This document shows positions 1 to 64,000 of a stretch of DNA of 64,000 nucleotides, piece by piece. The DNA is from an uncultured Bacteroidales bacterium (GTDB lineage: Bacteria; Bacteroidota; Bacteroidia; Bacteroidales; VadinHA17). A program made the translations under genes and the position numbers. The stretch covers positions 283,588-347,587 of the forward strand of contig CAVRBS010000014.1 in the NCBI GenBank assembly GCA_963719235.1, read 5' to 3'. Every line of letters starts with the position of its first letter. Positions within the stretch are counted from its first letter, which is position 1. The notes under the pieces were generated by a model. That model was not told where the DNA came from and did no database searches. It saw only the letters and a program-made list of their open reading frames with translations.

Positions 1-199
1 AACCACCCGGCTTTCACCGTCAAAGACCTTTGAGATCATTTTCATCCGTGTTCTCAATGGTGAAGAGATTCTTTTTCTCCGAATTCTCACCTACAGCAAT
101 AATCACCTTGTCGAAAAGCATCAGCGCCCTTCTGACCAGAGCTTCATGACCTACTGTAAAAGGATCGAATGAACCGGGAAAAACAGCTGTCTTATTCAT
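1..199 (-). CDS. coaD: Pantetheine-phosphate adenylyltransferase, N-terminal part (runs off the window; apparent 1-nt insertion near position 52)
   Basis: Reverse strand from ATG at 199 reads MNKTAVFPGSFDPFTVGHEALVRRALMLFDKVIIAVGENSEKK, the PPAT signature GSFDPxTxGH; removing one base restores ...IETRMKMISKVF. Confidence 0.92.
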
Positions 200-216
200 G
201 ATGAACAGTTTATCGG

Positions 217-2679
217 TTAGTTGAAATCTATAACCCTGGCGTTGGCCACTTTCTGACTGAGCAGCACCTGGTTAATGACATCCATAATGGTGTCAACATA
301 ACTGAACTTCAGCCCGCGTACATACTTTTCATTGATCTCCTCAACATCCTTGCGGTTCAGTTCAGAAAGCACTATCTCCCGAATACCTGCCCGCTTGGCA
401 GCAAGCATCTTCTCCTTAATGCCGCCCACAGGCAGTACCTTACCCCGGAGTGTTATCTCACCCGTCATGGCCACATACTTTTTCACCTTTCGCTGCGTGA
501 AGGCAGAGGCAATGGAGACAGCCATTGTTATTCCTGCCGACGGGCCGTCCTTGGGAATGGCGCCCTCGGGAACATGGATGTGAATATTCCATTTCTCGGA
601 GAACGTGTCAGGGAGATCGAGCATCTGGGCATGAGCCTTGAGATATTCAAGAGCAATCACTGCAGATTCCTTCATCACATCTCCCAGGTTACCGGTCAGT
701 GTCAGGTTGCCTTTGCCCCTGCTGAGGCTTGTCTCCACAAACAGGATCTCACCTCCGGTTGCTGTCCATGCCAGTCCTGTCACCACTCCAGCCTGATCAT
801 TGCCGTCATAGATATCCTTGATATACTTTGGTGGTCCGAGAATTTCCATCACATCGGCACTTGTTATATTCTCTGCCGGGGTCTTGTTAAAAGCTATCTC
901 CCTGGCCCTGTGCCTGACCAGCTTGGCAATCCGTTTATCAAGCTCCCTGACCCCTGACTCGCGGGTATAGTTCTGGATGACCTCTTCAATGACCTGCTTT
1001 GACAGCGAGAATTGCGTGCTTTTAACACCGTGGGCTTCGAGCTGCTTGGGAATAAGGTGTTTTACAGCTATCTCCCTCTTCTCCTCCACAAGATAGCCCG
1101 ATATCTCTATAAGCTCCATCCTGTCGCGCAGGGCTGGACTGACAGTAGAAAGGGTATTTGCCGTCGCAATGAAGAGTACCTTCGACAGGTCATATTCCAT
1201 CTCGAGGAAATTATCATAGAAGTGTGTGTTCTGCTCCGGATCGAGCACCTCCAGGAGGGCTGAGGCCGGGTCACCCCTGAAATCCTGCCCTACCTTGTCA
1301 ACCTCATCAAGTATAAAGACAGGGTTGGAAGAGCCGGCGCGCCGTATATTCTGCACGACCCTGCCGGGCATGGCGCCTATATATGTCTTTCTGTGTCCCC
1401 TGATCTCCGCCTCATCATGCAATCCGCCCAGTGACATGCGGGCATACTTTCGTCCCAGCGCACGTGCAACTGATTTGCCAAGTGAGGTCTTGCCAACCCC
1501 CGGAGGGCCGTAAAGACAAAGGATAGGGGACTTCATGTCGCCTTTAAGCTTAAGTACCGCAAGATGCTCCAGCATTCTTTCCTTGACCTCCTCAAGCCCG
1601 TAGTGATCTTCATCAAGAACACGCTGTGCATTAACAAGATCAAGATTATCGGGAGTGTATTCATCCCACGGCAGCTCAAGCAACGTCTGTATATAATTTA
1701 CCTGCACCGAGTACTCTGCTGCCGCAGGATTAAGCCTTGAGAGCTTGTCGAGCTCGCGGTCGAACACTTTAGCCACATCCTGGTTCCAGAGTTTTTTTGT
1801 ACCCCTTAAGCGAAACTCCTCCACTTCCTTCTCAACAGGATTGCCTCCCAGTTCGTTCTGAATGGTCTTCATCTGCTGGTGAAGAAGGAACTCGCGCTGT
1901 TGCTGGTCTATCTCGTACTTGACCTTTGACTGCAGCTCGTTCTTCAGCTCCATGAGCTGTATCTCGCGCACAAGGTGCTCAAGCAGCCTCAGTCCGCGCT
2001 CTTTCAGATTAGATGCCTCGAGCAGTTTCTGCTTGTCGTTGACATTTATCTCGGTATTGGCGCAGATATAATTTATAAGATAGGTGCTGTTCTCAATGTT
2101 CCTGACTGCAAAAGAAGATTCGGGATTAATATTCGGGTTCAGCTTTACAATCTTCATCGAAAGGTCTTTCAGTGATCCGATGATCACCTCGAAGTCTTTT
2201 TCATCCTCGCCACCCTTTTTATCGGGAATGGCTTTCACCTGGGCTGTGAGGTATGGCTCCGTCTGCACTATATTAAGAACGGAGATGCGTCTGCGGCCCT
2301 GGATGATGGCAGTGGTAGTTCCGTCAGGCATCTCCAGCAGTTTTACTATCTGGCCAAGTGTGCCGACGACATTCAGGTCACGTATCTGCGGGTCATCAAT
2401 CTCCGCGTCAAGCTGGGCCACTGCAGCAACAAGCTTGTCACCGCGATAGGCGTCGCGTACAAGCTGCACGGACTTCTTGCGACCCACGGCAATTGGTATC
2501 ACCACTCCGGGAAACAGAACTGTGTTACGCAACGGCAGCAAAGGCACACTTCCCGGTATCTCCACCTCATCAAGCTCCTGATCATCGCCATCGGAAAGGA
2601 TGGGTATGATCTCCCTCCCTTCATCGATCAGCTCATGAAAACCGATACTCTCCCACTTTTTAAAATCACTTTTCTCCAT
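217..2679 (-). CDS. lon: ATP-dependent Lon protease
   Basis: [12 protein letters not shown]-domain, Walker [18 protein letters not shown] catalytic Ser, VGGIKEK. ORF extends to 2709; MEKSDF start at 2679 preferred. Confidence 0.97.
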
Positions 2680-2729
2680 AAAAACTATAAACCATGCAAA
2701 ATTAGTCAAATAAAATTCACTGCCTATTC

Positions 2730-2758
2730 AAAAAAAAAGCTGCCTTCCCGGCAGCTTT
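2730..2758 (-). terminator. Rho-independent terminator after rpmE2
   Basis: AAAGCTGCC-ttccc-GGCAGCTTT hairpin preceded by an A-run on + (U-tract on -). Confidence 0.75.
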
Positions 2759-2776
2759 CATAAGTATGATTATCTT

Positions 2777-3043
2777 TTACTTCGTTTTCTTGTCAATGTG
2801 AGACTTATACCGGTTCATGTACTTATCAACCCTTCCTGCCGTGTCTACGAGTTTCATCTTGCCGGTATAGAACGGGTGGGAAGTATTTGAGATCTCAAGC
2901 TTGATTAGCGGATATTCCTTCCCGTCTTCCCATTTGATGGTATCACGTGACGAAGCCGTTGAACGCGTAATAAATGCAGTGCCGTTTGACATATCCTGAA
3001 ATACAACCAACCTGTAATTGCCCGGATGTATACCTTCTTTCAT
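2777..3043 (-). CDS. rpmE2: 50S ribosomal protein L31, type B (Zn-free)
   Basis: [17 protein letters not shown]...[21 protein letters not shown]; ATG at 3043; no Cys motifs. Confidence 0.96.
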
Positions 3044-3092
3044 CTCCTGATATAATTTGTTTCTGATTAAAAAACCCTTTTCTAAGGGTTTG

Positions 3093-3100
3093 CAAAGATA
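3093..3100 (-). promoter_or_regulatory. Bacteroidota -7 promoter element of rpmE2
   Basis: TATCTTTG on - strand matches TAnnTTTG, about 50 bp upstream of the start. Confidence 0.6.
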
Positions 3101-3140
3101 ATGAACATTAAGAAAAATACAAAATGAGTGACAAAAATTT

Positions 3141-4349
3141 TCACGTTTTATGCCGGAGCTGCCGTGCAGCCTTATTTTCCTCGATCTCAAGCCTGTACAT
3201 TTTAAACGGTAGTTTATCATTTATCAAGTACCTGAATGTTATGTGGGTTTTTGCTTTCGATGCCCCCAGTGCTTTATAGATGGAAATCATTTTAGGATTG
3301 AAATCGCCTACCCATGAGAGCTCGAGCTCCTTATAAAAGGGTTTCCTGCGGAAGACATTGAAGAGCTGAAGGAAGATGGCCAATTCAATCCCGCTGTTCT
3401 GATAAGCGGGATTAACCCCGGCCACAAGGGCCCGCACGCGTGTCATCTTGTGAGTGTGTCTGAACCATACAAACCTTATCATGTTCCATGGCGTGAGCTT
3501 TCCGTTAAAGTATTTAGTGATCTGGTTCAGATCAGGAAAGATGACGAAGAAGGCTATCGGCTTGTCGTTGTGGTAGGCATACCATATCAGCTCTTCGTCG
3601 ATAAAGGCCTTTGCCTGCTTCAGCGTATTACGCAGCATCCCCTGATCGAGCGGTGTGAAGTCCTCCTTGAAGACTGACCAGGTTGCATTATAAACATCAA
3701 CCATATCAGCAATGAACTTGTCCTTCTGACTGTACTCGAAATGCCGGAAGCTGTGCCCCGGTCTTTGAGATACCCATTTTGCAATCTTCATGAACCGTTC
3801 AGGGAAAACCTCGATAGAAGCTAAATCCTTGTGATAGCTATACTGTTCAAAATAGGTTTTGAAACCGTAGTCCTCAAAGAAACGTCTGTAATATTGCTTA
3901 TTGTATGGCATCCCGAATCCCGGCTGGGTGAAGCCTTCAACCAGCAACCCCCAGTAATTGTCGTTCTCACCGAAGTTGATGGGGCCGTCCATTGCTTCCA
4001 TACCCCTGTCGGAAAGCCATTTGCGGGCTGTATCAAAGAGCATGAATGCCGCTTCCCCTGAATCGATGACCTCAAAGAAACCCAGGCCGCCGGTCGGCTG
4101 CCTGTTGGCCTTTGAACGTATCTCATCTATGAAAGCGGCCACCCTTCCGATGGTTCTATCGTTTTCGTCAGAGAGCAGCCAGCGTATGGCTTCTCCGCGT
4201 CTGAAAGCGATATTCCTTTCGGGGTCAAACACAGCCTCAACCTCACTGTCGAGAGGGCAAACCCAGTTGGGATCTCCCCTGTAAAGCCTTTTCGGAAATT
4301 CTGAAAACTCCTTCCTGTGGGCTTTTGTCGTCACTTCGACTGCTTTCAT
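3141..4349 (-). CDS. Conserved GNAT-fold protein (YghO-like)
   Basis: [44 protein letters not shown] and [12 protein letters not shown] motifs of this family. Confidence 0.7.
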
Positions 4350-4455
4350 CTTTTCAGTGCTGTTGTATAAACTCAGGCCCCGGGAGCCAGCTGTGATAAA
4401 ATCTAGGCCTCAAATATAATTCTTTTTGACTTCGTTGGCAGTGAGGGCAGTCTGG

Positions 4456-5802
4456 CTAATGGAAGTCGATGATCCTGTGATCGACCAGGACAAAAAGAAT
4501 TACCAGGACGGCGGAATAGATAAGCCATTTAACAACAGGAATATAATCTGTAGGTTTGATCTTCATTTTTTTCCATACATACCATATAAGGAAGATCTTT
4601 TCAAGTGAATAGACGATGAAGGTTGCCAGTGCAACGCCTACCACGCCGTAGGGTTTAATAAGAAAGAGGCTGAGGGGAATATTAATTGCTATCTCGATTG
4701 AAGCGGCGATGAGGGTAATATTAGTTTTTTTCCGGCCGATGATGATTGTTTGTGGAAAGACCAGCCTGGGGATTATTAGCAGAAGGTATATCATGAAGAC
4801 ATCCGCGCTGCGTCTGAATTCGGTGGTAAAGAGGCGGGGGAAGACCCAGCGTGCCACAAGCATGGTCACCATGGATACCGGAAAAAGGTAGTGCATCAGT
4901 TTTTCCGATTTGGCCCGCAGGGTGACAAGGGCTTCTTTCATCCCCTCCCTGGTCCCGAAACGTGGCAGGAGGGCATTGCTGAGACCGTTGGCGAGCAGAA
5001 GCACCAGGGGAAACTCCTTCGCACCGTAACGGTACATTGCAAAGACGCCGGGGTCCTCATAACGGGCCGAGATGATGATACCGTCAACATACTGGGCTGA
5101 GCCGCTGATCAGGAAAGTCACAATGAGCGGCATGCCCACCCGAAGCTGTTCCCGTATAAAGTCAAATGACACCTTCATTAAAGTGTATCGCCTGAGCAGG
5201 ATGATAAGCCATATCCACCTCATCAGCGTAATGGCAAACAGGCCGTAGATGGCGCTCTTCTCATCAAAGCCTGCAATCACTGGTGAGAGAACGAACAGCA
5301 GCTGGGCTAAATAGGTATAAATTCCGTACTGTAAAATACGGTGAGGCCTGTTGTTAAGAAGATATATGTATTCTATAAGAGCGACTGGATTGCTGAACAG
5401 GATATACAACAGAAGAAGGTTGGCGTACGGGATTTCCCGCTTCAGGTCCATTGTGCCGAGTACGTTCTTGAGAAGTATACCCATGACGAAAACAAGAAAG
5501 GAGAAGAATAGTATCAGGAGGAAAGCATTGAAGATCTCCGGCGATTTTCTTCCCTCAGTCTCTCCGGTTACACGGAATGTCCAGTTCCGGTTATAAAGCG
5601 TGAGCAGCGACTGAATTATTCCGGAGACCCAGAAGAAGCTCACCAGGCTGGAGATGAAAAGGAACAGCTCCCATGTTCCTATCTGTGGCCTCGACAGATG
5701 GCTCTTTGTAAAAACGACGCTGATGATCAGGAAGGTGGTAAATCTGAGCAGTTGCACGGACTGCAATCCTGAAATATTGTCTATGAACTTAAACCTTGCC
5801 AA
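4456..5802 (-). CDS. Polysaccharide biosynthesis / MATE-like flippase family membrane protein
   Basis: About 12 hydrophobic segments; C-terminal NIPLSLFLIKPYGVVGVALAT flippase motif; TTG start. Confidence 0.7.
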   Translation of the reverse strand: MARFKFIDNISGLQSVQLLRFTTFLIISVVFTKSHLSRPQIGTWELFLFISSLVSFFWVSGIIQSLLTLYNRNWTFRVTGETEGRKSPEIFNAFLLILFFSFLVFVMGILLKNVLGTMDLKREIPYANLLLLYILFSNPVALIEYIYLLNNRPHRILQYGIYTYLAQLLFVLSPVIAGFDEKSAIYGLFAITLMRWIWLIILLRRYTLMKVSFDFIREQLRVGMPLIVTFLISGSAQYVDGIIISARYEDPGVFAMYRYGAKEFPLVLLLANGLSNALLPRFGTREGMKEALVTLRAKSEKLMHYLFPVSMVTMLVARWVFPRLFTTEFRRSADVFMIYLLLIIPRLVFPQTIIIGRKKTNITLIAASIEIAINIPLSLFLIKPYGVVGVALATFIVYSLEKIFLIWYVWKKMKIKPTDYIPVVKWLIYSAVLVILFVLVDHRIIDFH

Positions 5803-5959
5803 TCTTGACAGAAATTGAAACAGGAACGCTGAAGGGTTTCAATAATTGCTCCATTTGCTTTCCCGGCGACTAAGATACGATTTGGGATGTATGAATGACA
5901 AAATGAGGACAAAAATTTGCAGAATGGGATTTTTGCTGTTTCTTTGCAATCCGTAAAAC

Positions 5960-6034
5960 GGTGGTTGTAGCTCAGTTGGTTAGAGCGCCAGATTGTGGAT
6001 CTGGAGGTCGCCGGTTCGAACCCGGTCTTCCACC
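5960..6034 (+). tRNA. tRNA-His (GTG)
   Basis: D arm GCTCAGTTGGTTAGAGC, anticodon arm CCAGA-TTGTGGA-TCTGG, T arm GCCGG-TTCGAAC-CCGGT, G-1:C73 pair; CCA not encoded. Confidence 0.95.
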
Positions 6035-6210
6035 CAAACAGTAAAGGCTGTCCGTGAACACGGTCAGCCTTGTTTTTTTGGAAAGTATAAAGCTTGCTTT
6101 AGACTTATTTAAAAAAATAAGGATGAAGATGCCGCAGGCATCACAGCCTTTGCTGTATGAGGTTCCTCTTTCCGGCTCGCCACCCGAGCACAGCGAGGGT
6201 GGCAACCCGG
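6035..6210 (+). repeat. tRNA-linked structured element (terminator-like hairpin, AAAGCTTGCTTT, terminal hairpin, partial tRNA 3' duplication)
   Basis: Hairpin 6044-6071; AAAGCTTGCTTT 6089-6100; GCCACCC...GGGTGGC 6179-6203; AACCCGG 6204-6210 repeats tRNA 6019-6025; same layout as the element after tRNA-Pro. Confidence 0.6.
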
Positions 6211-6306
6211 CATAAAGTAAAAAAAATGTGCTTTCAGGCGTTTGTTATTCTTAAAATAATTTTTTGTATATTGCCACACTTAATTTTTAACCTAAATCTA
6301 AGTCTT

Positions 6307-9300
6307 ATGAAGAAACTATTTCTGTTCTTTGTTTTGTTTGTGTTAGCGGGTGCAAGCACTCTGTGGGCGCAGACAAAAGTCATTACAGGTACGGTAACAT
6401 CCGCCACGGAGGGGGAAGGTACGATTCCAAGCGTATCCGTGTTCGTCAAGGGCACAACCGTAGCGACATCAACCGATGCTAACGGCAGGTATTCATTGAA
6501 TGTTCCTGAAAATGCAACAACCCTCGTTTTCTCCTTTATCGGGATGAAAGAGCAGGAGATTGAGATTGCAGGGCGTTCAGTGATAGACTGTATTATGCTG
6601 AGTCAGATGTGGTTGGATCTGAATGAGGTTATTGTAACCGCTCTCGGTATTAAAAGAGAGAAAAGGGAAATAACCTATCAGACACAGAAAGTTGACAATG
6701 CTGAACTTGCAGTTGCTCAGCCGACAAGAGCCGGTAGCGCACTGGCTGGTAAAGTAGCAGGACTGCAGATCAACGTTCAGGATAACGGTGTTAACCCTTC
6801 AACACAGATCATCTTAAGAGGTACTAAGGTCAATATCATGCTGACAACCAGGCACTGATTGTTATCGACGGTGCTATTGCATCACTTGGAGCTTTCGATG
6901 ACCTGAACCCTAACGACATTGCTGACATAAGCATCCTGAAAGGCGCAACCGCTGCAGCACTGTATGGGTCAAAGGCAAGTAACGGTGCAGTACTTGTTAC
7001 AACAAAGAAAGGTACAGGCAGGTCAGAAATTCACGGTAGGTCTGAATTCTCCACATACACGGCTGAGAAGGTGGCTTATATGCCTAAATTCCAGACTGAA
7101 TACGGAACAGGATGGGAAGGCGCTTATGACGCTATTGAAAATACCAACTGGGGTCCGCGTTTTGACGGAACCATGCGCCAGATAGGCCCGACATTCCCTG
7201 ACGGATCATTCCAGGAAGTGCCTTACGCTCCTGTTAAGGATAACCTGCTTGATTTCTTCAATACAGGTAATAACCTATAACAATACTGTATATGTTAGCG
7301 GAAGCAATGAAACCAGCAAGTTTTATCTTTCATGTAGGTGACCAGAGAGTCAACAGGTATTGTTCCAAAAGACACTTACCAGAGAAATACATTCAGGGTC
7401 AACGCCAGCAAGAAAATGGGTGATGTTGAACTTTCTGTTAACTCAAGTTTCTTCACTGATGAGACCGATCAGGTCGGAAATACGATTGGAGATCAGGACA
7501 GAACATTGTACTGGTTCCTGTTGAATACATCTGCAAATATTCCATTATCAAAGTTACTAGGGACTGGAGGAATAGATAAATATGCAGAACCGAGCGGTTA
7601 TTATAATGGTTATTATGAGAACCCTTATTACTGCGTTGACACAAACAGGAATGACATGGATTACAAACAGGCTGAATGCCAACGTCCAGGCATCATGGGA
7701 TATCCTCGACTGGCTTAACTTAACAGCCAGGGCAGCTGCGAACAACGTCATGGGGTAACGGTAAAAACTGGCGTGCACGCCTATGAATTCGATACTGAGA
7801 TCAAACCGACAGGAAGTGCTATTTCTTCATTTGTTGAAGATACTGAATTCCAGGCAAGCTGATTATGTAGGAGATGTGCTCTTATCATCGGAATTTGAAA
7901 TTTCAGTGATCATTTCACCTTGAAGGCTATCGTGGGCGGTACCAGTTATGGCTCATATGACTACAGGTACAGCTACATCAGGGCCAACAACTTGAGTATT
8001 CCCTGATTTTTATGATATATCAAATGGAACAGGAAGCCCGAAAGTCAACTGCTGATGCATCAGACAGAACAGGTACAACTTTGGTTTCTTTGGTGATTTT
8101 ACCTTGGGATATAACAACTTTATATTCCTGAACTTTTCCGGAAGAAATGACTGGACATCAACACTTGCACAAGGTAACAACAGCTATTTCTACCCATCGG
8201 ATTGGATTATCATTTGTTGCTCACAGATGCATTTGATGCTCTGAAAAACAATGATATCCTTTCATTTGCAAAGCTTACTGTAAGTAATTCGACAGTGTAT
8301 AACGACCTCTGAGCCTTACAGGCTTAATGAGACATACTTCAAGCATGCATCACTTCCCGTATGGGCAGTATAAACGGGTTTCGTTCTCAGCGGCACTACA
8401 GTTGATGCTAATATTAAGAAGGAAAAACTCAATACGACTGAATTAGGAGTTAAACCTCGGATTTCTTGAAGTCAAGAATTATCACTTGATGCTTCTTACT
8501 TTATGACCAAAACAACTGACCTTATTACCAATACAACTCCTTCAATTACCTCAGCAGCAACAGCATTCCTTACAAACATCGGTGAATTGCAAGGGCAAAG
8601 GATTTGAATTGACACTTGGAGGTACAGTAATTAAGGCAAAAAATTTTAGCTGGGATCTGAGCGTTAACTATACAACCAATGAGACCATAGTTATAGGAGA
8701 TTAAAGAAGGTCTTGGATGAGATCGCTCTTATCCGGCTACAGGCGGTCAATAGGGTGTCTTATGCAATTAAAGGATATAGCTTTCCCGCAGATAAAAGCA
8801 AATACTTATATCAGGGATCCTCAGGGAAGGATTGTTATTGATCCTGCAAGAGGATTTCCGCGGGAAGAATGCAGCACTTTAACCGCTTGGAAAAACAATG
8901 CCGGACTATATCGTTGGTCTGAATACGTGCATTGAAATTCTATAGGATTTACATTATCAGCGACAGTTGATTACAGAACAGGCCATGTATTCTATGCACA
9001 GGGATCTGATAAAATGGAATTCACCGGGAGATCAATGGAAAGTCGGTTTCAGCAAACAGGCAGGATTTTGTAATTCCAAACTCAGTGATTGAAACCAGCT
9101 GACGGTGTATATGTTGAGAACACAAACATTCCGGTTTCCGGAGGACGCCAGAGCTACTGGACCGATGTTTACAATAATGTTAAGGAAAACTATGTACAAG
9201 GATGCCACAGCATTTAAGATAAGGGAGCTGGCATTGAATTACACTCTGCCATGCAAATATTCTAAACAAAACACCTCTTCAGTAAAGTGTACTGTTGGTT

Positions 9301-9460
9301 TTATCGCAAGGAACCTTTTTACACTGATTACCTGCAGAAAATGCTTTCTCTGACCCTGAATTTAATAACACTACTAATAACAACGCTATTGGTATTGGCG
9401 GTTATTTCCAGATCGCCTCCGACCAAATCGTTTGGTGTGAACATAAACATAGAATTTTAA
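6307..9460 (+). CDS. SusC/RagA TonB-dependent outer-membrane transporter (many frameshifts, probably sequencing errors)
   Basis: MKKLFLFF signal, ITGTVT..., LVFSFIGM, EVIVTALGIKREK, LKGATAAALYGSKA, FKIRELALNY, terminal SFGVNINIEF-stop at 9460; fragments lie in different frames. Confidence 0.9.
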
Positions 9461-9473
9461 AACAGATTAAAAT

Positions 9474-10991
9474 ATGAAAAATATTATAAAATTCGCAATA
9501 TTGCTGGTGGTCTTCGGACTGTCAGCTGCATCATGTGAAGATTATCTGGATGTGAATATCGATCCGAATAATCCGACCTCAGTAACACCCGATCTTGTTC
9601 TGCCTGTTGCGCAGTTATTATACTGCACACAGATAATCAGTCTAACAGAGGATTGAATCACCTTGGAAACATGTTTATGGTACAACTGGAGCCAGAGTGA
9701 TGGTTATGTCATGGTATCCCGATGAATTTAAATATAATGTGACCTCATCATTTTACGACGGATATATTTCAACAATTCTTATTCCAATAGCTCTTAAACA
9801 GTATGCAGTTCTTGATAATCTTGAAGACAGCAAATATGACTATTATAAGGCAATCGCTAAGATAATGAAAGCATTTCATTTCCAGTTACTGGTTGACTGC
9901 TACGGAGATATTCCTATACTCTGAAGCTTTGGGCAGAAGCCTCTGAGGCTACACCGAAATACGATGATGCACAGACGATTTATGAAGATCTTATCGTTCA
10001 GCTGACAGATGCAATTGCTCTTATTAAAGATGCTGCTGACCAGATGTAGTAATCCGGGTGCTGATGATGCTATGTTCGGTGGAGATATGGATGAATGGAT
10101 CAAGTTTGCCAATACCCTGAAACTAAGAATACTGGTCCGCCAGTCAGATATGGACCGGAAGAAATTCTTATATTACAACGGAAATTGGATGCTAATTAAT
10201 ACTGAAGGTTCAGGTTATATAACAACTGATGTTGGCATTAATCCTGGTTTCATTGCCAGAGAAAGCAGGTAAACAGAACCTTATATGGGATGCTCTTGGT
10301 TGGGATGCCTCAGGTACACAGACAATGTCAAGCAAAGCAACTTGTGCTACTGATTATATAATTGATTATCTGACTTAAACCAACGACCCGAGGATTAGAT
10401 TACATTTATGAAAAACCTTCTACAGGTCATCTTGGTGTTCCTCAGGGTTTACTTGACTATGACACGCCAGTCGTTGATGCATTATATGCCTGAAAAAGTT
10501 TCCAATATAGGCCCCGGCATCCTTCAAGGCAGCTGATCATGGATGCAATAATCTTCTACACTTGCTGAAAGCTATTTCAACCAGGCTGAAGCCAGGCTGA
10601 AAGGTTTAATAACCACAGGACCCAGCGTCAAGGAACTATATCAGAGCGGAATCACGGCTTCGTTCGAATACCTCGGACTTGATGCCGCTGATGCAGAAAC
10701 CTATTATTCACAAGTTCAGAATCTTGTTAACTATGATAACTCATCCAACAAACTGAAGGCTATCATCACCCAGAAATGGATTGCTGTTAACGGTATCACT
10801 GCTGAACAGTCATGGTTCGATTACAGCAGGACCGGATACCCCAGTCGGATCTTCCAATTCCGCTTAATTACTCCGGATCAGCTGACAGACCGGTAAGATT
10901 ATTTTATCCTTCAGGTGAATATTCAGCAAACGGAGATAACGTGCCAACTCAGCCAAATGCCTTTTCAGCTAAGATATTCTGGGCGAATTAA
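9474..10991 (+). CDS. SusD/RagB nutrient-binding lipoprotein (frameshifted)
   Basis: Lipobox AASC-EDYLDVNIDPNNP, LVDCYGDIP, WIKFANTLKLR, IITQKWIA, WFDYSRTGYP, terminal FWAN-stop. Confidence 0.9.
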
Positions 10992-11009
10992 TCTAAAACA
11001 GAAATAACT

Positions 11010-11875
11010 ATGAAAACATTAAAATATATTTTGATGATTATCTTAAGCCTGGGTGCATTCAACTCCTGTTTGGTTGACGATACAACCAATTATGACGCAT
11101 AATGGTGAAGGACCAAACCTTGCAGGCTTTACCGATCCAAGAACTTCGTTTGGAATTGACCGCAGATGGAAATGAATACGACTTTACTGTCAAGATGAGG
11201 CTTATAGGTCCCACATCTATGGATATGACAAACGACATTGTAGTCACTATTGGTGCTGATGCATCATCGACAGCAATAGAAGGAACTCATTTCAGACTCG
11301 ATCAGCCGACAATTACGCTGAAAAAGAGTGAGAACTATCTGGGAATTTTTCCAGTTACCATTCTTACAGAGGGGATTGTAGCTCCTCTGGCCAAGTCTCC
11401 TAAACTGGTCCTTAAAGTTGTAAGTGCGACAGGTGACCCGAAAGTACTTAACAACGGAAAGAATATGGAGATCACTCTTAACTACGGTTGCTTCTCCAAC
11501 CTGGCAGGTGAATATGATGTACATCAAGTCATTACACGGTCAATAAGCGGTGCCGTAACAGAGTATGACTGGACTGAAACTATCACCCAGACAGGTGTTG
11601 GTGAATATCGTACGACAATTGTAGCTTATGATGGTTATGTTAACCCGGCTCCTGCAGGTGGCACTGACGGATTTACCTTCCTTGATGTTTGCAACGTAAT
11701 TACAGTTCCTCAGCAGAATCTGGTCGACTATTACAGTAATCAGGTTTATGGTAACCTCCCGGGTTCAGTTGATCCCGCCACTGGAATTATAACTATTTAA
11801 TATACAGTTGAAACCGCTGCCGCTGCCGGGTTCCGTGTCTGTGTTTCGACCTATACACCAGCTGGAAAGAAGTAG
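11010..11875 (+). CDS. SusCD-associated surface lipoprotein (frameshift near 11100; in-frame TAA at 11798)
   Basis: MKTLKYILMIILSLGAFNSC lipoprotein signal at 11010; body is ORF 11102-11800; frame continues past the TAA as YTVETAAAAGFRVCVSTYTPAGKK-stop. Confidence 0.7.
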
Positions 11876-11905
11876 ATCATAAACATTGGATAAAATTTAA
11901 ATATT

Positions 11906-12902
11906 ATGAAAATGAGAAAATATATTAAATATAAATTACTCGGGCTGGCGTTTATCGTCATCGGCATGGTTGCCTGCGATCAGGCAAGCCAGGAACCTGA
12001 ACCAATCGGAAGTCCTAACGGTTATCCGGTGAGTACAGTTACCCCAGCGGTTACAACTGTTGTGGAAGGTAATTCTTTAATAATCAATATCACTATCGAT
12101 AAAATGATCGACAGGGCACTTACCTTCACTTTCAGGCAAACAGGTGGTACTGCTAACGAAGAGGATTATACTGTTGAAGCTGCAGTATTAACACCCTACA
12201 CAAAATCAATCCAGATGGTGATAGAGACAATTGAGGACTTCGATACCGATCCAACTGAAACGTTGGTTGGAGAAATCGGTGTCTACGGGATCGCAGAAAA
12301 ATATATGCTGAATCCCAGCGCAGTCAATCCGGTGAATGTATCATTTACTATCACTAACTTTGTCTCTCCTGACTTGGGAGTTGATTTCTACTGGAATGCG
12401 GATGTGGTAATTGACGGAGATACGTATGATGCTGCTGACTATATTGACTTTGACTTCTATATTGCCGGATGCAGAAGGTTTCGATATCAGTGACCCATGG
12501 GCTAATGCTTATGCTGATTATAGAGCTGCTACTGGAAGCCACCCGGAATCAATAAACTTCGAAGGCTATGCAGATGGCACATACGTTCTATTCGCTGACC
12601 TGTATTATAATGATTTCGTAGGTTACAGCGACGGTTCAGTTAAGATTCCTATTGTTGCCTCATTCACACGTCAGGGAACCTCTGTGAATGAAACAGAAGT
12701 CGGAATGGATCCTGCAGAGATGATGGCTGACAACACAGCCGGTTTTGATAATGACCCGAGCGGCGTTTACAACGCAGCCATAGCAAAAGTCACTATCGCT
12801 GCCGGTAAGTACACCATCACCAAATACGATAATACGACTATCGGACCTGTTAAATCAGGTACTCCAAAGACACCCAGACCGCTTATCAATAAGACAAGAT
12901 AG
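11906..12902 (+). CDS. SusCD-associated lipoprotein with Calx-beta-like region (frameshift near 12465)
   Basis: MVAC lipobox; GGTANEEDY...ETLV Calx-beta-like pattern; two overlapping ORFs join into one gene. Confidence 0.7.
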
Positions 12903-12922
12903 TTAATACGGATCTTCATAAT

Positions 12923-12960
12923 AAAAAGAGAGCCCCGCAAAAACGGGGCTCTCTTTTTTT
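12923..12960. terminator. Bidirectional intrinsic terminator
   Basis: AAAAAGAGAGCCCCG-caaaaa-CGGGGCTCTCTTTTT between convergent genes. Confidence 0.9.
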
Positions 12961-12963
12961 CAG

Positions 12964-13039
12964 AGCGACGCCCAGATTGGTCGTCGCTACATGGAAATCA
13001 TATACAAATATCGTACCGACGCGCAATCTGCGCGTAGCT
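12964..13039. repeat. Inverted pair of GTAG-type REP-like palindromes
   Basis: GTAGCGACGACCAATCTGGGCGTCGCT (-, 12964-12990) and GTACCGACGCGCAATCTGCGCGTAGCT (+, 13013-13039), 22/27 identical, each a hairpin. Confidence 0.65.
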
Positions 13040-13050
13040 CGATCTTTTTC

Positions 13051-16000
13051 CTAAATGGCTTTCGAATTTGCACGTTTATACATGAAGTTCGCCGCAAGCG
13101 CCAGAGCCACCAGCACAATCACCGCAACATAAACAAACACAGGTACCGGCACAGCATCACCTCCGGCATAAGAATGGAGCCCTGACAGGTAATAATTGAC
13201 CCCGAAGTAGGTCATGAGCACTGAAGAAAATGCAAAAAGGGAAAGGAGATTAAAAGCATAAACATCTTTCAGTCCGGGTATCATCCTCGAGTGAGTCACC
13301 AGAGTGTAAATAACTATAGTGATCAGTGACCATGTCTCCTTCGGATCCCATCCCCAGTAACGACCCCATGATTCGTTAGCCCACACAGCACCAAGGAAGG
13401 TCCCGATGGTCAGAAAATAAAGCCCCAGAGTCAGGGTCCTGTAATTGATGACCGTAAGCTCGTCTATCGTAGCGCTGATCCTCTCCTGGTTCTTTTTATT
13501 GACAAAGAGCATCATGATCATCACAATAAGGCCCAGGATAGCTCCCAGACCCAGGAACCCGTAACTGCCCGTAATCACCGAGACATGCAGTGTTAGCCAG
13601 TATGATTTGAGCACTGGCACCAGGTTCGTTATCTCAGGATCCATGAAGCTCATATGCGCTACCATAAGCGTCATCCCGGCCAGAACGGCCGTGGCTGCCA
13701 GCGCCAGAAGCGACTTGCGGCTGAAGATAAAGCCTGCCAGCATCGTGACCCACGAAATGAACAGCATTGATTCATAGCCGTTGCTCATGGGCGAATGGCC
13801 CGAAATGTACCACCTTATGCCCAGTCCTAACGTATGAAAGATAAATCCGGCCACGGCAAGACTGAACAATATTTTCATAAAAATGGAGCCTCCTCCCTTG
13901 CCGGTAATGATGAAGCTGATAAGGGCCATGATCATCAGAAGTCCCAGCGTGGCATAGAAAGGAAACAGCTTCTCAAAGATATTTGCCCTGTAATAGAAAA
14001 GCTCTGCCCTGATGCGTGACTCTGACGGAAGATCATACTCAGAATGAACCCGCTGATATTCCTTTATCGCCCGGAGATACTCTTCAGGCTTTGCCGGAGC
14101 GCTGCCCACAGCAGTGACAGCCTGGGCCCACATCGGAATGACATTGAGTACAAATAGCGAATCTTCAGCACCCGAAGCATGCCTGACAGCATCGCTGGCA
14201 GTTCCCCAATGGTCTGTCCCGTCTTTCAGCGGGAAGATATTCATGAAGCCCCCTTCAGACATCATATAACATATATTTACCCGCTCGTCAACCTTGATAA
14301 CCTCCTTGTCGAAGCGGGTCCGCTCACTTGCAGGTTTTGAATATGCCTTTTCAACGTACGCTGAAAGCTTATACCCTCCTCCGTCGCCAAAGGAAACGAT
14401 GTCCGAAAAAGCAGCCTTGTCGCCCTTCAGCTTCAGCAGACCTGATAACTCTGCATTTGAGACTTTAATAAGAGGCACATTCTGCCAGTGATAAGGGTCA
14501 AGAGAAAAACCCATGAAAACCTGCATAGGCGAGAGGCCTTCAAATTCCTTTTCCCTTGCAACCTTTCGTAAAATGTCACTGCTAATAGTATACAGCGGTT
14601 TGGTACGTCCCTTCTGATCCTGGGCAAGCACCTCCCCGAAACGGTTGGCTTCATCAATGTCAAGGACCAGATGCTGGGCCTTTAAAGGTGAGAGAGAAGT
14701 AAGGGCAAGAAGCATGAAAACCATTGCTGCCAGCCGGCGATACCGTGAATTCCAGTAACCCGTTCTTACGGTCCTGAAGAACGATCGCCTGTTGATTATC
14801 GAGAGAACAATGAACAGGAAAAGCAGGGCATAACCGGCATAGGTCGTAATCATACCTGCCGGATCATGGTTCACTGAGAGCACAGTGCCGAGCTCGTCCT
14901 TGTCATAAGATGACTGATAAAAGCGGAAACCCTTATACTTGAGAATATGATTCATGTATATATCATACTGAAAGTCAGCACCATGGTTTTCATCAATCAA
15001 TGTAACCCGGCTTTTAAAACCCGAAGGACTGTTGGAGCCCGGATACCGTTCAATAATAAAATCGTCAAGAGTGAGACTGAAGGGCAGATTAAGAAGCCTG
15101 TTTCCGTAGCTGACATTTACATTAAGATCTCCTGCAGTGCCGTGCCATTCCGATCTTTCTGCTTCAGGATTGTTCCACAGGTAAATCTTCTTTTCAAAGC
15201 CTTCTCCTGACAGTGTGAACTCAAAGGCGCCGGAACCTGCCTGATCAGTATTTTCAGATGACGGCGCCGGCACTGCCACTCCGCTGAGCGTCATCTGCCG
15301 GGGTACCAGTTTGTATCCTCCGATTGTATATACAGTGCCCGGAACTATGTTAATCAATGTATCGGGCGGGCATATTACCTTCGTCATATCCATCATCCTG
15401 GTCAGCACCATCTCTTTTCCGGATCTGATAAGGAAAGAAGAGCTGTCAAGTAATACAGTTATATCTGCATCAGTACCAAATCCCATGGTCATCTCTCCGG
15501 CCATTGCGGTCTCACCCTGAGCAAGTACAATTATTTCACTCGTCCTCATATCGCGGGTGGCGAGGAAAGCAACCATAGGAACCCCGTCAGGAGATTCTTC
15601 CACCTGTTTTACGGCACCGGGAATGTATCCGTCAAGCGTCAGTTTAACCGCACTTCCGCCAGCCTTGAGAGTCTTCCTGTAACCGGCACGACCGCCGCCG
15701 GCAACAGACAGAGCTTTTGAATGGCCTGCAAGCACAGTGTTATCCATATCAGCCACTTCAAAAACAAGGTCGCTGACCGAAGAATACGTCATTGATGAGG
15801 CCTCCCCCTCCCTGATGTGCATCATGCCGTCAAAACCCGTATAGCGGGTTATTGCCGCACCGATGACCATTACAATAAAGGCGAGATGGAATATCATAAC
15901 GGTAATCTTCTCTTTCCGGTACAGCTTGTATTTTATAATCTGTCCGGCAAGATTGATTACCAGGAGCAGAAACAGCAGCTCAAACCATCGTGTGTTGTAA

Positions 16001-16128
16001 ACCATTGACCTGGCCGTGTCAGCTCCGAAATCATTCTCAATGAATGTTGCTGCGGCCATGGCTGCTGCCAGCAAAATGAATAGTACACCCATTACTGCTG
16101 GAGTAAAAAGAAATCTAAATGCTTTCAT
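13051..16128 (-). CDS. ccsA: System II cytochrome c biogenesis fusion protein CcsBA
   Basis: N-terminal ResB-like TMs with FHLAF and MNHIL.YKGFRFYQSSYD; C-terminal WWD motif WANESWGRYWGWDPKETW and SGLHSY. Confidence 0.95.
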   Translation of the reverse strand: MKAFRFLFTPAVMGVLFILLAAAMAAATFIENDFGADTARSMVYNTRWFELLFLLLVINLAGQIIKYKLYRKEKITVMIFHLAFIVMVIGAAITRYTGFDGMMHIREGEASSMTYSSVSDLVFEVADMDNTVLAGHSKALSVAGGGRAGYRKTLKAGGSAVKLTLDGYIPGAVKQVEESPDGVPMVAFLATRDMRTSEIIVLAQGETAMAGEMTMGFGTDADITVLLDSSSFLIRSGKEMVLTRMMDMTKVICPPDTLINIVPGTVYTIGGYKLVPRQMTLSGVAVPAPSSENTDQAGSGAFEFTLSGEGFEKKIYLWNNPEAERSEWHGTAGDLNVNVSYGNRLLNLPFSLTLDDFIIERYPGSNSPSGFKSRVTLIDENHGADFQYDIYMNHILKYKGFRFYQSSYDKDELGTVLSVNHDPAGMITTYAGYALLFLFIVLSIINRRSFFRTVRTGYWNSRYRRLAAMVFMLLALTSLSPLKAQHLVLDIDEANRFGEVLAQDQKGRTKPLYTISSDILRKVAREKEFEGLSPMQVFMGFSLDPYHWQNVPLIKVSNAELSGLLKLKGDKAAFSDIVSFGDGGGYKLSAYVEKAYSKPASERTRFDKEVIKVDERVNICYMMSEGGFMNIFPLKDGTDHWGTASDAVRHASGAEDSLFVLNVIPMWAQAVTAVGSAPAKPEEYLRAIKEYQRVHSEYDLPSESRIRAELFYYRANIFEKLFPFYATLGLLMIMALISFIITGKGGGSIFMKILFSLAVAGFIFHTLGLGIRWYISGHSPMSNGYESMLFISWVTMLAGFIFSRKSLLALAATAVLAGMTLMVAHMSFMDPEITNLVPVLKSYWLTLHVSVITGSYGFLGLGAILGLIVMIMMLFVNKKNQERISATIDELTVINYRTLTLGLYFLTIGTFLGAVWANESWGRYWGWDPKETWSLITIVIYTLVTHSRMIPGLKDVYAFNLLSLFAFSSVLMTYFGVNYYLSGLHSYAGGDAVPVPVFVYVAVIVLVALALAANFMYKRANSKAI

Positions 16129-16149
16129 AACTTTAATTTGAATGCAAAA

Positions 16150-16845
16150 CTATCCTTTTTCGGATATTAAACGAAGCTTCTCACGCTTGAGGATCTTAAC
16201 GGAGCGTGGCGTCGCCTGAATGATCTTTTCATTTTCAAGCTCGCCCATTATTCTTACGACACTCTCTTTTGCCATATTGGTCATCTCCCCGAGTTCCTGA
16301 CGTGACAGCACCATCTCAAAACTGTCTGAATGAAAAAGTGTATCTGCAAAATAGAGCAGTGATTCCGCAAGTCTTCCATGCATCTTCTTCTGTGTCAGGT
16401 TTACCACTTTATGATGCATTCTGAATGCATTCTCACTGAGTTCTTCAATAAACCCCACGGCAAAATCCGGATTGCCTGCAATGAGCCGGCGAATGATGTC
16501 AAAGCTTATAAAGCAGGCCTGGACCGGGGTAATTGCAGCCACAGAATAACAGTATCTGGAATTGACATGAACACCCGGGCCTGCAAGCAGCGTTGATTGT
16601 CCGGCCAGATCAAGAATCAGGTTTCGTCCCGAGTACCCTTCCATGTATACTTTCGTAAGACCGGAAAGAATGAAGACAGCATTTGAGGACGGTGAGCCCT
16701 GCTTGATAATTATCTCCCCCTGGTTAAAACCGGCTTCATAACGGTTCCTGTTGACCAGCTCAAGCTCTTCTTTTGAAAGATTTCTAAAGTTGGTCCAGCA
16801 TTTTGAACAAACTTCACAACTTGATATTACGTTTTCACTAAACAT
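16150..16845 (-). CDS. Crp/Fnr-family transcriptional regulator with N-terminal Cys cluster
   Basis: CEVCSKC near N-terminus, cNMP-type domain, GRLAESLL and HTH LSRQELGEMTNMAKESVVR; ORF extends to 16902, MFSENV start preferred. Confidence 0.9.
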   Translation of the reverse strand: MFSENVISSCEVCSKCWTNFRNLSKEELELVNRNRYEAGFNQGEIIIKQGSPSSNAVFILSGLTKVYMEGYSGRNLILDLAGQSTLLAGPGVHVNSRYCYSVAAITPVQACFISFDIIRRLIAGNPDFAVGFIEELSENAFRMHHKVVNLTQKKMHGRLAESLLYFADTLFHSDSFEMVLSRQELGEMTNMAKESVVRIMGELENEKIIQATPRSVKILKREKLRLISEKG

Positions 16846-16905
16846 TGTTCCCTCCTGAAATTTGAAGTCAAACCTACTATAACACATATGCAATTTAGGC
16901 AAATA

Positions 16906-16986
16906 GTGATATATATCATATTTTAAATTGACCTATATCAATCATGTTGCTCTTACTTATCAATCTGTTGTTATTGAAATATCAAT
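16906..16986. promoter_or_regulatory. Phased Fnr-like binding-site array in the divergent fnr / cytochrome promoter
   Basis: GTGAT-ATAT-ATCAT (16906), TTGAC-CTAT-ATCAA (16928), further ATCAA half-sites at 16959 and 16981; period exactly 22 bp. Confidence 0.75.
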
Positions 16987-17059
16987 GAAACACCAAGTGT
17001 ATGCATCGCTTGTCTTGCTACCTTTCGCAATTGAATTATTAAAAAAAACCTGAAAATCT

Positions 17060-18256
17060 ATGAAGGGAAGTTTGAAGCTTTTTTCGTTGTTGGTCATGAC
17101 CGGGATGGTGATGATATCCTGTGAAGGTCCGATGGGTCCGATAGGTCCGCAGGGTGCGCAGGGTCCACAGGGAGAACCGGGAGTAACCGTTGCATGCACA
17201 GAGTGCCATAATCCTGGCGTTGTTGAGGCAAAAGCTGTCGAATATGAACATTCGCTTCATTTCAGCGGTGAAGCTTTTGAAGAAGGAACAAGGAACGCCT
17301 GTGCTCCCTGTCACTCAGATCAGGGTTTCAGGTATGTTGTTACGAACAACACCCCGGTAACTTTTGTTCCTGATCCGGCCAATGCAGGCAAATTTTTAAA
17401 TAGTTACAGTGTCGACGCCATTACCGCATCTCTGCCCGGACCAATAGGCTGTATGACCTGTCACAGTGCGCTCCATTCAACATATAGCGGGGACGACTTC
17501 TCGCCTCTCACGACAACTGCGGAAGTGCCACTGACAATGTATGGCGGGTCAAAAAGCATCAATTTCCCCAAGAACAAAGGAAATCTTTGCACCAAGTGTC
17601 ACCAGCCAAGACCTGTAACTGCTTCAACAGGAAATGTGATAGATTACTCACTGCTGGTCTCAGATAAGGCTACAAAATATACCCTGTCAAGCCTGAGCTA
17701 CAGGACTGGTATTCACTATGGATCACAGGGCTCAATTGCAGCCGGAGTTGGAGGCATACAATTCGGGACTGGCTACGCAAATTCAGCACATACTGCAAAT
17801 CTTTCATGCGGAAACTGCCACATGGCAGAACCAAGGACCCTTTCAGGGGGACATTCATTCAGCGCAGCCGGACTGTTTACGGGATGTAACGTAAGCGGAT
17901 GCCACTCATCGCTGAGCGCCACCAACCCGACTTATACCAACGTTGTTGATAATATTACAGGTTTGCTTGAGGATCTGGCAACAAAAATTAATGCTATAGG
18001 CGACGGTCATGATATTCTCCAGAAAGATCCTGAAGATGGCCAGTATCATGGTTACCTGGATATCTATGATGCAGGTTCAAATCCAACAGGTTACTGGAAG
18101 AATCCAGACCAGGGTAATGTTGCATTCCCGCCGATAACAAATGCGCAGTTCGGTGCAATTCTCAACTACCAGCTGGTATTCCGGGACGGAAGTCATGGTG
18201 TTCACAACTATCTGTACGCCAAGAAGCTTCTTGAAAATACTCTGGCAGCCTGGTAG
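17060..18256 (+). CDS. Multiheme (hexaheme) c-type cytochrome lipoprotein with collagen-like repeat
   Basis: MISC lipobox, then GPMGPIGPQGAQGPQGEPG; CTECH, CAPCH, CMTCH, CTKCH, CGNCH and atypical CNVSGCH. Confidence 0.9.
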   Translation: MKGSLKLFSLLVMTGMVMISCEGPMGPIGPQGAQGPQGEPGVTVACTECHNPGVVEAKAVEYEHSLHFSGEAFEEGTRNACAPCHSDQGFRYVVTNNTPVTFVPDPANAGKFLNSYSVDAITASLPGPIGCMTCHSALHSTYSGDDFSPLTTTAEVPLTMYGGSKSINFPKNKGNLCTKCHQPRPVTASTGNVIDYSLLVSDKATKYTLSSLSYRTGIHYGSQGSIAAGVGGIQFGTGYANSAHTANLSCGNCHMAEPRTLSGGHSFSAAGLFTGCNVSGCHSSLSATNPTYTNVVDNITGLLEDLATKINAIGDGHDILQKDPEDGQYHGYLDIYDAGSNPTGYWKNPDQGNVAFPPITNAQFGAILNYQLVFRDGSHGVHNYLYAKKLLENTLAAW

Positions 18257-18268
18257 AAAAACTAATTA

Positions 18269-18341
18269 TAAAAAGCTGTCTCACCAGGGGCAGCTTTTTA
18301 AATATAATAAAGAAGGCTGCTTCGTTCGAGGCAGCCTTCTT
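18269..18341. terminator. Two adjacent terminator hairpins between convergent cytochrome genes
   Basis: AAAAGCTGTCTC...GGGGCAGCTTTT and AAGAAGGCTGCTTCG-tt-CGAGGCAGCCTTCTT. Confidence 0.75.
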
Positions 18342-18361
18342 CAATTTTGAAAAGAGGTTCT

Positions 18362-18772
18362 TTATTTCTTAAAACTCCTCATGTAATGAACCAATGCCCA
18401 GATTTCATTATCAGGAATTTTCTTGTCAAATGAAGGCATCTCATTACGCCCTGTCTTGGTTCTGTAGAATAGCTCACCATCTGTAGAGGCCTGAAAATCA
18501 GCTGACGTAAAGTCACCAGGATGGGTTTTACCCATTCTTCCTTTCACTCCGTCACCAAGTCCTGTCTTGCCATGACATGATGCACAGTTCTTTGACCATG
18601 ATGACGTACCCAGTTTCATGGTAGCATCATCAGCTGCCACGGGGTTTGCTTTAGCTTTCTCAGTTGCAGGAACAGGCCACGGTTCAGCTTTCTTCTGACT
18701 CTGTGCGTTCATCACCTGAGAAAAGGAGAAGGTCAGCAGAAGAGCACTAACAAATACTGATTTGAATTTCAT
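18362..18772 (-). CDS. Periplasmic monoheme class I cytochrome c
   Basis: Signal peptide, NPV motif, CASCHG, GRNEMP distal Met, IWALVHYMR. Confidence 0.92.
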   Translation of the reverse strand: MKFKSVFVSALLLTFSFSQVMNAQSQKKAEPWPVPATEKAKANPVAADDATMKLGTSSWSKNCASCHGKTGLGDGVKGRMGKTHPGDFTSADFQASTDGELFYRTKTGRNEMPSFDKKIPDNEIWALVHYMRSFKK

Positions 18773-18859
18773 AGTCTTACATTATTAGTTATACATAGCA
18801 GTTATCACTTATCATGCCAAAAGTAAATATTTTTATATTGAGATCCCTTTTGCACAAAA

Positions 18860-19032
18860 GAGGCTGGATCAAAAGTTACCTCCTCCCCCTGACGCTTACG
18901 GTCAGGGTACTCCTCCTTATTAAGGGGGATAAAGTTAAAATATTTAAATTCAATCATTTCCCCTCCTTTTTTTAAGGAGGGGTGTCCGCCAGCTGGCGGA
19001 CAGGGTGATAAATATACTTTTGATACAGCCTC
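18860..19032. mobile_element. 173-bp MITE-like element with 17-bp terminal inverted repeats
   Basis: GAGGCTGGATCAAAAGT (18860-18876) vs reverse complement of ACTTTTGATACAGCCTC (19016-19032), 16/17 match; internal hairpins; no ORF. Confidence 0.75.
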
Positions 19033-19050
19033 CCTTAAATTTTCAGAAGC

Positions 19051-19470
19051 TTACTGCTTTAGGGATTTCATGTAAATGACCATTTTCCAGATATCGTCAT
19101 CAGGAATTTTCTTGTCATAGGCAGGCATCTCTCCTCTGCCAAATTTTGTCTGGTAAAACAAGGTGCCCTCACTGTATGCCTGAAATTCGGCACCTGAGAA
19201 ATCTCCGGGGAATACTTTGCACATTCTTCCTTTGGGACCGTCACCCTTGCCAAGCTTGCCATGACATGAAGCACAATTCTTGTCATAAGCCGTTTTGCCC
19301 GCTGCAAGTGTCGTTGCATCGCTGGCCACGGGATTTTTCATAGTTTTATACTCAGCCGGGATTGTCCACGGTTCGCCCTTCTTCTGCTGCTGACCGTAAG
19401 CGGTGACAGACATCACGGCAAAAACTGCTGTCAGCATCATGACTGAAATAGTTTTAAATGTTCTTTTCAT
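19051..19470 (-). CDS. Periplasmic monoheme class I cytochrome c (paralog of 18362-18772)
   Basis: Signal peptide, KNCASCHGK, GRGEMPAYDKKIPD. Confidence 0.92.
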   Translation of the reverse strand: MKRTFKTISVMMLTAVFAVMSVTAYGQQQKKGEPWTIPAEYKTMKNPVASDATTLAAGKTAYDKNCASCHGKLGKGDGPKGRMCKVFPGDFSGAEFQAYSEGTLFYQTKFGRGEMPAYDKKIPDDDIWKMVIYMKSLKQ

Positions 19471-19496
19471 ACAAATTGCTTTTAATTAGACTCATA

Positions 19497-20117
19497 TTAA
19501 TGACTCTCCTGCCAGCCAGTGACAATGCTCCTGAAATTACTCAGAGGCGACTTGCCCATTGTGCTGACATAAAGATGAATAAACAAAAATATCACAATCA
19601 GGAAACCAAGAACCACATGAAACTGGTCCGTAAGGAAAATTCCGCTTAAACCCAGGAATTTTTTAAGAATAAATTCCGGAAACATCAGGGCCCATCCGGT
19701 GATAAAGAGCATCGGCAGGGCAAAATACATCACCGCGATATATGATACCTGCTGCAGCGGATTGAATTTACGGTCCTGCCCGACAGGGTAAGGAGCCTTC
19801 TCCCCCCTGAAATATCCAAAGGCATAATAGTAGCCCTGCTTCCATAGTCTGGTACCCATTCCTTTAATCTGTACCAGATAATGTTTTCCGTTCGGGGTAA
19901 AAAGGTTGCCGGCCAGAAATACAGTATAACTTATTGTAAGCAGGATACCGCAAACGTTATGGATTGAAACGGCCCGTTGAAATTTAACCACCAGAGCGTT
20001 ATCAGGATTGGAATAAAGCATGCTGAATCCTGTCACAATCAAGAAAAGACACAAAATGGCATTGGCAAGGTGCCACAGTCTCACCCATACAGGATAGTGA
20101 TAAAAATTACTGCTCAT
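19497..20117 (-). CDS. Diheme cytochrome b membrane subunit (Ni/Fe-hydrogenase/PhsC/CbcB-type)
   Basis: Four TM segments with His in RLWH, SIH, QFH and FIHLY; KFNPLQ motif. Confidence 0.88.
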   Translation of the reverse strand: MSSNFYHYPVWVRLWHLANAILCLFLIVTGFSMLYSNPDNALVVKFQRAVSIHNVCGILLTISYTVFLAGNLFTPNGKHYLVQIKGMGTRLWKQGYYYAFGYFRGEKAPYPVGQDRKFNPLQQVSYIAVMYFALPMLFITGWALMFPEFILKKFLGLSGIFLTDQFHVVLGFLIVIFLFIHLYVSTMGKSPLSNFRSIVTGWQESH

Positions 20118-21133
20118 GATAGCGTTTAACAGGTTTAATTATAATCCTGAAAATTGTATGTATTAAGCCGATTGCAAGAGTTCATGCCAATAATCAGCAT
20201 ACCTGCCATGGAAATGAACTTGCTTCGGTTTGCACCTATCACATAAGAGTCATTTCTAAGCATCACTCCATTGACAAAGCCTTTTTCACTGCGGTTCTCC
20301 TTTGAAGCATGTTTATAAAGCGTTCCCATCAGTATGGAATTCTTGTTATGACAGTCCGAGCAGCTTTTTACGGAACTGTCGGCAGGCATAACCTCATGTG
20401 CTACCAGAATGCTGTCGCTCATGCGTGTATGGCAGTCAATGCATCTTACAGCTTCGAGATGCCGGTCGACATTGGGCAACCATTCATGTTTCGGCAATAC
20501 AATGCCCAGGTCTGTCTCAGCTATCAGACCCATTATGTCAGCATTACCGTGACAGCGGAGGCACATTTCATTTGACTTCAGTATATAATCACGGCCACCG
20601 GTGGTCTGACGTGCCAATGGATTATAGTAATGAGCATCATGACATTTCCAGCATGTGACCAGACCTTCAGTTGCCGTATAATGAATACTTTTCTGGTACT
20701 CGGCATCAATCTCCTCAAACCCGTACTGTGCATAGTTGGGATCATATCCGTGACAGTCTATACAACTCCATGATGTCTCAAAACGAGCCTCCATAGGGTG
20801 AGGAAAACTTTTGAAACCTTCCGAATGACAATCAAGACAGTTAAAGCTCCAGTGCACGGAATTATAAAAAAGATCCGGGCTCACCACATTGTGTTGCGAC
20901 ATAAGTTGTTTCCTGCTTACCCCGGAAACCGTATCAGTCAGGGTATAAACCATTCTGCCGTGACAGACAAGACAGTTCTGCTCATTCTGTTCAGCATAGA
21001 GACTTAATTCAGCACCTTTTTTTGCCGTTGTATCCTGCTTCTCAGCCCCAGCGTCCTGTGCACGAAGTGGACTCAGGAATGCGAACGCGAGCAGAAATAA
21101 AAGTGAAACTTTCCCAGGGATCATCCGAAGCAC
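20107..21133 (-). CDS. Heptaheme c-type cytochrome with C-terminal membrane anchor (CbcA-like; 1-nt frameshift near 20182)
   Basis: Signal peptide; CLVCH, CLDCH, CIDCH, CWKCH, CLRCH, CIDCH, CSDCH. Removing one base gives TM tail MAGMLIIGMTLAIGLIHTIFR...YHEQ-stop at 20107, overlapping the cytochrome b start. Confidence 0.88.
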
Positions 21134-21141
21134 GGCTACCG

Positions 21142-21978
21142 TTAAAATCTTACAGTAATATTAAGCCCGATCAGGTAGTTGAAGTCGCTGATGCTGTTCT
21201 GATTGTACAGGAAATTGTACTGTCCCAGAATGTCATGGTAATTGGCGAAAAATATCTGGAAGGCGTGTGTTGCCGTTCCGATCTCCCAGCCTGCAGCAAG
21301 CTGCGGCTTTGGGTCAAACTCGGGATTTTCCTGTTTGGTGAGAAGCTGATCGTATTCCAGAATAAGGCTGTGCGAGCCGAAAAGGCTGACTTTTGCACCT
21401 GCGGAGAAGCCGAAATTTGCATTCTTATATCCTACCTCAACAGCATTGAAATAAATAAATGTAGGCGCCAGCTGTAATGACAGTTTGCTGAATTGCTTTG
21501 CAACCAGCACCTGTGTGAAATAATTGAGCCTGTGAATTTCCCTCCAGTCGTCAGCGGCTGATCCGAAATTATCCTTGCTGCGAAGATCAATGCCCATATT
21601 GCCGTACAATGCAACTGAAACAGGCATCGAACCTGATTCAGTCTGCCGGAAAAGAGCATATTTCACAGAAAGATCCTGCGCCATGTAGTTCTTTGCAGTA
21701 CCCACTCCTATGACCAGCTTGTCCGTTATAGCATAATTGAGTCCTAACCTGATATTAGCCGGGCCCCAGAGACCGAACAGGTCATCAAAACCATTGTTGA
21801 CAGTACCAAACCTGTGATGTATCTCAAACTCCAGCATGCCTTTAAAGGGAGTTGTTACCGTTTGATTGTCAATTAAAATGCTGGTTTCAAATAATCTGAC
21901 GGGATAATCCTCGCTTTCCTGGCTGAATGCAGGGACAAACAGCAGCGCGAGAATAATCAATAAGAATGCCTTTTTCAT
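21142..21978 (-). CDS. Outer-membrane beta-barrel protein (DUF5777-like)
   Basis: MKKAFLLIIL signal; FETSILIDNQT...LEFEIHHRFG, IGTATHAFQIFFAN, alternating strands, C-terminal ITVRF. Confidence 0.8.
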   Translation of the reverse strand: MKKAFLLIILALLFVPAFSQESEDYPVRLFETSILIDNQTVTTPFKGMLEFEIHHRFGTVNNGFDDLFGLWGPANIRLGLNYAITDKLVIGVGTAKNYMAQDLSVKYALFRQTESGSMPVSVALYGNMGIDLRSKDNFGSAADDWREIHRLNYFTQVLVAKQFSKLSLQLAPTFIYFNAVEVGYKNANFGFSAGAKVSLFGSHSLILEYDQLLTKQENPEFDPKPQLAAGWEIGTATHAFQIFFANYHDILGQYNFLYNQNSISDFNYLIGLNITVRF

Positions 21979-22000
21979 AGTTATCTGGATTATTAGGTTT

Positions 22001-22381
22001 TTATTTTTTATTGTTTTTGGCTCCTTGTGATGCCCACAGCTTAATGACATCGTTAAAATAATACGTAACGGTGTCGTTAACCTGTACGGGAGTATTGAAG
22101 TTGTTTACGCTGCCATGTATCACAAAAATATGGCTGTCATCCGGATTTACAGTGTCAACTTCCGAAACGAGCTCATTGTAAATCTTATTCCGCGTCCATG
22201 TGTGACAGCCTGAGCATTTAGGCAGAATGTGCTGTTCAAAGCTGATAATAATATCTTCGTTTATTACCGGTGGTTCAGGCGGTGTCCACAAGTACTTTTC
22301 ACATGAAGAGAGGCCTGCAAGACCTATCGCAATAACCGCGAAGGCAAGCACCCTGAAAAATCTATCCTTTCTTGTCATCAT
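22001..22381 (-). CDS. Small monoheme cytochrome c lipoprotein
   Basis: LSSC lipobox, Pro-rich linker, ISFEQHILPKCSGCH, IKLWASQGAKNN C-terminus typical of Bacteroidota/planctomycete-type cytochrome c domains. Confidence 0.8.
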   Translation of the reverse strand: MMTRKDRFFRVLAFAVIAIGLAGLSSCEKYLWTPPEPPVINEDIIISFEQHILPKCSGCHTWTRNKIYNELVSEVDTVNPDDSHIFVIHGSVNNFNTPVQVNDTVTYYFNDVIKLWASQGAKNNKK

Positions 22382-22404
22382 TATTTTTATTGTTATTTAA
22401 AAAA

Positions 22405-22524
22405 CAAAGATATCAGAATAAGATATCGGATTTTTTCAGACGGTACCTTATTTAGTTGATTGATAGCTGCTTCTTATCAATCATTAAATTGATATAAATC
22501 GCACATATGGATGATAAATATCAA
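22405..22524 (-). promoter_or_regulatory. Promoter of the minus-strand cytochrome operon with phased Fnr-like boxes
   Basis: -7 element TATCTTTG (22405-22412, - strand); boxes CTGCT-TCTT-ATCAA (22467), TTGAT-ATAA-ATCGC (22489), ATGAT-AAAT-ATCAA (22511), 22-bp period. Confidence 0.75.
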
Positions 22525-22562
22525 GTCAGGCCAAATTCAAATCGCCGGCCGCCATTGATATG

Positions 22563-24344
22563 TCAGAACTTGTAAGAATTATCATCAATCAGCCTGTCAG
22601 CGACATGCCGTCTGGCCTCTTTGACATTGACACATTCCTGCCTGGTGAGTTTTTCAATGGCCTGAACAAGAACAGGATATGTCTCAGGCGAAGAGAATGA
22701 AGCGATTGCTTCAAGGGCTGAGCTTCTTACTATACCTGCAGTCTCGAACAGGTTGACGTCAAGCATATCCTTATATACTGAAACGTCACCCCTGATGGTG
22801 CTGAGCTTTTCCACCCTCAGTGCCAGCAATTCGGAAACATAAGTCTCCATCATCATCTCGGCTATGTTGTTCAGCACTTCCTGTTCATGTATCAGTCCTT
22901 TCCCGAAGTTTTTCGTGGCGTGATGCATGCAGATGAGTATTGCCTTCTTGAAATTCCTGATATATCTTGTCCTTGTCTGGAAATAGCTCTCTCCTTCCTT
23001 TTTGCCATCAGTGATATCAGCCAACCCGGAGCATAGTTTTTCTGCTTCACCGTACAGGTCGAAATCGCCCTTCAGTGCACGTTTCATCGCGGTGTCAACC
23101 ACAAGCAGGCGGTTAATCTCGTTGGTGCCCTCAAATATCCTGTTGATTCTGGAATCACGGTAACCTCTCTCCACCGCCATCTCTGCCGAATAACCCATGC
23201 CTCCGTGTATCTGGACTGCCTCATCAATAATAAAATCAAGCATTTCAGACCCGATGACCTTAAGTATGGCTGCTTCAACAGCATAGTGGCTTATGCCCTC
23301 AATGGCAGCTCTTCCGTGATCGTTTCCGTCGGAGAGTTCATTTATTAGGAGGTCGATATCCTTGCTTACCCTGTATACGGCCGATTCTGTGGCAAAAAGC
23401 CGGATCACCTGCCCGGCAAGCTTATGCTTTATAGCTCCGAATGTTGAAATAAATACGCCGAACTGCTTCCTTTCGTTTGCATACCTGACTAAATCATTGA
23501 TGGCCTTCTTTGCAGCACCGATAACATTTGCGCCAAGCTTGAGCCTTCCCATGTGAAGGATGCTCAGTGCGATCCTGAATCCCTCTCCCCTCTTGCCCAA
23601 AAGGTTCTCAACCGGTACTTTGACGTCATTAAAGTAGATCTGGGCTGTGGATGAGCCTTTGATGCCCATTTTATGCTCGTCGGGACCAATCACCACACCG
23701 GGATAAACAGTTTCAACGATGAATGCGCTGAGTACCCTGTCGACGTCAATCTTGGCGAACACTATCAGCGTATCGGCGAAACCGGCGTTCGTAATCCACA
23801 TCTTCTGTCCGTTGAGAATGTAATGTTTTCCGTCCTCGCTGAGCTTTGCATTTGTCTTGCCTGAGTTGGCATCGCTGCCTGCTCCCGGTTCGGTAAGGCA
23901 GTAGGCCCCGAGAAGCTCTCCGGTCGCCAGCTTCGGAACATAGCGCTCGCGCTGCTCCTGGTTGCCGTAATACATGATAGGCAGTGTCCCTATACCGCAA
24001 TGCGCCATGAATGACACTGAGAAAGAATATCCTGCACCGATGGTCTCAGCCACCAGCATCTGGGTGACAAACGATTGCCCGAAACCGCCATACTCTTCAG
24101 GAATAGAAATGCCCAGCAGACCCAGTTCTCCCGATTTTTTCAGAATGTTTTTCATCAGTTCCCTGTCGCTCTTCTCAACCTGTTCAAGGTTGGGATAAAC
24201 TTCGGCCTGAAGAAAATCGCTGCATGTCTGGGCGATCATCTTCTGTTCCTCATCGAATTCTTCAGGGATGAAAATATCTTTTGCTTCAATCTCCCTTACC
24301 AGAAATTCACCGCTTTTCAGAGTGTTACTGTTTTCCATGGTCAT
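22563..24344 (-). CDS. Acyl-CoA dehydrogenase (long FadE-type with C-terminal domain)
   Basis: AYCLTEPGAGSDA, LNGQKMWITN, RKQFG, QIHGGMGY, RINRIFEGTNEINR. Confidence 0.95.
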   Translation of the reverse strand: MTMENSNTLKSGEFLVREIEAKDIFIPEEFDEEQKMIAQTCSDFLQAEVYPNLEQVEKSDRELMKNILKKSGELGLLGISIPEEYGGFGQSFVTQMLVAETIGAGYSFSVSFMAHCGIGTLPIMYYGNQEQRERYVPKLATGELLGAYCLTEPGAGSDANSGKTNAKLSEDGKHYILNGQKMWITNAGFADTLIVFAKIDVDRVLSAFIVETVYPGVVIGPDEHKMGIKGSSTAQIYFNDVKVPVENLLGKRGEGFRIALSILHMGRLKLGANVIGAAKKAINDLVRYANERKQFGVFISTFGAIKHKLAGQVIRLFATESAVYRVSKDIDLLINELSDGNDHGRAAIEGISHYAVEAAILKVIGSEMLDFIIDEAVQIHGGMGYSAEMAVERGYRDSRINRIFEGTNEINRLLVVDTAMKRALKGDFDLYGEAEKLCSGLADITDGKKEGESYFQTRTRYIRNFKKAILICMHHATKNFGKGLIHEQEVLNNIAEMMMETYVSELLALRVEKLSTIRGDVSVYKDMLDVNLFETAGIVRSSALEAIASFSSPETYPVLVQAIEKLTRQECVNVKEARRHVADRLIDDNSYKF

Positions 24345-24364
24345 ATATTAAGTTTTTGATAATT

Positions 24365-26449
24365 CTATAATTCAAGCGACTGTGCAATCAGCTCAGCCAT
24401 GTCAAGGTTGCGGACATCGTCTTCCCTGTTCTTGTATTTAAGTCCGTCAGTAAGCATTGTCATGCAGAACGGACAGGCAGATGCAATTACCTCTGCTCCG
24501 GCCCTGAGAGCTTCCTCAGTCCTTTCAATGAACACTTCTTTTTCTCCTTTCTCTGCCTCCTTGAACATCTGTGCCCCTCCGGCGCCGCAGCATAATGCGA
24601 AGCTCCCGTGTCTCTCCATCTCGGTAAAAGCCCCTGTCAGCCTGTTGAGAAGGGCCCTGGGCTCATCATAAATCTCATTTGCCCGGCCAAGATAACAGGG
24701 GTCATGATATGTGACTTTCGTTCCCTTCAGCGATCCGGCATTGATACTCAGCTTGCCTTCATCAGCATACCTGTTCAGGAACTGGAGATAGTTGATCACC
24801 TCATAGCTGCCGCCAAGGTCAGGGTATTCATTCTTAAAAATATTGAAACAGTGCGGACAGGTGGTGATAATCTTTTTTACACCGTATGATTTGAGTATTT
24901 CTATCACCTGCAGTGCCTGCATCTGGAAGAGCATCTCGTTTCCAGCGCGCCTTGCCGGGTCACCGGTGCATGTCTCCTCACTGCCCAGCACGGCATAATT
25001 TATTTTCAGGTGGTTCAGTATCTTCACGAAAGCCCTGACAACCTTTTTATACCTGTCATCAAAAGCCCCTGCACAGCCCACCCAGAAAAGATACTCCGCG
25101 GTTGTGCCCTTTGCGGCATAATCAGACATGAGCGGCACGCTGAAGCTCAGGTCTTTGGCCCATAGCATTCTGTCTTCCGAAGAATACTGCCACGGAGCTC
25201 CGTTATTCTCGATATTGCTGAACACGGTCTTGAGCTCGCCGGGAGCCGATGCCTCCTCCATGACAAGATATCTTCTCATGTCGACTATCAGGGAGGGATG
25301 GTTGATGTTTATCGGGCACTCGGTTGCACAGGCGTTGCAGGTGGTGCAGGCCCATAATTCCTCTTCGGTAATATAATCTCTCAGAAGTGACTTATTGTCG
25401 CTGTAATCCTTGCCGTTCCTGGTCATCAGGGGTCCCTTCTCCTTCATCCTTTCCCTGAGATCCATCATCACCTTGCGGGGTGACAGCTTCTTGCCCGTGA
25501 TGTTCGCAGGACATACCGAGGTGCAGCGTCCGCATTGGGTGCAGGAAAGTGAATCGAAGTATGTTTTCCAGACCACATCCTCCGCGTCCTTTACCCCGAA
25601 GCGCTCGACGGGGACATCAGAAGGCGCTGCTGCAAAAGCGGTATCAGGGTTCATCATAAGCCTTACTTCCCTTGTGACATTATCCATGTTTGTCAGCTTA
25701 CCCAGCGGCTCGAGACGCGAAAGGAACACGTTGGGAACAGACAGGAAGACATGGAAATGCTTTGAATACGGCAATACATTCGCAAAAACGAATATAGAGA
25801 GTATGTGCGTCCACCAGCAAACCTCGTACAGGGTATGCATGGACTCCGGTGACTTGTTTCCAATCAGACCGGCCAGCCACGCGCTGACAGGATAAGTTCC
25901 TTTCATCTGTTCCCCCGAGAGGATCCTGCCTCCGGCATAGCCTGTGTTCATGCCTGCCAGCGAAATCATCAGCAGGAGTATCAGCGAAAGAGCAACAATA
26001 GCATCGATATGAGATATCCTTTTCATCTCAATGCCTTCGAAACGTCTGATATGAAGAAATATACGCCTTACAAGAAATATTATGACGGCTATGGCGACTA
26101 TGTATGCGAAGATATCGCCTGATCCCATCAGGAACCCGTAAAAACCGCCGAGGAAAGATAGTGACTTGTCTGTTCCGGCTAACCCGTCAATCACCATCTC
26201 GATACTGCCGAACAGGATTATGCAAAAACCCCAGAACACCAGCGCATGAGCCAGTCCTATCAACGGCCTGCGGAAGATCTTTGTCTGTCCGAAGGCGACC
26301 TTCAGCATAACGCCAAACCTTTTCCCGATCTGTTTAACGGGGAAACCGGGCCTGGTAAGTTTGAAGAACCCGACGATCCTGCGGATGGTAAAGGCGAACA
26401 CTCCAAGCGTCACAAGAAGTGCCAGTGCGAACACCACCTGTCTGATCAT
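24365..26449 (-). CDS. Membrane heme b/Fe-S oxidoreductase (FadF / ETF:menaquinone oxidoreductase-like)
   Basis: N-terminal TMs with [17 protein letters not shown]; two CxxCxxCxxxCP ferredoxin motifs; two CCG domains; adjacent to etfAB and an ACAD. Confidence 0.9.
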
Positions 26450-27414
26450 TTCTTCAGCTCTTTTACTGCCTCAACAAGCTTTGGCAGAACCTTCTGCGCA
26501 TCTCCGACGATACCGTATTGGGCAACCTCAAAGATAGGGGCGTCCTTGTCAGTATTGACCGCGACGATAAATTTTGATGAGCTGACTCCTGCCAGGTGCT
26601 GGGTAGCGCCTGAAATACCTACCGCAATATACAGATTGGGGGCAATAACCTTTCCCGTCTGTCCGGTATGCTCTTCATGAGACCTCCATCCTTCATCCGA
26701 GACAGGTCGTGAGCAGGCTGTGGCAGCGCCAAGGGCTCCTGCAAGCTCAACAAGGGGACCCCAGTTGTCAGGAGATTTCATCCCCCTGCCACCGGACACA
26801 ACTATCTCGGCATCGGTGAGCAGCAACTTGCCAGTCTGCTTCTGAGAATCTTTAACGACAGTCCTGGCCAGCGAGCTGTCAACAGTGATATTGTAGTTCT
26901 CAATTGATGAATTGTTTGGTGTTTCGACAAGGTCAAAAGAATTCTGTGAAAGGGTGATTATTTTAATCTCTGTATTTATGACCATATGTGCGAAAGCGTT
27001 GCCCGAGTAAGCCCTCTTATAGACTGTAAAAGGTTCAAGGCTAAGCGGCAGTTTGCTTACACCTGAAGCCATCCCGGCTTTCAACCGTACTGATAACCGC
27101 GGAGCGACAGCCTTTCCTTCATTGTTGTTTGAGATAATGATTACCCGGGCATCTTCTTTCAGGGCTGCCTGTGCGATAATATCTGTATACACCTGATTAT
27201 CAAGTGTTTTACAGTATTCATTGTTGACCCTGATAATCTTTTTCGCGCCGTAATTTCCAAGCTTACTGAGCTCTTCATCACCTGCGGCTCCTATTGACAG
27301 ACAGACTAATGATGTATTAAGCAGCTCAGCAACCTTTGACCCGTAGGAAACCAGTTCAAAAGATGATTTCTTGAATTTGCCGTCCCAGTTCTGGGTATAT
27401 ACTAAAACTGACAT
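26446..27414 (-). CDS. etfA: Electron transfer flavoprotein alpha subunit
   Basis: [44 protein letters not shown]. Confidence 0.96.
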
Positions 27415-27440
27415 AGTTTATGTGTTTTTATGTTTGTTGA

Positions 27441-28190
27441 TCAGATGACCTTGGCTTCGTTCTGGAGAAGTGCTATCAGCTGGCCGGCATTCTCCGGGTC
27501 AATGAACTTGCAGGCAGCTCGGGGAGAGGGTTTTTCAAAGACCAGGATGCCGGTCAGTGGTTCTGCTGGTTCAGGCTCATAAATTCTTACAGGCTTTGTC
27601 CTTGCAGTCATAATACCGCGCATTGAAGCAATCCGGGGTTCCTTCGCAATTCCTTTCTGGACAATTGCCACGAACGGCATCGGCACGGATATTAATTCCC
27701 GTCCTCCGTCTATCTCACGGGTAAGAACGGGAGAGCTGTTTTCGATCTTGATATCTGACACGGCAGAAACAGAAGGAATGCCGAGAAACTCAGCAATCAT
27801 GCCGCCTGTCATTGATCCGTTATAATCGCTCAATTCAATCCCGCACAGGATGACATCAAACTGCTCCTTCCTGATCACCGCGGCAAGCTGGGCAGCGACA
27901 AAATATGAATCAGCCGGCACGGCATTTACTCGAAAAGCGTCGTCCGCTCCTATCGCCAGGGCTTTGCGTATGGTCGGCTCTGATGCGGGAGGCCCGACAT
28001 GTGCCACCGTTACCGACTTGACTCCCGCTGATGCATCATCCTTTAACTCAAGGGCACGAGTCAACGAAAGCTCATCCCAGGGATTAATAACCCATTGGAT
28101 ACCCGTAGTGTCAAGCCTGGTGTCGCTCTCCACGAATTTGACTTTCGTGGTTGTGTCCGGAACATTGCTAATACAAACTAAGATCTTCAT
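27441..28190 (-). CDS. etfB: Electron transfer flavoprotein beta subunit
   Basis: MKILVCISNVPDT, INPWDE, RKALAIGAD, REIDGG, EPRIASMRGIM. Confidence 0.96.
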   Translation of the reverse strand: MKILVCISNVPDTTTKVKFVESDTRLDTTGIQWVINPWDELSLTRALELKDDASAGVKSVTVAHVGPPASEPTIRKALAIGADDAFRVNAVPADSYFVAAQLAAVIRKEQFDVILCGIELSDYNGSMTGGMIAEFLGIPSVSAVSDIKIENSSPVLTREIDGGRELISVPMPFVAIVQKGIAKEPRIASMRGIMTARTKPVRIYEPEPAEPLTGILVFEKPSPRAACKFIDPENAGQLIALLQNEAKVI

Positions 28191-28360
28191 TGATGGTCTC
28201 TGTTTTTTCCGATTATAAAATCAACTTAGGTCAGTAGCCGAAAAAACTGTTTTCAGCGTGGCAAATATAACAATAAATGATAACCACAAAAATGCCCTGT
28301 GCTGATGTCAGAATATTAGACTAACTTCGCCCCCCGTTAAATCAGCTCTTTTCGGCTTAA

Positions 28361-29275
28361 ATGAAAGGAAGACAATACACAGCTCTCGTTTTTTCAATGA
28401 TCTTCTGGTCATTCTCGTTTATATGGTTCAAAATCGCAAACAAGAGCTATGATCCGATCACAATTGTCTTCATACGCTTATGCATTGCGACGGTTTTGCT
28501 TTCGACATTTCTCTGGATAACCCATGGCTATAAAGGCGTAAGGAAGGCTGACAGGAAATACTTCCTTCTGCTGGCATTTTTTGAACCGTTTCTGTACTTC
28601 CTTGGAGAGAGTTTCGGACTGACATATGTCTCATCTACCGTTGGGTCTGTGATAATCTCAACCATTCCCGTATTTGCAGTGATTTTTGCCTGGATCTTTT
28701 ACAGGGAGAGGCTCAAACTGGTCAATTATGCCGGAGTGGTTGTATCCTTTATCGGGGTCATTATTTTCATCACCAGCGGATCAGGGACAATAGAAATGAG
28801 CCTCAAAGGACTGGCGCTGCTGTTCCTGGCAGTTGCTGCGGCTGTCGGTTACAACATGGTGCTTGCCAGGCTGGCAAGTGTTTATAACCCTGTCAGTATT
28901 GTGAACATACAGAATGCAATAGGGCTCATCCTCTTCCTTCCCCTCTTCCTGATTTTTGACCTGAAAAAAGTCATTGCCACCGGCATCGTGGCGGAGAGCT
29001 TCAGCTCCATCGTGCTTCTGGCTGTCTTCGCCTCCAGCGGTGCTTTTGTGCTCTTTGCCTACTCTGTCAGGCATCTGGGTATCTCACGCGCTAACATTTT
29101 CAGTAATCTGATTCCCGTTTTTACGGCGATTTTTGCCTTTTTTATTGTAGGAGACAAGCTGACTTTTCTAAATGCAGCAGGTATGGCTGTGGTCATCGCC
29201 GGTCTGTTCCTTTCACAGATCGGGAAAAAGGCAGCTGCCTCAACGGATATCGATTTTGCCGGAAGAAGCGCGTAG
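28361..29275 (+). CDS. EamA/DMT family transporter
   Basis: Ten TM segments in two EamA repeats; FEPFLYFLGESFGL, NLIPVFTAIFA. Confidence 0.88.
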   Translation: MKGRQYTALVFSMIFWSFSFIWFKIANKSYDPITIVFIRLCIATVLLSTFLWITHGYKGVRKADRKYFLLLAFFEPFLYFLGESFGLTYVSSTVGSVIISTIPVFAVIFAWIFYRERLKLVNYAGVVVSFIGVIIFITSGSGTIEMSLKGLALLFLAVAAAVGYNMVLARLASVYNPVSIVNIQNAIGLILFLPLFLIFDLKKVIATGIVAESFSSIVLLAVFASSGAFVLFAYSVRHLGISRANIFSNLIPVFTAIFAFFIVGDKLTFLNAAGMAVVIAGLFLSQIGKKAAASTDIDFAGRSA

Positions 29276-29348
29276 AGCTCCATGAAATAACCTCTCCGGC
29301 CCTCCCGTTTTACTGATAGTATTATCTTTGCTTTCAAGTTTTCGGGAT

Positions 29349-30365
29349 ATGAAGCGACCGCTCCTTGCCTACCTCTCTCTTATTGCATTTCTGCCGGTAA
29401 GCGGTCAGACCGGCGGTGACAACACCTATGAGTTTCTGAATCTCAGCCACTCGGCCTTTGCAACTGCCACAGGCGGAATGACAGTCTCGCAAAGCAGAAA
29501 CGACCTCAGCCTGCCTTATTTTAACCCTGCCCTGCTCACAGGCGCAATGAACAATGACATATCACTGAGCTTTTCCACATATTTTGCCGGGATAAATTAC
29601 GGATATGCCGCATGGGCAAGGGATATGGATAAAAGAGGTACCCTGGCGGCCGGCCTGAGCTTCATCAGCTACGGCAGCTTCACCGAAGCGGATGCTGAAG
29701 GGAACATAAACGGCACATTCACTGCCGCTGAATATGCTTTCAATGTGATCTGGTCACTCCGGATTGATTCATCCTTTACCGTGGGGGTAAACCTTAAACC
29801 CGTTTTTTCACATCTTGAGCGTTATTTCTCGGCAGGGCTATGTGCTGATATAGGTGCCACCTACCATAACCAGAAGCTGCTCCTTGATGCAGGCCTGGTT
29901 ATCAGGAATGCCGGGTTTCAAATAAAAAGTTATACCGGAGAAGGAGGAGAGCCTCTTCCTTTTGAGATCATTGCCGGAGCCACCAAAAGGCTTGAGCATG
30001 CACCCTTTAGCTTCTCTCTCACATTCAGGCATATAGAAAAACCTGACCTCACCTATGATTATGATACAGGCGATGATATCCCTGCCGGCGGCTTCGGAGA
30101 AAACCTGCTGAGACATATCATCTTTGGCATCGAGATCTTACCTGCAGACGTATTCTGGCTGGGAGCCGGACTTAATTACCAGCGGAGATCAGAGATGCGC
30201 ATCGAGCAGAGAGCAGGCATGACAGGTTTCTCGGCTGGTTTTGGGATCAGGACAAAGGCTTTTGAGCTTGCTTACGGACGTGACGCTTTTCATCTTGCAG
30301 GTGCATCCAATCACGTGACTATCACTCTCAGACCTGAGGTGATTTTCAAAAATACAACACCATGA
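29349..30365 (+). CDS. porQ: Type IX secretion system protein PorQ
   Basis: GGDNTYEFLNL..SA...A.GG, NPALL, beta-strand pattern, directly upstream of cmk as usual in Bacteroidota; TATCTTTG at 29323. Confidence 0.85.
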   Translation: MKRPLLAYLSLIAFLPVSGQTGGDNTYEFLNLSHSAFATATGGMTVSQSRNDLSLPYFNPALLTGAMNNDISLSFSTYFAGINYGYAAWARDMDKRGTLAAGLSFISYGSFTEADAEGNINGTFTAAEYAFNVIWSLRIDSSFTVGVNLKPVFSHLERYFSAGLCADIGATYHNQKLLLDAGLVIRNAGFQIKSYTGEGGEPLPFEIIAGATKRLEHAPFSFSLTFRHIEKPDLTYDYDTGDDIPAGGFGENLLRHIIFGIEILPADVFWLGAGLNYQRRSEMRIEQRAGMTGFSAGFGIRTKAFELAYGRDAFHLAGASNHVTITLRPEVIFKNTTP

Positions 30366-30404
30366 ACCTTATACCATCTTTTTCGTTTTAACTTTGCAGC
30401 CTGA

Positions 30405-31106
30405 ATGAAGAAGAGAAAAAAAATCATCATCACCGTTGACGGTTACTCATCATGCGGGAAAAGCACATTCGCAAAAGCGATTGCTGCTGACCTCGGTTAT
30501 CTGTATATTGACTCCGGTGCAATGTACAGGGCTGTGACCCTGTTCTGCCACCGGCATGGATACGTTACAGGCGGTGTGGCTGATATAAACAGTGTTATAG
30601 GTGCCCTTCCGGAGATAAAGATATCCTTCAGGATTAATCCCGATACGGGTTTTAATGAGACCTTCCTCAACGGTGAACATGTTGAAAGGGAGCTCCGTGA
30701 CAGGGCTGTGTCAGACAATGTAAGTGCAGTCAGTACAATAGCAGAAGTCAGGGCGAAACTGGTGGAGCTGCAACGCGCGATCGGAGAGCGCGGAGGGATA
30801 GTAATGGACGGCCGTGATATAGGAACCGTAGTGTTTCCCAATGCTGAACTGAAGATTTTCATGACTGCCTCACCGGCCGTAAGGGCCAAACGCCGTTACC
30901 TGGAGCTTGTGGAAAAAGGTCTCCAGGCAGACATCGCTGCCGTTGAAAAAAATATCAATGATCGTGACAGGATAGATTCTTCCAGGGAAATCAGTCCCCT
31001 GAGGAAAGCAGACGATGCCGTGGTTCTCGACAACAGCGACATGACTGTAAGTGAACAGATGGTATGGTTCAGAAAACTGTTTAAACAGAAGATGAATGAA
31101 GGTTGA
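30405..31106 (+). CDS. cmk: Cytidylate kinase
   Basis: DGYSSCGKST, IDSGAMYRAV, VMDGRDIGTVVFP. Confidence 0.97.
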   Translation: MKKRKKIIITVDGYSSCGKSTFAKAIAADLGYLYIDSGAMYRAVTLFCHRHGYVTGGVADINSVIGALPEIKISFRINPDTGFNETFLNGEHVERELRDRAVSDNVSAVSTIAEVRAKLVELQRAIGERGGIVMDGRDIGTVVFPNAELKIFMTASPAVRAKRRYLELVEKGLQADIAAVEKNINDRDRIDSSREISPLRKADDAVVLDNSDMTVSEQMVWFRKLFKQKMNEG

Positions 31107-31971
31107 TATCGAGCCCGGTTCCGGCTTCTGTTTCGGAGTGGAGAATGCCATCAGGATTGCCGAGGAGGAGCTCAGGGCAGGTGAAAAAGTATTTTGCCTT
31201 GGCGAAATAGTGCATAACGATACCGAAGTCGCCCGTCTGAAGGATCTCGGACTGATCACTATCAGCCATGAAGAGTTTGCAAAGCTCAGAGACAGCAAGG
31301 TCCTCATAAGGGCACATGGCGAGCCTCCTTCAACCTATGAAACAGCCAGACAGAACAATATTACGGTGATTGAGGCCACATGCCCCATCGTGCACTCTCT
31401 CCAGGGAAAAATAAAGCAGGTCCTGGCTGGCGTGCATGAAAAAAACGGTCAGGTAGTGATCTTTGGCAAGGAGGGCCATGCAGAAGTGATTGGCCTCCTC
31501 GGAGCTGCAGGCGAGAAAGGAGTACTGGTTACCGGATTGCACGATCTCGGTAAAATTGACTTTACAAAACCGGTATGGCTCTTCTCACAGACAACTAAAA
31601 GCAAGGTTGAGTATGCCCTGATAATTGAAGCAATTAATCAGAAGCAGGATAGCATGCGCACTGAAAACCCGGACATTTTCCTGAAGGTCTATAACACTAT
31701 ATGCGGCCAGGTCTCCGGCCGTGAACCTAAACTTAAGATCTTTGCAGGGCTGCATGACGTGATAATCTTTGTCAGCGGGAAGAACAGTTCCAACGGACGA
31801 ATGCTGTATGAGATTTGTCTGAACGAAAACAAGCGTTCGCATTTTATCTCCTCACCGGAGGAGATCAATCCGGAGTGGTTCATCAATGCCGTAAGTGCCG
31901 GAGTCTGCGGAGCGACATCAACACCGCGATGGCTCATCCATAAGGTTGCAGAGACAATTGAGAAGATGTGA
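31096..31971 (+). CDS. ispH: 4-hydroxy-3-methylbut-2-enyl diphosphate reductase
   Basis: GFCFGV, IVHN, IRAHG, ATCP, SQTT, TIC, SSNG, GATSTP. Confidence 0.96.
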   Translation: MKVDIEPGSGFCFGVENAIRIAEEELRAGEKVFCLGEIVHNDTEVARLKDLGLITISHEEFAKLRDSKVLIRAHGEPPSTYETARQNNITVIEATCPIVHSLQGKIKQVLAGVHEKNGQVVIFGKEGHAEVIGLLGAAGEKGVLVTGLHDLGKIDFTKPVWLFSQTTKSKVEYALIIEAINQKQDSMRTENPDIFLKVYNTICGQVSGREPKLKIFAGLHDVIIFVSGKNSSNGRMLYEICLNENKRSHFISSPEEINPEWFINAVSAGVCGATSTPRWLIHKVAETIEKM

Positions 31972-32042
31972 CGGCGGCCGGCAAATTCTAATTGATAATG
32001 TAAAAATAGTAGTACCTTTGTGCCTGAAAAATCTGACGTCCC

Positions 32043-33023
32043 ATGGGGAAAATAAATAAAATAGGTGTACTCACTTCCGGCGGTGACGCTCCGGGTATGA
32101 ATGCAGCCATCAGGGCTGTGACACGTACGGCAATTTATAACGGACTGGAAGTAATAGGCATAAGGCATGGTTATCTCGGGATGATAAATGCCAATTTCAA
32201 GCCGCTGCAGGCCCACAGTGTCTCTGACATGATACAGCGTGGAGGTACTATGCTTAAGACCGCCCGTTGCGAGGAATTCAAGACACCTGAAGGCAGAAAA
32301 AAGGCATACGAGAACCTGAAGGCGGCTGAGATTGACGGTGTGGTAGTCATCGGCGGCGACGGCTCCTTCATGGGGGCAAATATCTTTAACGAAGAGTATA
32401 ACATACCTTTTGTAGGTGTACCGGGGACCATAGACAATGACATATACGGCACTGACTATACCATCGGATATGACACAGCACTTAATACTGTTGTGCAGTG
32501 TGTTGACAAGATACGTGATACGGCCAGCGCGCTGAACCGACTGTTCTTCGTTGAGGTGATGGGAGCAGAAGCCGGGCATATAGCCTTGTTCAGCGGCATC
32601 GCCAGCGGCGCCGAAGCGATAATAATGCCTGAGATCAAAGGTGATGCGCGCGACATAAGCAAGATGCTTGAGACAGGAAATAAAAGAAAGAAATCAAGCA
32701 ATATCATCATCGTTGCCGAAGGTGATGAAGGAGGAGGCGCTATGGCTATCGCTGAAAAACTCAAGGATGAGCTTAAGGATTATGAAGTCAGGGTCTCTAT
32801 CCTGGGCCATCTGCAGAGAGGAGGCTCACCATCAGCCCTCGACCGCGTAAACGCCAGCCGGCTGGGCAACGCTGCCGTCGAAGCCCTGATGGACGGGCAA
32901 CAGAGCGTGATGGTAGGACTGCAGAATGACGAAATAGTGCTCGTTCCCTTCCGTAAGGCGGTCAAACTGCATAAAAAACTGAACCAGGGCCTGATTGATA
33001 TTATTGACGTGCTGAACGTCTGA
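32043..33023 (+). CDS. pfkA: ATP-dependent 6-phosphofructokinase
   Basis: LTSGGDAPGMNAAIR, IGGDGS, PGTIDND, EVMG, LGHLQRGG. Confidence 0.97.
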   Translation: MGKINKIGVLTSGGDAPGMNAAIRAVTRTAIYNGLEVIGIRHGYLGMINANFKPLQAHSVSDMIQRGGTMLKTARCEEFKTPEGRKKAYENLKAAEIDGVVVIGGDGSFMGANIFNEEYNIPFVGVPGTIDNDIYGTDYTIGYDTALNTVVQCVDKIRDTASALNRLFFVEVMGAEAGHIALFSGIASGAEAIIMPEIKGDARDISKMLETGNKRKKSSNIIIVAEGDEGGGAMAIAEKLKDELKDYEVRVSILGHLQRGGSPSALDRVNASRLGNAAVEALMDGQQSVMVGLQNDEIVLVPFRKAVKLHKKLNQGLIDIIDVLNV

Positions 33024-33044
33024 TCTCTGCTATACCAATTATTC

Positions 33045-34151
33045 ATGGGACCGTCTGAAGTTTTCTTCACTGATATGCACAGTACCCCTTCGGTTAATCT
33101 GTTGAAGAAACTCGAGAGACTTGTAAGGGCAGCGGGGTTTGACGATATTGATTTCAGCCGAAAAATGACGGCACTGAAGGTCCACTTCGGCGAACCGGGC
33201 AACCTGGCATACCTCCGGCCCAACTTCGCAGCATTGATTGCGGAAATGGTCAGGGAGAAGGGCGGCAAGCCTTATCTGACCGACTGCAACACCCTTTATC
33301 ACGGTATGCGTTCCAGCGCACCAGATCACCTCGAAGCAGCTTTCTCGAACGGGTATAACCCATTGAGTGCAGGCTGCCATGTGGTTATAGCTGACGGTAT
33401 TAAAGGCACTGACTACCGTGAAATTGAGGTTAACCTCGACTATACAGACAAGGCTATGATAGGGACGGCCATTGCTGATGCCGATATCATTATATCTCTT
33501 AACCACTTCAAGGGGCATGAGCAGACAGGGTTTGGTGGTGCCCTTAAAAATCTCGGTATGGGATGTGCTTCGGTGGGCGGCAAGCTCTTTCTTCATTCCG
33601 GCAATCCGCCTGTGATATATGAGAAAAACTGTACCGCATGCAATATGTGCGTTATAAACTGCGCTCATGATGCCGTTCACCTGCAGGATAACAGGAAGGC
33701 ACACATAGACAACGATAAATGCACCGGATGCGGACAGTGCGTGGCCGTATGCCAGTATGATGCCGCCAGGGTCGAATGGGGCGACGGGGGCGACACTCTC
33801 AGCAAAAAGATTGCCGAGTACGCGTGGGCTGTTATCAAAGACAAGCCATCACTGCACATAAACTTTATAATGGATGTGTCGCCTGACTGTGACTGCTGGG
33901 GGCATAATGACATACCGCTGGTGGCTGACATTGGCATCGCCGCATCAAAGGACCCCGTTGCCCTTGACAAGGCATGTGCCGACATGGTTGTAGCTGCACC
34001 GGCATCACCGCACCTGCGGGGAGAGGGGGGAGACCTTACCGGGGTGGACAAGTTCAGGATTGTTCATAAGAATGCCGACTGGAATACAATCCTCGAACAT
34101 GGCGAGAAAATAAAAGCCGGAACATCTTCATATAAACTTACAAGGATATGA
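33045..34151 (+). CDS. DUF362 domain 4Fe-4S protein
   Basis: KVHFGEPGN, HFKGH, GGALKNLGMG, two ferredoxin motifs, SPDCDC, DPVALD. Confidence 0.88.
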   Translation: MGPSEVFFTDMHSTPSVNLLKKLERLVRAAGFDDIDFSRKMTALKVHFGEPGNLAYLRPNFAALIAEMVREKGGKPYLTDCNTLYHGMRSSAPDHLEAAFSNGYNPLSAGCHVVIADGIKGTDYREIEVNLDYTDKAMIGTAIADADIIISLNHFKGHEQTGFGGALKNLGMGCASVGGKLFLHSGNPPVIYEKNCTACNMCVINCAHDAVHLQDNRKAHIDNDKCTGCGQCVAVCQYDAARVEWGDGGDTLSKKIAEYAWAVIKDKPSLHINFIMDVSPDCDCWGHNDIPLVADIGIAASKDPVALDKACADMVVAAPASPHLRGEGGDLTGVDKFRIVHKNADWNTILEHGEKIKAGTSSYKLTRI

Positions 34152-34537
34152 AAGAACCACTCTCCTCAAAACGGATTGCAGTACTGATAGTTGAAGACGA
34201 CCCGCACAGCCAGCTGTATTTCAGGAAGCTGCTGCAGGGGATGTATGACACCGCTGTTGCCTCCTCCGCCAAAGAGGCGTGGGATCTGCTCCATAAGGAG
34301 TCGTTTGACATGGTGCTGATGGATATCTCCCTTAAAGGAGACGAGGACGGTCTCTCGCTGACGCGTCGTCTGCGGGCAGAAGAGGCTTTTAAGACGATTC
34401 CTATTGTGGCAGTGACGGCATATGCATTTCCTGACGACAAACTCAGGGCTCTTGAAGCAGGCTGCACTGATTATCTGTCGAAGCCTGTCAGCAGCAATGA
34501 TCTGCACCTGAAAATTGCTGAGCTTACAAAAAAATAG
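34148..34537 (+). CDS. Single-domain response regulator (CheY-like)
   Basis: LIVEDD, LMDISL, AVTAYA, YLSKP. Confidence 0.9.
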   Translation: MKEPLSSKRIAVLIVEDDPHSQLYFRKLLQGMYDTAVASSAKEAWDLLHKESFDMVLMDISLKGDEDGLSLTRRLRAEEAFKTIPIVAVTAYAFPDDKLRALEAGCTDYLSKPVSSNDLHLKIAELTKK

Positions 34538-34601
34538 TTATTTTTGCAGACCATATTTTGAGGCCCCCGACTTCGCCGGCAGGCGGATACGGCGGTCAAT
34601 A

Positions 34602-34674
34602 CGGGGTGTGGCGCAGTTGGTAGCGTACTACGTTCGGGACGTAGGGGCCGGAAGTTCGAGTCTTCTCACCCCGA
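34602..34674 (+). tRNA. tRNA-Pro (CGG)
   Basis: Acceptor CGGGGTG/CACCCCG, anticodon arm CTACG-TTCGGGA-CGTAG, T arm GGAAG-TTCGAGT-CTTCT; TATTTTTG promoter element at 34539. Confidence 0.95.
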
Positions 34675-34891
34675 CAAAAGAAAAAGCCTGTCCGCTGAAA
34701 GCGGCGGGCTTTATTTTTATCCTGATGCGATGAAAGCTTGCTTTCAGAGAGATGAAGAGAAAAATGAAGACCACAGTGAGCGAAGCGAAACGACAGGGCT
34801 TTTTCTTTTCTTCAGCCGGCCCCTGGAAGTCCGTCCTGACCGATCCGCCTCCCGGTCGGGGAGCGTCGAGGACAGTCTTCTCACCCCAGAC
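34675..34891 (+). repeat. tRNA-linked element ending in a duplicate of the tRNA-Pro 3' end (att-like direct repeat)
   Basis: AGTCTTCTCACCCC at 34659-34672 repeated at 34874-34887; internal hairpin, TGAAAGCTTGCTTTCA (34731-34746), GAGCGAAGCGA (34778-34788). Confidence 0.75.
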
Positions 34892-35020
34892 TATTAAATC
34901 AAATGATCTTGTAAATCAAGTATTTACAGGCCATTTTCATTAGCAGTACAAAAAGTAGAACAAGATTTATTCATTGAAGAATCTATCCGGTATGATAAAC
35001 CTAAGGTGGTGTGCCAGGAA

Positions 35021-35686
35021 TTAGATTTCATCACCTGGTTTCAAATAAAATCCGATTGCATTAAGAGATTCACTCTTACGGTAATATTCAGGATCAGTTA
35101 GTTTTGTATTCTCCAGCCGAATAACTTTTATCATTACACTGCCATCCTTAGGTTTCATAACCTGAACACCTTTTGTCGACCTGCTTCCCACCGCATTGAT
35201 CTGAGAGGTGTTGAACAGAACAATCTTTTTAATGCTGCTCATTGTAACCAGATCAATATCATGTTCAATGAGTTCAATAAAGATCAGACGCGATTCACTG
35301 TTGAATGCATTCCTGAGTTTTTTCCTTGCGTACTCGGTTTGATAACTTTCCAGAGAAATTTTTCCGATTTTGCCATTTTCAAATGCTACAATCAGAAAAC
35401 CTTTATATCTCTTTTCTCCGGTCAGATAGATCGGTTTTTCACCTGGTTCAAGATCAATTTTCTGCAGTGCCTGAAACTTGTCCATAAGCTCCTTTTTCTG
35501 AACTTTATATACATTGCACAGGGAAGTAAAGACAAGGATCTCACTTGAATTTGAATTGTCCGATACTTTAATTGTTGTTGATTCGGAAGGAGATTCACTT
35601 CTGACATCATTTCTTTCTGCCATTTCTATTCTCCTTTTCAGACTTTCTGCACTTTGCATTGTTATCAGGTTTTGATTAAAATCCAA
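35021..35686 (-). CDS. Stand-alone DNA gyrase/topoisomerase IV subunit A C-terminal (beta-pinwheel)-like protein; N-terminus uncertain
   Basis: ILVFTS..VYK, GFLIVAFENGKIGKI, RKKLRNAF and SRSTKGVQVMKPK resemble GyrA/ParC CTD blades; no catalytic N-domain; TTG start. Confidence 0.55.
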   Translation of the reverse strand: MDFNQNLITMQSAESLKRRIEMAERNDVRSESPSESTTIKVSDNSNSSEILVFTSLCNVYKVQKKELMDKFQALQKIDLEPGEKPIYLTGEKRYKGFLIVAFENGKIGKISLESYQTEYARKKLRNAFNSESRLIFIELIEHDIDLVTMSSIKKIVLFNTSQINAVGSRSTKGVQVMKPKDGSVMIKVIRLENTKLTDPEYYRKSESLNAIGFYLKPGDEI

Positions 35687-35916
35687 ATGTGGGAATTATT
35701 ATTTTTCTTCCTTCAATAATTCTTTGAATTTCTTTGCAGTGACCACTGTCAGTTAAAGCCGTACTTATTGACCACATCCGGCTATCAGATTGCTGTAACA
35801 GTATCCGGAGGGTATCATATTGATCATGATTTGCAAATTCAGTAACTTGATAATTAAGTTATTTCATATAAATATTTTAAATTGAGGAAAGTTTTTTAAC
35901 CTAATACACTAGACCT

Positions 35917-36319
35917 ATGAAAATTCTAAGAGGAACTGTTTTCGGGGGGATAACCTACTTCTTCCTTGGATGGTTTGCATGGGGAATCCTGTTAATGGAT
36001 TTCATGTCAGCCAATATGAATCAATGTGCTGCCAGAACCGACGATAATGATCTGGTGGGCAATGATTGCCTCAACTCTTGCTGCAGCCCTGCTGCTGACC
36101 CTGATCCTGAACCGGGCCAAGGCCAAAGGTGTCACTAATGGACTTTTTACGGGGCTTTGTTCGGATTACTCTTATGCCTCAGTCGTCGATCTGTCATCAT
36201 GGTCGATGACCACGATGTTCAATAACTTCGGAGTATTGATTGTGGATGTCCTGGTTTCAACGGTCGCTTTTGCTATTGTCGGTCTGGTCATTGTACTGAC
36301 CTGGGGCAAGGAGAAATAA
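35917..36319 (+). CDS. Small four-TM membrane protein (frameshift near 36040)
   Basis: Two overlapping hydrophobic ORFs (GGITYFFLGW...; MIWWAMIAS...) join into one gene. Confidence 0.6.
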
Positions 36320-36333
36320 ACTTCCTCACCGAT

Positions 36334-36999
36334 TCAGTCGCCGGTCACGTAATCGAGCATTTCTGAAGCATTTTTATTCTCCGGATCAAGCTCCAGTGCC
36401 TGCTTAAAATACGTTTTCGCTTTATCGTAGTTGAAATTTTTCATATGTGTCCTTCCCAGGTGATAAAGCGCTGAAACATGTTTGTCTGTCTTGTTCAGCA
36501 GCTTTTCAAAAAAAGAGATCGCCTCATCATATTTCCCCGATGCCTTCAATGCAATACCCATGTAGTAGTTCGCCATAAGAGTTTCAGGACAGTACTCAAT
36601 AAGCTTCCTGTATGAGGCAATACTCTGATCTTCCTTACCAAGGTGATAGTAAGCAAGCCCCAGCCAGAGATATGTCATGGGTAATTGCTTACCCGATTCG
36701 ATTATCCTATTGAAAATCTTAACGGCTTCCGAAAAATTGGTGGATCTGTACAGAGCAACTCCCAGCTTGTACATAACATACGTACTGTCAGGCTTTATTT
36801 TCAGAACCTTTTCAAGGTAGCTGATTGACTTTGACATTTCGCCAAGAATATAGTACACATTGGAAAGCTCAAGCAGGATGTGTAAATTCCCTGGGTTTTC
36901 CTTCTCAGCACATTCAAAATATGCTGCAGCTTCTTTCATATTCCCTTCAAGAAGTGTCATGAAGGCACTATCAATGCATTTGTGACCTAATTCAGCCAT
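36334..36999 (-). CDS. Tetratricopeptide repeat protein
   Basis: About six TPR repeats (LG..YY..G...AI..Y...L...P pattern). Confidence 0.88.
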   Translation of the reverse strand: MAELGHKCIDSAFMTLLEGNMKEAAAYFECAEKENPGNLHILLELSNVYYILGEMSKSISYLEKVLKIKPDSTYVMYKLGVALYRSTNFSEAVKIFNRIIESGKQLPMTYLWLGLAYYHLGKEDQSIASYRKLIEYCPETLMANYYMGIALKASGKYDEAISFFEKLLNKTDKHVSALYHLGRTHMKNFNYDKAKTYFKQALELDPENKNASEMLDYVTGD

Positions 37000-37023
37000 T
37001 GGATTTATTTTTAATTGAATATA

Positions 37024-38391
37024 CTAACTACGGTTTGAAATCGGAATATACTCCTGTTTCCCGAATACATTCTTGAATGCCGGTCTGATGATCCTCTTTG
37101 CAGAAAATGTAAGCTCCTCAATACGGTGGGTGCACCAGCCCGAAACCCTCCCGATTGCAAACAGAGGGGTATACAGTTCCTTTGAAATATCAAGACACGA
37201 ATACACAAAACCGGAATAGAAATCAACATTGATACATACTACCTTGGTTGATTTTTCTCCCTTGAACACCCTGAAAACTTCAGGTGTAAGTCTTTCCACA
37301 AGGGAATAGAGTTCAAATTCATCAAGCCGGCCCTTTTCAATTGCCAGTTCTTTTGCCTTGGATTTCAAAATTGCTGCCCTGGGATCAGAGATAGTATAGA
37401 CAGCGTGCCCTATTCCATAGATCTTACCCGAGAAATCATTTGCCTTCTTATTGAGAATTTTCAGAAGATATGCTTTCACTTCCTCTTCATCCTTCCAGTT
37501 CTTTACATTAATCTTCATATCTTCCATCATCTCCAGAACCCTGACATTTGCCCCGCCATGCAATGGTCCTTTTAATGATCCTATGGCAGAAGTAATTGAA
37601 GAATAAATATCGGTTTCAGAGGAGCTGGTTACTCTCATCGTGAAGGTTGAATTATTACCGCCTCCGTGTTCAGCATGAAGAACCAGCAGCAGATCAAGCA
37701 GATCAGCCTCAAGTTTTGAGAAACCGTTGCAATCGCCTTTTATTAAATACAGAAAATTCTCAGCTGTGGTCATTTTGGGCTGAGGGTGACGGATTGAAAG
37801 TGTCTTTCCCTTGTACAGGTGCCTTAATGCCTGATATGAATAAGCAACTATTGTAGGAAATTTTGCAATAATATTCAAGGATTGCTTTATCATATTATCG
37901 AGTGCGATACTGTCCGGTTTCTCATCAAGAGTATATAAACCCAGCACGGATCTTGCAAGAATATTAAGTACATCCTTGCCCTTCATCGAAAGTATCATGT
38001 CTTTTGTAAAATCATCGGGCAGAGCCCGCAGGGAAGCCAGATGATCTGAGAACTCTTTCAGCTCTGCCTCGTTTGGCAGATGCCCTGTAAGCAGAAGAAA
38101 AACAGTTTCATCAAAACCGTGCCTGTCTGTCTTTCTGAAATCCCGGCAACAATATCTTCGATATCAATTCCCCTGTACAATAATCTTCCCGGAACAGCAA
38201 CTGAACTTGTCGCCTTCCTTCTTATAACCAACCACTTCCCCGACTATTTGTCAGTCCGACAAGAACACCGGATCCGTCGGCATTGCGCAGTCCCCGTTTT
38301 ACATCATATTTCTCAAATAATTCACTGTCGATCTGGCATGATTTCCTGTACCGATGCCTCTAGTCTGTGAAAATAAATTATTGTCTTTCAT
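37024..38391 (-). CDS. gltA: Citrate synthase (5' part frameshifted)
   Basis: LHAEHGGGNNSTF, LKGPLHGGAN, GIGHAVY...DPRA, NVDFYSG; upstream fragments GLRNADGSGVLVGLT, LYRGIDIEDI; ATG at 38391. Confidence 0.9.
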
Positions 38392-38417
38392 ATGAGTACT
38401 GTTATTAGTAATTGATT

Positions 38418-39686
38418 TTAAATGTTTGAAATTATCGCATCAGCAAACTCAGAGGTTTTGAGCAAGTTTTGCATTTTCGGTCAGCCTGTGAAAGTCATAG
38501 GTCACTCATTTTACTCTGTAATGGTCTTTTCGAGCCCGTGTATATATTTATCTGCAGCCTCATCCCATCCCATATATTCGAACATCAGTGCGCCGGAAAG
38601 TATTACCGAACCGGGATTAACCTTATCCTGATCAGCATATTTCGGGGCTGTGCCATGAGTGGCTTCAAAAATTGCATGGCCGGTTTCATAATTGATATTT
38701 GCTCCCGGAGCAATTCCAATACCGCCAACGATCGCAGCCAGGGCATCAGAGATATAATCACCGTTAAGATTTAAGTGTGGCAATTACAGAGTATTCTGCA
38801 GGCCTTGTAAGTATCTGCTGGAGAAATGCATCGGCAATCACATCTTTGATAATGAGTTTCCCTTCAGCTTCTGCTCTCTTCAGTGCCTCGTTTGCTGCAG
38901 CTTCTCCCTTCTCGACAGAGATCTTCTTATGCTGGTTCCATGTGAATACCTTATCGCCAAACTCCCTTTCAGCAAGGGCATACCCCCATTTCATAAATGC
39001 CCCTTCAGTATACTTCATAATATTTCCTTTATGAACCAGTGTCACCGAAGGCAAATTCCTTTTAAGGGCGAAAAGTGATAGCCTGTCTTATCAAGCCTTT
39101 CTGAACCTTCCCTGAAACAGGCTTGATACCGATTGACGAAGTTTCAGGAAACCTTATCGATTTTACTCCCATCTCATCTATCAGGAATTTTTTGACTTTG
39201 TCGGCTTCAGGAGTGCCATTCATAAATTCAATACCGGCATAAATATCTTCAGTGTTTTCCCTGAAGATATGCATGTTGACATCCTCGGGTTTTTTAACCG
39301 GGCTCGGTACGCCGCTGAAGTATCTTACCGGCCTGTAACATGTATAAAGATCAAGTAACTGGCGCAGGGCAACATTGAGTGACCGCATACCTTCACCAAC
39401 AGGTGTGGTAAGCGGGCCCTTGATGCCGACAAGGTAATCCCTGAAAGCAGCAAGGGTTTCATCGGGCAGCCAGTTTCCGGTGAGGTTAAATGCCTTTTCA
39501 CCTGCAAGCACCTCTTTCCATGCCACTTTTCTTTTACCATTATAGGCTTTCTCCACTGCAGCATCGAAAACTCTTACAGATGCCTTCCAGATATCCCTTC
39601 CGGTTCCGTCACCTTCGATGAATGGAATTACCGGAAAATCAGGCACAATCAAGTTTGCCATTTTCAATTCGGATTTTTTCGGCCAT
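38418..39686 (-). CDS. icd: NADP-dependent isocitrate dehydrogenase (frameshifted)
   Basis: [67 protein letters not shown] across consecutive fragments. Confidence 0.93.
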
Positions 39687-39723
39687 ATCAGTTATGTTTC
39701 ATGTATTTATTTACTAATCATTT

Positions 39724-41993
39724 TCAATTGTTTCTGCTTCTTATCAGATTCAATGCGCTTCCTGCCTTAAACCATTCAATTTGTGCTTCATTATAGGAAT
39801 GATTTGCAAAGATCGTCTCATCTTCTCCGTTTGAATGATGAATAATCATTTTGATCTTTTTCCCGGGCGAAAACTCATTGAGCCCTGTAATGTCAATTTT
39901 ATCAGTTTCCCTTATTCTTTCATAGTCATCTTTGTCTGCAAATGTCAGAGCAAGAACACCCTGTTTTTTAAGATTTGTTTCATGAATTCTTGCGAATGAC
40001 TTTGACAGTACTGCTTTTACATTCAGGAAGCGCGGTTCCATTGCTGCATGTTCCCTTGATGAGCCTTCTCCGAAATTCTCCTCCCCGACAACTATGGATC
40101 CCATTCCCGAGGCTTTATAAAACCTTGCAACCTGAGGGACCGGCTCATAATTACCGGTATCCTGGTTAAGGATATTATTTGCCTGATCATTGAAGCTGTT
40201 GATGGCACCAATCATATAATTATCGAGATATCCTGTCGAGATGTCCGCGATACTTGAGCCAGAAACCTGCCATTGAAATATGGTCAGTAGTGCATTTGCC
40301 CTTTAACTTTAATAAGCAAAGGCAGACCTTCATAGTCGTTCCCGTCCCATGCAGGGAAGGGATCCAATGCCTGAAGTCTTTCTGAGTCAGGATTAATTAT
40401 CACTGATATTTTTGCTTTATCACCGGAGGGTTCCTGCAATCCGCTCCGCATTACCGGTAAATCCATCCGGAGGAAGATCAAATCCTGAAGGCTCAGTAAG
40501 TTTTACTTTTTCACCGTTCCTGTTTGTAGGAAGTCGGTAACAGGATTGAATGTAAGGTCACCTGCAATGGCAAGTGCAGTAACAATTTCCGGAGATGCGA
40601 CAAAGGCGTGGGTATTAGGATTACCATCAGTCCTTTTTGCAAAATTCCTGTTGAACGAATGAACAACGGTATTTACCTCTTTTTTGTCGGCTCCTTCACG
40701 GTCCCACTGCCCGATGCATGGTCCGCAGGCATTTGCAAAGACATTTCCTCCGATTTTCTCAAATGTTTCAAGATATCCGTCCCTTTCTGCTATGGCGCGT
40801 ATCTGCTCCGAGCCCGGCGTAACTGTGAACAGCGATTTTGCCACAAGATTTTTCTTTATTGCATCTGCTGCAACTGATGCTGCTCTTGAAATATCCTCAT
40901 AAGATGAGTTTGTACATGATCCTATCAGTCCAACCTCAACTTTCAGTGGCCAGCTGTTCTTGCAGCAGCAGCCTTTTTCATTTCAGAAACCGGTGTTGCA
41001 AGGTCAGGGGTGAAAGGCCCGTTTATATAAGGTTCAAGCTCTGAAAGATTTATCTCAAAAACCTGATCGAAGTATTTTTCAGGATCCGCATAAACTTCAG
41101 CATCGGCAGTAAGATGTTCACTGTACTCCCTCTGCAAGCTCTGATATTTCCTCACGGCCGGTCGAATCAAGGTACTCCGCCATAGCCTGATCATATCCGA
41201 ATACCGAACAGGTTGCACCAACCTCAGCGCCCATATTGCAGATCGTTGCCTTTCCCGTGCATGACAGCGATTCTGCTCCCTCTCCGAAGTATTCAATGAT
41301 GCAGCCTGTCCCGCCCTTTACTGTAAGCATGCCCGAAACTTTAAGAATAATATCTTTTGCCGAAGTCCATCCGTTAAGCTTCCCTGTAAGCTTAACCCCT
41401 ATCATTTTCGGGAATTTCAGTTCCCAGCCCATTCCGGACATTACATCAACAGCATCGGCTCCGCCAACGCCAATGGCAATCATTCCGAGACCACCGGCAT
41501 TTACTGTATGCGAATCGGTGCCAATCATCATACCCCTGGAAAGGCATAGTTCTCAAGTATTATCTGGTGGATAATACCTGCACCCGGTTTCCAGAAATCA
41601 ATATCATATTTATTGCAGATCGAACTAAGGAAATCATAAACCTCTTTGTTGGTAACATTCGCAGTCCTCAGATCATCTGCCGATCCGGTTTTTGCCATTA
41701 TGAGATGATCGCAGTGCACCGAAGCGGGAACTGCCGAATAAGTCCTTGCCGGCCATCATGAACTGCAGCAGGGCCATCTGGGCGGTGGCATCCTGCATTG
41801 CCACCCTGTCGGGCGCAAAATCAACATAATCGACACCTCGCTCACAGGGCTTGAAACCTGTTTTGTCGAATAAATGTGCATAGAGCACTTTCTCGCTGAA
41901 TGTGAGCGGCTTTCCAAGATTTTTCCTTATCTCTCCTATGAGGTGAGGAAGCTTATCGTAATATGATTTTATTAATTCAATACTGAGAATCAT
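39724..41993 (-). CDS. acnA: Aconitate hydratase, mitochondrial-like AcnA (frameshifted)
   Basis: [64 protein letters not shown]. Confidence 0.93.
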
Positions 41994-42007
41994 TTAAGTA
42001 AGTCTTT

Positions 42008-43357
42008 TTATTTACTAACCGGAATAACAGTCTCCTTTTCAACGAGATCTTTTTCAAACCGAGCCCTTTCGAAAGTAAACCTGCCTGAAAGAAATTCCAT
42101 CAGCTTTGAGGTGTCTTCAAAGGCATTGCCCAGACATGTTGATGCACCCGGAGACGGTGTAATATTGAAGATTATGTTATCGCCCAGTATTTTTGCTTCC
42201 CCGAGTTCAAGTTTTTTTGTTGTATTGTTAATGATCTGGGGTCTTGTTCCTCCAACCTTTTTAGCAAATTTTATTTCGTCAAGTTTTACTTTCGGGACAA
42301 TTTTCCTGATCTCCTTAAGGAATGATCTTTTGCCTATCCATGGGAAGTCGTAAACCACATTTTTGAGAAGGTAGTTAAAAATTACCCTGTCGGAAGAGAT
42401 TTTGAAAATGCTTAAAACAGGCCTTATGCCTAAACCAAATGTTTTCCAGTATTCCCAGAAGGTGCTGTAGTTATACCTTTCCAGGAAGAATATCGGTTTT
42501 GCTGTAGGACCGAACCGTGTAATATTTTCATTGTTCACTTCCGGATCGCCATGGACGGCTGCAAAAGGGAGTTTGGGGATCTGCATCGTATAAACTTTGC
42601 CGTTAAGGACCCTCGGGCCGGTATAGAAACTTCCGGCCATCGACAGGATTGAATAGGTTTTACCATATCCGAGCGATTTGGCAAATTTAAGGCTATGGCT
42701 GCCGGCGGTTACAACGACGGCTCCCGTTTCAAAATCACCCTTATCAGTTTTAATTATAAAGTTATCCCCTTCGCGGATTATTTTTTCCGCCTTCGTAGAC
42801 ATGTACACAGATATGCCAGGGTTAAGAGTTTTTGCATTCTCTGCAAAAGAGTGACTTAACCTTCTGAAATCAACTGTATAACCATCTTCCGTCACAAGTG
42901 CAAGCAGTTCCTGACCCGGATCGCGTCCTTCCAGTACTCTTGGTTCTATTTTGCCTATCTCCTCCCTGCCGATCATCTTTAATTTGGGAAACAACTGACC
43001 AAAAGCAGGATACCTGTCACGTAAAGTTTTTACCTGTTCCTCGCCAACAGCAAGCACCATCTTTGGTACCTTAATAAAAATCCCTTCATCTCCCTTCACT
43101 GCTTTTTCATGCTCAAGGTAATGCATAACCATATCAGCGTAACGTTTTACCTTCTTTGCCTTTTCCAGGGTATAGTTGGTTTCAATATCGCCAAAATGAA
43201 GAGTCTGGCTGTTCATCCTGGGAGATGAGTTTACCAGTCCGTAGTCGGAATACTTTTCTATCAGGCCTATATTTTTGACATTTGTGTACTTGCTCAGGGT
43301 GTACAACAGCGCGGTACCGCTTACTCCTCCACCGATAATTATTACATCGTGTTTCAT
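42008..43357 (-). CDS. mqo: Malate:quinone oxidoreductase, Helicobacter/Campylobacter-like type
   Basis: GGGVSG FAD motif, SQTLHFGDIETNY, LPFAAVHGDP, NITPSPGASTCL; heads a TCA gene cluster. Confidence 0.78.
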   Translation of the reverse strand: MKHDVIIIGGGVSGTALLYTLSKYTNVKNIGLIEKYSDYGLVNSSPRMNSQTLHFGDIETNYTLEKAKKVKRYADMVMHYLEHEKAVKGDEGIFIKVPKMVLAVGEEQVKTLRDRYPAFGQLFPKLKMIGREEIGKIEPRVLEGRDPGQELLALVTEDGYTVDFRRLSHSFAENAKTLNPGISVYMSTKAEKIIREGDNFIIKTDKGDFETGAVVVTAGSHSLKFAKSLGYGKTYSILSMAGSFYTGPRVLNGKVYTMQIPKLPFAAVHGDPEVNNENITRFGPTAKPIFFLERYNYSTFWEYWKTFGLGIRPVLSIFKISSDRVIFNYLLKNVVYDFPWIGKRSFLKEIRKIVPKVKLDEIKFAKKVGGTRPQIINNTTKKLELGEAKILGDNIIFNITPSPGASTCLGNAFEDTSKLMEFLSGRFTFERARFEKDLVEKETVIPVSK

Positions 43358-43754
43358 TTCAACCAGAGACTATATGAAGTTTTAATTAAAAATATATTAT
43401 GTAATGCCATTCCCGAAATAATGTTACAAGAAAGTATATTTTTAAGAACAATACTCAGAAAGCTGTAATTATCAGGGCGAAAATTATCCTGAATGTCAGT
43501 AAAATGACAAACGAATTTGTCTTTTGTTTAACACCTGAGAGGTGGTTTTGTTTAACGTCAGATAGGAATGGTAAATAATTCTAATGAAAGAAGTACTGGA
43601 GCGTCACTAAATCAATCCTTATCTTCTGCGGGATGATGTGGATCAATCTTATGACCCCGACCAAAAAAAATACCAGCGCCGTCAGGTGCTGGTCATTTTT
43701 CTTTATCATCCGGGTCCACGGAAGTTTTCGATCCGCCAGCTGGCGGATGCAATC

Positions 43755-45603
43755 TCAGTCCTTTGTAATTTTGATATTGCTGATGTACAGTTTATCCGGT
43801 TCGCCGGTACTGCCATAAGTGAAAAAGGACACCGCATTGAACAACTGGTTTGCCGGGATAGCTTTTTCATATTCTGCAATCCTTACATCATCAATAAATA
43901 CTTGCAGGGTCTCATTGACTTTTTTAACAGTAACTTTAATGAGGTTATTCTGTTTGTTGTTGGAGAACCCCGGGGCAGCCAGCCACTTACTGCCAGTTAA
44001 ATAACCAGCCGGGAATTTTGTTTCAATTTCCGCTTCACCATCTTTTCCGTCATAACCGGGACGCAGCTTGAGCTTGATGTAAGACTCGGGGTTGCCTGCC
44101 GTTTTCTCATAGGCTAACTGAACCCATAAACCTTTCGCCCCCCATGTAAAGTTTTGTGCAGCAACCAGGTCATAGCTGAACGTGAAATTCTGAGGCAGAG
44201 GTGTCTTTAGCTGGGTGGGTGCAATTGTATAGCCGTTAACTACTGCCCAGTTGCCAGACAAACCTTCAGGGACTGCAATCACACTTGAGGTACCGTCAGT
44301 AGCTGCCCTGGCAGTCCACCCAAGCGGTTTTTTGCCAATTGCGGTAGTTGAGAAATCTTCAAAGAAATGAATGTTATTATCAGCTGTACTCCTTTTGCTG
44401 GCATCCGACGCCTCATTAACTATTACTGCTTCTTTAAATGCCGGATCACGCAATGGTTTGTACGGCTGGCCTTTTACTTTTTCCGGAGCGAAGAAAAAAT
44501 TGTAGACATACTCAAAATTAAAATTGTTGATGATGGCATCATGTTGGTGCTTTTCAACAATGTCGCCTGGATAATATTGCCAGCTGACAAGTATCCATTG
44601 AGGTTTATCCTGCTTACAGAGCTCCGTAATCGCCGGGTCCATCATGTAAACCGGAACTCTTCCTGATACTGATCCTTCTTCCGCCAGATCTATGTTAGTG
44701 AATATATCCCGCCCATTTGCCAGGGAAGAAATAGAGGGTTGCGGGCTGGTAAGTGCCGGTTCATCAAGACGGTTTTTGTATTTTTCACGGTTGCCTTCCA
44801 GACCGCTGCGAATGCGTTCCATTTTCTCATCCAGCCTCGTAATTGATCTGGCTAATCCTTCCGGATCACCCTGTTCTGCCTGAATGAGTTTTCTCTTCTC
44901 TTCCTCATAATATAAAGGTAAAGCCGTTTCCCATGCCTGTAAAAATTCTCCTTTGGTCAATTTTATAAAGGGAGATTTATTGTCTTTGCTCAATAAAACA
45001 TTTTCCAGTCCGCTTCCAGATCCCATATTTTTCACCCAGAAAGTGGGATGGCTTTTTAAGTTCGCCAGCCCGGTCAGGTCAAGGAATCTCTTTATTTTCT
45101 CATCATCTACCTCCGTCTCAGCAGTAGGCATTGTAAAATAATATCGCGTTGGCGTGCAGATATCCCTGACCGGCCAGTCGCCGGGTATCTCATTGGCAAA
45201 TATTTTCCACATCGCATGGCCGTCTGTCAGGAGTTCCATCTTATGACTGCTGTTGTATTTGAGCTCGTCATAGATTTTTGTGTAAGCTCCGTAACTCTGT
45301 GGTTTGGCAGCAGATATGCCTGTTATACAGCCCCGACCTCTCGGAAACATCCTTTTTCACATCTCCCCACCCGCCTTTGGGGATGTAGCTGGCCTGGATC
45401 CAGTTGACCAGTGAATCGCATATTGACAGCTGAGCAGCGGAATAAAGCTTCCCATCAACCTGCATGGGCTCTTTAGTGCCTTTATAATTATATACTTTCA
45501 TCCATCCTAATATGCTGTCCTCAATGGATTGCGGCGGGATAGGCTGAGCATTCACGGAAGCGACACCGACAATTAATAGGATTATTCCTGCAATTGTTTT
45601 CAT
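43755..45603 (-). CDS. Secreted hypothetical protein (frameshift near 45290); C-terminal beta-sandwich-like region
   Basis: MKTIAGIILLIVGVASVNAQ signal in ORF 45268-45603 joins ORF 43755-45350; FFEDFS...PLGW and LYISNIKI. Confidence 0.6.
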
Positions 45604-45636
45604 AACTGTTGTATTTAGGTCGTTTTTTTTCGTTCA

Positions 45637-47955
45637 CTAATTTCTAAGACCTGAGAGTGTTCCACTCGCTCCCCCGCTGTAACCGCTGTTGGTGCCCATC
45701 CTGTTATCTGCGCTGATTGAAACGCCGGCAGCAATTTTGGGTTCGGGTATTTCAACACCGGTACCTTTTGCAATTTCATTAATTAAGCCCAGGGCTTCGC
45801 TTCCGTCTTCCCCTATATCTGCCTCGACACTGGCTGCCATATCGAGTGTGGCGTTTTCTTTTACATAAAAGTCAGCAATGCCTTCAGGACCTAATTCTAT
45901 GCCTGCCCCCAGCTCTCCTTTCAATGACAATTCCACTGGTGCAGCAGCGGTAATGCTTTCAGGCAGAAGGCCCAGCGACCCGTCAATGCCTAACTCAATA
46001 CTGCCTTTGGTAAAACCGCTGGCGTCAAACTCGCCTTTAACTGTTACATCGACACCTTCGATGTTCTTGCCAACACTGACATTGCCGCTTACCATGTTCC
46101 CATCGGCATCAAACTTACCCCCGACCGTAAAATCCACAGCTTTAACTGTGACTCCCACAGAAGCCTCCGAAATCCTGCCGGTGTTAAAATTCTCTGTCCA
46201 TGATGCATTTACAGGAAGAAAAGTAGGATTGAATACCGTTATCATTTCATTGCAGCGTATGGTAATCTGGCCTGTAATCGGAACATATAATGTGGAGGAT
46301 GTTTTACAATTCACCTTATCATAATCCGGCAGTTCCCCTTTTTTAAATTCCTTCGCCTCTGGTATTATGCAGCCGGATGTATATAAATCATTCCTCAGCT
46401 CGATTAAAGTCTGAACGAACTTTCGTTTGATGTCTAGTACCATTGCCAGGGCAGCGCCGTCAGAAACTGCAGCCGCTGTTCCGTAGTAATAGGCGTTATA
46501 GGCCTCGCTTACCGCCTGCCTTACTTTTTCATCATTGTAGGCTTTGTTCAAAGAGTTTAAACTCCCGAGATACTTATTGATGATGGCTACACGCTCATTA
46601 CAGTTATCCATCACGTTCGAACCCCCGCCAAACAACTTATTAAAACGTGCCTCCTCCTCGTCCAATGCATCGCTGAATTCCTGTTTTAGCTTTGCCAGCT
46701 CCGTGATATAGCCGACCCACTTTTCACCTTCCGCCTCCATTTTATGATCACTGAAATTCGTGGTCAGATAATTATTAAACCGGTCAACCGCCCTGAAATA
46801 ATAGGGCGGAAAGCCAACATTCCGTGCCTTTATAGCTCTGGCGGCAATAATCTGCATTTCCTCTTCAGCCTGTTTTTCTGCAAGCCGGACAGCCACGGCC
46901 AGGCCTGCTGCTTCCGGCCTCAATTGCTCCCTGAAAAATTTCCATTCCTTTTCTGCCACACCGCCATCTGTCATGTCATAGTTCTTTGGTATCAGCGCGG
47001 TGTATGCCCCCAGATTAAAGGAAGTGGATACATAACTGCGGGGTATATAGTACTTTGGCAGCTGCGGTGGATTTTTCTCAAGCCTGCTCAGCTTATCCAC
47101 CTTGTTTTTTGTGGCACTGTGCTTTATCGAACGCTTTAATGCGGCAGTGGCTTCTGCAGTTTTTCCTTCCAACTCAAGGATCAGGCATTTCGTGTAGTTT
47201 GCCTGTGGATGATATGCGTACACCATGATGGCACTGTCAAGATATTTCTCAGCCAATTCCCCATCTCCAAGTTGAAGCCATGCCTGGCCAAGGTTATTCA
47301 GAATGGTGGAATTATTATGGTGAATACTGTTGAGTTTGGCCAGCACAGGGATGGCCATATGACCTGCTCCCAACATTGTTAAATATGCAGCATAATTATT
47401 ATAGTTATCTGCGTTGGGTAATGCTTCAACGGCCTTGCCCATCAGGTAAACAGCGGGCTCCTGCAGTCCCATAATCCACATGCCATTGGCCGTGGAGGTG
47501 ATCATGGCCCCGTAAAAGGGATCATCCTTAAAGGCAGCCATGGCTTTCTCAGCCAGCTCTTTAGAGGCAGGGGTAATAATTGAAGCAATTGAATTGTTTG
47601 TAGACTTTATATATGCCGGCAGCTCAGCATCTGTGAATAACTTTGCCGGTAATCCGGCTATCAGGTCAGTTCTTTTCTTCGGGATCACCATGCCATCTTC
47701 CTCCATGGCCATCCACAACCCGCCGTCCGGCATTTGTGGCACGTTATCGAAGGAAGGTGCAGCAATGCCCATTTCTTCCATCATTTTCTTATCCTCCTCA
47801 CTGAGGCTTTCCATTGCCTCCTTTGCTTCTTTTATCATCTCCTCCATTTCTTTTTGGGAGACAGCAACTTCTTGTGCTGACGTTGATGTTGGCAGGACAA
47901 ACAATAAATATCCAAGGAAGAACAGGTGCTTTAAAAGGAATTGGTTCTTTTTCAT
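45637..47955 (-). CDS. Secreted TPR-containing hypothetical protein
   Basis: Signal peptide, TPRs (NNYAAYL, ILNNLGQAWL.LG), helical middle, Gly/Val-rich C-terminal 200 aa. Confidence 0.65.
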   Translation of the reverse strand: MKKNQFLLKHLFFLGYLLFVLPTSTSAQEVAVSQKEMEEMIKEAKEAMESLSEEDKKMMEEMGIAAPSFDNVPQMPDGGLWMAMEEDGMVIPKKRTDLIAGLPAKLFTDAELPAYIKSTNNSIASIITPASKELAEKAMAAFKDDPFYGAMITSTANGMWIMGLQEPAVYLMGKAVEALPNADNYNNYAAYLTMLGAGHMAIPVLAKLNSIHHNNSTILNNLGQAWLQLGDGELAEKYLDSAIMVYAYHPQANYTKCLILELEGKTAEATAALKRSIKHSATKNKVDKLSRLEKNPPQLPKYYIPRSYVSTSFNLGAYTALIPKNYDMTDGGVAEKEWKFFREQLRPEAAGLAVAVRLAEKQAEEEMQIIAARAIKARNVGFPPYYFRAVDRFNNYLTTNFSDHKMEAEGEKWVGYITELAKLKQEFSDALDEEEARFNKLFGGGSNVMDNCNERVAIINKYLGSLNSLNKAYNDEKVRQAVSEAYNAYYYGTAAAVSDGAALAMVLDIKRKFVQTLIELRNDLYTSGCIIPEAKEFKKGELPDYDKVNCKTSSTLYVPITGQITIRCNEMITVFNPTFLPVNASWTENFNTGRISEASVGVTVKAVDFTVGGKFDADGNMVSGNVSVGKNIEGVDVTVKGEFDASGFTKGSIELGIDGSLGLLPESITAAAPVELSLKGELGAGIELGPEGIADFYVKENATLDMAASVEADIGEDGSEALGLINEIAKGTGVEIPEPKIAAGVSISADNRMGTNSGYSGGASGTLSGLRN

Positions 47956-48041
47956 AGGTCAAAAGAACAATTTGCAGATTCACAGTAATAACATCCGGAG
48001 GATGTATTTGTTCAGATACATATAATGGGTCTCTCACCAAT

Positions 48042-48075
48042 AAAAAAAAAGCCCTTCCCGGAAAGCGGAAGGGCT
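48042..48075 (-). terminator. Intrinsic terminator after the LysM gene
   Basis: A-run then AGCCCTTCC...GGAAGGGCT. Confidence 0.75.
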
Positions 48076-48131
48076 CTGTCTTTTGTATGAAACGAAAGCT
48101 AAGAATTTATACAGATGTCACCACGTCGGAA

Positions 48132-49064
48132 TTAATTTTTTATTTCCGGGCCTGCAGCTTCACTGTTTTTCACCGGTATCACCAGCTTCATACCCGTCAT
48201 GGGGAAGATTAGTCCCTCATTTGCATCCTTGATCTCACGTACGGTGACATTATATTTCTCGGCTATGTCTGACAGTGACTCGCCTTTTTTTACTTTGTGG
48301 TACGTCTTGGGTTCAGGCTTTGCTTTCTGTTTTTCAGGTGCTGGTGAAGCAGCCTGAGGTTGAGTTTGAGCAGAGGGCTGTTCCTGTTGCGGAACCGTGG
48401 TCTTTGTCTCAGCCGGAGTGGTGGCCTCTTTCTCCGGGGCCTCGCCGGCGGTGGGTTCCTCCTTCACAAAAGTCACGTAATCTGATGGTGGAATCCTAAG
48501 CGTCTGGCCAATCTGGATCTCATTGCGAGGGACATCATTTGCCCTGATGATTGCCTCAACAGTGACCTTGTAATCTCTCGACAATGAATATAGTGTCTCC
48601 CCTTTTTTGACTTTATGCATCCTATAGCCCTCAGACTCTGCCTTCGCTGCAGATCCGGCGGGCTTGTCTTCCTTCGCTGAAGTAACGGAGGCCGGTGGCG
48701 GTGTCTCCTTCTCAGGTTGAGCCTTGGTTTGCGGCTCATTGACGGCAGCTGCTGGTGCCGGCGGTTTAGATTTGCTCATTGCCGCGACAAGAGCACCTGA
48801 CTGAGGTACCCTGAGCACCTGACCCTCCTGTATCCCGTTGACGGGGATAACATTATTGCTTGTGATGGCATCGATGGTAACCTTATAGGTCTTTGCTATC
48901 GAATAGAGAGTCTGATCCTTCAGGACAAGATGCATATAATAGGTAGTACCATCCAGTACCACTTTCTGATCTGACACAGAATAGCTCACCTGTCCGGATA
49001 ATGTTGCCGGAATCAGCAATGCAACAATTAACAGGAAAACCGGTAGAATTCGAGTTTTTGACAT
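48132..49064 (-). CDS. LysM peptidoglycan-binding protein (3 LysM domains, Pro/Ala/Glu linkers)
   Basis: HLVLKDQTLYSIAKTY, HKVKKGETLYSLSRDY, HKVKKGESLSDIAEKY; signal peptide. Confidence 0.9.
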   Translation of the reverse strand: MSKTRILPVFLLIVALLIPATLSGQVSYSVSDQKVVLDGTTYYMHLVLKDQTLYSIAKTYKVTIDAITSNNVIPVNGIQEGQVLRVPQSGALVAAMSKSKPPAPAAAVNEPQTKAQPEKETPPPASVTSAKEDKPAGSAAKAESEGYRMHKVKKGETLYSLSRDYKVTVEAIIRANDVPRNEIQIGQTLRIPPSDYVTFVKEEPTAGEAPEKEATTPAETKTTVPQQEQPSAQTQPQAASPAPEKQKAKPEPKTYHKVKKGESLSDIAEKYNVTVREIKDANEGLIFPMTGMKLVIPVKNSEAAGPEIKN

Positions 49065-49135
49065 ACTTCTTGCTTTGTACAATGCAAATGTAATACTTTC
49101 ATATAAATGATCACATTATTCACGACATGTCACTT

Positions 49136-50902
49136 TCAGGTTGTAAACTGCAGCTCGGTCAGAGTCTTGTAGAGGCCATTGCCATTTGAAAGCAGTCCGG
49201 CATGAGTACCCTGCTCCACGATCGTTCCTTCATTGAGAACAATGATCGTGTCTGCTTTCCTGATGGTAGCGAGGCGGTGAGCTATGACCAGTGATGTGCG
49301 TCCCTGCATGAGCTTCTCAAGTGCTTCCTGGACGAGCCTTTCAAATTCGGAATCAAGTGAGGAGGTAGCCTCATCGAGGATCAGTATTTTAGGGTCTTTC
49401 AGGACCGCGCGGGCAATTGCTATGCGCTGACGCTGCCCTCCTGAGAGCTGTACGCCGCGCTCACCCACCACTGTGTCCAGCTTTTCAGGGAATGATCTGA
49501 TAAAGTCCCATGCATTTGCCTTTACCGCAGCGTTTATTATCTCATCGTCACCGGCTCCCGGCTTGCCGTAACGGATGTTCTCACGGATGGTTCCTCCGAA
49601 CAGAAACACATCCTGCATCACAACGGCCATCTGCGCCCTCAGGGCAGTGACGGGGAAAACACTGCTGTCACGGCCGTCAAAAAGGATCCGTCCGCTGTTC
49701 GGCTCATAAAATTTCAGTAATAAAGATGCTATAGTGGATTTTCCTGCGCCGCTGGGCCCTACAATAGCCACTTCCTGTCCGGGTTTAACGCTGAAGCTGA
49801 CATCCTTCAGGACAGTAACCTCGTCACGAGACGGGTACCTGAAACCGACTCCCTCAAAGTCGATCTGCCCGTGCAGGGTCTGCGAAGGATCGGGCACGTA
49901 GTTATCATCGATTTTCTCGGTAGGTTCATCAAGCAGTAACAGAAGGTTTTCAGCTGCCCCTATAGTCTTCTGCAGCCTGGTGTAGACACCTGCCATCCCG
50001 GCAATATTTCCTCCGATGAAACCTGAATAAATGACAAACGAGAACAACTCCCCCGCTTCCATCTTTCCTTCAGCTATCATCGCCGCACCACGCCATACCA
50101 CCGCTGCCATTGAAACAAAGAACCCCAGCACGATGAATGAGACTGCTGCCTGGTATTTGCCTCCCTTGATGCCGGTCCGGGCAACCTGTTCCGTTTTTTC
50201 CCGATACCGGTTGCTTTCAAAAGTTTCATTAGTGAACGCTTTGACATTCTGTATTCCCTGTAAGGTTTCCTCCACGATAGTATTCGATTCCGCCACATAT
50301 GACTGAGCCTTTTTTGAGTATCGCCGGATGGCTCTTCCCGAGTAAAAGGCGAACAGAGCCATGGCAGGCACAATAGCCAGAGTGAACAGCGTAAGCTGGT
50401 AAGAAGAGATCATCATGAAGGTTATGCCGCCGATAATGACAAGCATCTGCGAGAGGAGGTCGGCCAGGGTGCCGGTGAGCGAGTCCTGCAACAGGGCTAT
50501 ATCAGATGAGATACGGCTGTTGAGCTCTCCTACCCTGCGCTCAGAGAAGAACGACATGGGCAGCCTGATCAGGTGATTGTACAGATGCTGACGGATAGAA
50601 GCCAGCGTCTTCTCGGTCACCATTACAAAGAGCCTCGTGCGGAAGTATGAAAAGAGAGCCTGGGCAGTAAGTATGACGAGCAACAATATGCCTGTACGGC
50701 GAATTCCTTCAAGCATCTCCCCCTTGTTGGCTATGTCAACCATGTCGCCAAGGAGCTTGGGGAATAGAAGGCTGGCGCCCGTCGATACGAGAAGGCATAA
50801 CAGGCCAAGGGCAAAGATCCAGCCGTAGGGCTTCAGGAACATATACAGCTTCGACAGTTCCCTCAAACCGCTACCGGCCTTTTTGTTTTTCCTGTCTGGC
50901 AT
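49136..50902 (-). CDS. ABC exporter, fused TMD-NBD (MsbA/ABCB-like)
   Basis: Six TMs, GPSGAGKST, LSGGQRQRIAIAR, ILILDEATS. Confidence 0.93.
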   Translation of the reverse strand: MPDRKNKKAGSGLRELSKLYMFLKPYGWIFALGLLCLLVSTGASLLFPKLLGDMVDIANKGEMLEGIRRTGILLLVILTAQALFSYFRTRLFVMVTEKTLASIRQHLYNHLIRLPMSFFSERRVGELNSRISSDIALLQDSLTGTLADLLSQMLVIIGGITFMMISSYQLTLFTLAIVPAMALFAFYSGRAIRRYSKKAQSYVAESNTIVEETLQGIQNVKAFTNETFESNRYREKTEQVARTGIKGGKYQAAVSFIVLGFFVSMAAVVWRGAAMIAEGKMEAGELFSFVIYSGFIGGNIAGMAGVYTRLQKTIGAAENLLLLLDEPTEKIDDNYVPDPSQTLHGQIDFEGVGFRYPSRDEVTVLKDVSFSVKPGQEVAIVGPSGAGKSTIASLLLKFYEPNSGRILFDGRDSSVFPVTALRAQMAVVMQDVFLFGGTIRENIRYGKPGAGDDEIINAAVKANAWDFIRSFPEKLDTVVGERGVQLSGGQRQRIAIARAVLKDPKILILDEATSSLDSEFERLVQEALEKLMQGRTSLVIAHRLATIRKADTIIVLNEGTIVEQGTHAGLLSNGNGLYKTLTELQFTT

Positions 50903-51010
50903 TTTTGCGGATAATTACACAAGGATGCAAATATAGGGCAAACTTCATAGTGTTGGAACGCCGGTGAAGAATTACCCCGTTACTGAAATAATCTGAGGCA
51001 GAGTGACCAC

Positions 51011-52033
51011 CTACCTCATGGCTCTGTATTTTTTCATTATCTCCGATGTCCCCATCATAAAATCGAGATACTGTGCACGATGGTACGGGAGATCGTTACT
51101 GGTGTTTTTCCTTGAGAGCTTACCTCTGAAACTTTCTATGGTGTCGTATCCCTTAGAATCCATCCACTCTTCCAGTTCCTTTAACATTGCAGCGATGACA
51201 TCAATACCGTTTTTATAGAGAACGCTAACCACTTCAACACTGTCAGCGCCGGCCAGCAACATCTTTATCACGTCATGGCCGTTCAGTATCCCTGAGTTGG
51301 CACAGACAGATGCATTTACATTCCCGTAAAGCAATCCTGCAAAACGCAGAGGCAGCCTGTGATCATCGGAAGAGCTGAGATTGTAAGGGAAGACATGCTG
51401 TTCCGTGTGGGTGTTGATATCAGGCTGGAACAGGCGGTTGAACAGTACCAGTCCGTCTGCCTTCGCCTTGTCAAGTCCTGAGATTATCTTCAGCGGGTTT
51501 GTGTAGAACGGGCTGAGCTTAACAGAGACCGGGATTTTGACTGCTGCCTTCACATCATGAAGAATCCTGATCTGGTTTTTCTCAATATCAACGTTTCCCT
51601 CGTCCATTTTCTCAGGAAGGGTATAAAAGTTCAGCTCTATGCCGTCCACTCCTGTCTGTTCAATCATTTTAGCATATTCAACCCATGTCGCGTCATTGAC
51701 CGCATTCAGGCTGGCCAGAACGGGAATTGAAACCGCTTCCTTAGCCTTCCTTAAATTCATCAGATGTTCCAGCGGATCCTGGGAGACTGTTTTTGAGTTT
51801 GGAAATAGTGTGGTCATTTCAGCATTCCGCTCTTCGTACTCGGTCCTGAGCTCATACATCTCAAGGTTTTCAAGACTGATCTGCTCTTCGAAAAGTGATT
51901 TATAAACAACAGCTGCAGCGCCTTGCTCCTCCATCTTTTTCAGATCGTCAACATTAGTAACCAGGTTACAGGATCCAATGATAATGGGATTCTTCAGCTC
52001 AAGACCCATATACCTTGTTTTCAGGTTTGCCAT
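51011..52033 (-). CDS. Dihydroorotate dehydrogenase-like FMN protein
   Basis: YMGLELKNPII, KSLFEEQI, IPVSVKLSPF, VLFNRLFQPDI, KMLLAGA. Confidence 0.85.
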   Translation of the reverse strand: MANLKTRYMGLELKNPIIIGSCNLVTNVDDLKKMEEQGAAAVVYKSLFEEQISLENLEMYELRTEYEERNAEMTTLFPNSKTVSQDPLEHLMNLRKAKEAVSIPVLASLNAVNDATWVEYAKMIEQTGVDGIELNFYTLPEKMDEGNVDIEKNQIRILHDVKAAVKIPVSVKLSPFYTNPLKIISGLDKAKADGLVLFNRLFQPDINTHTEQHVFPYNLSSSDDHRLPLRFAGLLYGNVNASVCANSGILNGHDVIKMLLAGADSVEVVSVLYKNGIDVIAAMLKELEEWMDSKGYDTIESFRGKLSRKNTSNDLPYHRAQYLDFMMGTSEIMKKYRAMR

Positions 52034-52244
52034 TGCATTTCTATTTATAGGTTATTTACTCTTTTCTGACCTGACAATCATCTGATTTATATGACTCTTT
52101 CAGAGGCCAATAATCAGAGACTGTTGTACAAATATTAAACAATTCACATTTATTATTGTTCAATTATTGACCAGGCTGTGAAAAGACAGCTGGTAATAGA
52201 TGTTTAATAGTAATTTTAGTTTTTCATAATCAGTATTTTGCACG

Positions 52245-52913
52245 ATGGAGGAACATATAGTCAGGATTATCAGGATAGAACAGTTAACGCACGACGTTAA
52301 GAAATTCCAGGTTGACAAACCGCAGGGATATTCATTTATTCCCGGACAGGCTACCAACGTTTCGGTAAACACCCCTGAGCTAAGAAACAAAAAGAGACCT
52401 TTCACCTTCACCGGTTTAAACAGCGATCCGCACCTTGAGTTTATTATTAAGATTTATCCTTCACACAAAGGGGTTACCAGCGAAATGGACAAGCTGAGTC
52501 CCGGCGATGAAATTATCATCCGTGATGTGTGGGGAGCCATTACTTATAAGGGGGAGGGGGTCTTCATAGCAGGCGGAGCGGGTATTACTCCTTTTATTTC
52601 AATCTTCAGGGATCTGCGGGCAAAAAATGAGATCGCCGGCAACACACTGATCTTTGCGAACAAAACTAAAGCCGATATAATCCTTGATAACGAATTTAAG
52701 AACCTGTCAGGACTGGAATACATCAATATCCTGTCAGATGAACAGGCAGATGGTTATTATCACGGGTTGATCAGCGAGGAATTCCTGAAAACGCGTATCA
52801 GCAATTTCAACAGAAGATTTTATTTATGCGGTCCGCTGCCCATGATGAATGCCTTGAAGAATCAACTGGCAAACCTGGGCGTCGGCAAGAATTCTATCGT
52901 TGTGGAATTTTAA
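52245..52913 (+). CDS. FAD/NAD(P)-binding ferredoxin/flavodoxin reductase-like oxidoreductase
   Basis: FIPGQA, RPFTFT, FIAGGAGITPF, FYLCGP. Confidence 0.88.
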   Translation: MEEHIVRIIRIEQLTHDVKKFQVDKPQGYSFIPGQATNVSVNTPELRNKKRPFTFTGLNSDPHLEFIIKIYPSHKGVTSEMDKLSPGDEIIIRDVWGAITYKGEGVFIAGGAGITPFISIFRDLRAKNEIAGNTLIFANKTKADIILDNEFKNLSGLEYINILSDEQADGYYHGLISEEFLKTRISNFNRRFYLCGPLPMMNALKNQLANLGVGKNSIVVEF

Positions 52914-53088
52914 CATCCGCCGGGTGCCAATGTGTCTCTCAACCAGGGAGAAGTTCCTGCGAAAAACTTAAGATCAAAACAACCGGGCAAAGAGAAGTCT
53001 GCCCGTACTGACTGTATTTAATTTTACGACTTCTTTTGCTTTCGGGACGAATCCTGCTAATTTTGTATGTTACCTTGCCTCTCGCGTT

Positions 53089-53646
53089 ATGACCGAACTT
53101 GATAGTCTTAAGAACCTTGTACTTGCACCGTATATCCTGAAGGCAACCGCCCTGATCAGTGTGCAGCGCCAGGTGGGCGGTAACCAGTTCCGGCACTGTT
53201 TTTCCACTCTCGGAATTCTGCTTGATTACAAATTCTTCAATGACAGCGTATTGCTTAAGGCCTCCCTGCTGCATGATCTGCTGGAAGATCTGCCGGAGAC
53301 ACAGGTGGATGAGATCAGATGGATCGACAATGAAGGAAATCAGGTGGTTAACCTGGTCCTTGAAGTGACGAAGCAAAGGGAGGAAACAAAGATCCAGTAC
53401 CTGCAACGGGTACTTGACTGGGGTTCAAAAAACGCATTATTGCTTAAATGTGCAGACAGGATCAGCAATCTGACAGACCTTCACCGTGACACTCAGACCC
53501 CGGAGCGTATTTCAGTTTACCTTGATCAGACTGAACAATACGTAATTCCAATGGCAAAACTGGTGAATCCGGATATGGTGATCGAACTCACTGACCTGGT
53601 TGCCCGAAGAAGAAGAATCCTGAGAATGATGGAAAGCGATCGTTAA
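53089..53646 (+). CDS. HD-domain protein, small alarmone hydrolase (Mesh1/SpoT-HD)-like
   Basis: R..GGNQFRH, ASLLHDLLED, VLEVTK, LLKCADRISNL. Confidence 0.75.
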   Translation: MTELDSLKNLVLAPYILKATALISVQRQVGGNQFRHCFSTLGILLDYKFFNDSVLLKASLLHDLLEDLPETQVDEIRWIDNEGNQVVNLVLEVTKQREETKIQYLQRVLDWGSKNALLLKCADRISNLTDLHRDTQTPERISVYLDQTEQYVIPMAKLVNPDMVIELTDLVARRRRILRMMESDR

Positions 53647-53666
53647 GGAGGACAGGCTTATTACAA

Positions 53667-55166
53667 TCAATACAGATATCTGTGGCACTCGGAACAATTG
53701 GCTTCTTTCCAACTTGTTCCTATATCTATGGGGTGCTGAAATTCAAGCGTATCCCTGATATTGGTGTATTGCATCATATCGGGTTTGCCCTGACCGATAA
53801 TAGTGTGACATAAGTTACAATCCTTTGTAATTTTTTTCCCCTTTTCCGATGTGAACGCATCATTGTGGCACCTGAAACATCCTTCCACCTCAAGATGTCC
53901 GATATGATTGGGGTAGACATCATAAGATACTTTCATTGCAGCAAAAGTGTTCTGGCTGTAGGCTTTCTGGAGTGCTGTCACCGACTGATCAATTCTGGCT
54001 TCATTTTTTTCAAAATAGTCGCCGAAGTCGGACTTGTAATAATTTATGATCCCGTCTCTTATCTGCATCAATGCAGTGTCCTTATCAGTGAATGTATTTC
54101 TGAGAATACCCATCGCTGTCCTTTTTATATAGGGAATATCCTTTGACACTTCATCTGTAAGCATAGCCTTGTCAAAATAAACAGGCGGGGAGTTGTAATA
54201 GTGAGAAGGCCTGTTATGGCAATCTATACAATCCATCGTTCTGGTCGAGGCCGCAGTAATAGTACTGTCAGATATTTCATTATCAGGATTTCTGAAAATT
54301 TCAACTGCTCCAGTGAGTTTATTGGTATACTTCACATATGTTATTACCTCACGCTTGTCATTTTCAGAAATATATTCAATACTGATGTCAGGGTTTATAT
54401 GCCAGTGTATTCCTTCTGAAAAGCCAAGATCAGTGTATACAGGTCCGGTTTTCATCTGAAGAATAATATCCCACTCAGAGTTAAGTGAATCGGCCAGGTA
54501 ATACTTTTTTGACTGAAGTTTTCTGGAATAGAATTTCTGGGGCCAATGGCATCTCTCGCATGTTTCCATTGCCGGACGCAAGTCGTGAAGCGGGGTTTCA
54601 ATAGGTGAAGGATATGTTTTTGTAATCACGGCATAAACCTGATGTAATCCTGATAGCTTTGATTTGACATACCATGAGGTCCCTGACCCGACATGACAAT
54701 CGACACAAGCTACATTTGCATGGCTTGAGTTCTGGTAAGCCGTATATTCGGGCTCCATGACTTTATGACAAAGTGTTCCGCAGAATTCTACCAACTCCGT
54801 AAGATGATATGCCTCGAAACTACCATAAGTGGAAAGGAATAGGATAATCAATGTGGCCACTGTAAATCCGATAAAGGCTTTTCTGTGTTTTGGATTGTTC
54901 AGATCAACCGACGGGAACAGTTTTTTTTCATCCCCGGCTGCCGCCGCAGCTCTTTTCCTTGATACCAAAATTCCTACCGGCATCATTATCAGCCCCAGCA
55001 CCAGGAATCCGGGCAGGATAATATAAATGAATAATCCCAGATAAGTAGCGTTCTTACCTAAAACAGTCGACATAACAAAAAGCACAATTATCAGCAGCAG
55101 ATTAATAATTGCAATCAGAGCGCCAATTATTGTAATCCAATTCCTGTAGGAATACTTAAGTTTCAT
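53667..55166 (-). CDS. Inner-membrane heptaheme NapC/NirT-family cytochrome c (ImcH-like)
   Basis: Three N-terminal TMs; CGTLCH, CVDCH, CERCH, CIDCH, CFRCH, CNLCH, CSECH; YVKSKLSG NapC-type motif. Confidence 0.88.
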   Translation of the reverse strand: MKLKYSYRNWITIIGALIAIINLLLIIVLFVMSTVLGKNATYLGLFIYIILPGFLVLGLIMMPVGILVSRKRAAAAAGDEKKLFPSVDLNNPKHRKAFIGFTVATLIILFLSTYGSFEAYHLTELVEFCGTLCHKVMEPEYTAYQNSSHANVACVDCHVGSGTSWYVKSKLSGLHQVYAVITKTYPSPIETPLHDLRPAMETCERCHWPQKFYSRKLQSKKYYLADSLNSEWDIILQMKTGPVYTDLGFSEGIHWHINPDISIEYISENDKREVITYVKYTNKLTGAVEIFRNPDNEISDSTITAASTRTMDCIDCHNRPSHYYNSPPVYFDKAMLTDEVSKDIPYIKRTAMGILRNTFTDKDTALMQIRDGIINYYKSDFGDYFEKNEARIDQSVTALQKAYSQNTFAAMKVSYDVYPNHIGHLEVEGCFRCHNDAFTSEKGKKITKDCNLCHTIIGQGKPDMMQYTNIRDTLEFQHPIDIGTSWKEANCSECHRYLY

Positions 55167-55185
55167 AAATGAAAGATTTTAAGGT

Positions 55186-55635
55186 TTAACCAAGCAGTTC
55201 TTTTACCTTGGCCGAAATCTCTTTGCCGTCAGCCTTGCCAGCAAGCTCTTTTGTGGCGACACCCATCACTTTGCCCATATCTGACGGTGCTTTGGCACCG
55301 ACCCGGTCTATTATGGTTTTCAGGACGTTAACCAGCTCTGCTTCGCTCATCTTTGCAGGGAGATACCCCTCAAGGACAGCGGCCTCAGATTCTTCTTTCT
55401 CATACAGGTCGGGTCTTTTCTGTTCCCTGTATATAGTTGCTGATTCCTTTCTCTGCTTGACGAGTTTCTGAATGATTTTAATTTCTTCATCAGCAGTAAG
55501 AACTGTATCAGGGCCCCTCTCTGCTTTAGCCAGGATGAATGCCGTTTTTGCGGCGCGCAGGGCTTCAAGCTTACCCTTATCCTGTGCTTTCATGGCGGCC
55601 ATCAGGTCGCTGGCAATTTTTTCCGTGAGTGACAT
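55186..55635 (-). CDS. GatB/YqeY domain protein
   Basis: DLMAAMKAQDK, KLVKQRKESA, YLP, DMGKVMG, LAGKADGK. Confidence 0.93.
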   Translation of the reverse strand: MSLTEKIASDLMAAMKAQDKGKLEALRAAKTAFILAKAERGPDTVLTADEEIKIIQKLVKQRKESATIYREQKRPDLYEKEESEAAVLEGYLPAKMSEAELVNVLKTIIDRVGAKAPSDMGKVMGVATKELAGKADGKEISAKVKELLG

Positions 55636-55721
55636 AGCTATGCAGGTGTTGTGTAATAGTATCTGATTCGAATCAATATATAAAGATAAGAAAAGCTTCG
55701 GTTGTTAATTTATCTGGTTGT

Positions 55722-58016
55722 TCACTTTGTCATTGTGCTCATGGAGTAAGGATATGATCCGGGATTTGTGCCTCGCTCCTTATCCGGCGCAGAGCCCATC
55801 CTGAACTCCATCTTCCCTCCTGCCTGCAGCTGCGAATGAGTGACAAAATTAACATTCAGCTTCCTGCCATTAAGCAAAACATCTTCTACATAGAAATTCT
55901 CCCTGCTGTTTTCCGGAGCCTCAATAATCATCTTTCGTCCGTCTTCAAATGTTACCGCCACCTTACTGAACAGGGGCGATCCGAGGACATATTCGCCTGT
56001 CCCGGGAGTCACCGGGTAAAAGCCAAGCGCACTGAATACATACCACGCAGATGTCTGTCCGTTATCCTCGTCCCCGCAGTAGCCGTCAGGGGTATAGTTA
56101 TAGAGCTTGTCCATCACCTCTCTGACCCGCATTTGTGTTTTCCAAGGCTCGTGTGTGTAGTTATACAGGTAGATCATATGCTGCACGGGCTGGTTGCCGT
56201 GAGCGTAGTTACCCATGTTCATTATCTGCATCTCGCGGATCTCATGTATGGGAAAGCCGTAATAAGAATCGTCAAAGACCGGTGGCACCCTGAATACCGA
56301 GTCAAGCATCTGAGCCATCTGATACGTCCCCCCCATCATATCTGCCAGTCCCGCCACGTCATGGAACACGCTCCAGGTATAGTGCCAGCTGTTACCCTCG
56401 GTAAAAGCATCACCCCACTTGTACGGGCTGAAAGGTGATTGGAAAGTACCGTCCTGGTTCCTGCCTCTCATCAGTTTGCGCTCACTGTCAAAGACATTCC
56501 GGTAGTTCAGTGACCTGGCTGCATACAGATCGATCTCCTCCTGCGGCTTGCCAATTACAGTAGCCAGGCGCCACAGACACCAGTCGGCATAGGCATATTC
56601 AAGTGTACGTGCAACATTTTCATCTATGCCGGCATCATAAGGCACATATCCGAGATTATTATAGTACTCAGCGCCGTACCGCCCGACTGAATGTACCGGA
56701 CCGCTGCCTTTTGTATTCTTCACCAGGGCGCTCCAGAGAGTGTCAATATTATAACCTCTTATTCCTTTAAGGTATGCGTCAGCGATCAGCGAGGCCGAGT
56801 TGCTGCCAATCATGCAATCGCGGTGGCCGGGACTGGCCCATTCGGGCAGCCAGCCGCTCTCGAGGTAAGCATTCTCAAGACCCTCCATGATGTGTGAGCT
56901 GACCTCAGGGTAGAACAATGTTATAAAGGGCATCGCAGCCCTGAATGTGTCCCAGAAGCCGTTGTCGGTGAAGAGCCTTCCGGGGAGCACCTCCCCGTTA
57001 TACGGACTGTAATGGATAATATTCCCTTTGTCATCATATTCGTAGAACATCCTCGGGAAGAGCAGTGTCCGGTACAGTGTCGAATAAAATGTCCTTAGCC
57101 GGTCATCGGTACCTCCTTCCACCCGGAAACGCCCCAGCTCATCATTCCAGCGGTTTCTTGCAGCATCCCTGATCTCATCAAAGCCACGACCGGCAATCTC
57201 ACGCTCAAGGTTCAGGATGGCCTGCTCCGGTGATATGAATGACGATGCCACCCGGGCAGTGACAATCTCTCCGCGGCGGGTGCGGAAACCAATCACAGCC
57301 ACTGCGTGATCACCCTCCACTCCATTGTTTTCAGGCGCCTGACTGCCGTCGATCCATGTTGAATAAAAATCGAAGTCATGGTCAAATATGATAACAAAGT
57401 AGTTATGAAAATTGTCCGGCACTCCGCCGTGATTATTGCGGCAAAAACCGATGATTTTCCTTTCAGAGGGTATGACCTGGACCATCGATCCTCCGGCAAA
57501 GGCATCTATCACCACGGCGGAAGAATCATTTTCAGGGAAGGTGAACCTGAAACAAGAAGCTCTTTCAGTAGGGGTGACCTCTGCCGTAATATCATGATCT
57601 GCAAGATAAACACTGTAGTAGTAGGGTTTTGCCGTCTCTGCCTTGTGCGAAAACCATGAAGCCCGCTGCTCCTCGGTTATCTTATTGCCGCCCGTAACCG
57701 GCATGAGCGAGAAAGCGGCATAATCATTGATCCAGGGGCTTGGCTGATGCGTCTGTTTAATGCCCACTATCTTATGATCATCATAGGTATAACCCCACCC
57801 GTCACCATTTTTGCGTGTCTGCGGAGTCCAGAAGTTCATCCCGAAAGGCAGGGCTACCGCCGGGTAGGTGTTGCCATGCGACAGGAGGTACTCTGAATCA
57901 GTTCCCATAAGCGGATTTGCCATATCGGCCGGCTCATTTGTCTCCTCCGGCGATGATTTACAACCGGTTAAAGCCAGTACGAAAAGGGCTATCAAAGCTG
58001 CAGACTGTATTTTCAT
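55722..58016 (-). CDS. GH92 alpha-mannosidase lipoprotein
   Basis: LTGC lipobox, GNTYP, PFGMNFWTPQT, THQPSPW, WDTFRA, EGNSW, HGNQP, GDEDNGQTSAWY. Confidence 0.93.
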   Translation of the reverse strand: MKIQSAALIALFVLALTGCKSSPEETNEPADMANPLMGTDSEYLLSHGNTYPAVALPFGMNFWTPQTRKNGDGWGYTYDDHKIVGIKQTHQPSPWINDYAAFSLMPVTGGNKITEEQRASWFSHKAETAKPYYYSVYLADHDITAEVTPTERASCFRFTFPENDSSAVVIDAFAGGSMVQVIPSERKIIGFCRNNHGGVPDNFHNYFVIIFDHDFDFYSTWIDGSQAPENNGVEGDHAVAVIGFRTRRGEIVTARVASSFISPEQAILNLEREIAGRGFDEIRDAARNRWNDELGRFRVEGGTDDRLRTFYSTLYRTLLFPRMFYEYDDKGNIIHYSPYNGEVLPGRLFTDNGFWDTFRAAMPFITLFYPEVSSHIMEGLENAYLESGWLPEWASPGHRDCMIGSNSASLIADAYLKGIRGYNIDTLWSALVKNTKGSGPVHSVGRYGAEYYNNLGYVPYDAGIDENVARTLEYAYADWCLWRLATVIGKPQEEIDLYAARSLNYRNVFDSERKLMRGRNQDGTFQSPFSPYKWGDAFTEGNSWHYTWSVFHDVAGLADMMGGTYQMAQMLDSVFRVPPVFDDSYYGFPIHEIREMQIMNMGNYAHGNQPVQHMIYLYNYTHEPWKTQMRVREVMDKLYNYTPDGYCGDEDNGQTSAWYVFSALGFYPVTPGTGEYVLGSPLFSKVAVTFEDGRKMIIEAPENSRENFYVEDVLLNGRKLNVNFVTHSQLQAGGKMEFRMGSAPDKERGTNPGSYPYSMSTMTK

Positions 58017-58072
58017 AAAAAGGTCTTTTAACAGGTAAATTTAAACTTTTCAGGTTACAGGTCAACCGGCCG

Positions 58073-60085
58073 TTACTGAGGATCGACATCAGCATGTATC
58101 CGAAGCATCCCCTGCCGTGGCATCTTCAGCTCAGCCTCCATGGCTTTGCGTATCATTTCTTTTACCCTGGATGCGGAAAGCTCCTTCCCCAGCTTGATCA
58201 GCAGGGTTTTAATGTACCATTTCTGAACCTGCATGACTGCAGGAAATTCAGGTCCCAGGATAAATTTGCCGAGATGTTTGCGCAGACTGTTTGCCAGTCG
58301 GGCCGATGATAAATTCAATTCATCGAGATCGCGGTGTCTGATAACTATCCTGATAATTTTGGTAAAGGGCGGATAACCGAATAATTCGCGTTCCTCCAGC
58401 TGTGTCCTGCACATGGCCTTATAATCATGTTTCAGCACCTGTCTGAGAATTATATGAGACGGATCGGCTGTCTGGATAATCACCGTACCTCTTCGCTCGC
58501 GGCGTCCCGCCCTGCCGCTGACCTGTTCAATCAGCTGGAAGCTGCGCTCAAATGCCCTGAAGTCAGGGAACCACAACATGCTGTCTGCGTCAAGTATCCC
58601 GACCACGGTCAGCTTCTCAAAGTCCAGCCCCTTGGAGATCATCTGTGTACCTATGAGAATATCAGTTGCACCTCCGGCGAAGTCTGACAGTATTTGTGAT
58701 GCTGCGTTGCGTCGCTTTGTTGTATCGTGATCCATCCTCGCCACTTTAGCTGAAGGGTATAGCAGCTTTATTTCTTCTTCTATCTTCTCTGTACCGAATC
58801 CCCTTGTAGTCAACGCTGCCGAGCCGCACTCAGGGCATACTCCCGGCAGGGTTTCACTCTTGCCGCAGTAGTGGCATTTCATTTTGCCGGCGCTTTTATG
58901 ATAAGTATAGCTTACCGAGCAGTTTGTGCACCTTGGCACCCATCCGCAGTCAGAACACATGAGATAAGGTGAGAAACCGCGTCTGTTCTGAAAGAGTATA
59001 ACCTGTTCACCTTTTGCCAGCGCCTCGCCAACGGCATCAAGCATTCGGGAAGAGAAGTGTGATGCTGGCTTCTTTTTCTTTCCGTGGCTGCGCGTGTCAG
59101 CGACTATCATTTCGGGCATCTTCACATCGCCGTAGCGTGCATCCAGTTCGACAAGACCGTACCTTCCGGTGGTGGCGTTATGGTAACTCTCTACCGACGG
59201 CGTTGCCGACCCCAGCAAGATTTTTCCACCATGGATCCGTGAAAGCATCATTGCCGCATCACGTGCATGATAACGGGGTGCAGGATCATACTGCTTGTAT
59301 GATGAATCGTGCTCTTCATCAACGATTATCAGACCGAGGTCTTTGAAGGGAAGGAAAAGCGATGACCGCACCCCCAGTACGACACCGAGGCTGCCGTTGC
59401 CTGCACTCTTCCAAACATCCTGACGGGCGGCTGGTGTCAGGCGCGAATGATAAACGCCTATTGCGGTCCCGAAATGCTTCTGCAGACGCTCAATGATCTG
59501 TGTGGTAAGTGCAATCTCCGGCAGCATGTAAAGAACCTGCCTGCCTCTGGCAAGCTGTTCCGTTATCAGATGAATATAGATCTCCGTCTTGCCGCTTGAG
59601 GTTACACCGCGGAGCAGAACGACCTCGTGATCATTGAAGAGTTCTTTCACTTTAGCAAATGCCTCATTCTGCAAGGCATTCAGTTCAGCCGGCGGAATGA
59701 CCTCTGCCTCACTGCTGCTGGCGGAATTTCGTTTTTTCCGCGGAGCGGAGCGACTGACAAGATCATCGGCTGACGGAATGGCTGCCTTAATTACTTCCCC
59801 GGGTAATGCCATATAATAATCGGAGATCCAGAGGAGAAAATCCGTAAACCGTTCACTAAGATCAGTTTGTAATGGAATTATACCTGTTATCTCCTTTGGC
59901 ACAAATCCCGCTGGCGGAGTGTTATGAGTACTGATAACCAGTCCCATGGAACTCTTGCTCTGTCCGAAAGGTACCGTGACAAGGGTTCCGCGCTTTATCA
60001 CGTCATGGAGTCCGGGAGGAATTACATAAGTATAACTGCCGGCAACTGCGACGGGTAATACAATATCTGCAAAACCACCGTTCAT
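58073..60085 (-). CDS. priA: Primosomal protein N' (replication restart helicase)
   Basis: GVTSSGKTE, LPEIALT, IVDEEHDSSYKQ, four CxxC Zn motifs, GTQMISKGLDF, QVSGRAGR, DVDPQ. Confidence 0.96.
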   Translation of the reverse strand: MNGGFADIVLPVAVAGSYTYVIPPGLHDVIKRGTLVTVPFGQSKSSMGLVISTHNTPPAGFVPKEITGIIPLQTDLSERFTDFLLWISDYYMALPGEVIKAAIPSADDLVSRSAPRKKRNSASSSEAEVIPPAELNALQNEAFAKVKELFNDHEVVLLRGVTSSGKTEIYIHLITEQLARGRQVLYMLPEIALTTQIIERLQKHFGTAIGVYHSRLTPAARQDVWKSAGNGSLGVVLGVRSSLFLPFKDLGLIIVDEEHDSSYKQYDPAPRYHARDAAMMLSRIHGGKILLGSATPSVESYHNATTGRYGLVELDARYGDVKMPEMIVADTRSHGKKKKPASHFSSRMLDAVGEALAKGEQVILFQNRRGFSPYLMCSDCGWVPRCTNCSVSYTYHKSAGKMKCHYCGKSETLPGVCPECGSAALTTRGFGTEKIEEEIKLLYPSAKVARMDHDTTKRRNAASQILSDFAGGATDILIGTQMISKGLDFEKLTVVGILDADSMLWFPDFRAFERSFQLIEQVSGRAGRRERRGTVIIQTADPSHIILRQVLKHDYKAMCRTQLEERELFGYPPFTKIIRIVIRHRDLDELNLSSARLANSLRKHLGKFILGPEFPAVMQVQKWYIKTLLIKLGKELSASRVKEMIRKAMEAELKMPRQGMLRIHADVDPQ

Positions 60086-61275
60086 CCTATTACCGCAGCC
60101 CTGACTTTTTCTGCAGCATCGGTAAATGTGGAAGCTGCTATGACCTTTAGTCCTGAGCTGTCAATCAGTTCTTTTGCCTCTGTGGCATTCGTTCCCTGAA
60201 GTCTTACAATGACCGGTACCTTTATATCGCCTATTGTCTTGTACGCCTCAATGATTCCTGCTGCCACACGGTCACATCTGACTATACCACCGAAAATATT
60301 GACCAGTATCGCTTTTACATTAGGGTCTTTAAGAATTATCCTGAAGCCTGCCTCGACAGTCTTTGCATTGGCACCGCCTCCCACGTCAAGAAAGTTTGCC
60401 GGTTTGCCTCCGGAGAGCTGAATCAGGTCCATTGTCGCCATTGCCAGGCCGGCGCCGTTGACCATGCAACCCACATCTCCGTCAAGCTTAACGTAGTTGA
60501 GGTTATTGTTCGTTGCCTCCACCTCAGTCGGATCTTCTTCATTCAGATCACGCATCGCGGCCAGCTCGGGGTGGCGGAAGAGAGAGTTGTCATCGAGTGC
60601 CACCTTGCAGTCGACGGCCAATATCTTATCATCGCTGGTCTTCAGAAGAGGGTTTATTTCCATCAGTGAAGCATCAGAGGCAATAAAGGCATCCCACATG
60701 CCCCTGATGAACAGGGTCATTTCTTTCCAGGCCTTGCCTTTAAGGCCCAGGTTAAAGGCGATAGTGCGTATCTGATAGTCATGGAGGCAGCAGGTGGAGT
60801 CAACTGCTTCGGAAAAGATAGCCTGCGGCATTTTATCAGCCACCTCCTCGATGTCCATTCCTCCCTCTGTCGAGTACATGATCACATACGCTGATCTCTT
60901 GCGGTCAAGAAGAACCGACATGTAGAACTCCCTGATTTCAGATTCACCTTTATAATATACATCGCGTGCAACCAGTACCTTTCTGACCAGTTTGCCTGCC
61001 GGGCCGGTCTGTGGCGTCACCAGGGTCATGCCAAGCATTTTCGAGGCAACCTCAGCGGCTTCCTCCGGTGAACGGGCTATCTTTACCCCACCGCCTTTCC
61101 CTCTTCCACCGGCATGGATCTGAGCCTTGATAACAAAAATCTCTGTACCGAACTTCTTTCTCAGCTCTTCGGCGACAAGCTGTGCCTGTTCGGCCGTTTC
61201 AGCAATAAATCCTTCCTGCACCGGCACTCCGTGAGCCTGCAGTATCGACTTTCCCTGGTATTCGTGAATGTTCAT
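60082..61275 (-). CDS. sucC: Succinyl-CoA synthetase beta subunit
   Basis: MNIHEYQGK, KAQIHAGGRGKGGG, MVNGAGLAMATMD, NFLDVGGGA, NIFGGIVRCD. Confidence 0.97.
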   Translation of the reverse strand: MNIHEYQGKSILQAHGVPVQEGFIAETAEQAQLVAEELRKKFGTEIFVIKAQIHAGGRGKGGGVKIARSPEEAAEVASKMLGMTLVTPQTGPAGKLVRKVLVARDVYYKGESEIREFYMSVLLDRKRSAYVIMYSTEGGMDIEEVADKMPQAIFSEAVDSTCCLHDYQIRTIAFNLGLKGKAWKEMTLFIRGMWDAFIASDASLMEINPLLKTSDDKILAVDCKVALDDNSLFRHPELAAMRDLNEEDPTEVEATNNNLNYVKLDGDVGCMVNGAGLAMATMDLIQLSGGKPANFLDVGGGANAKTVEAGFRIILKDPNVKAILVNIFGGIVRCDRVAAGIIEAYKTIGDIKVPVIVRLQGTNATEAKELIDSSGLKVIAASTFTDAAEKVRAAVIG

Positions 61276-61373
61276 GATTGGATCTTTAATCTTGAGCAGC
61301 TAAAAGCAGCTCTGTAAAATTCAGGTATGTAATTTACTCTTTTTTATAATTATTTTCGCTAAAATTTCCCTGA

Positions 61374-61911
61374 ATGAGGAAACTGTCCAATCCTGAACTG
61401 AACCGGAAAAGTGTCGATGACTTTCATGCTTCGCCAAAATCGCCGTTCATACTGGTGCTTGACAATGTAAGAAGCATGAATAACGTCGGTTCAGTGTTTC
61501 GCACAGCCGATGCGTTCATTATTGAAGCGGTATGGCTTTGCGGTATCACCGCAACACCCCCGCACAGGGAGATACAGAAGACGGCGCTGGGAGCAACTGA
61601 ATCGGTAGCATGGAGATATTTCAGCACTACGGTTGAGGCTGTAAAAGAACTGAAAGAGGAATGGATACGTTATTGTCTCGGTCGAACAGGCCGAGGGTGC
61701 CGTATCACTTGACAGCTATGCCACTGCCGCAGGGAAAAAATATGCACTGGTCTTCGGACATGAGATAAAAGGCGTGAGCGAAGATGTTGTGGATATGTCA
61801 GACGCCTGCATAGAGATACCCCAGTACGGCACCAAGCACTCTTTCAACGTTGCTGTCAGCGCAGGCATAGTGCTCTGGGAGCTGGCGGGAAAGATCACCC
61901 GCAACAAATAA
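61374..61911 (+). CDS. SpoU/TrmH-family RNA methyltransferase (frameshift near 61660)
   Basis: LVLDNVRSMNNVGSVFRTADAF, KTALGA; shifted frame gives VFGHEIKGV...EIPQYGTKHSFNVAVSAG, stop at 61911. Confidence 0.88.
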
Positions 61912-61944
61912 AAAACCCCGTCCGCCATCCGGCAGAGGGGTTTT
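61911..61944. terminator. Bidirectional terminator-like hairpin
   Basis: AAAACCCC...GCC-atcc-GGC...GGGGTTTT between convergent genes. Confidence 0.65.
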
Positions 61945-61962
61945 CTGTTTATTAAGTCCTGT

Positions 61963-63670
61963 TTATTTTGTCAGGGCAATAAAGGCTTCGTCTGTGAAGT
62001 ATTTTGCAAACTCGAGGTCAGTCATAGCATAGTTCTTCCAGTCTGTGTTGTAGCCGATAGCTTCACGCAGGTTATTGAGAACACCGTCCTTGTTGTCAAG
62101 ACGTGCAGCGATAACAGCCTTAAGATATGATGGAGCACCGCATTTGCACGGTGGAACTGCATCCATCGTCGTTTTGGCTTTGTTGATGTCACCTTTCAGC
62201 AGCTGTGCCAGTGCAAGGTTCATTGAAGGCTTGTCGCCGAGCAGGTTAACTGCCTGGTCATATTTGCCATCATGAATTGCTATTGTGCCAAGACCGAATT
62301 TTGATTCCGGTGTTGCAGCTGACATTGAGCCGAAATATTCAGAAGCTGCTTTGAAATCTTCGTTCAGCAGAGCAGCAAAACCCATATTGTTCTTAACAAC
62401 GTCATCATTCTTGATAGCCTTGGCCTTCTCGAGAGCTACCATAGCCTCATCAGCCTTGCCCATATTCAGCAATGCCCAACCAACGTTATTCCATGCGCGA
62501 TAGCACTTGGGGAATTTTTCAGCTGTCATCTGGTAGTACTTGAGCTGCTCGTTCACATCAGTTGTAAGGGTTGCAGCGTAAAGCATCTGCTCAAGGGTGA
62601 GTGCTGAGGCATCACCTTTTATTGCAGCAAGGATCTCCTCATCGCTTAAGCCAATGAGATCAACGTCAACAATGAATTTTGACCTTCTCAGCTGAGGAAG
62701 AATTTCGTCTGCCAGTGCCAGATAGGCGGTAGACATATTCTTTATCTCCTTTTCACGGACAACCGGATCCTGGTACATTGACAGCACTCTCAGGATGAGA
62801 TCCTTGTCAGCCAGTGAAGATTCCTGTACGAGGGTTTTGAAACCGTCCCAGTCTTCTGCGGTTGTCTTGCTTGTGAACAGATTTGCCAGTTCGGGAATCT
62901 TTGCCGTATTCCTTCTTGAGATACTTCTCAGCAGCCTTGCCTCTCTGATCTGCAAGTTTCTCATTGAGAGTAAGAGGACCGTCAGGTGAAGCATATGAAC
63001 TTGTTGTGACACCTTTAACTGCCATTCTCTCGTTCTGTGCAACCATAGTCACATAATCCTTTAAAGCTGTGATATCATCAGCCTTAAGTTCTGTGGTTTT
63101 AATGTCTGCCCTGTTTATTGCATAAAGAATGTCAGCAATTTTCTGTTCAGGAACAATGCGCTGATAGCTATCCTTTAATGACAGCGGCATCGGGTGGTAT
63201 TCGAAAAGTGTTGATGTGGCAATTACACCGTCAGCAAGTTTGATAGGTGTAAAGGCTAAGGTCTTATCTTTTCTTGAAGCGTCAATGCGGAGCAGGAACT
63301 CAGAGACTTTCATCTCGGGTTTGTAGTCAACGTCACCTGACCAGCTTGCTGTGCCGCCGGTGCGGGCTATAGATTTATTGTTTCCCTGCACATCTTCACC
63401 CTGGGTGTAAAGCAGTTCGTCAAAGACGGTCTCACCACCTGTATAAGTAAGGACCGGGGTGATCTTCAGGGTGGTCTTCTTGTCAAAATACTTCTCCGGA
63501 TAGGTTGCTTTGACCTGTGCGGCAACAATGCCTGCATGTGTCTCAAGCACCTTCGGAGTAATCTCGTACTTGACAAGATTGGCGTTTTTGCTCATTTTTT
63601 GAAGAGGACTGCAGCCTGAAACAAGAATGGCGGCCAGTAGAATGACAAAAAGGTTTCTGAAATTTTTCAT
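61963..63670 (-). CDS. Conserved Bacteroidota TPR lipoprotein with OmpA-like region (frameshift near 62900)
   Basis: VSGC lipobox, YASPDG...NEKLA..R, EDWDGFK, ILPQLRRS, C-terminal TPRs; two ORFs join. Confidence 0.8.
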
Positions 63671-64000
63671 AATTGATCTTTTATTAAGTTGCGATTAGTT
63701 ACCTGTTAATAACGTTTATACAGTACTATTTATAAACTTGACCTGCAAAGATGACCCAATTATACTAATAATTGTTACATAATCTTCTGGAAAAGTTATA
63801 TCATTCATACGTTTGGTGTCCGGTATGATCCGGAAAATTTCGGTATTATGAACAAACAAGTATTTATACAAGTTTGCCAATTTTGTCACAAATTTAAGTA
63901 AATTTAATTATTCCCCGCATAATGCAAGTGAAAAATTCAGATTTTCGGGAGATTTAATCCCTGTTGTATTTCTCCGGCAAATATTGCCTCTTTCAGCTTC

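Follow-up and report, generated by a model that had tools for sequence, protein, structure and literature searches.

A conserved Bacteroidota gene cluster with a proposed role in electron transfer from menaquinol to the outer membrane and possibly out of the cell

Cyc2-type fused cytochrome-porins of iron oxidisers couple one haem c domain to a modest-sized outer-membrane barrel. The extracellular electron transfer (EET) systems MtrCAB and Pcc/Ext combine a quinol oxidase, periplasmic carriers, an outer-membrane barrel and a multihaem lipoprotein. In Geobacter sulfurreducens, the bc-type menaquinol oxidase CbcBA (Cbc5) of the inner membrane is encoded by two adjacent genes. One product is a dihaem cytochrome b with four helices, which often bears a "thiosulfate reductase-like" label; the other is a seven-haem cytochrome c whose single C-terminal membrane helix bears a conserved His. 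Homologous clusters in Bacteroidetes are mentioned in its description (Joshi et al. 2021, 10.1101/2021.04.15.440034), and the same architecture is given again in 10.1101/2023.05.03.539133. Gram-positive iron reducers carry the surface multihaem cytochromes OmhA (PDB 6QVM) and its relative OcwA (PDB 6I5B), the latter described as a cell-surface terminal reductase in PMC6703420. According to PMC9250108 and PMC6703420, penta-coordinated haems are retained in both proteins, and nitrite and hydroxylamine are substrates of OcwA in vitro.

We analyzed a window of 64,000 nucleotides from an uncultured freshwater/sediment Bacteroidales, for which a first-pass annotation had proposed a chain from quinol to the cell surface. 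Open reading frames, motif search and family scans confirmed every gene that it named (Table 1), as well as its 16 haem c motifs (7+6+1+1+1, that is, 15 CxxCH and one Cx4CH). The core set consists of an FNR-type regulator, a small haem lipoprotein, a DUF5777 barrel, one or more class-I monohaem cytochromes, the heptahaem protein with its cytochrome b, and a hexahaem lipoprotein, and it is widely conserved among related loci. A cytochrome b profile search of species-representative genomes gave 189 such loci, of which 80 were kept, and co-occurrence was counted in the 48 with full 10-kb flanks. Core genes were present in 46 to 48 of these, down to 50% cytochrome b identity and within each identity band (≥79%, 30 loci; 60 to 78%, 5 loci; <60%, 13 loci), so the separation of the genes in relatives, which the first-pass annotation had named as fatal to its reading, was not seen. 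Outside the core, adjacency of CcsBA and of the ETF module is confined to the genus and its near relatives. CcsBA is a neighbor in 32 of the 48 loci; an ETF of this type occurs in 7 and one of another type in 23, and 18 have none. The ETF/quinone-reducing module reported upstream is thus present, but as genus-level synteny with two ETF types and not as a conserved part.

Table 1. Features of the locus, in window positions; fractions give presence among the 48 related loci with full flanks
Feature	Position	Strand	Basis
CcsBA (fused ResB/CcsB), system II cytochrome c maturase	13051..16128	-	TIGR03144 195.2 bits (cut-off 187.6), PF01578, PF05140
Crp/Fnr-family regulator	16150..16902	-	PF13545, PF00027; 47/48
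Divergent promoter region	16903..17059	.	TATCAAT x3 at 16936, 16958, 16980, 22-bp spacing
Hexahaem lipoprotein	17060..18256	+	5 CxxCH + one Cx4CH; lipobox Cys21; 46/48
Class-I monohaem cytochrome c, periplasmic, copy 2	18362..18772	-	PF13442 4.2e-13; signal peptide by eye
Hairpin-rich repeat element between the monohaem genes	18834..19049	.	outside system
Class-I monohaem cytochrome c, periplasmic, copy 1	19051..19470	-	PF13442 2.9e-13; monohaem homologue 46/48
Dihaem cytochrome b (CbcB-like, PhsC-like)	19497..20117	-	PF01292 1.4e-21; NF011582 164 bits, under 204-bit cut-off
Heptahaem cytochrome c (CbcA-like)	20135..21133	-	seven CxxCH motifs; 48/48
DUF5777 outer-membrane beta-barrel	21142..22050	-	PF19089 223.3 bits (cut-off 23.1); 47/48
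Small monohaem lipoprotein	22001..22381	-	lipobox Cys27, Pro-rich linker, Cx2-4CH motif
Promoter region, monohaem-lipoprotein operon	22382..22562	.	four TATCAAT sites
Acyl-CoA dehydrogenase, membrane Fe-S/CCG oxidoreductase, EtfA, EtfB	22563..28190	-	family scans

Two parts of the cluster, the CbcBA-type quinol oxidase and the OmhA/OcwA-type terminal cytochrome, have their closest described relatives in EET systems, judging by shared architecture for the first and by sequence for the second. Our best reading, to which we give a probability of roughly 0.45, is that Bacteroidota possess a conserved anaerobic respiratory branch, controlled by an FNR-type regulator, that would deliver menaquinol electrons to the outer membrane and probably past it, by EET. 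Menaquinol would be oxidized by the CbcBA-type complex of four-helix dihaem cytochrome b and heptahaem cytochrome c, the latter held in the membrane by its His-bearing C-terminal helix, and one to three soluble class-I monohaem cytochromes would ferry the electrons through the periplasm. They would then reach an outer-membrane module made of the small haem lipoprotein and the 12-strand barrel, possibly with the Pro-rich linker of the lipoprotein threaded through the barrel. The terminal component would be the hexahaem lipoprotein on a short collagen-like stalk, and the acceptor would be extracellular or poorly soluble, with Fe(III)/Mn(IV) minerals, humics and partner cells as candidates. If this holds, electrons cross the outer membrane through a part for which we found no prior description. 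The arrangement as a whole had been called undescribed; this applies to the cluster beyond the cbcBA homologues, for which our literature search found no account, but not to those homologues, which the 2021 paper already names in Bacteroidetes as a possible EET marker.

The inner-membrane pair matches the description of CbcBA and, by this analogy, would be a menaquinol oxidase. The cytochrome b, which here too draws a "thiosulfate reductase cytochrome b" label, has four hydrophobic helices, with His16, His53, His167 and His181 invariant in the alignment of relatives. The intact heptahaem product of relatives is about 338 aa long and has the conserved His in its C-terminal helix, and the end of its gene overlaps the beginning of the cytochrome b gene, the Geobacter genes being adjacent. 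Regulation and partners differ: a Crp/Fnr protein stands here in place of the sigma-54 system with a BccR-type regulator, and the DUF5777 barrel, class-I monohaem cytochromes and OmhA-like lipoprotein take the place of the triheme Ppc carriers and Pcc/Ext conduits. The regulator, which probably starts at Met20 (about 16845), has Cys29, Cys32 and Cys130 invariant in 17 of 17 orthologues. Matching candidate operator arrays, as first proposed, lie at both cytochrome promoters. TATCAAT occurs 16 times in the window against 12.5 expected, and 7 of these sites fall in the two promoter regions (338 bp, 0.5% of the window). Each region also holds a TGAT-N4-ATCA palindrome (TGATATATATCA at 16907-16918 and TGATAAATATCA at 22512-22523), of which the window has 8 against 2.2 expected. 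The repeat arrays are kept in the closest relatives.

The hexahaem protein runs from its lipobox through about seven Gly-X-Y triplets to six haem motifs, and in 65 of 66 homologues an unbroken run of 3 to 10 triplets links the lipid anchor to haem 1, forming a collagen-like stalk that is probably trimeric. Its profile matched OmhA in the PDB (6qvm_A, residues 324-670, E 2.3e-12) in an alignment that includes every one of its haem motifs along with the C-terminal helix motif, and sequence comparison indicates homology to the C-terminal six-haem part of OmhA, within the superfamily of NrfA, ONR, MccA and OcwA. It carries six haems where OmhA and OcwA have nine or eleven, and within the aligned stretch one haem motif of OmhA is unmatched. 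It also differs in being a diderm lipoprotein on a stalk, outside any S-layer or cell-wall context. The structure model was poor (pLDDT 63) and gave no match in a fold search, but it shows at low confidence three long C-terminal helices, as in OmhA. Matches of the cluster cytochromes to the MtrC domain were all weak, that of the hexahaem protein reaching 26.3 bits, under the 30-bit cut-off.

Homology to OmhA places the hexahaem protein in the NrfA superfamily, so it could itself be catalytic. The locus had been said to lack a catalytic terminal reductase, and motif and family scans indeed found no Mo enzyme, CxxCK motif, haem-copper oxidase or hydrogenase within it, but this superfamily membership leaves that absence insecure. 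The main rival to EET is accordingly a periplasmic chain, in which the hexahaem lipoprotein would be a terminal reductase on the inner face of the outer membrane, acting on a soluble substrate (a nitrogen or sulfur oxyanion, or a chelated metal), with the barrel as substrate channel or anchor and the small haem lipoprotein as accessory electron donor. We consider this unlikely, though well worth weighing. The same profile matches NrfA (3ubr, E 7.5e-9) and octahaem nitrite reductases (about 1e-7), a His-His or His-Tyr position aligns with the OmhA "HH," and the penta-coordinated haems and in vitro activities described for OmhA and OcwA would suit such a role. On the other hand, CxxCK is absent, the six invariant or near-invariant non-motif His residues in the alignment of homologues fit six all-bis-His electron-transfer haems, and the closest solved relative is OmhA, the surface cytochrome of an iron reducer, and not NrfA.

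Periplasmic placement also draws on the lipoprotein N termini. Neither lipoprotein carries the Bacteroidota surface export signal when checked against the published consensus, which after the lipid Cys is K-(D/E)2 or of the S-D-D type (PMC5080379): the window proteins have C-E-G-P and C-E-K-Y there, and distant homologues C-T-K-E-G and C-E-Y-E. By the known rule, both would therefore face the periplasm. The proposed quinol-to-surface chain thus keeps the support of co-occurrence and of its CbcBA-type and OmhA/OcwA-type parts but loses that of an export signal and, as described below, of the conduit analogy.

The barrel, which probably starts at Met25 (about 21978), is modeled with 12 strands (pLDDT 80.7, pTM 0.74), and its fold matches are NanC and VhGalP (TM-scores 0.65-0.68), as well as KdgM and FapF. 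Pfam and NCBIfam scans returned DUF5777 only, with no MtrB/PioB-family match. At about 260 residues, the modeled barrel would be too small to sheath a multihaem cytochrome as the MtrB and Pcc porins do, and the cluster encodes no periplasmic decahaem or octahaem insert; the porin-cytochrome conduit analogy of the first-pass annotation hence fails on structural grounds. We know of no trans-outer-membrane electron conduit that uses so small a barrel, and barrels of 12 strands like those of NanC, KdgM and Tsx serve as channels for small solutes, as the periplasmic chain would have it. However, DUF5777 proteins, found in 167 of 401 Bacteroidota genomes, have a wide variety of small redox proteins as partners, and this favors an electron role over a channel for a single substrate. 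Among the 30 best-scoring loci (L112-L141), with flanks of only 1.5 kb, 29 were resolved, of which 16 had a haem-motif neighbor and 3 more a Rieske neighbor; of the 20 loci sampled next (L150-L169), 14 had a neighbor with a Cx2-4CH motif on the same strand, whereas the control, 447 genes drawn at random from this genome, gave 41. Pfam matches identify monohaem lipoproteins, cupredoxins and Rieske proteins among the partners; some partners carry surface features, namely, a T9SS sorting domain (L133), SprB repeats (L127) or He_PIG/cadherin-like domains (L135).

In the cluster itself, the partner is the small haem lipoprotein, whose C terminus has a conserved W..QGA.NN. Its gene is the immediate upstream neighbor of the barrel gene in 27 of the 28 loci where scripted calling resolved the barrel ORF, the other 20 of 48 being dropped as unresolved. 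Complex prediction for the two scored 0.59 against 0.01 for the best control, with runs agreeing in at least 69% of contacts and a partner pLDDT of at least 80. Of 80 solved complexes, 58 passed the mark, as did 2 of 110 mismatched pairs, and passes scoring 0.60 or less comprise 7 of those solved complexes and both mismatches; the prediction thus lends weak support to a barrel-lipoprotein complex.

A monohaem cytochrome beside a barrel is reminiscent of Cyc2, although the present parts differ in being two separate genes, with a lipoprotein as the cytochrome and a modeled barrel of 12 strands. The barrel and small lipoprotein could be read as a split Cyc2 that draws electrons inwards from Fe(II), reduced minerals or a partner; these electrons would travel via the monohaem cytochromes either to haem-copper oxidases or, uphill by way of the CbcBA-like complex, into the quinone pool. 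We regard this as improbable. Haem-copper oxidases are encoded in the same genome, and 33%-identical paralogues of the monohaem cytochromes adjoin them; the monohaem cytochromes weakly resemble cytochrome 579 and cbb3-associated domains, below threshold, and one paralogous small cytochrome has a similarly sub-threshold match to PccH (E 6e-4). Yet no COX1 match was found in two genomes with a verified complete cluster (G006, 92% complete; G016, 96% complete), so the cluster appears independent of oxidases. The FNR-like regulator with its conserved Cys residues is more typical of anaerobic induction, and the nearest described relatives, CbcBA and OmhA/OcwA, operate outwards. That the inner-membrane pair is an alternative quinol:cytochrome c oxidoreductase (a bc1/ACIII substitute) feeding aerobic or microaerobic oxidases through the monohaem cytochromes, with the outer-membrane genes unrelated, is very improbable: those oxidases, PF13442 class-I cytochromes and oxidase-adjoining paralogues do occur in the genome, but barrel, small lipoprotein and hexahaem lipoprotein stay linked to the pair in 46 to 47 of 48 loci despite rearrangements, and cluster carriers without a COX1 match exist.

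Near-identical contigs were found in freshwater and sediment metagenomes (runs X1-X3), one of which may be the source of the window itself. One extra base at 20181 shifts the frame of the heptahaem C-terminal membrane helix; it is absent from the contigs of X2 and X3, the two runs that cover the site, and probably reflects misassembly or variation between strains. The repeat element between the monohaem genes is likewise skipped in the X2 and X3 contigs and has a word depth of about 598 in X1.

The locus (window 13051-28190) is a real, conserved respiratory module, and we put at roughly 45% the probability that it exports menaquinol electrons to the outer membrane and an external acceptor. ORF calls, motif counts and family scans recovered exactly the genes listed in the first-pass annotation, and its total of 16 haem c motifs was reproduced on recounting. 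A match to DUF5777, the family of the barrel, was present in 26 of 41 relatives' genomes, among them 18 of the 24 belonging to the genus. When 18 DUF5777 regions from relatives were compared, 11, all from the same genus, contained the full gene set in the same order, 2 from other families of the order contained a rearranged set, and 5 harbored unrelated DUF5777 paralogues. An alignment scan of species-representative genomes with the cytochrome b gave 189 related loci, mainly in uncultured Bacteroidales or Bacteroidota MAGs plus a few labelled otherwise (Omnitrophica and Clostridia MAGs); 80 were kept, and the 48 with complete 10-kb flanks were counted. This synteny survey, which the first-pass annotation had called for, found the core genes together in 46 to 48 of the 48 loci. 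The small lipoprotein was recovered less often by tblastn because its sequence diverges fast, and for 27 of the 28 loci with a resolved barrel ORF the gene immediately upstream of it was an ORF with a lipobox and a Cx2-4CH motif, the other 20 being dropped as unresolved. On the basis of co-occurrence over the loci, we defined the predicted core as the regulator, small lipoprotein, barrel, monohaem cytochrome(s), heptahaem protein, cytochrome b and hexahaem lipoprotein. The ETF genes and CcsBA were rejected as parts of the system, since they adjoin the cluster only in the genus and its near relatives.

Features of the locus, its surroundings and genome G000 (window coordinates unless a contig is named; last column, number of the 48 full-flank loci)
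Feature	Position (strand)	Size	Sequence features	Loci
CcsBA	within 13051-28190		present by family scans	32; 0 of the 13 most distant
Regulator			Crp/Fnr type; cNMP-like and HTH_Crp_2 domains	47
Hexahaem lipoprotein		398 aa	5 CxxCH and 1 Cx4CH; transcribed divergently from regulator	46
Two class-I monohaem cytochromes		136-139 aa	signal peptides present	46
Hairpin-rich element	18834-19049	~200 bp	between the monohaem genes
Cytochrome b		206 aa	PF01292, 1.4e-21; best curated match PhsC thiosulfate-reductase model, 164 bits, below the 204 cut-off
Heptahaem protein		332 aa in window	seven CxxCH	48
Extra base	20181	1 base	within the heptahaem gene
Barrel	21142-22050(-)		DUF5777 (PF19089), 223.3 bits against a 23.1 cut-off, full model length covered	47
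Small lipoprotein	22001-22381(-)	126 aa	one CxxCH	37 (tblastn)
Acyl-CoA dehydrogenase, membrane Fe-S/CCG oxidoreductase, EtfA, EtfB			after the small lipoprotein gene	EtfA 30; ETF genes of the window's type 7, another type 23, none 18
Three ORFs upstream of CcsBA	11102-12902(+)		no Pfam family
Secreted protein	29328-30365(+)	345 aa	conserved; beside EamA transporter; no Pfam match
Stand-alone multihaem protein	53667-55166(-)	499 aa	six CxxCH; N-terminal NapC/NirT domain (PF03264, 2e-11)
TGAT-N4-ATCA palindrome	55664-55675		intergenic, upstream of the stand-alone multihaem protein gene
G000, two adjoining ORFs	C11:31548-34195		13 and 20 CxxCH
G000, three COX1 genes	C1:24644-25975; C2:23990-25321; C18:30739-32071		separate contigs

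The cytochrome b and the heptahaem protein form a candidate CbcBA-like quinol oxidase pair. Geobacter CbcBA is described as consisting of a dihaem b subunit with four helices, for which "thiosulfate reductase-like" is the usual annotation, and a c subunit with seven haems and one C-terminal helix supplying a His (10.1101/2021.04.15.440034; 10.1101/2023.05.03.539133). Judged by this description, the pair has the same published architecture: the cytochrome b displays four hydrophobic segments (helices judged by eye) and invariant His16, His53, His167 and His181 (alignment A2), and the heptahaem C-terminal membrane helix with its conserved His is intact in relatives, where the product is about 338 aa long and the stop codon of its gene overlaps the start of cytochrome b. 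The two systems differ in their regulator, which is of the Crp/Fnr type here but of the sigma-54/BccR type in Geobacter. Among the 120 matches listed of 4316, all cytochrome b homologues came from close relatives, in which they carry the thiosulfate-reductase label, and an Atlas lead pointed to Thermodesulfobacteriota clusters for the CbcBA-type pair. Against solved structures, the cytochrome b had no meaningful match and the heptahaem protein weak matches only (best, 3.3e-4). In the window, one extra base shifts the frame within the heptahaem C-terminal membrane helix, with loss of the conserved His. Since this base is absent from the near-identical contigs of the two metagenome runs covering the site (X2, depth 10.8 of 14.9; X3, 5.91 of 5.91), run X1 having no coverage there, the frameshift was treated as an assembly error or strain variant and not as decay of the system. 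Clusters homologous to CbcBA have already been reported in Bacteroidetes and proposed as a marker of extracellular electron transfer (EET) (10.1101/2021.04.15.440034), and the suggestion that the arrangement is new thus has to be narrowed: in the literature searched, which lay outside subscription journals, no description was found of the outer-membrane module, the putatively stalked OmhA-like lipoprotein or the cluster as a whole.

The operator arrays noted upstream of the cytochrome operons proved to be real. Seven of the 16 TATCAAT copies in the window lie inside two intergenic regions of together 338 bp, three of them at 22-bp spacing. Over the 64-kb window TATCAAT is not enriched (16 copies against 12.5 expected, and at least 16 in 17 of 100 shuffles), so that only its clustering in the two regions is notable. 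Both regions also contain a TGAT-N4-ATCA palindrome, of which the window has 8 where 2.2 would be expected, and the repeat arrays are present in the closest relatives as well. All 17 orthologues of the adjacent regulator keep Cys29, Cys32 and Cys130, while Cys35 is kept in 5 and Cys118 in 4 of the 17. The conserved cysteines are compatible with an FNR-like sensor, Fe-S binding being predicted at most, and the regulator scores far under the cut-off of all curated FNR/FixK models. Elsewhere in the window, the stand-alone protein with a NapC/NirT domain may be a second, ImcH-like quinol oxidase; the palindrome upstream of its gene resembles those of the cluster promoters.

At the other end of the putative chain, a profile built from 23 hexahaem lipoproteins matched OmhA (6qvm_A, E = 2.3e-12) over residues 324-670. 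All six haem motifs and the C-terminal motif/helical region align to OmhA, one further haem motif of which has no counterpart. The same profile matched NrfA (3ubr_A, 7.5e-9) and octahaem nitrite reductases at about 1e-7 (2ot4_A, 1.1e-7), and by these significant profile matches the protein belongs to the NrfA/ONR/OcwA/OmhA multihaem superfamily. A fold search with the model, which was poor (pLDDT 63), gave a single match without significance (MccA, E = 7.9), which was set aside. Directly after the lipid-anchor Cys, 65 of 66 homologues have 3 to 10 unbroken Gly-X-Y triplets, most commonly 7 or 8, and haem 1 starts 1 to 4 residues past this repeat in the rows shown. The run reads as a collagen-like segment, thus suggesting a trimeric stalk; no description of such a segment on a multihaem lipoprotein was found in the literature searched.

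The superfamily assignment bears on an alternative that we consider unlikely, namely, that the same chain serves a periplasmic reductase of the NrfA family. The statement of the first-pass annotation that the locus holds no catalytic terminal reductase is borne out for molybdoenzymes, CxxCK proteins, haem-copper oxidases and hydrogenases, none of which is encoded there, but it is weakened by the NrfA match of the hexahaem lipoprotein itself. The periplasmic alternative is favored by the fact that neither lipoprotein carries an export signal. This signal has been defined experimentally in Bacteroidota as C-X-K-(D/E)2, SDDDD or SDDFE after Cys+1 (PMC5080379) and was not found in either protein, which read C-E-G-P-M and C-E-K-Y-L in the window and C-T-K-E-G-P and C-E-Y-E-F in homologues. 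The absence of the signal and the small size of the modelled barrel are the main evidence against surface exposure. As to the hexahaem lipoprotein, a motif scan detected no CxxCK catalytic haem motif, and besides its six haem motifs the family conserves six further His, all invariant or nearly so, a count that would fit electron-transfer haems, although one site may be open. OcwA, a relative of OmhA, is a proposed surface terminal reductase of Thermincola and turns over nitrite slowly, too (PMC6703420). Were the reductase periplasmic, the NrfA superfamily would still gain a new branch, with six haems and an unusual anchor of collagen-like type.

In the outer-membrane part, the barrel model has 12 strands (pLDDT 80.7, pTM 0.74). 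It resembles small channels such as NanC, VhGalP and FapF, the TM-scores to the target ranging over 0.56-0.68 at 8-13% identity, and its best fold matches are 12- to 14-strand channels. An Mtr/Pcc-type conduit, which needs a sheath of at least 20 strands, was ruled out because a 12-strand barrel cannot enclose a multihaem cytochrome, and the analogy drawn earlier with porin-cytochrome conduits had to be abandoned. A Cyc2-type fusion, in which one polypeptide starts with a monohaem domain and ends in the barrel, was likewise rejected, since two genes were found in every locus examined; a search for longer fused DUF5777 forms (530-2000 aa) had no hits, a weak piece of evidence. Conserved throughout the small lipoprotein family are the lipid Cys, a Pro-rich linker, the haem motif and a W..QGA.NN end. 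Prediction of a complex of barrel, small lipoprotein and haem scored 0.59 against 0.01 for the best control, which is weak support. Of 80 solved complexes, 58 attained the mark, as did 2 of 110 mismatched pairs; those attaining it with 0.60 or less were only 7 of the 80 solved complexes and both of the mismatches that passed. The runs shared at least 69% of contacts, with a partner pLDDT of at least 80. In 28 barrel sequences, His79 and His262 are invariant, within I-x-H-R-F-G and T-x-T-H-A-F, and a cofactor or metal site at these residues is conceivable.

DUF5777 was present in 167 of 401 sampled Bacteroidota genomes, and no literature on it was found in a search outside subscription journals. 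Outside the cluster, the family adjoins small redox proteins: among 29 resolved top-scoring loci, 16 had a neighbor with a haem motif and 3 more a Rieske protein, within flanks of only 1.5 kb. In a second sample of 20 loci across the score range, a same-strand Cx2-4CH neighbor was found in 14, compared to 41 of 447 genes picked at random from the window's genome and judged by the same rule. The Pfam partners included PSCyt1-like monohaem lipoproteins, YceI proteins, cupredoxin lipoproteins and Rieske proteins, and some were of a surface type: one cupredoxin carries a C-terminal T9SS sorting domain, one cytochrome has SprB repeats, and He_PIG/cadherin-like domains occur in a dihaem lipoprotein. 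The paralogue loci with varied redox neighbors were L133, L127, L135, L119, L129, L140, L020 and L027. By analogy with these paralogues, the association would favor a redox function of the barrel, in some cases alongside partners of a surface type. So systematic a pairing suggests that the family serves an as yet undescribed redox function in the outer membrane, which may extend well past the locus, including to aerobic Flavobacteria-type genomes. Taken further, the 12-strand barrel and a small redox lipoprotein (haem c, cupredoxin or Rieske) might constitute an unrecognised trans-outer-membrane electron gate widespread in Bacteroidota, here plugged into a CbcBA-type oxidase and feeding an OmhA-like hexahaem reductase on a trimeric collagen-like stalk. 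This proposal is doubtful; if true, it would add a third EET architecture in diderms, beside Mtr/Pcc sheaths and Cyc2 fusions.

Two further readings were considered. That electrons are taken up inward appears distinctly improbable. A plain quinol:cytochrome c branch to oxidases is very improbable. Paralogues of the monohaem cytochromes, at 33% identity, do lie beside the oxidase genes. Two verified complete-cluster genomes (G006, 92% complete; G016, 96% complete) had no COX1 match, so the cluster is not tied to oxidases. Read as an exporter of menaquinol electrons, the cluster brings together a quinol oxidase of a known low-potential type and a terminal cytochrome that has proven surface iron reductases among its relatives. 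Bacteroidota abound in soils, digesters and anoxic sediments, but respiration of minerals or electrodes is rarely attributed to them, a question that the conserved cluster would open to direct testing.

Contigs near-identical to the window occurred in freshwater and sediment metagenomes (X1 to X3). A sediment metatranscriptome (X20; 0.05 of words) contained 12 short contigs over the hexahaem 3' end, both monohaem genes and the cytochrome b start, one of which, 142 nt long, showed zero differences; these give a hint of cluster expression, as an RNA library can hold DNA. The window's genome is rich in multihaem cytochromes and encodes haem-copper oxidases and, outside the locus, three molybdoenzymes. 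In G000, the two adjoining ORFs on C11 may have arisen by a frameshift within the gene of a single, very large multihaem cytochrome. The three COX1 genes of G000 belong to nearly identical haem-copper oxidase clusters, each with a paralogous class-I cytochrome c some 2 kb upstream, and these clusters may be strain duplicates in the MAG. A provisional "PorV" label for the 345-aa secreted protein was dropped for want of a Pfam match. The hairpin-rich element is skipped in contigs of two metagenome runs, reaches a word depth of about 598 in another and looks like a miniature repeat insertion.

Follow-up and report, generated by a model that had tools for sequence, protein, structure and literature searches.

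An ImcH-type heptaheme cytochrome of an uncultured Bacteroidales bacterium that most likely draws electrons from the quinone pool of the membrane and delivers them to the periplasm

The window analysed here is a stretch of 64,000 nucleotides from the genome (83% complete) of an uncultured Bacteroidales bacterium, and it carries an imcH-like gene on its minus strand and, at a distance, a cytochrome cluster (Table 1). The first-pass annotation had described the product of the imcH-like gene as a 499-residue protein with three N-terminal transmembrane (TM) helices, a NapC/NirT region and seven heme motifs, the first of which is CX3CH, and the open reading frame, the hydropathy profile, an AlphaFold2 model and a match to PF03264 bear out each of these points. 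The hydropathy profile contained three hydrophobic stretches, all of them N-terminal, and the AlphaFold2 model (mean pLDDT 85.4, pTM 0.80) has helices at the same end of the chain. The heme motifs start at residues 129 (CX3CH), 154, 203, 313, 430, 450 and 491 (CXXCH), and all 14 Cys residues of the protein lie inside them. The PF03264 match, which represents the NapC/NirT N-terminal region, scored 44.4 bits against a cut-off of 24.1 (E 2e-11), and Pfam also reported a match to PF02085. Helix 3 is the counterpart of the lone anchor helix of NrfH, with E124 located right past its end. Between hemes 3 and 4 the model contains an insert in which DSSP assigned strands to residues 215-223, 231-239, 261-267, 275-282 and 288-292; neither Foldseek nor VIA-align detected a solved-structure match for it. 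With the whole model, VIA-align mostly matched helices 1 and 2 to unrelated helical hairpins (best Z 8.9) and was uninformative about the periplasmic domain.

Table 1. Coordinates of the imcH-like gene, its protein features, the adjoining gene and the partner locus in the window
Feature	Position	Strand	Basis or remark
imcH-like gene	53667..55166	-	499-aa ORF, ATG start; heptaheme membrane cytochrome c, putative menaquinol dehydrogenase
membrane helix 1, residues 10-36	55059..55139	-	AlphaFold2 and hydropathy
membrane helix 2, residues 41-77	54936..55046	-	AlphaFold2 and hydropathy
membrane helix 3, residues 92-123	54798..54893	-	AlphaFold2 and hydropathy; NrfH alignment begins at residue 90
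NapC/NirT-like region, residues 94-185, hemes 1 and 2, putative quinol site	54612..54887	-	PF03264
heme 1 motif CGTLCH (CX3CH), residues 129-134	54765..54782	-	five residues past helix 3
heme 2 motif CVDCH	54693..54707	-	motif scan
K170...Q176, conserved Lys and Gln (proposed distal ligand of heme 1)	54639..54659	-	family conservation
heme 3 motif CERCH	54546..54560	-	motif scan
beta-strand-rich insert, residues 215-292, between hemes 3 and 4	54291..54524	-	DSSP of model
heme 4 motif CIDCH	54216..54230	-	motif scan
heme 5 motif CFRCH	53865..53879	-	motif scan
heme 6 motif CNLCH	53805..53819	-	motif scan
heme 7 motif CSECH	53682..53696	-	gapped in 54 of 178 family members, shorter ones
yqeY-like gene	55186..55635	-	PF09424; 20 bp upstream of imcH; context only, outside the system
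ResB-CcsA fusion, 1025 aa, System II cytochrome c maturation	13051..16128	-	PF01578 and PF05140
Crp/Fnr-type regulator, 250 aa	16150..16902	-	PF00027 and PF13545; cluster 14, 8 of the best 80 of 598 loci
pentaheme cytochrome c, 398 aa	17060..18256	+	five CXXCH; cluster 5, 13 of the best 80 of 598 loci
CbcB-like cytochrome b, 206 aa	19497..20117	-	PF01292; cluster 2
CbcA-like heptaheme cytochrome c, 332 aa	20135..21133	-	seven CXXCH; Pfam c7 and c3 families
DUF5777 beta-barrel protein, 302 aa	21142..22050	-	PF19089, E 3.7e-66; 19 of the best 80 of 598 loci

The Cys and His columns of the heme motifs were invariant in all 39 aligned diverse homologues and the first six motifs were retained in at least 177 of 178 family sequences, which shows that the motif pattern did not arise by chance. 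The CX3CH spacing of heme 1 was found in 173 of the 178 members. Because homologues span 100% of the length from residue 1, the start codon is correct. Six His residues outside the motifs (149, 254, 256, 322, 424 and 478) were invariant or almost so, a number sufficient for bis-His ligation of hemes 2-7. Around heme 1, K170 was present in 177 and Q176 in 167 of the 178 aligned sequences; the position of E124 held Glu in 128 and Asp in 39 more, and that of Y185 held Tyr in 137 and Phe in 26 more. M137, present in 175 of the 178, has the Met of CXXCHXM as its counterpart in the NrfH alignment, and either Q176 or M137 may be a ligand of heme 1. The family is large: at least 7844 homologues, counted as clusters at 90% identity, were found at E <= 0.001 among 8000 scored candidates, and 3296 representatives remained after clustering of the family at 50%. 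An ImcH-like gene was present in 27 of 151 sampled Bacteroidales genomes, almost all of which belong to separate families, and the ESM Atlas returned clusters with the generic name "NapC/NirT family cytochrome c" from Bacteroidota, Verrucomicrobiota, Acidobacteriota, Pseudomonadota and Thermodesulfobacteriota.

ImcH (GSU3259) of Geobacter sulfurreducens is described as an inner-membrane heptaheme menaquinol dehydrogenase needed for acceptors above approximately -0.1 V (PMC4251993; preprint 10.1101/2023.05.03.539133), and ImcH and its Geobacter-group homologues are described as proteins of 495-519 aa with three TM helices, an atypical CX3CH motif beside the TM domain and six CX2CH motifs (PMC6295460, PMC4251993). 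The window protein has the length class of ImcH (GSU3259), within 495-519 aa, and also has in common with it the three N-terminal TM helices, the CX3CH motif following the membrane domain, the six CXXCH motifs and the NapC/NirT-like region; as a further ImcH hallmark, its NapC/NirT homology is confined to helix 3 and the first hemes (PF03264 at residues 94-185, the NrfH alignment at residues 90-223). According to the preprint 10.1101/2023.05.03.539133, the heme 1 pocket of G. sulfurreducens ImcH includes the conserved residues E127, H137, K173, Q179 and Y188; E124, H134, K170, Q176 and Y185 of the window protein, presumably the equivalent residues, follow this numbering at a constant offset of -3. 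These pocket residues, which are conserved across the family, aligned with identical residues in a protein from a Desulfuromonadales bacterium, with which the window protein shares 41% identity across 491 residues (E 4e-135). The identity was 50% to a protein from a Melioribacter MAG, found among the best 80 of 598 loci, and the groups of both proxies, Desulfuromonadales and Melioribacter, are named among the carriers of ImcH homologues (PMC6295460, PMC4251993). When the homologue search was seeded with the Desulfuromonadales protein, Syntrophotaleaceae, Syntrophobacteraceae and Desulfobaccales were among the matches listed, and Geobacter was not among them.

NrfH was both the top NCBIfam match and the top PDB match of the window protein. 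Desulfovibrio vulgaris NrfH (2j7a_C) was aligned by phmmer with residues 90-223 (E 7.8e-6), and was also the best solved-structure match in Foldseek (probability 1.00, TM(target) 0.55, E 0.021, 115 columns, 23% identity). The two proteins have in common the fold of the anchor helix and first heme-binding region, a Lys near heme 1 and a Met after motif 1; NrfH, however, has one TM helix, four hemes, a CXXCHXM motif, a length of approximately 140-240 aa and an adjacent nrfA gene, whereas the window protein has three TM helices, seven hemes and CX3CH. An NrfH identity was rejected because the score with TIGR03153 was 66.0 bits against a curated cut-off of 134.2; the NapC/NirT subfamily (TIGR02161, 16.7 against 310.6 bits) and TorC (TIGR02162, 22.3 against 478.2; NF011606, 19.9 against 455 bits) were rejected likewise. 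When the 151 Bacteroidales genomes were searched with the NrfH model, true NrfH proteins scored 152-177 bits and ImcH-like proteins 46-61, and the window protein scored 59.9. Clustering with NrfH, which the first-pass annotation had named as counting against an ImcH assignment, was looked for in a tree built on the shared region: all 40 ImcH-like proteins were placed apart from the 10 NrfH proteins (split support 0.987), and support for a split of the ImcH-like clade from the NapC/NirT-FGE fusion was weak (0.485). CymA of Shewanella oneidensis resembles the window protein in having a NapC/NirT-type quinol site that serves several periplasmic partners, but is set apart by its description as a protein with one TM helix and four hemes that occurs in Proteobacteria only (PMC6295460). 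Taken together, the presence of all published sequence hallmarks of ImcH and the scores below the NrfH, NapC and TorC cut-offs uphold the ImcH-like identity first proposed and support, by architecture, motifs and residues, the view that the protein is an ordinary member of the known ImcH family, the reference being the published descriptions and numbering and the Desulfuromonadales proxy in place of the GSU3259 sequence itself.

The imcH-like gene is located among housekeeping genes, approximately 33.6 kb from the cytochrome cluster of the same window. Its neighbours encode YqeY, GH92, PriA, an HD-domain protein, an FNR-like flavoprotein and a DHODH-like protein, which agrees with the earlier observation that catalytic nap or nrf genes are not adjacent; Pfam analysis of the adjacent genes detected no nap, nrf or other reductase gene. 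Unlike Geobacter imcH, which is described as monocistronic (PMC4251993), the window gene follows yqeY by 20 bp, and Bacteroidales imcH usually belongs to a cytochrome cluster that includes a CbcBA-like pair. The yqeY-imcH arrangement was present in 2 of the best 80 of 598 loci, both of them the closest relatives. A terminator scan detected no terminator between yqeY and imcH, and a promoter scan that lacks coverage of Bacteroidota promoters gave 3 promoter-like sites against 6.4 in shuffled sequences.

Counts for related loci refer to the best 80 of 598 confirmed loci, none from Geobacter. A CbcB-like cytochrome b gene lay beside imcH in 20 of these 80, and in all 20 a gene for a 6-7-heme protein adjoined it on the same strand. 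Another open reading frame with at least three hemes was present in 42 of the best 80, directly adjacent to imcH in 25, a c554-like tetraheme gene was nearby in 19, and ResB-CcsA, found in 12, was mostly located right downstream of imcH. Hence imcH of relatives is often clustered with the CbcBA-like pair, the DUF5777 barrel and the ResB-CcsA fusion, and this gene context, in which imcH belongs to one cluster with a second quinol-oxidising cytochrome pair, is what is new here. The link to the 13-22 kb locus drawn in the first-pass annotation therefore holds, on stronger grounds than the sequence alone could give, since relatives have both in one gene cluster and a cytochrome b orthologue was found in 23 of the 27 ImcH-positive Bacteroidales genomes, as against 13 of the 124 ImcH-negative ones; in 14 of the 23 it was within 7 kb of imcH. 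Judged by this gene order, imcH has been split from its partner cluster in the present genome. Homologues of two neighbours of imcH in relatives, the c554-like tetraheme and the 19-heme protein of approximately 945 aa, were not detected in the genome, 83% complete, at tblastn E < 1e-5.

The cytochrome b of the partner locus has four hydrophobic segments and His residues at positions 16, 53, 167 and 181, and the cluster also encodes two monoheme cytochromes that match PF13442 (cbb3 subunit III). The CbcBA and CbcL proteins known from G. sulfurreducens are bc-type quinol oxidases that serve low-potential acceptors and presumably have the same job as ImcH, the transfer of electrons from menaquinol to periplasmic cytochromes, but they are unrelated to ImcH, and a dihaem cytochrome b performs the quinol chemistry. 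Geobacter cbcBA is controlled by the sigma-54 regulator BccR, whereas a Crp-type regulator gene is adjacent to the CbcBA-like pair in the window, and the C-terminal TM segment with a His that is described for CbcA has no clear counterpart at the C terminus of the heptaheme protein. For the potential-dependent branching of electron export suggested in the first-pass annotation, the tight co-location and the shared Crp-type regulator do not discriminate: they would agree equally well with quinol oxidases that act in parallel and with a single module of which both are parts.

Further long multiheme cytochromes are encoded elsewhere in the genome: proteins with 13 and 20 hemes on contig C11 and 8-heme proteins on contigs C17, C27 and C33. 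A Ppc-type triheme partner was not evident, a small three-heme protein being absent among the genome ORFs of at least 80 aa, a set that misses much shorter ones. COX1 matches over the cut-off occur at four places, and the genome also encodes a bd oxidase. ActA of alternative complex III (ACIII) has, we presume, an architecture unlike that of the window protein, and a relation to ACIII was rejected because the NrfCD-like genes are on other contigs beside COX1 and not near imcH; ACIII-like NrfCD modules lie directly beside COX1 genes on contigs C1, C2 and C18. Given the ACIII-like module, the heme-copper oxidases and the bd oxidase, oxygen could be the final electron sink, and the exit route to the outside is therefore something that we infer.

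It is likely that the ImcH-family heptaheme cytochrome oxidises menaquinol and delivers the electrons to periplasmic cytochromes, from which they would most probably pass to an extracellular acceptor. The three N-terminal helices would hold the cytochrome in the inner membrane, and menaquinol would be oxidised on the periplasmic side at the NapC/NirT/NrfH-like pocket of heme 1 (CX3CH; E124, K170, Q176 and Y185). The protons of menaquinol would be released into the periplasm, so that the quinol-oxidation step would be electroneutral, and the electrons would pass down a chain of seven hemes placed close together to a periplasmic cytochrome, either soluble or associated with the membrane, and then, most likely, through multiheme cytochromes and an outer-membrane barrel to Fe(III), Mn(IV) or humics outside the cell. 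In this scheme the oxidation of quinol, the electroneutral character of that step, the partner in the periplasm and the acceptor outside the cell are all carried over from work on G. sulfurreducens ImcH.

The two PF13442 monoheme cytochromes of the partner cluster could instead point to a quinol:cytochrome c oxidoreductase of periplasmic or aerobic respiration, from which electrons would go through these cytochromes to a heme-copper oxidase or a periplasmic reductase. Such a role would suit the monoheme c genes that flank imcH in 11 and 10 of the best 80 of 598 loci, the quinol:cytochrome c modules represented in other phyla by NrfCD-like (8 of the best 80) and Rieske/cytochrome b (4-5 of the best 80) neighbours, and the COX1 genes of the genome. 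We nevertheless regard it as unlikely, given that ACIII-like modules already sit beside COX1, that imcH most often neighbours genes for the barrel and for large proteins with 7, 19 or more hemes rather than oxidase genes, and that the hemes of Geobacter ImcH are reported to titrate from -350 to -150 mV (preprint 10.1101/2023.05.03.539133), which is low for an oxidase-type cytochrome c donor.

There is still less to recommend an anchor of the NrfH/NapC type working with a periplasmic reductase, for nitrite, nitrate or another substrate, whose gene lies elsewhere, the case that the first-pass annotation had named as refuting its own reading. The NapC/NirT homology and the best NCBIfam and PDB matches, both to NrfH, are in its favour, but the protein scored below all of the curated cut-offs, its three TM helices and seven hemes contrast with the one and four of NrfH, no reductase gene is adjacent, and neither NrfH nor NrfA was detected above cut-off in the genome, which is 83% complete (best PF02335 score 16.5 against 24.1 bits); furthermore, a separate true NrfH is kept in 17 of the 27 ImcH-positive Bacteroidales genomes. 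We consider it just as improbable that the electron flow is reversed, with the protein acting as a quinone reductase that brings electrons from outside into the quinone pool during Fe(II) oxidation or uptake from a cathode or a partner cell. The CymA and CbcL/MtoC families are described as occurring in both reducers and oxidisers (PMC6295460), but the same source places ImcH homologues in Fe(III) reducers only and in no metal oxidisers, and the GH92 neighbour points to carbohydrate-degrading heterotrophs.

Menaquinol oxidation with electron export thus being the favoured role, the gene context allows a broader and quite tentative proposal, which we hold to be possible but rather doubtful. In Bacteroidales, including Prolixibacteraceae, Marinifilaceae and many uncultured sediment lineages, ImcH, the CbcBA-like pair, the DUF5777 outer-membrane barrel, the c554-like tetraheme, a periplasmic wire of up to 19 hemes and a dedicated ResB-CcsA fusion might constitute a single co-inherited cluster for extracellular electron transfer. 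The two quinol oxidases would stay together because they serve different acceptor potentials, DUF5777 would represent a new and small class of electron conduit in the outer membrane, and the present genome would be a rearranged case, with imcH displaced by 33.6 kb. If this were true, abundant polysaccharide-degrading Bacteroidales of sediments would be metal or humic respirers.

ImcH is among the few sequence-recognisable markers of electron export to high-potential metals and electrodes, and the ImcH-like family has very many members among Bacteroidales of sediments and freshwater. Its size, together with the physical linkage to the CbcBA-like pair, suggests that presumed fermenters and glycan degraders may respire extracellular acceptors. 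Homologues of ImcH and cbcBA in Bacteroidota have already been published, and a literature search found no experimental test of any protein from the Bacteroidota clade. The division of labour between ImcH and Cbc by redox potential, for which Geobacter is the sole known case, could be approached in another phylum through cultured carriers. Labilibaculum manganireducens, Mangrovibacterium marinum and a Maribellus sp. are examples that have the full cluster, the first being a member of the Bacteroidetes from Baltic subsurface sediment according to the title of its publication.

Two sediment metatranscriptome runs contained small parts of the stretch as contigs. A contig of 188 nt from an RNA library matched positions 55036-55223 with 4 differences, running from the last part of yqeY into the first part of imcH, and another of 594 nt covered 54636-55224 at approximately 92% likeness and is probably derived from a relative. 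These contigs provide at most a weak hint of imcH expression, because a contig cannot prove a transcript and such libraries may contain DNA. Parts of the stretch were found in 20 sequencing runs, 10 of which hold at least half of the sampled words, and the runs are labelled as sediment, freshwater sediment, freshwater or plain metagenome.

The imcH-like ORF encodes a protein in which a script counted seven heme c motifs, a CX3CH (CGTLCH) from residue 129 and six CXXCH motifs starting at residues 154, 203, 313, 430, 450 and 491; all 14 cysteines lie inside these motifs. Three hydrophobic stretches were detected by hydropathy within residues 1-117, and the AlphaFold2 model, for which 39 diverse homologues served as input (mean pLDDT 85.4, pTM 0.80), contains long helices at residues 10-36, 41-77 and 92-123. 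Pfam assigned residues 94-185 to the NapC/NirT N-terminal region (E 2e-11) and matched the C-terminal 90 residues to class III/c7-type cytochromes. The first-pass annotation, which had described the protein by its length, three TMs, NapC/NirT region, leading CX3CH and seven motifs, was right on every point. It had also reported no adjacent nap or nrf catalytic genes, and neither nap nor nrf genes were found among the neighbors, which are a yqeY-like gene on the same strand 20 bp upstream, then GH92, priA and a succinyl-CoA-ligase-like gene, and, downstream, HD-domain, FNR-like flavoprotein and DHODH-like genes. Between hemes 3 and 4, residues 215-292 are modeled with confidence as an insert rich in beta-strands, an uncommon feature in a domain of this multiheme kind; the insert holds the invariant H254 and H256, and two whole-model searches gave no solved-structure match for it.

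All features in the available text of the published description of Geobacter sulfurreducens ImcH (PMC4251993, PMC6295460) are present in the window protein. The portions of a preprint available to us (10.1101/2023.05.03.539133) give an AlphaFold model of this ImcH in which H137 and Q179 ligate heme 1 and all other hemes are bis-His, and list E127, K173 and Y188 around the heme 1 pocket as conserved among homologues. With a constant offset of -3, from which we infer the correspondence in numbering, these pocket residues match E124, H134, K170, Q176 and Y185 of the window protein. In an alignment of 178 sequences (79 proteins from the named loci and the window plus 99 representatives), the CX3CH spacing was kept in 173, K170 in 177, Q176 in 167, E124 in 128 (Asp in 39 more) and Y185 in 137 (Phe in 26 more). 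Histidines 149, 254, 256, 322, 424 and 478, all outside the motifs, are invariant or nearly so, which is the number required for bis-His ligation of hemes 2-7. M137, three residues past the heme 1 His, was kept in 175 of the 178 sequences and is aligned by phmmer to the CXXCHXM Met that serves NrfH as proximal ligand of its heme 1. For heme 1 of ImcH proteins, ligation could be by His/Gln, as in the preprint model, or could involve M137.

GSU3259, the G. sulfurreducens ImcH, was compared by published description and numbering, and the nearest named proteins served as proxies. The window protein shares 41% identity over 491 residues (E 4e-135) with one of 498 aa from a Desulfuromonadales bacterium, in which all seven motifs align along with the four pocket residues, and 50% with a Melioribacter MAG protein; both groups are named as carriers of ImcH homologues in the accessible parts of PMC6295460 and PMC4251993. 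By all sequence criteria tested, with GSU3259 compared by description, the window protein belongs to the ImcH family; the published hallmarks, the pocket residues and both proxies agree with the first-pass identification.

We also compared the protein with NrfH, NapC and TorC, since a grouping with NrfH/NapC was what the first-pass annotation had named as counting against its reading. It fell below every curated NCBIfam cut-off, scoring 66.0 bits with the NrfH equivalog model (cut-off 134.2), 16.7 with NapC/NirT (310.6) and 22.3 with TorC (478.2). A search with the NrfH model across 151 genomes from the window's order, sampled at close to one for each family, gave matches in three tiers: true NrfH (152-177 bits, frames of ~170-240 aa, 66 genomes), a middle tier (65-81 bits, ~500-550 aa) and the ImcH-like genes (46-61 bits). 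True NrfH is also present in 17 of the 27 genomes that have ImcH, from which it follows that the two proteins are paralogues whose roles differ. Neither NrfH nor NrfA (best match 16.5 vs 24.1 bits) was found above cut-off in the window's own genome, which is 83% complete. In a FastTree phylogeny of the shared region, which took in ImcH-like, NrfH and NapC/NirT-FGE fusion sequences and left out NapC, CymA, TorC and ActA, all 40 ImcH-like sequences separated from the 10 NrfH (split support 0.987), and the fusion was their weakly resolved sister (0.485). NrfH of Desulfovibrio vulgaris (2j7a_C) was the best solved-structure match to the model (115 columns, 23% identity, TM(target) 0.55, probability 1.00, E 0.021), in line with the superposition in the available part of 10.1101/2023.05.03.539133. 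The fusion in the window's own genome belongs to the middle tier and joins a tetraheme NapC/NirT domain (PF03264, E 1.1e-29) to an FGE-sulfatase domain (PF03781, E 1.1e-37); a twin-arginine-like signal (RRSFLG) opens the ORF that follows downstream. The same fusion may account for the middle-tier matches seen in 20 or more further genomes of the order.

The family is large: among 8000 scored candidates, at least 7844 clusters at 90% identity were homologous (E <= 0.001), the best 120 being 455-516 aa long and 71-100% identical to the window protein, and at 50% identity there were 3296 representatives, 629 of them with E <= 1e-30. Among the best 80 of 598 confirmed loci, the closest come from uncultured Bacteroidales (65-89% identical), followed at ~50% by Prolixibacteraceae (Draconibacterium, Maribellus, Mangrovibacterium), Marinifilaceae (Ancylomarina, Marinifilum, Labilibaculum manganireducens), Ignavibacteria/Melioribacter, Calditrichota, Zixibacteria and KSB1, and then at ~44% by Desulfobacterota. 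One of the 27 imcH-like genes in the 151 genomes is a pseudogene with four stops (1 TGA, 2 TAG, 1 TAA); that genome (G067) retains intact CbcB-like and DUF5777 genes, an example of imcH lost alone. Two loci of uncultured Bacteroidales (L034, L042) each carry two full-length imcH paralogues on one strand at a distance of ~2.5 kb, with an NmrA/DUF2867-like gene, a small ORF and a monoheme cytochrome between them; the copies lie on different branches of the tree.

ORFs were called and clustered in these best 80 loci, and the neighbors of imcH were counted. Another ORF with at least three heme motifs occurred in 42 (directly adjacent in 25), a PF01292-type cytochrome b in 20, each time with a 6-7-heme gene alongside on the same strand, a DUF5777 barrel in 19 (17 together with cytochrome b), a c554-type tetraheme of ~167 aa in 19, a 5-6-heme protein in 13, a ResB-CcsA fusion in 12, monoheme cytochromes c of two clusters (7 and 8) in 11 and 10, and a Crp-type regulator in 8. 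These are the families that the window encodes at 13-22 kb, where the best identities to the neighbor clusters were 52% for cytochrome b, 41% for the heptaheme, 47% for DUF5777, 40% for ResB-CcsA, 44% for the pentaheme and 47% for Crp. The typical order, all on one strand, is Crp, 6-heme, monoheme, DUF5777, 7-heme, cytochrome b, sometimes a ~945-aa 19-heme protein, imcH, tetraheme and ResB-CcsA, as in Draconibacterium (L040), Mangrovibacterium marinum (L049) and three further loci (L033, L036, L029). In the 12 loci that have it, ResB-CcsA (System II cytochrome c maturation) usually comes right after imcH or the neighboring tetraheme, and in the window it lies inside the cytochrome cluster, a placement that would suit a maturation enzyme dedicated to this cluster.

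Strong matches to the window cytochrome b (E <= 1e-40, a threshold chosen after a gap from 4e-41 to 1e-23 was seen) occurred in 36 of the 151 genomes: 23 of the 27 ImcH-positive genomes as against 13 of the 124 ImcH-negative ones, counts that include kin and carry no statistic. Of these 23 genomes, 14 have both genes on a single contig and no more than 7 kb from each other, the distance being under 130 bp in two; the co-occurrence with the 13-22 kb locus was borne out. In the window's own genome they are 33.6 kb apart on contig C14, and the yqeY/HD context of imcH is common only to the two closest of the best 80 loci; the simplest reading is that imcH shifted out of the cytochrome cluster in this lineage. 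Both ImcH homologues in Bacteroidota (one homologue in Table 1 of PMC6295460; "widespread" in the discussion of 10.1101/2023.05.03.539133) and cbcBA-like clusters in Prolixibacter, Marinilabiliales and Labilibaculum (CbcBA preprint) are already published, as seen in the accessible text of these sources. In the open-access papers and bioRxiv text available to us we found no description of a joint imcH/cbcBA-like/DUF5777 cluster and no mention of the term DUF5777. What is worth following is the conserved joint cluster in Bacteroidales and its split arrangement here.

Coordinates of the features in the window, the other contigs (C) and the extracted loci (L)
Feature	Position	Strand	Remark
imcH-like ORF	53667-55166	-	ATG start, 499 aa
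M137 codon	54756-54758		
Insert, residues 215-292	54291-54524		
ResB-CcsA fusion	13051-16128		1025 aa
bd oxidase subunit I	C14:271541-273055		PF01654, E 5.6e-167
NapC/NirT-FGE fusion	C28:221647-223191 (L001:457-2001)	-	514 aa
NrfC-like, NrfD-like, COX1 sets	C1:20134-25975, C2:19465-25321, C18:26229-32071		
Eight-CXXCH paralogues (C17, C27)	L088:3307-5610, L089:3126-5471		~770 aa
Pentaheme and following ORF (C31)	L003:850-2223, L003:3-830		457 aa; 276 aa plus
imcH pseudogene	G067:C22:21301-22494		

The first-pass annotation had proposed potential-dependent branching between the ImcH-like and CbcBA-like systems. According to the available part of the CbcBA preprint, such branching is established only in Geobacter, where ImcH and CbcBA are encoded at separate loci under different regulation. 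Unlike Geobacter CbcA, the window "CbcA-like" protein has no clear C-terminal TM segment bearing His, and we therefore call the pair no more than CbcBA-like; in the window cytochrome b, four His within membrane segments are candidates. A functional connection between imcH and the pair is favored by their conserved physical linkage and the Crp-type regulator they share, both of which fit parallel quinol routes as well as one module.

The most likely electron path, modeled on Geobacter ImcH (available text of PMC4251993 and 10.1101/2023.05.03.539133), would begin with menaquinol docking at a site on the membrane surface that is flanked by helix 3 and by the amphipathic helix shielding heme 1. 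Protons would leave to the periplasm via E124, K170 and Y185, so that menaquinol oxidation itself would be electroneutral, and the seven hemes would carry electrons onward to a periplasmic cytochrome. The obvious candidate for this acceptor in relatives is the tetraheme whose gene comes right after imcH. No c554-type tetraheme copy was found in the window's own genome (83% complete), in which monoheme or larger multiheme cytochromes are candidates. This genome has eleven ORFs with at least three CXXCH motifs, among them adjacent 13-heme and 20-heme ORFs with c7-type repeats on C11, two paralogues with eight CXXCH fused to HEAT and TPR repeats, and one 8-heme protein. On C31, a c554-like pentaheme with a weak PF03264 match is followed by an ORF that has a signal peptide, a single CXXCH near the N-terminus and no Pfam family, possibly another cytochrome-barrel pair.

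A rival reading, in which the electrons end on oxygen or a periplasmic reductase rather than leaving the cell, seems to us improbable, even though ACIII-like NrfCD modules adjoin heme-copper oxidase genes in this genome, a bd oxidase is present, and the 13-22 kb cluster holds monoheme cytochromes of oxidase-donor type. Three very similar sets of NrfC-like 4Fe-4S protein, NrfD-like membrane protein and COX1 resemble an ACIII-like module joined by a heme-copper oxidase; an in-frame TGA occurs in the COX1 of C18, and the near-copies may reflect strain heterogeneity or MAG redundancy (contamination is given as 5%). The contig of the cytochrome cluster also carries the gene for bd oxidase subunit I, ~10.5 kb upstream of where the window begins.

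Short contigs from two sediment metatranscriptome runs fall on the window, and one of 188 nt with 4 differences spans the end of yqeY and the start of imcH; this is only a hint that the imcH-like gene is expressed in sediment, because such contigs reveal neither transcripts nor strand. The stretch itself was found in runs labeled sediment, freshwater sediment, freshwater or unspecified metagenome (20 rows, 16 studies), and half or more of its sampled words were present in 10 of the 20 run rows.
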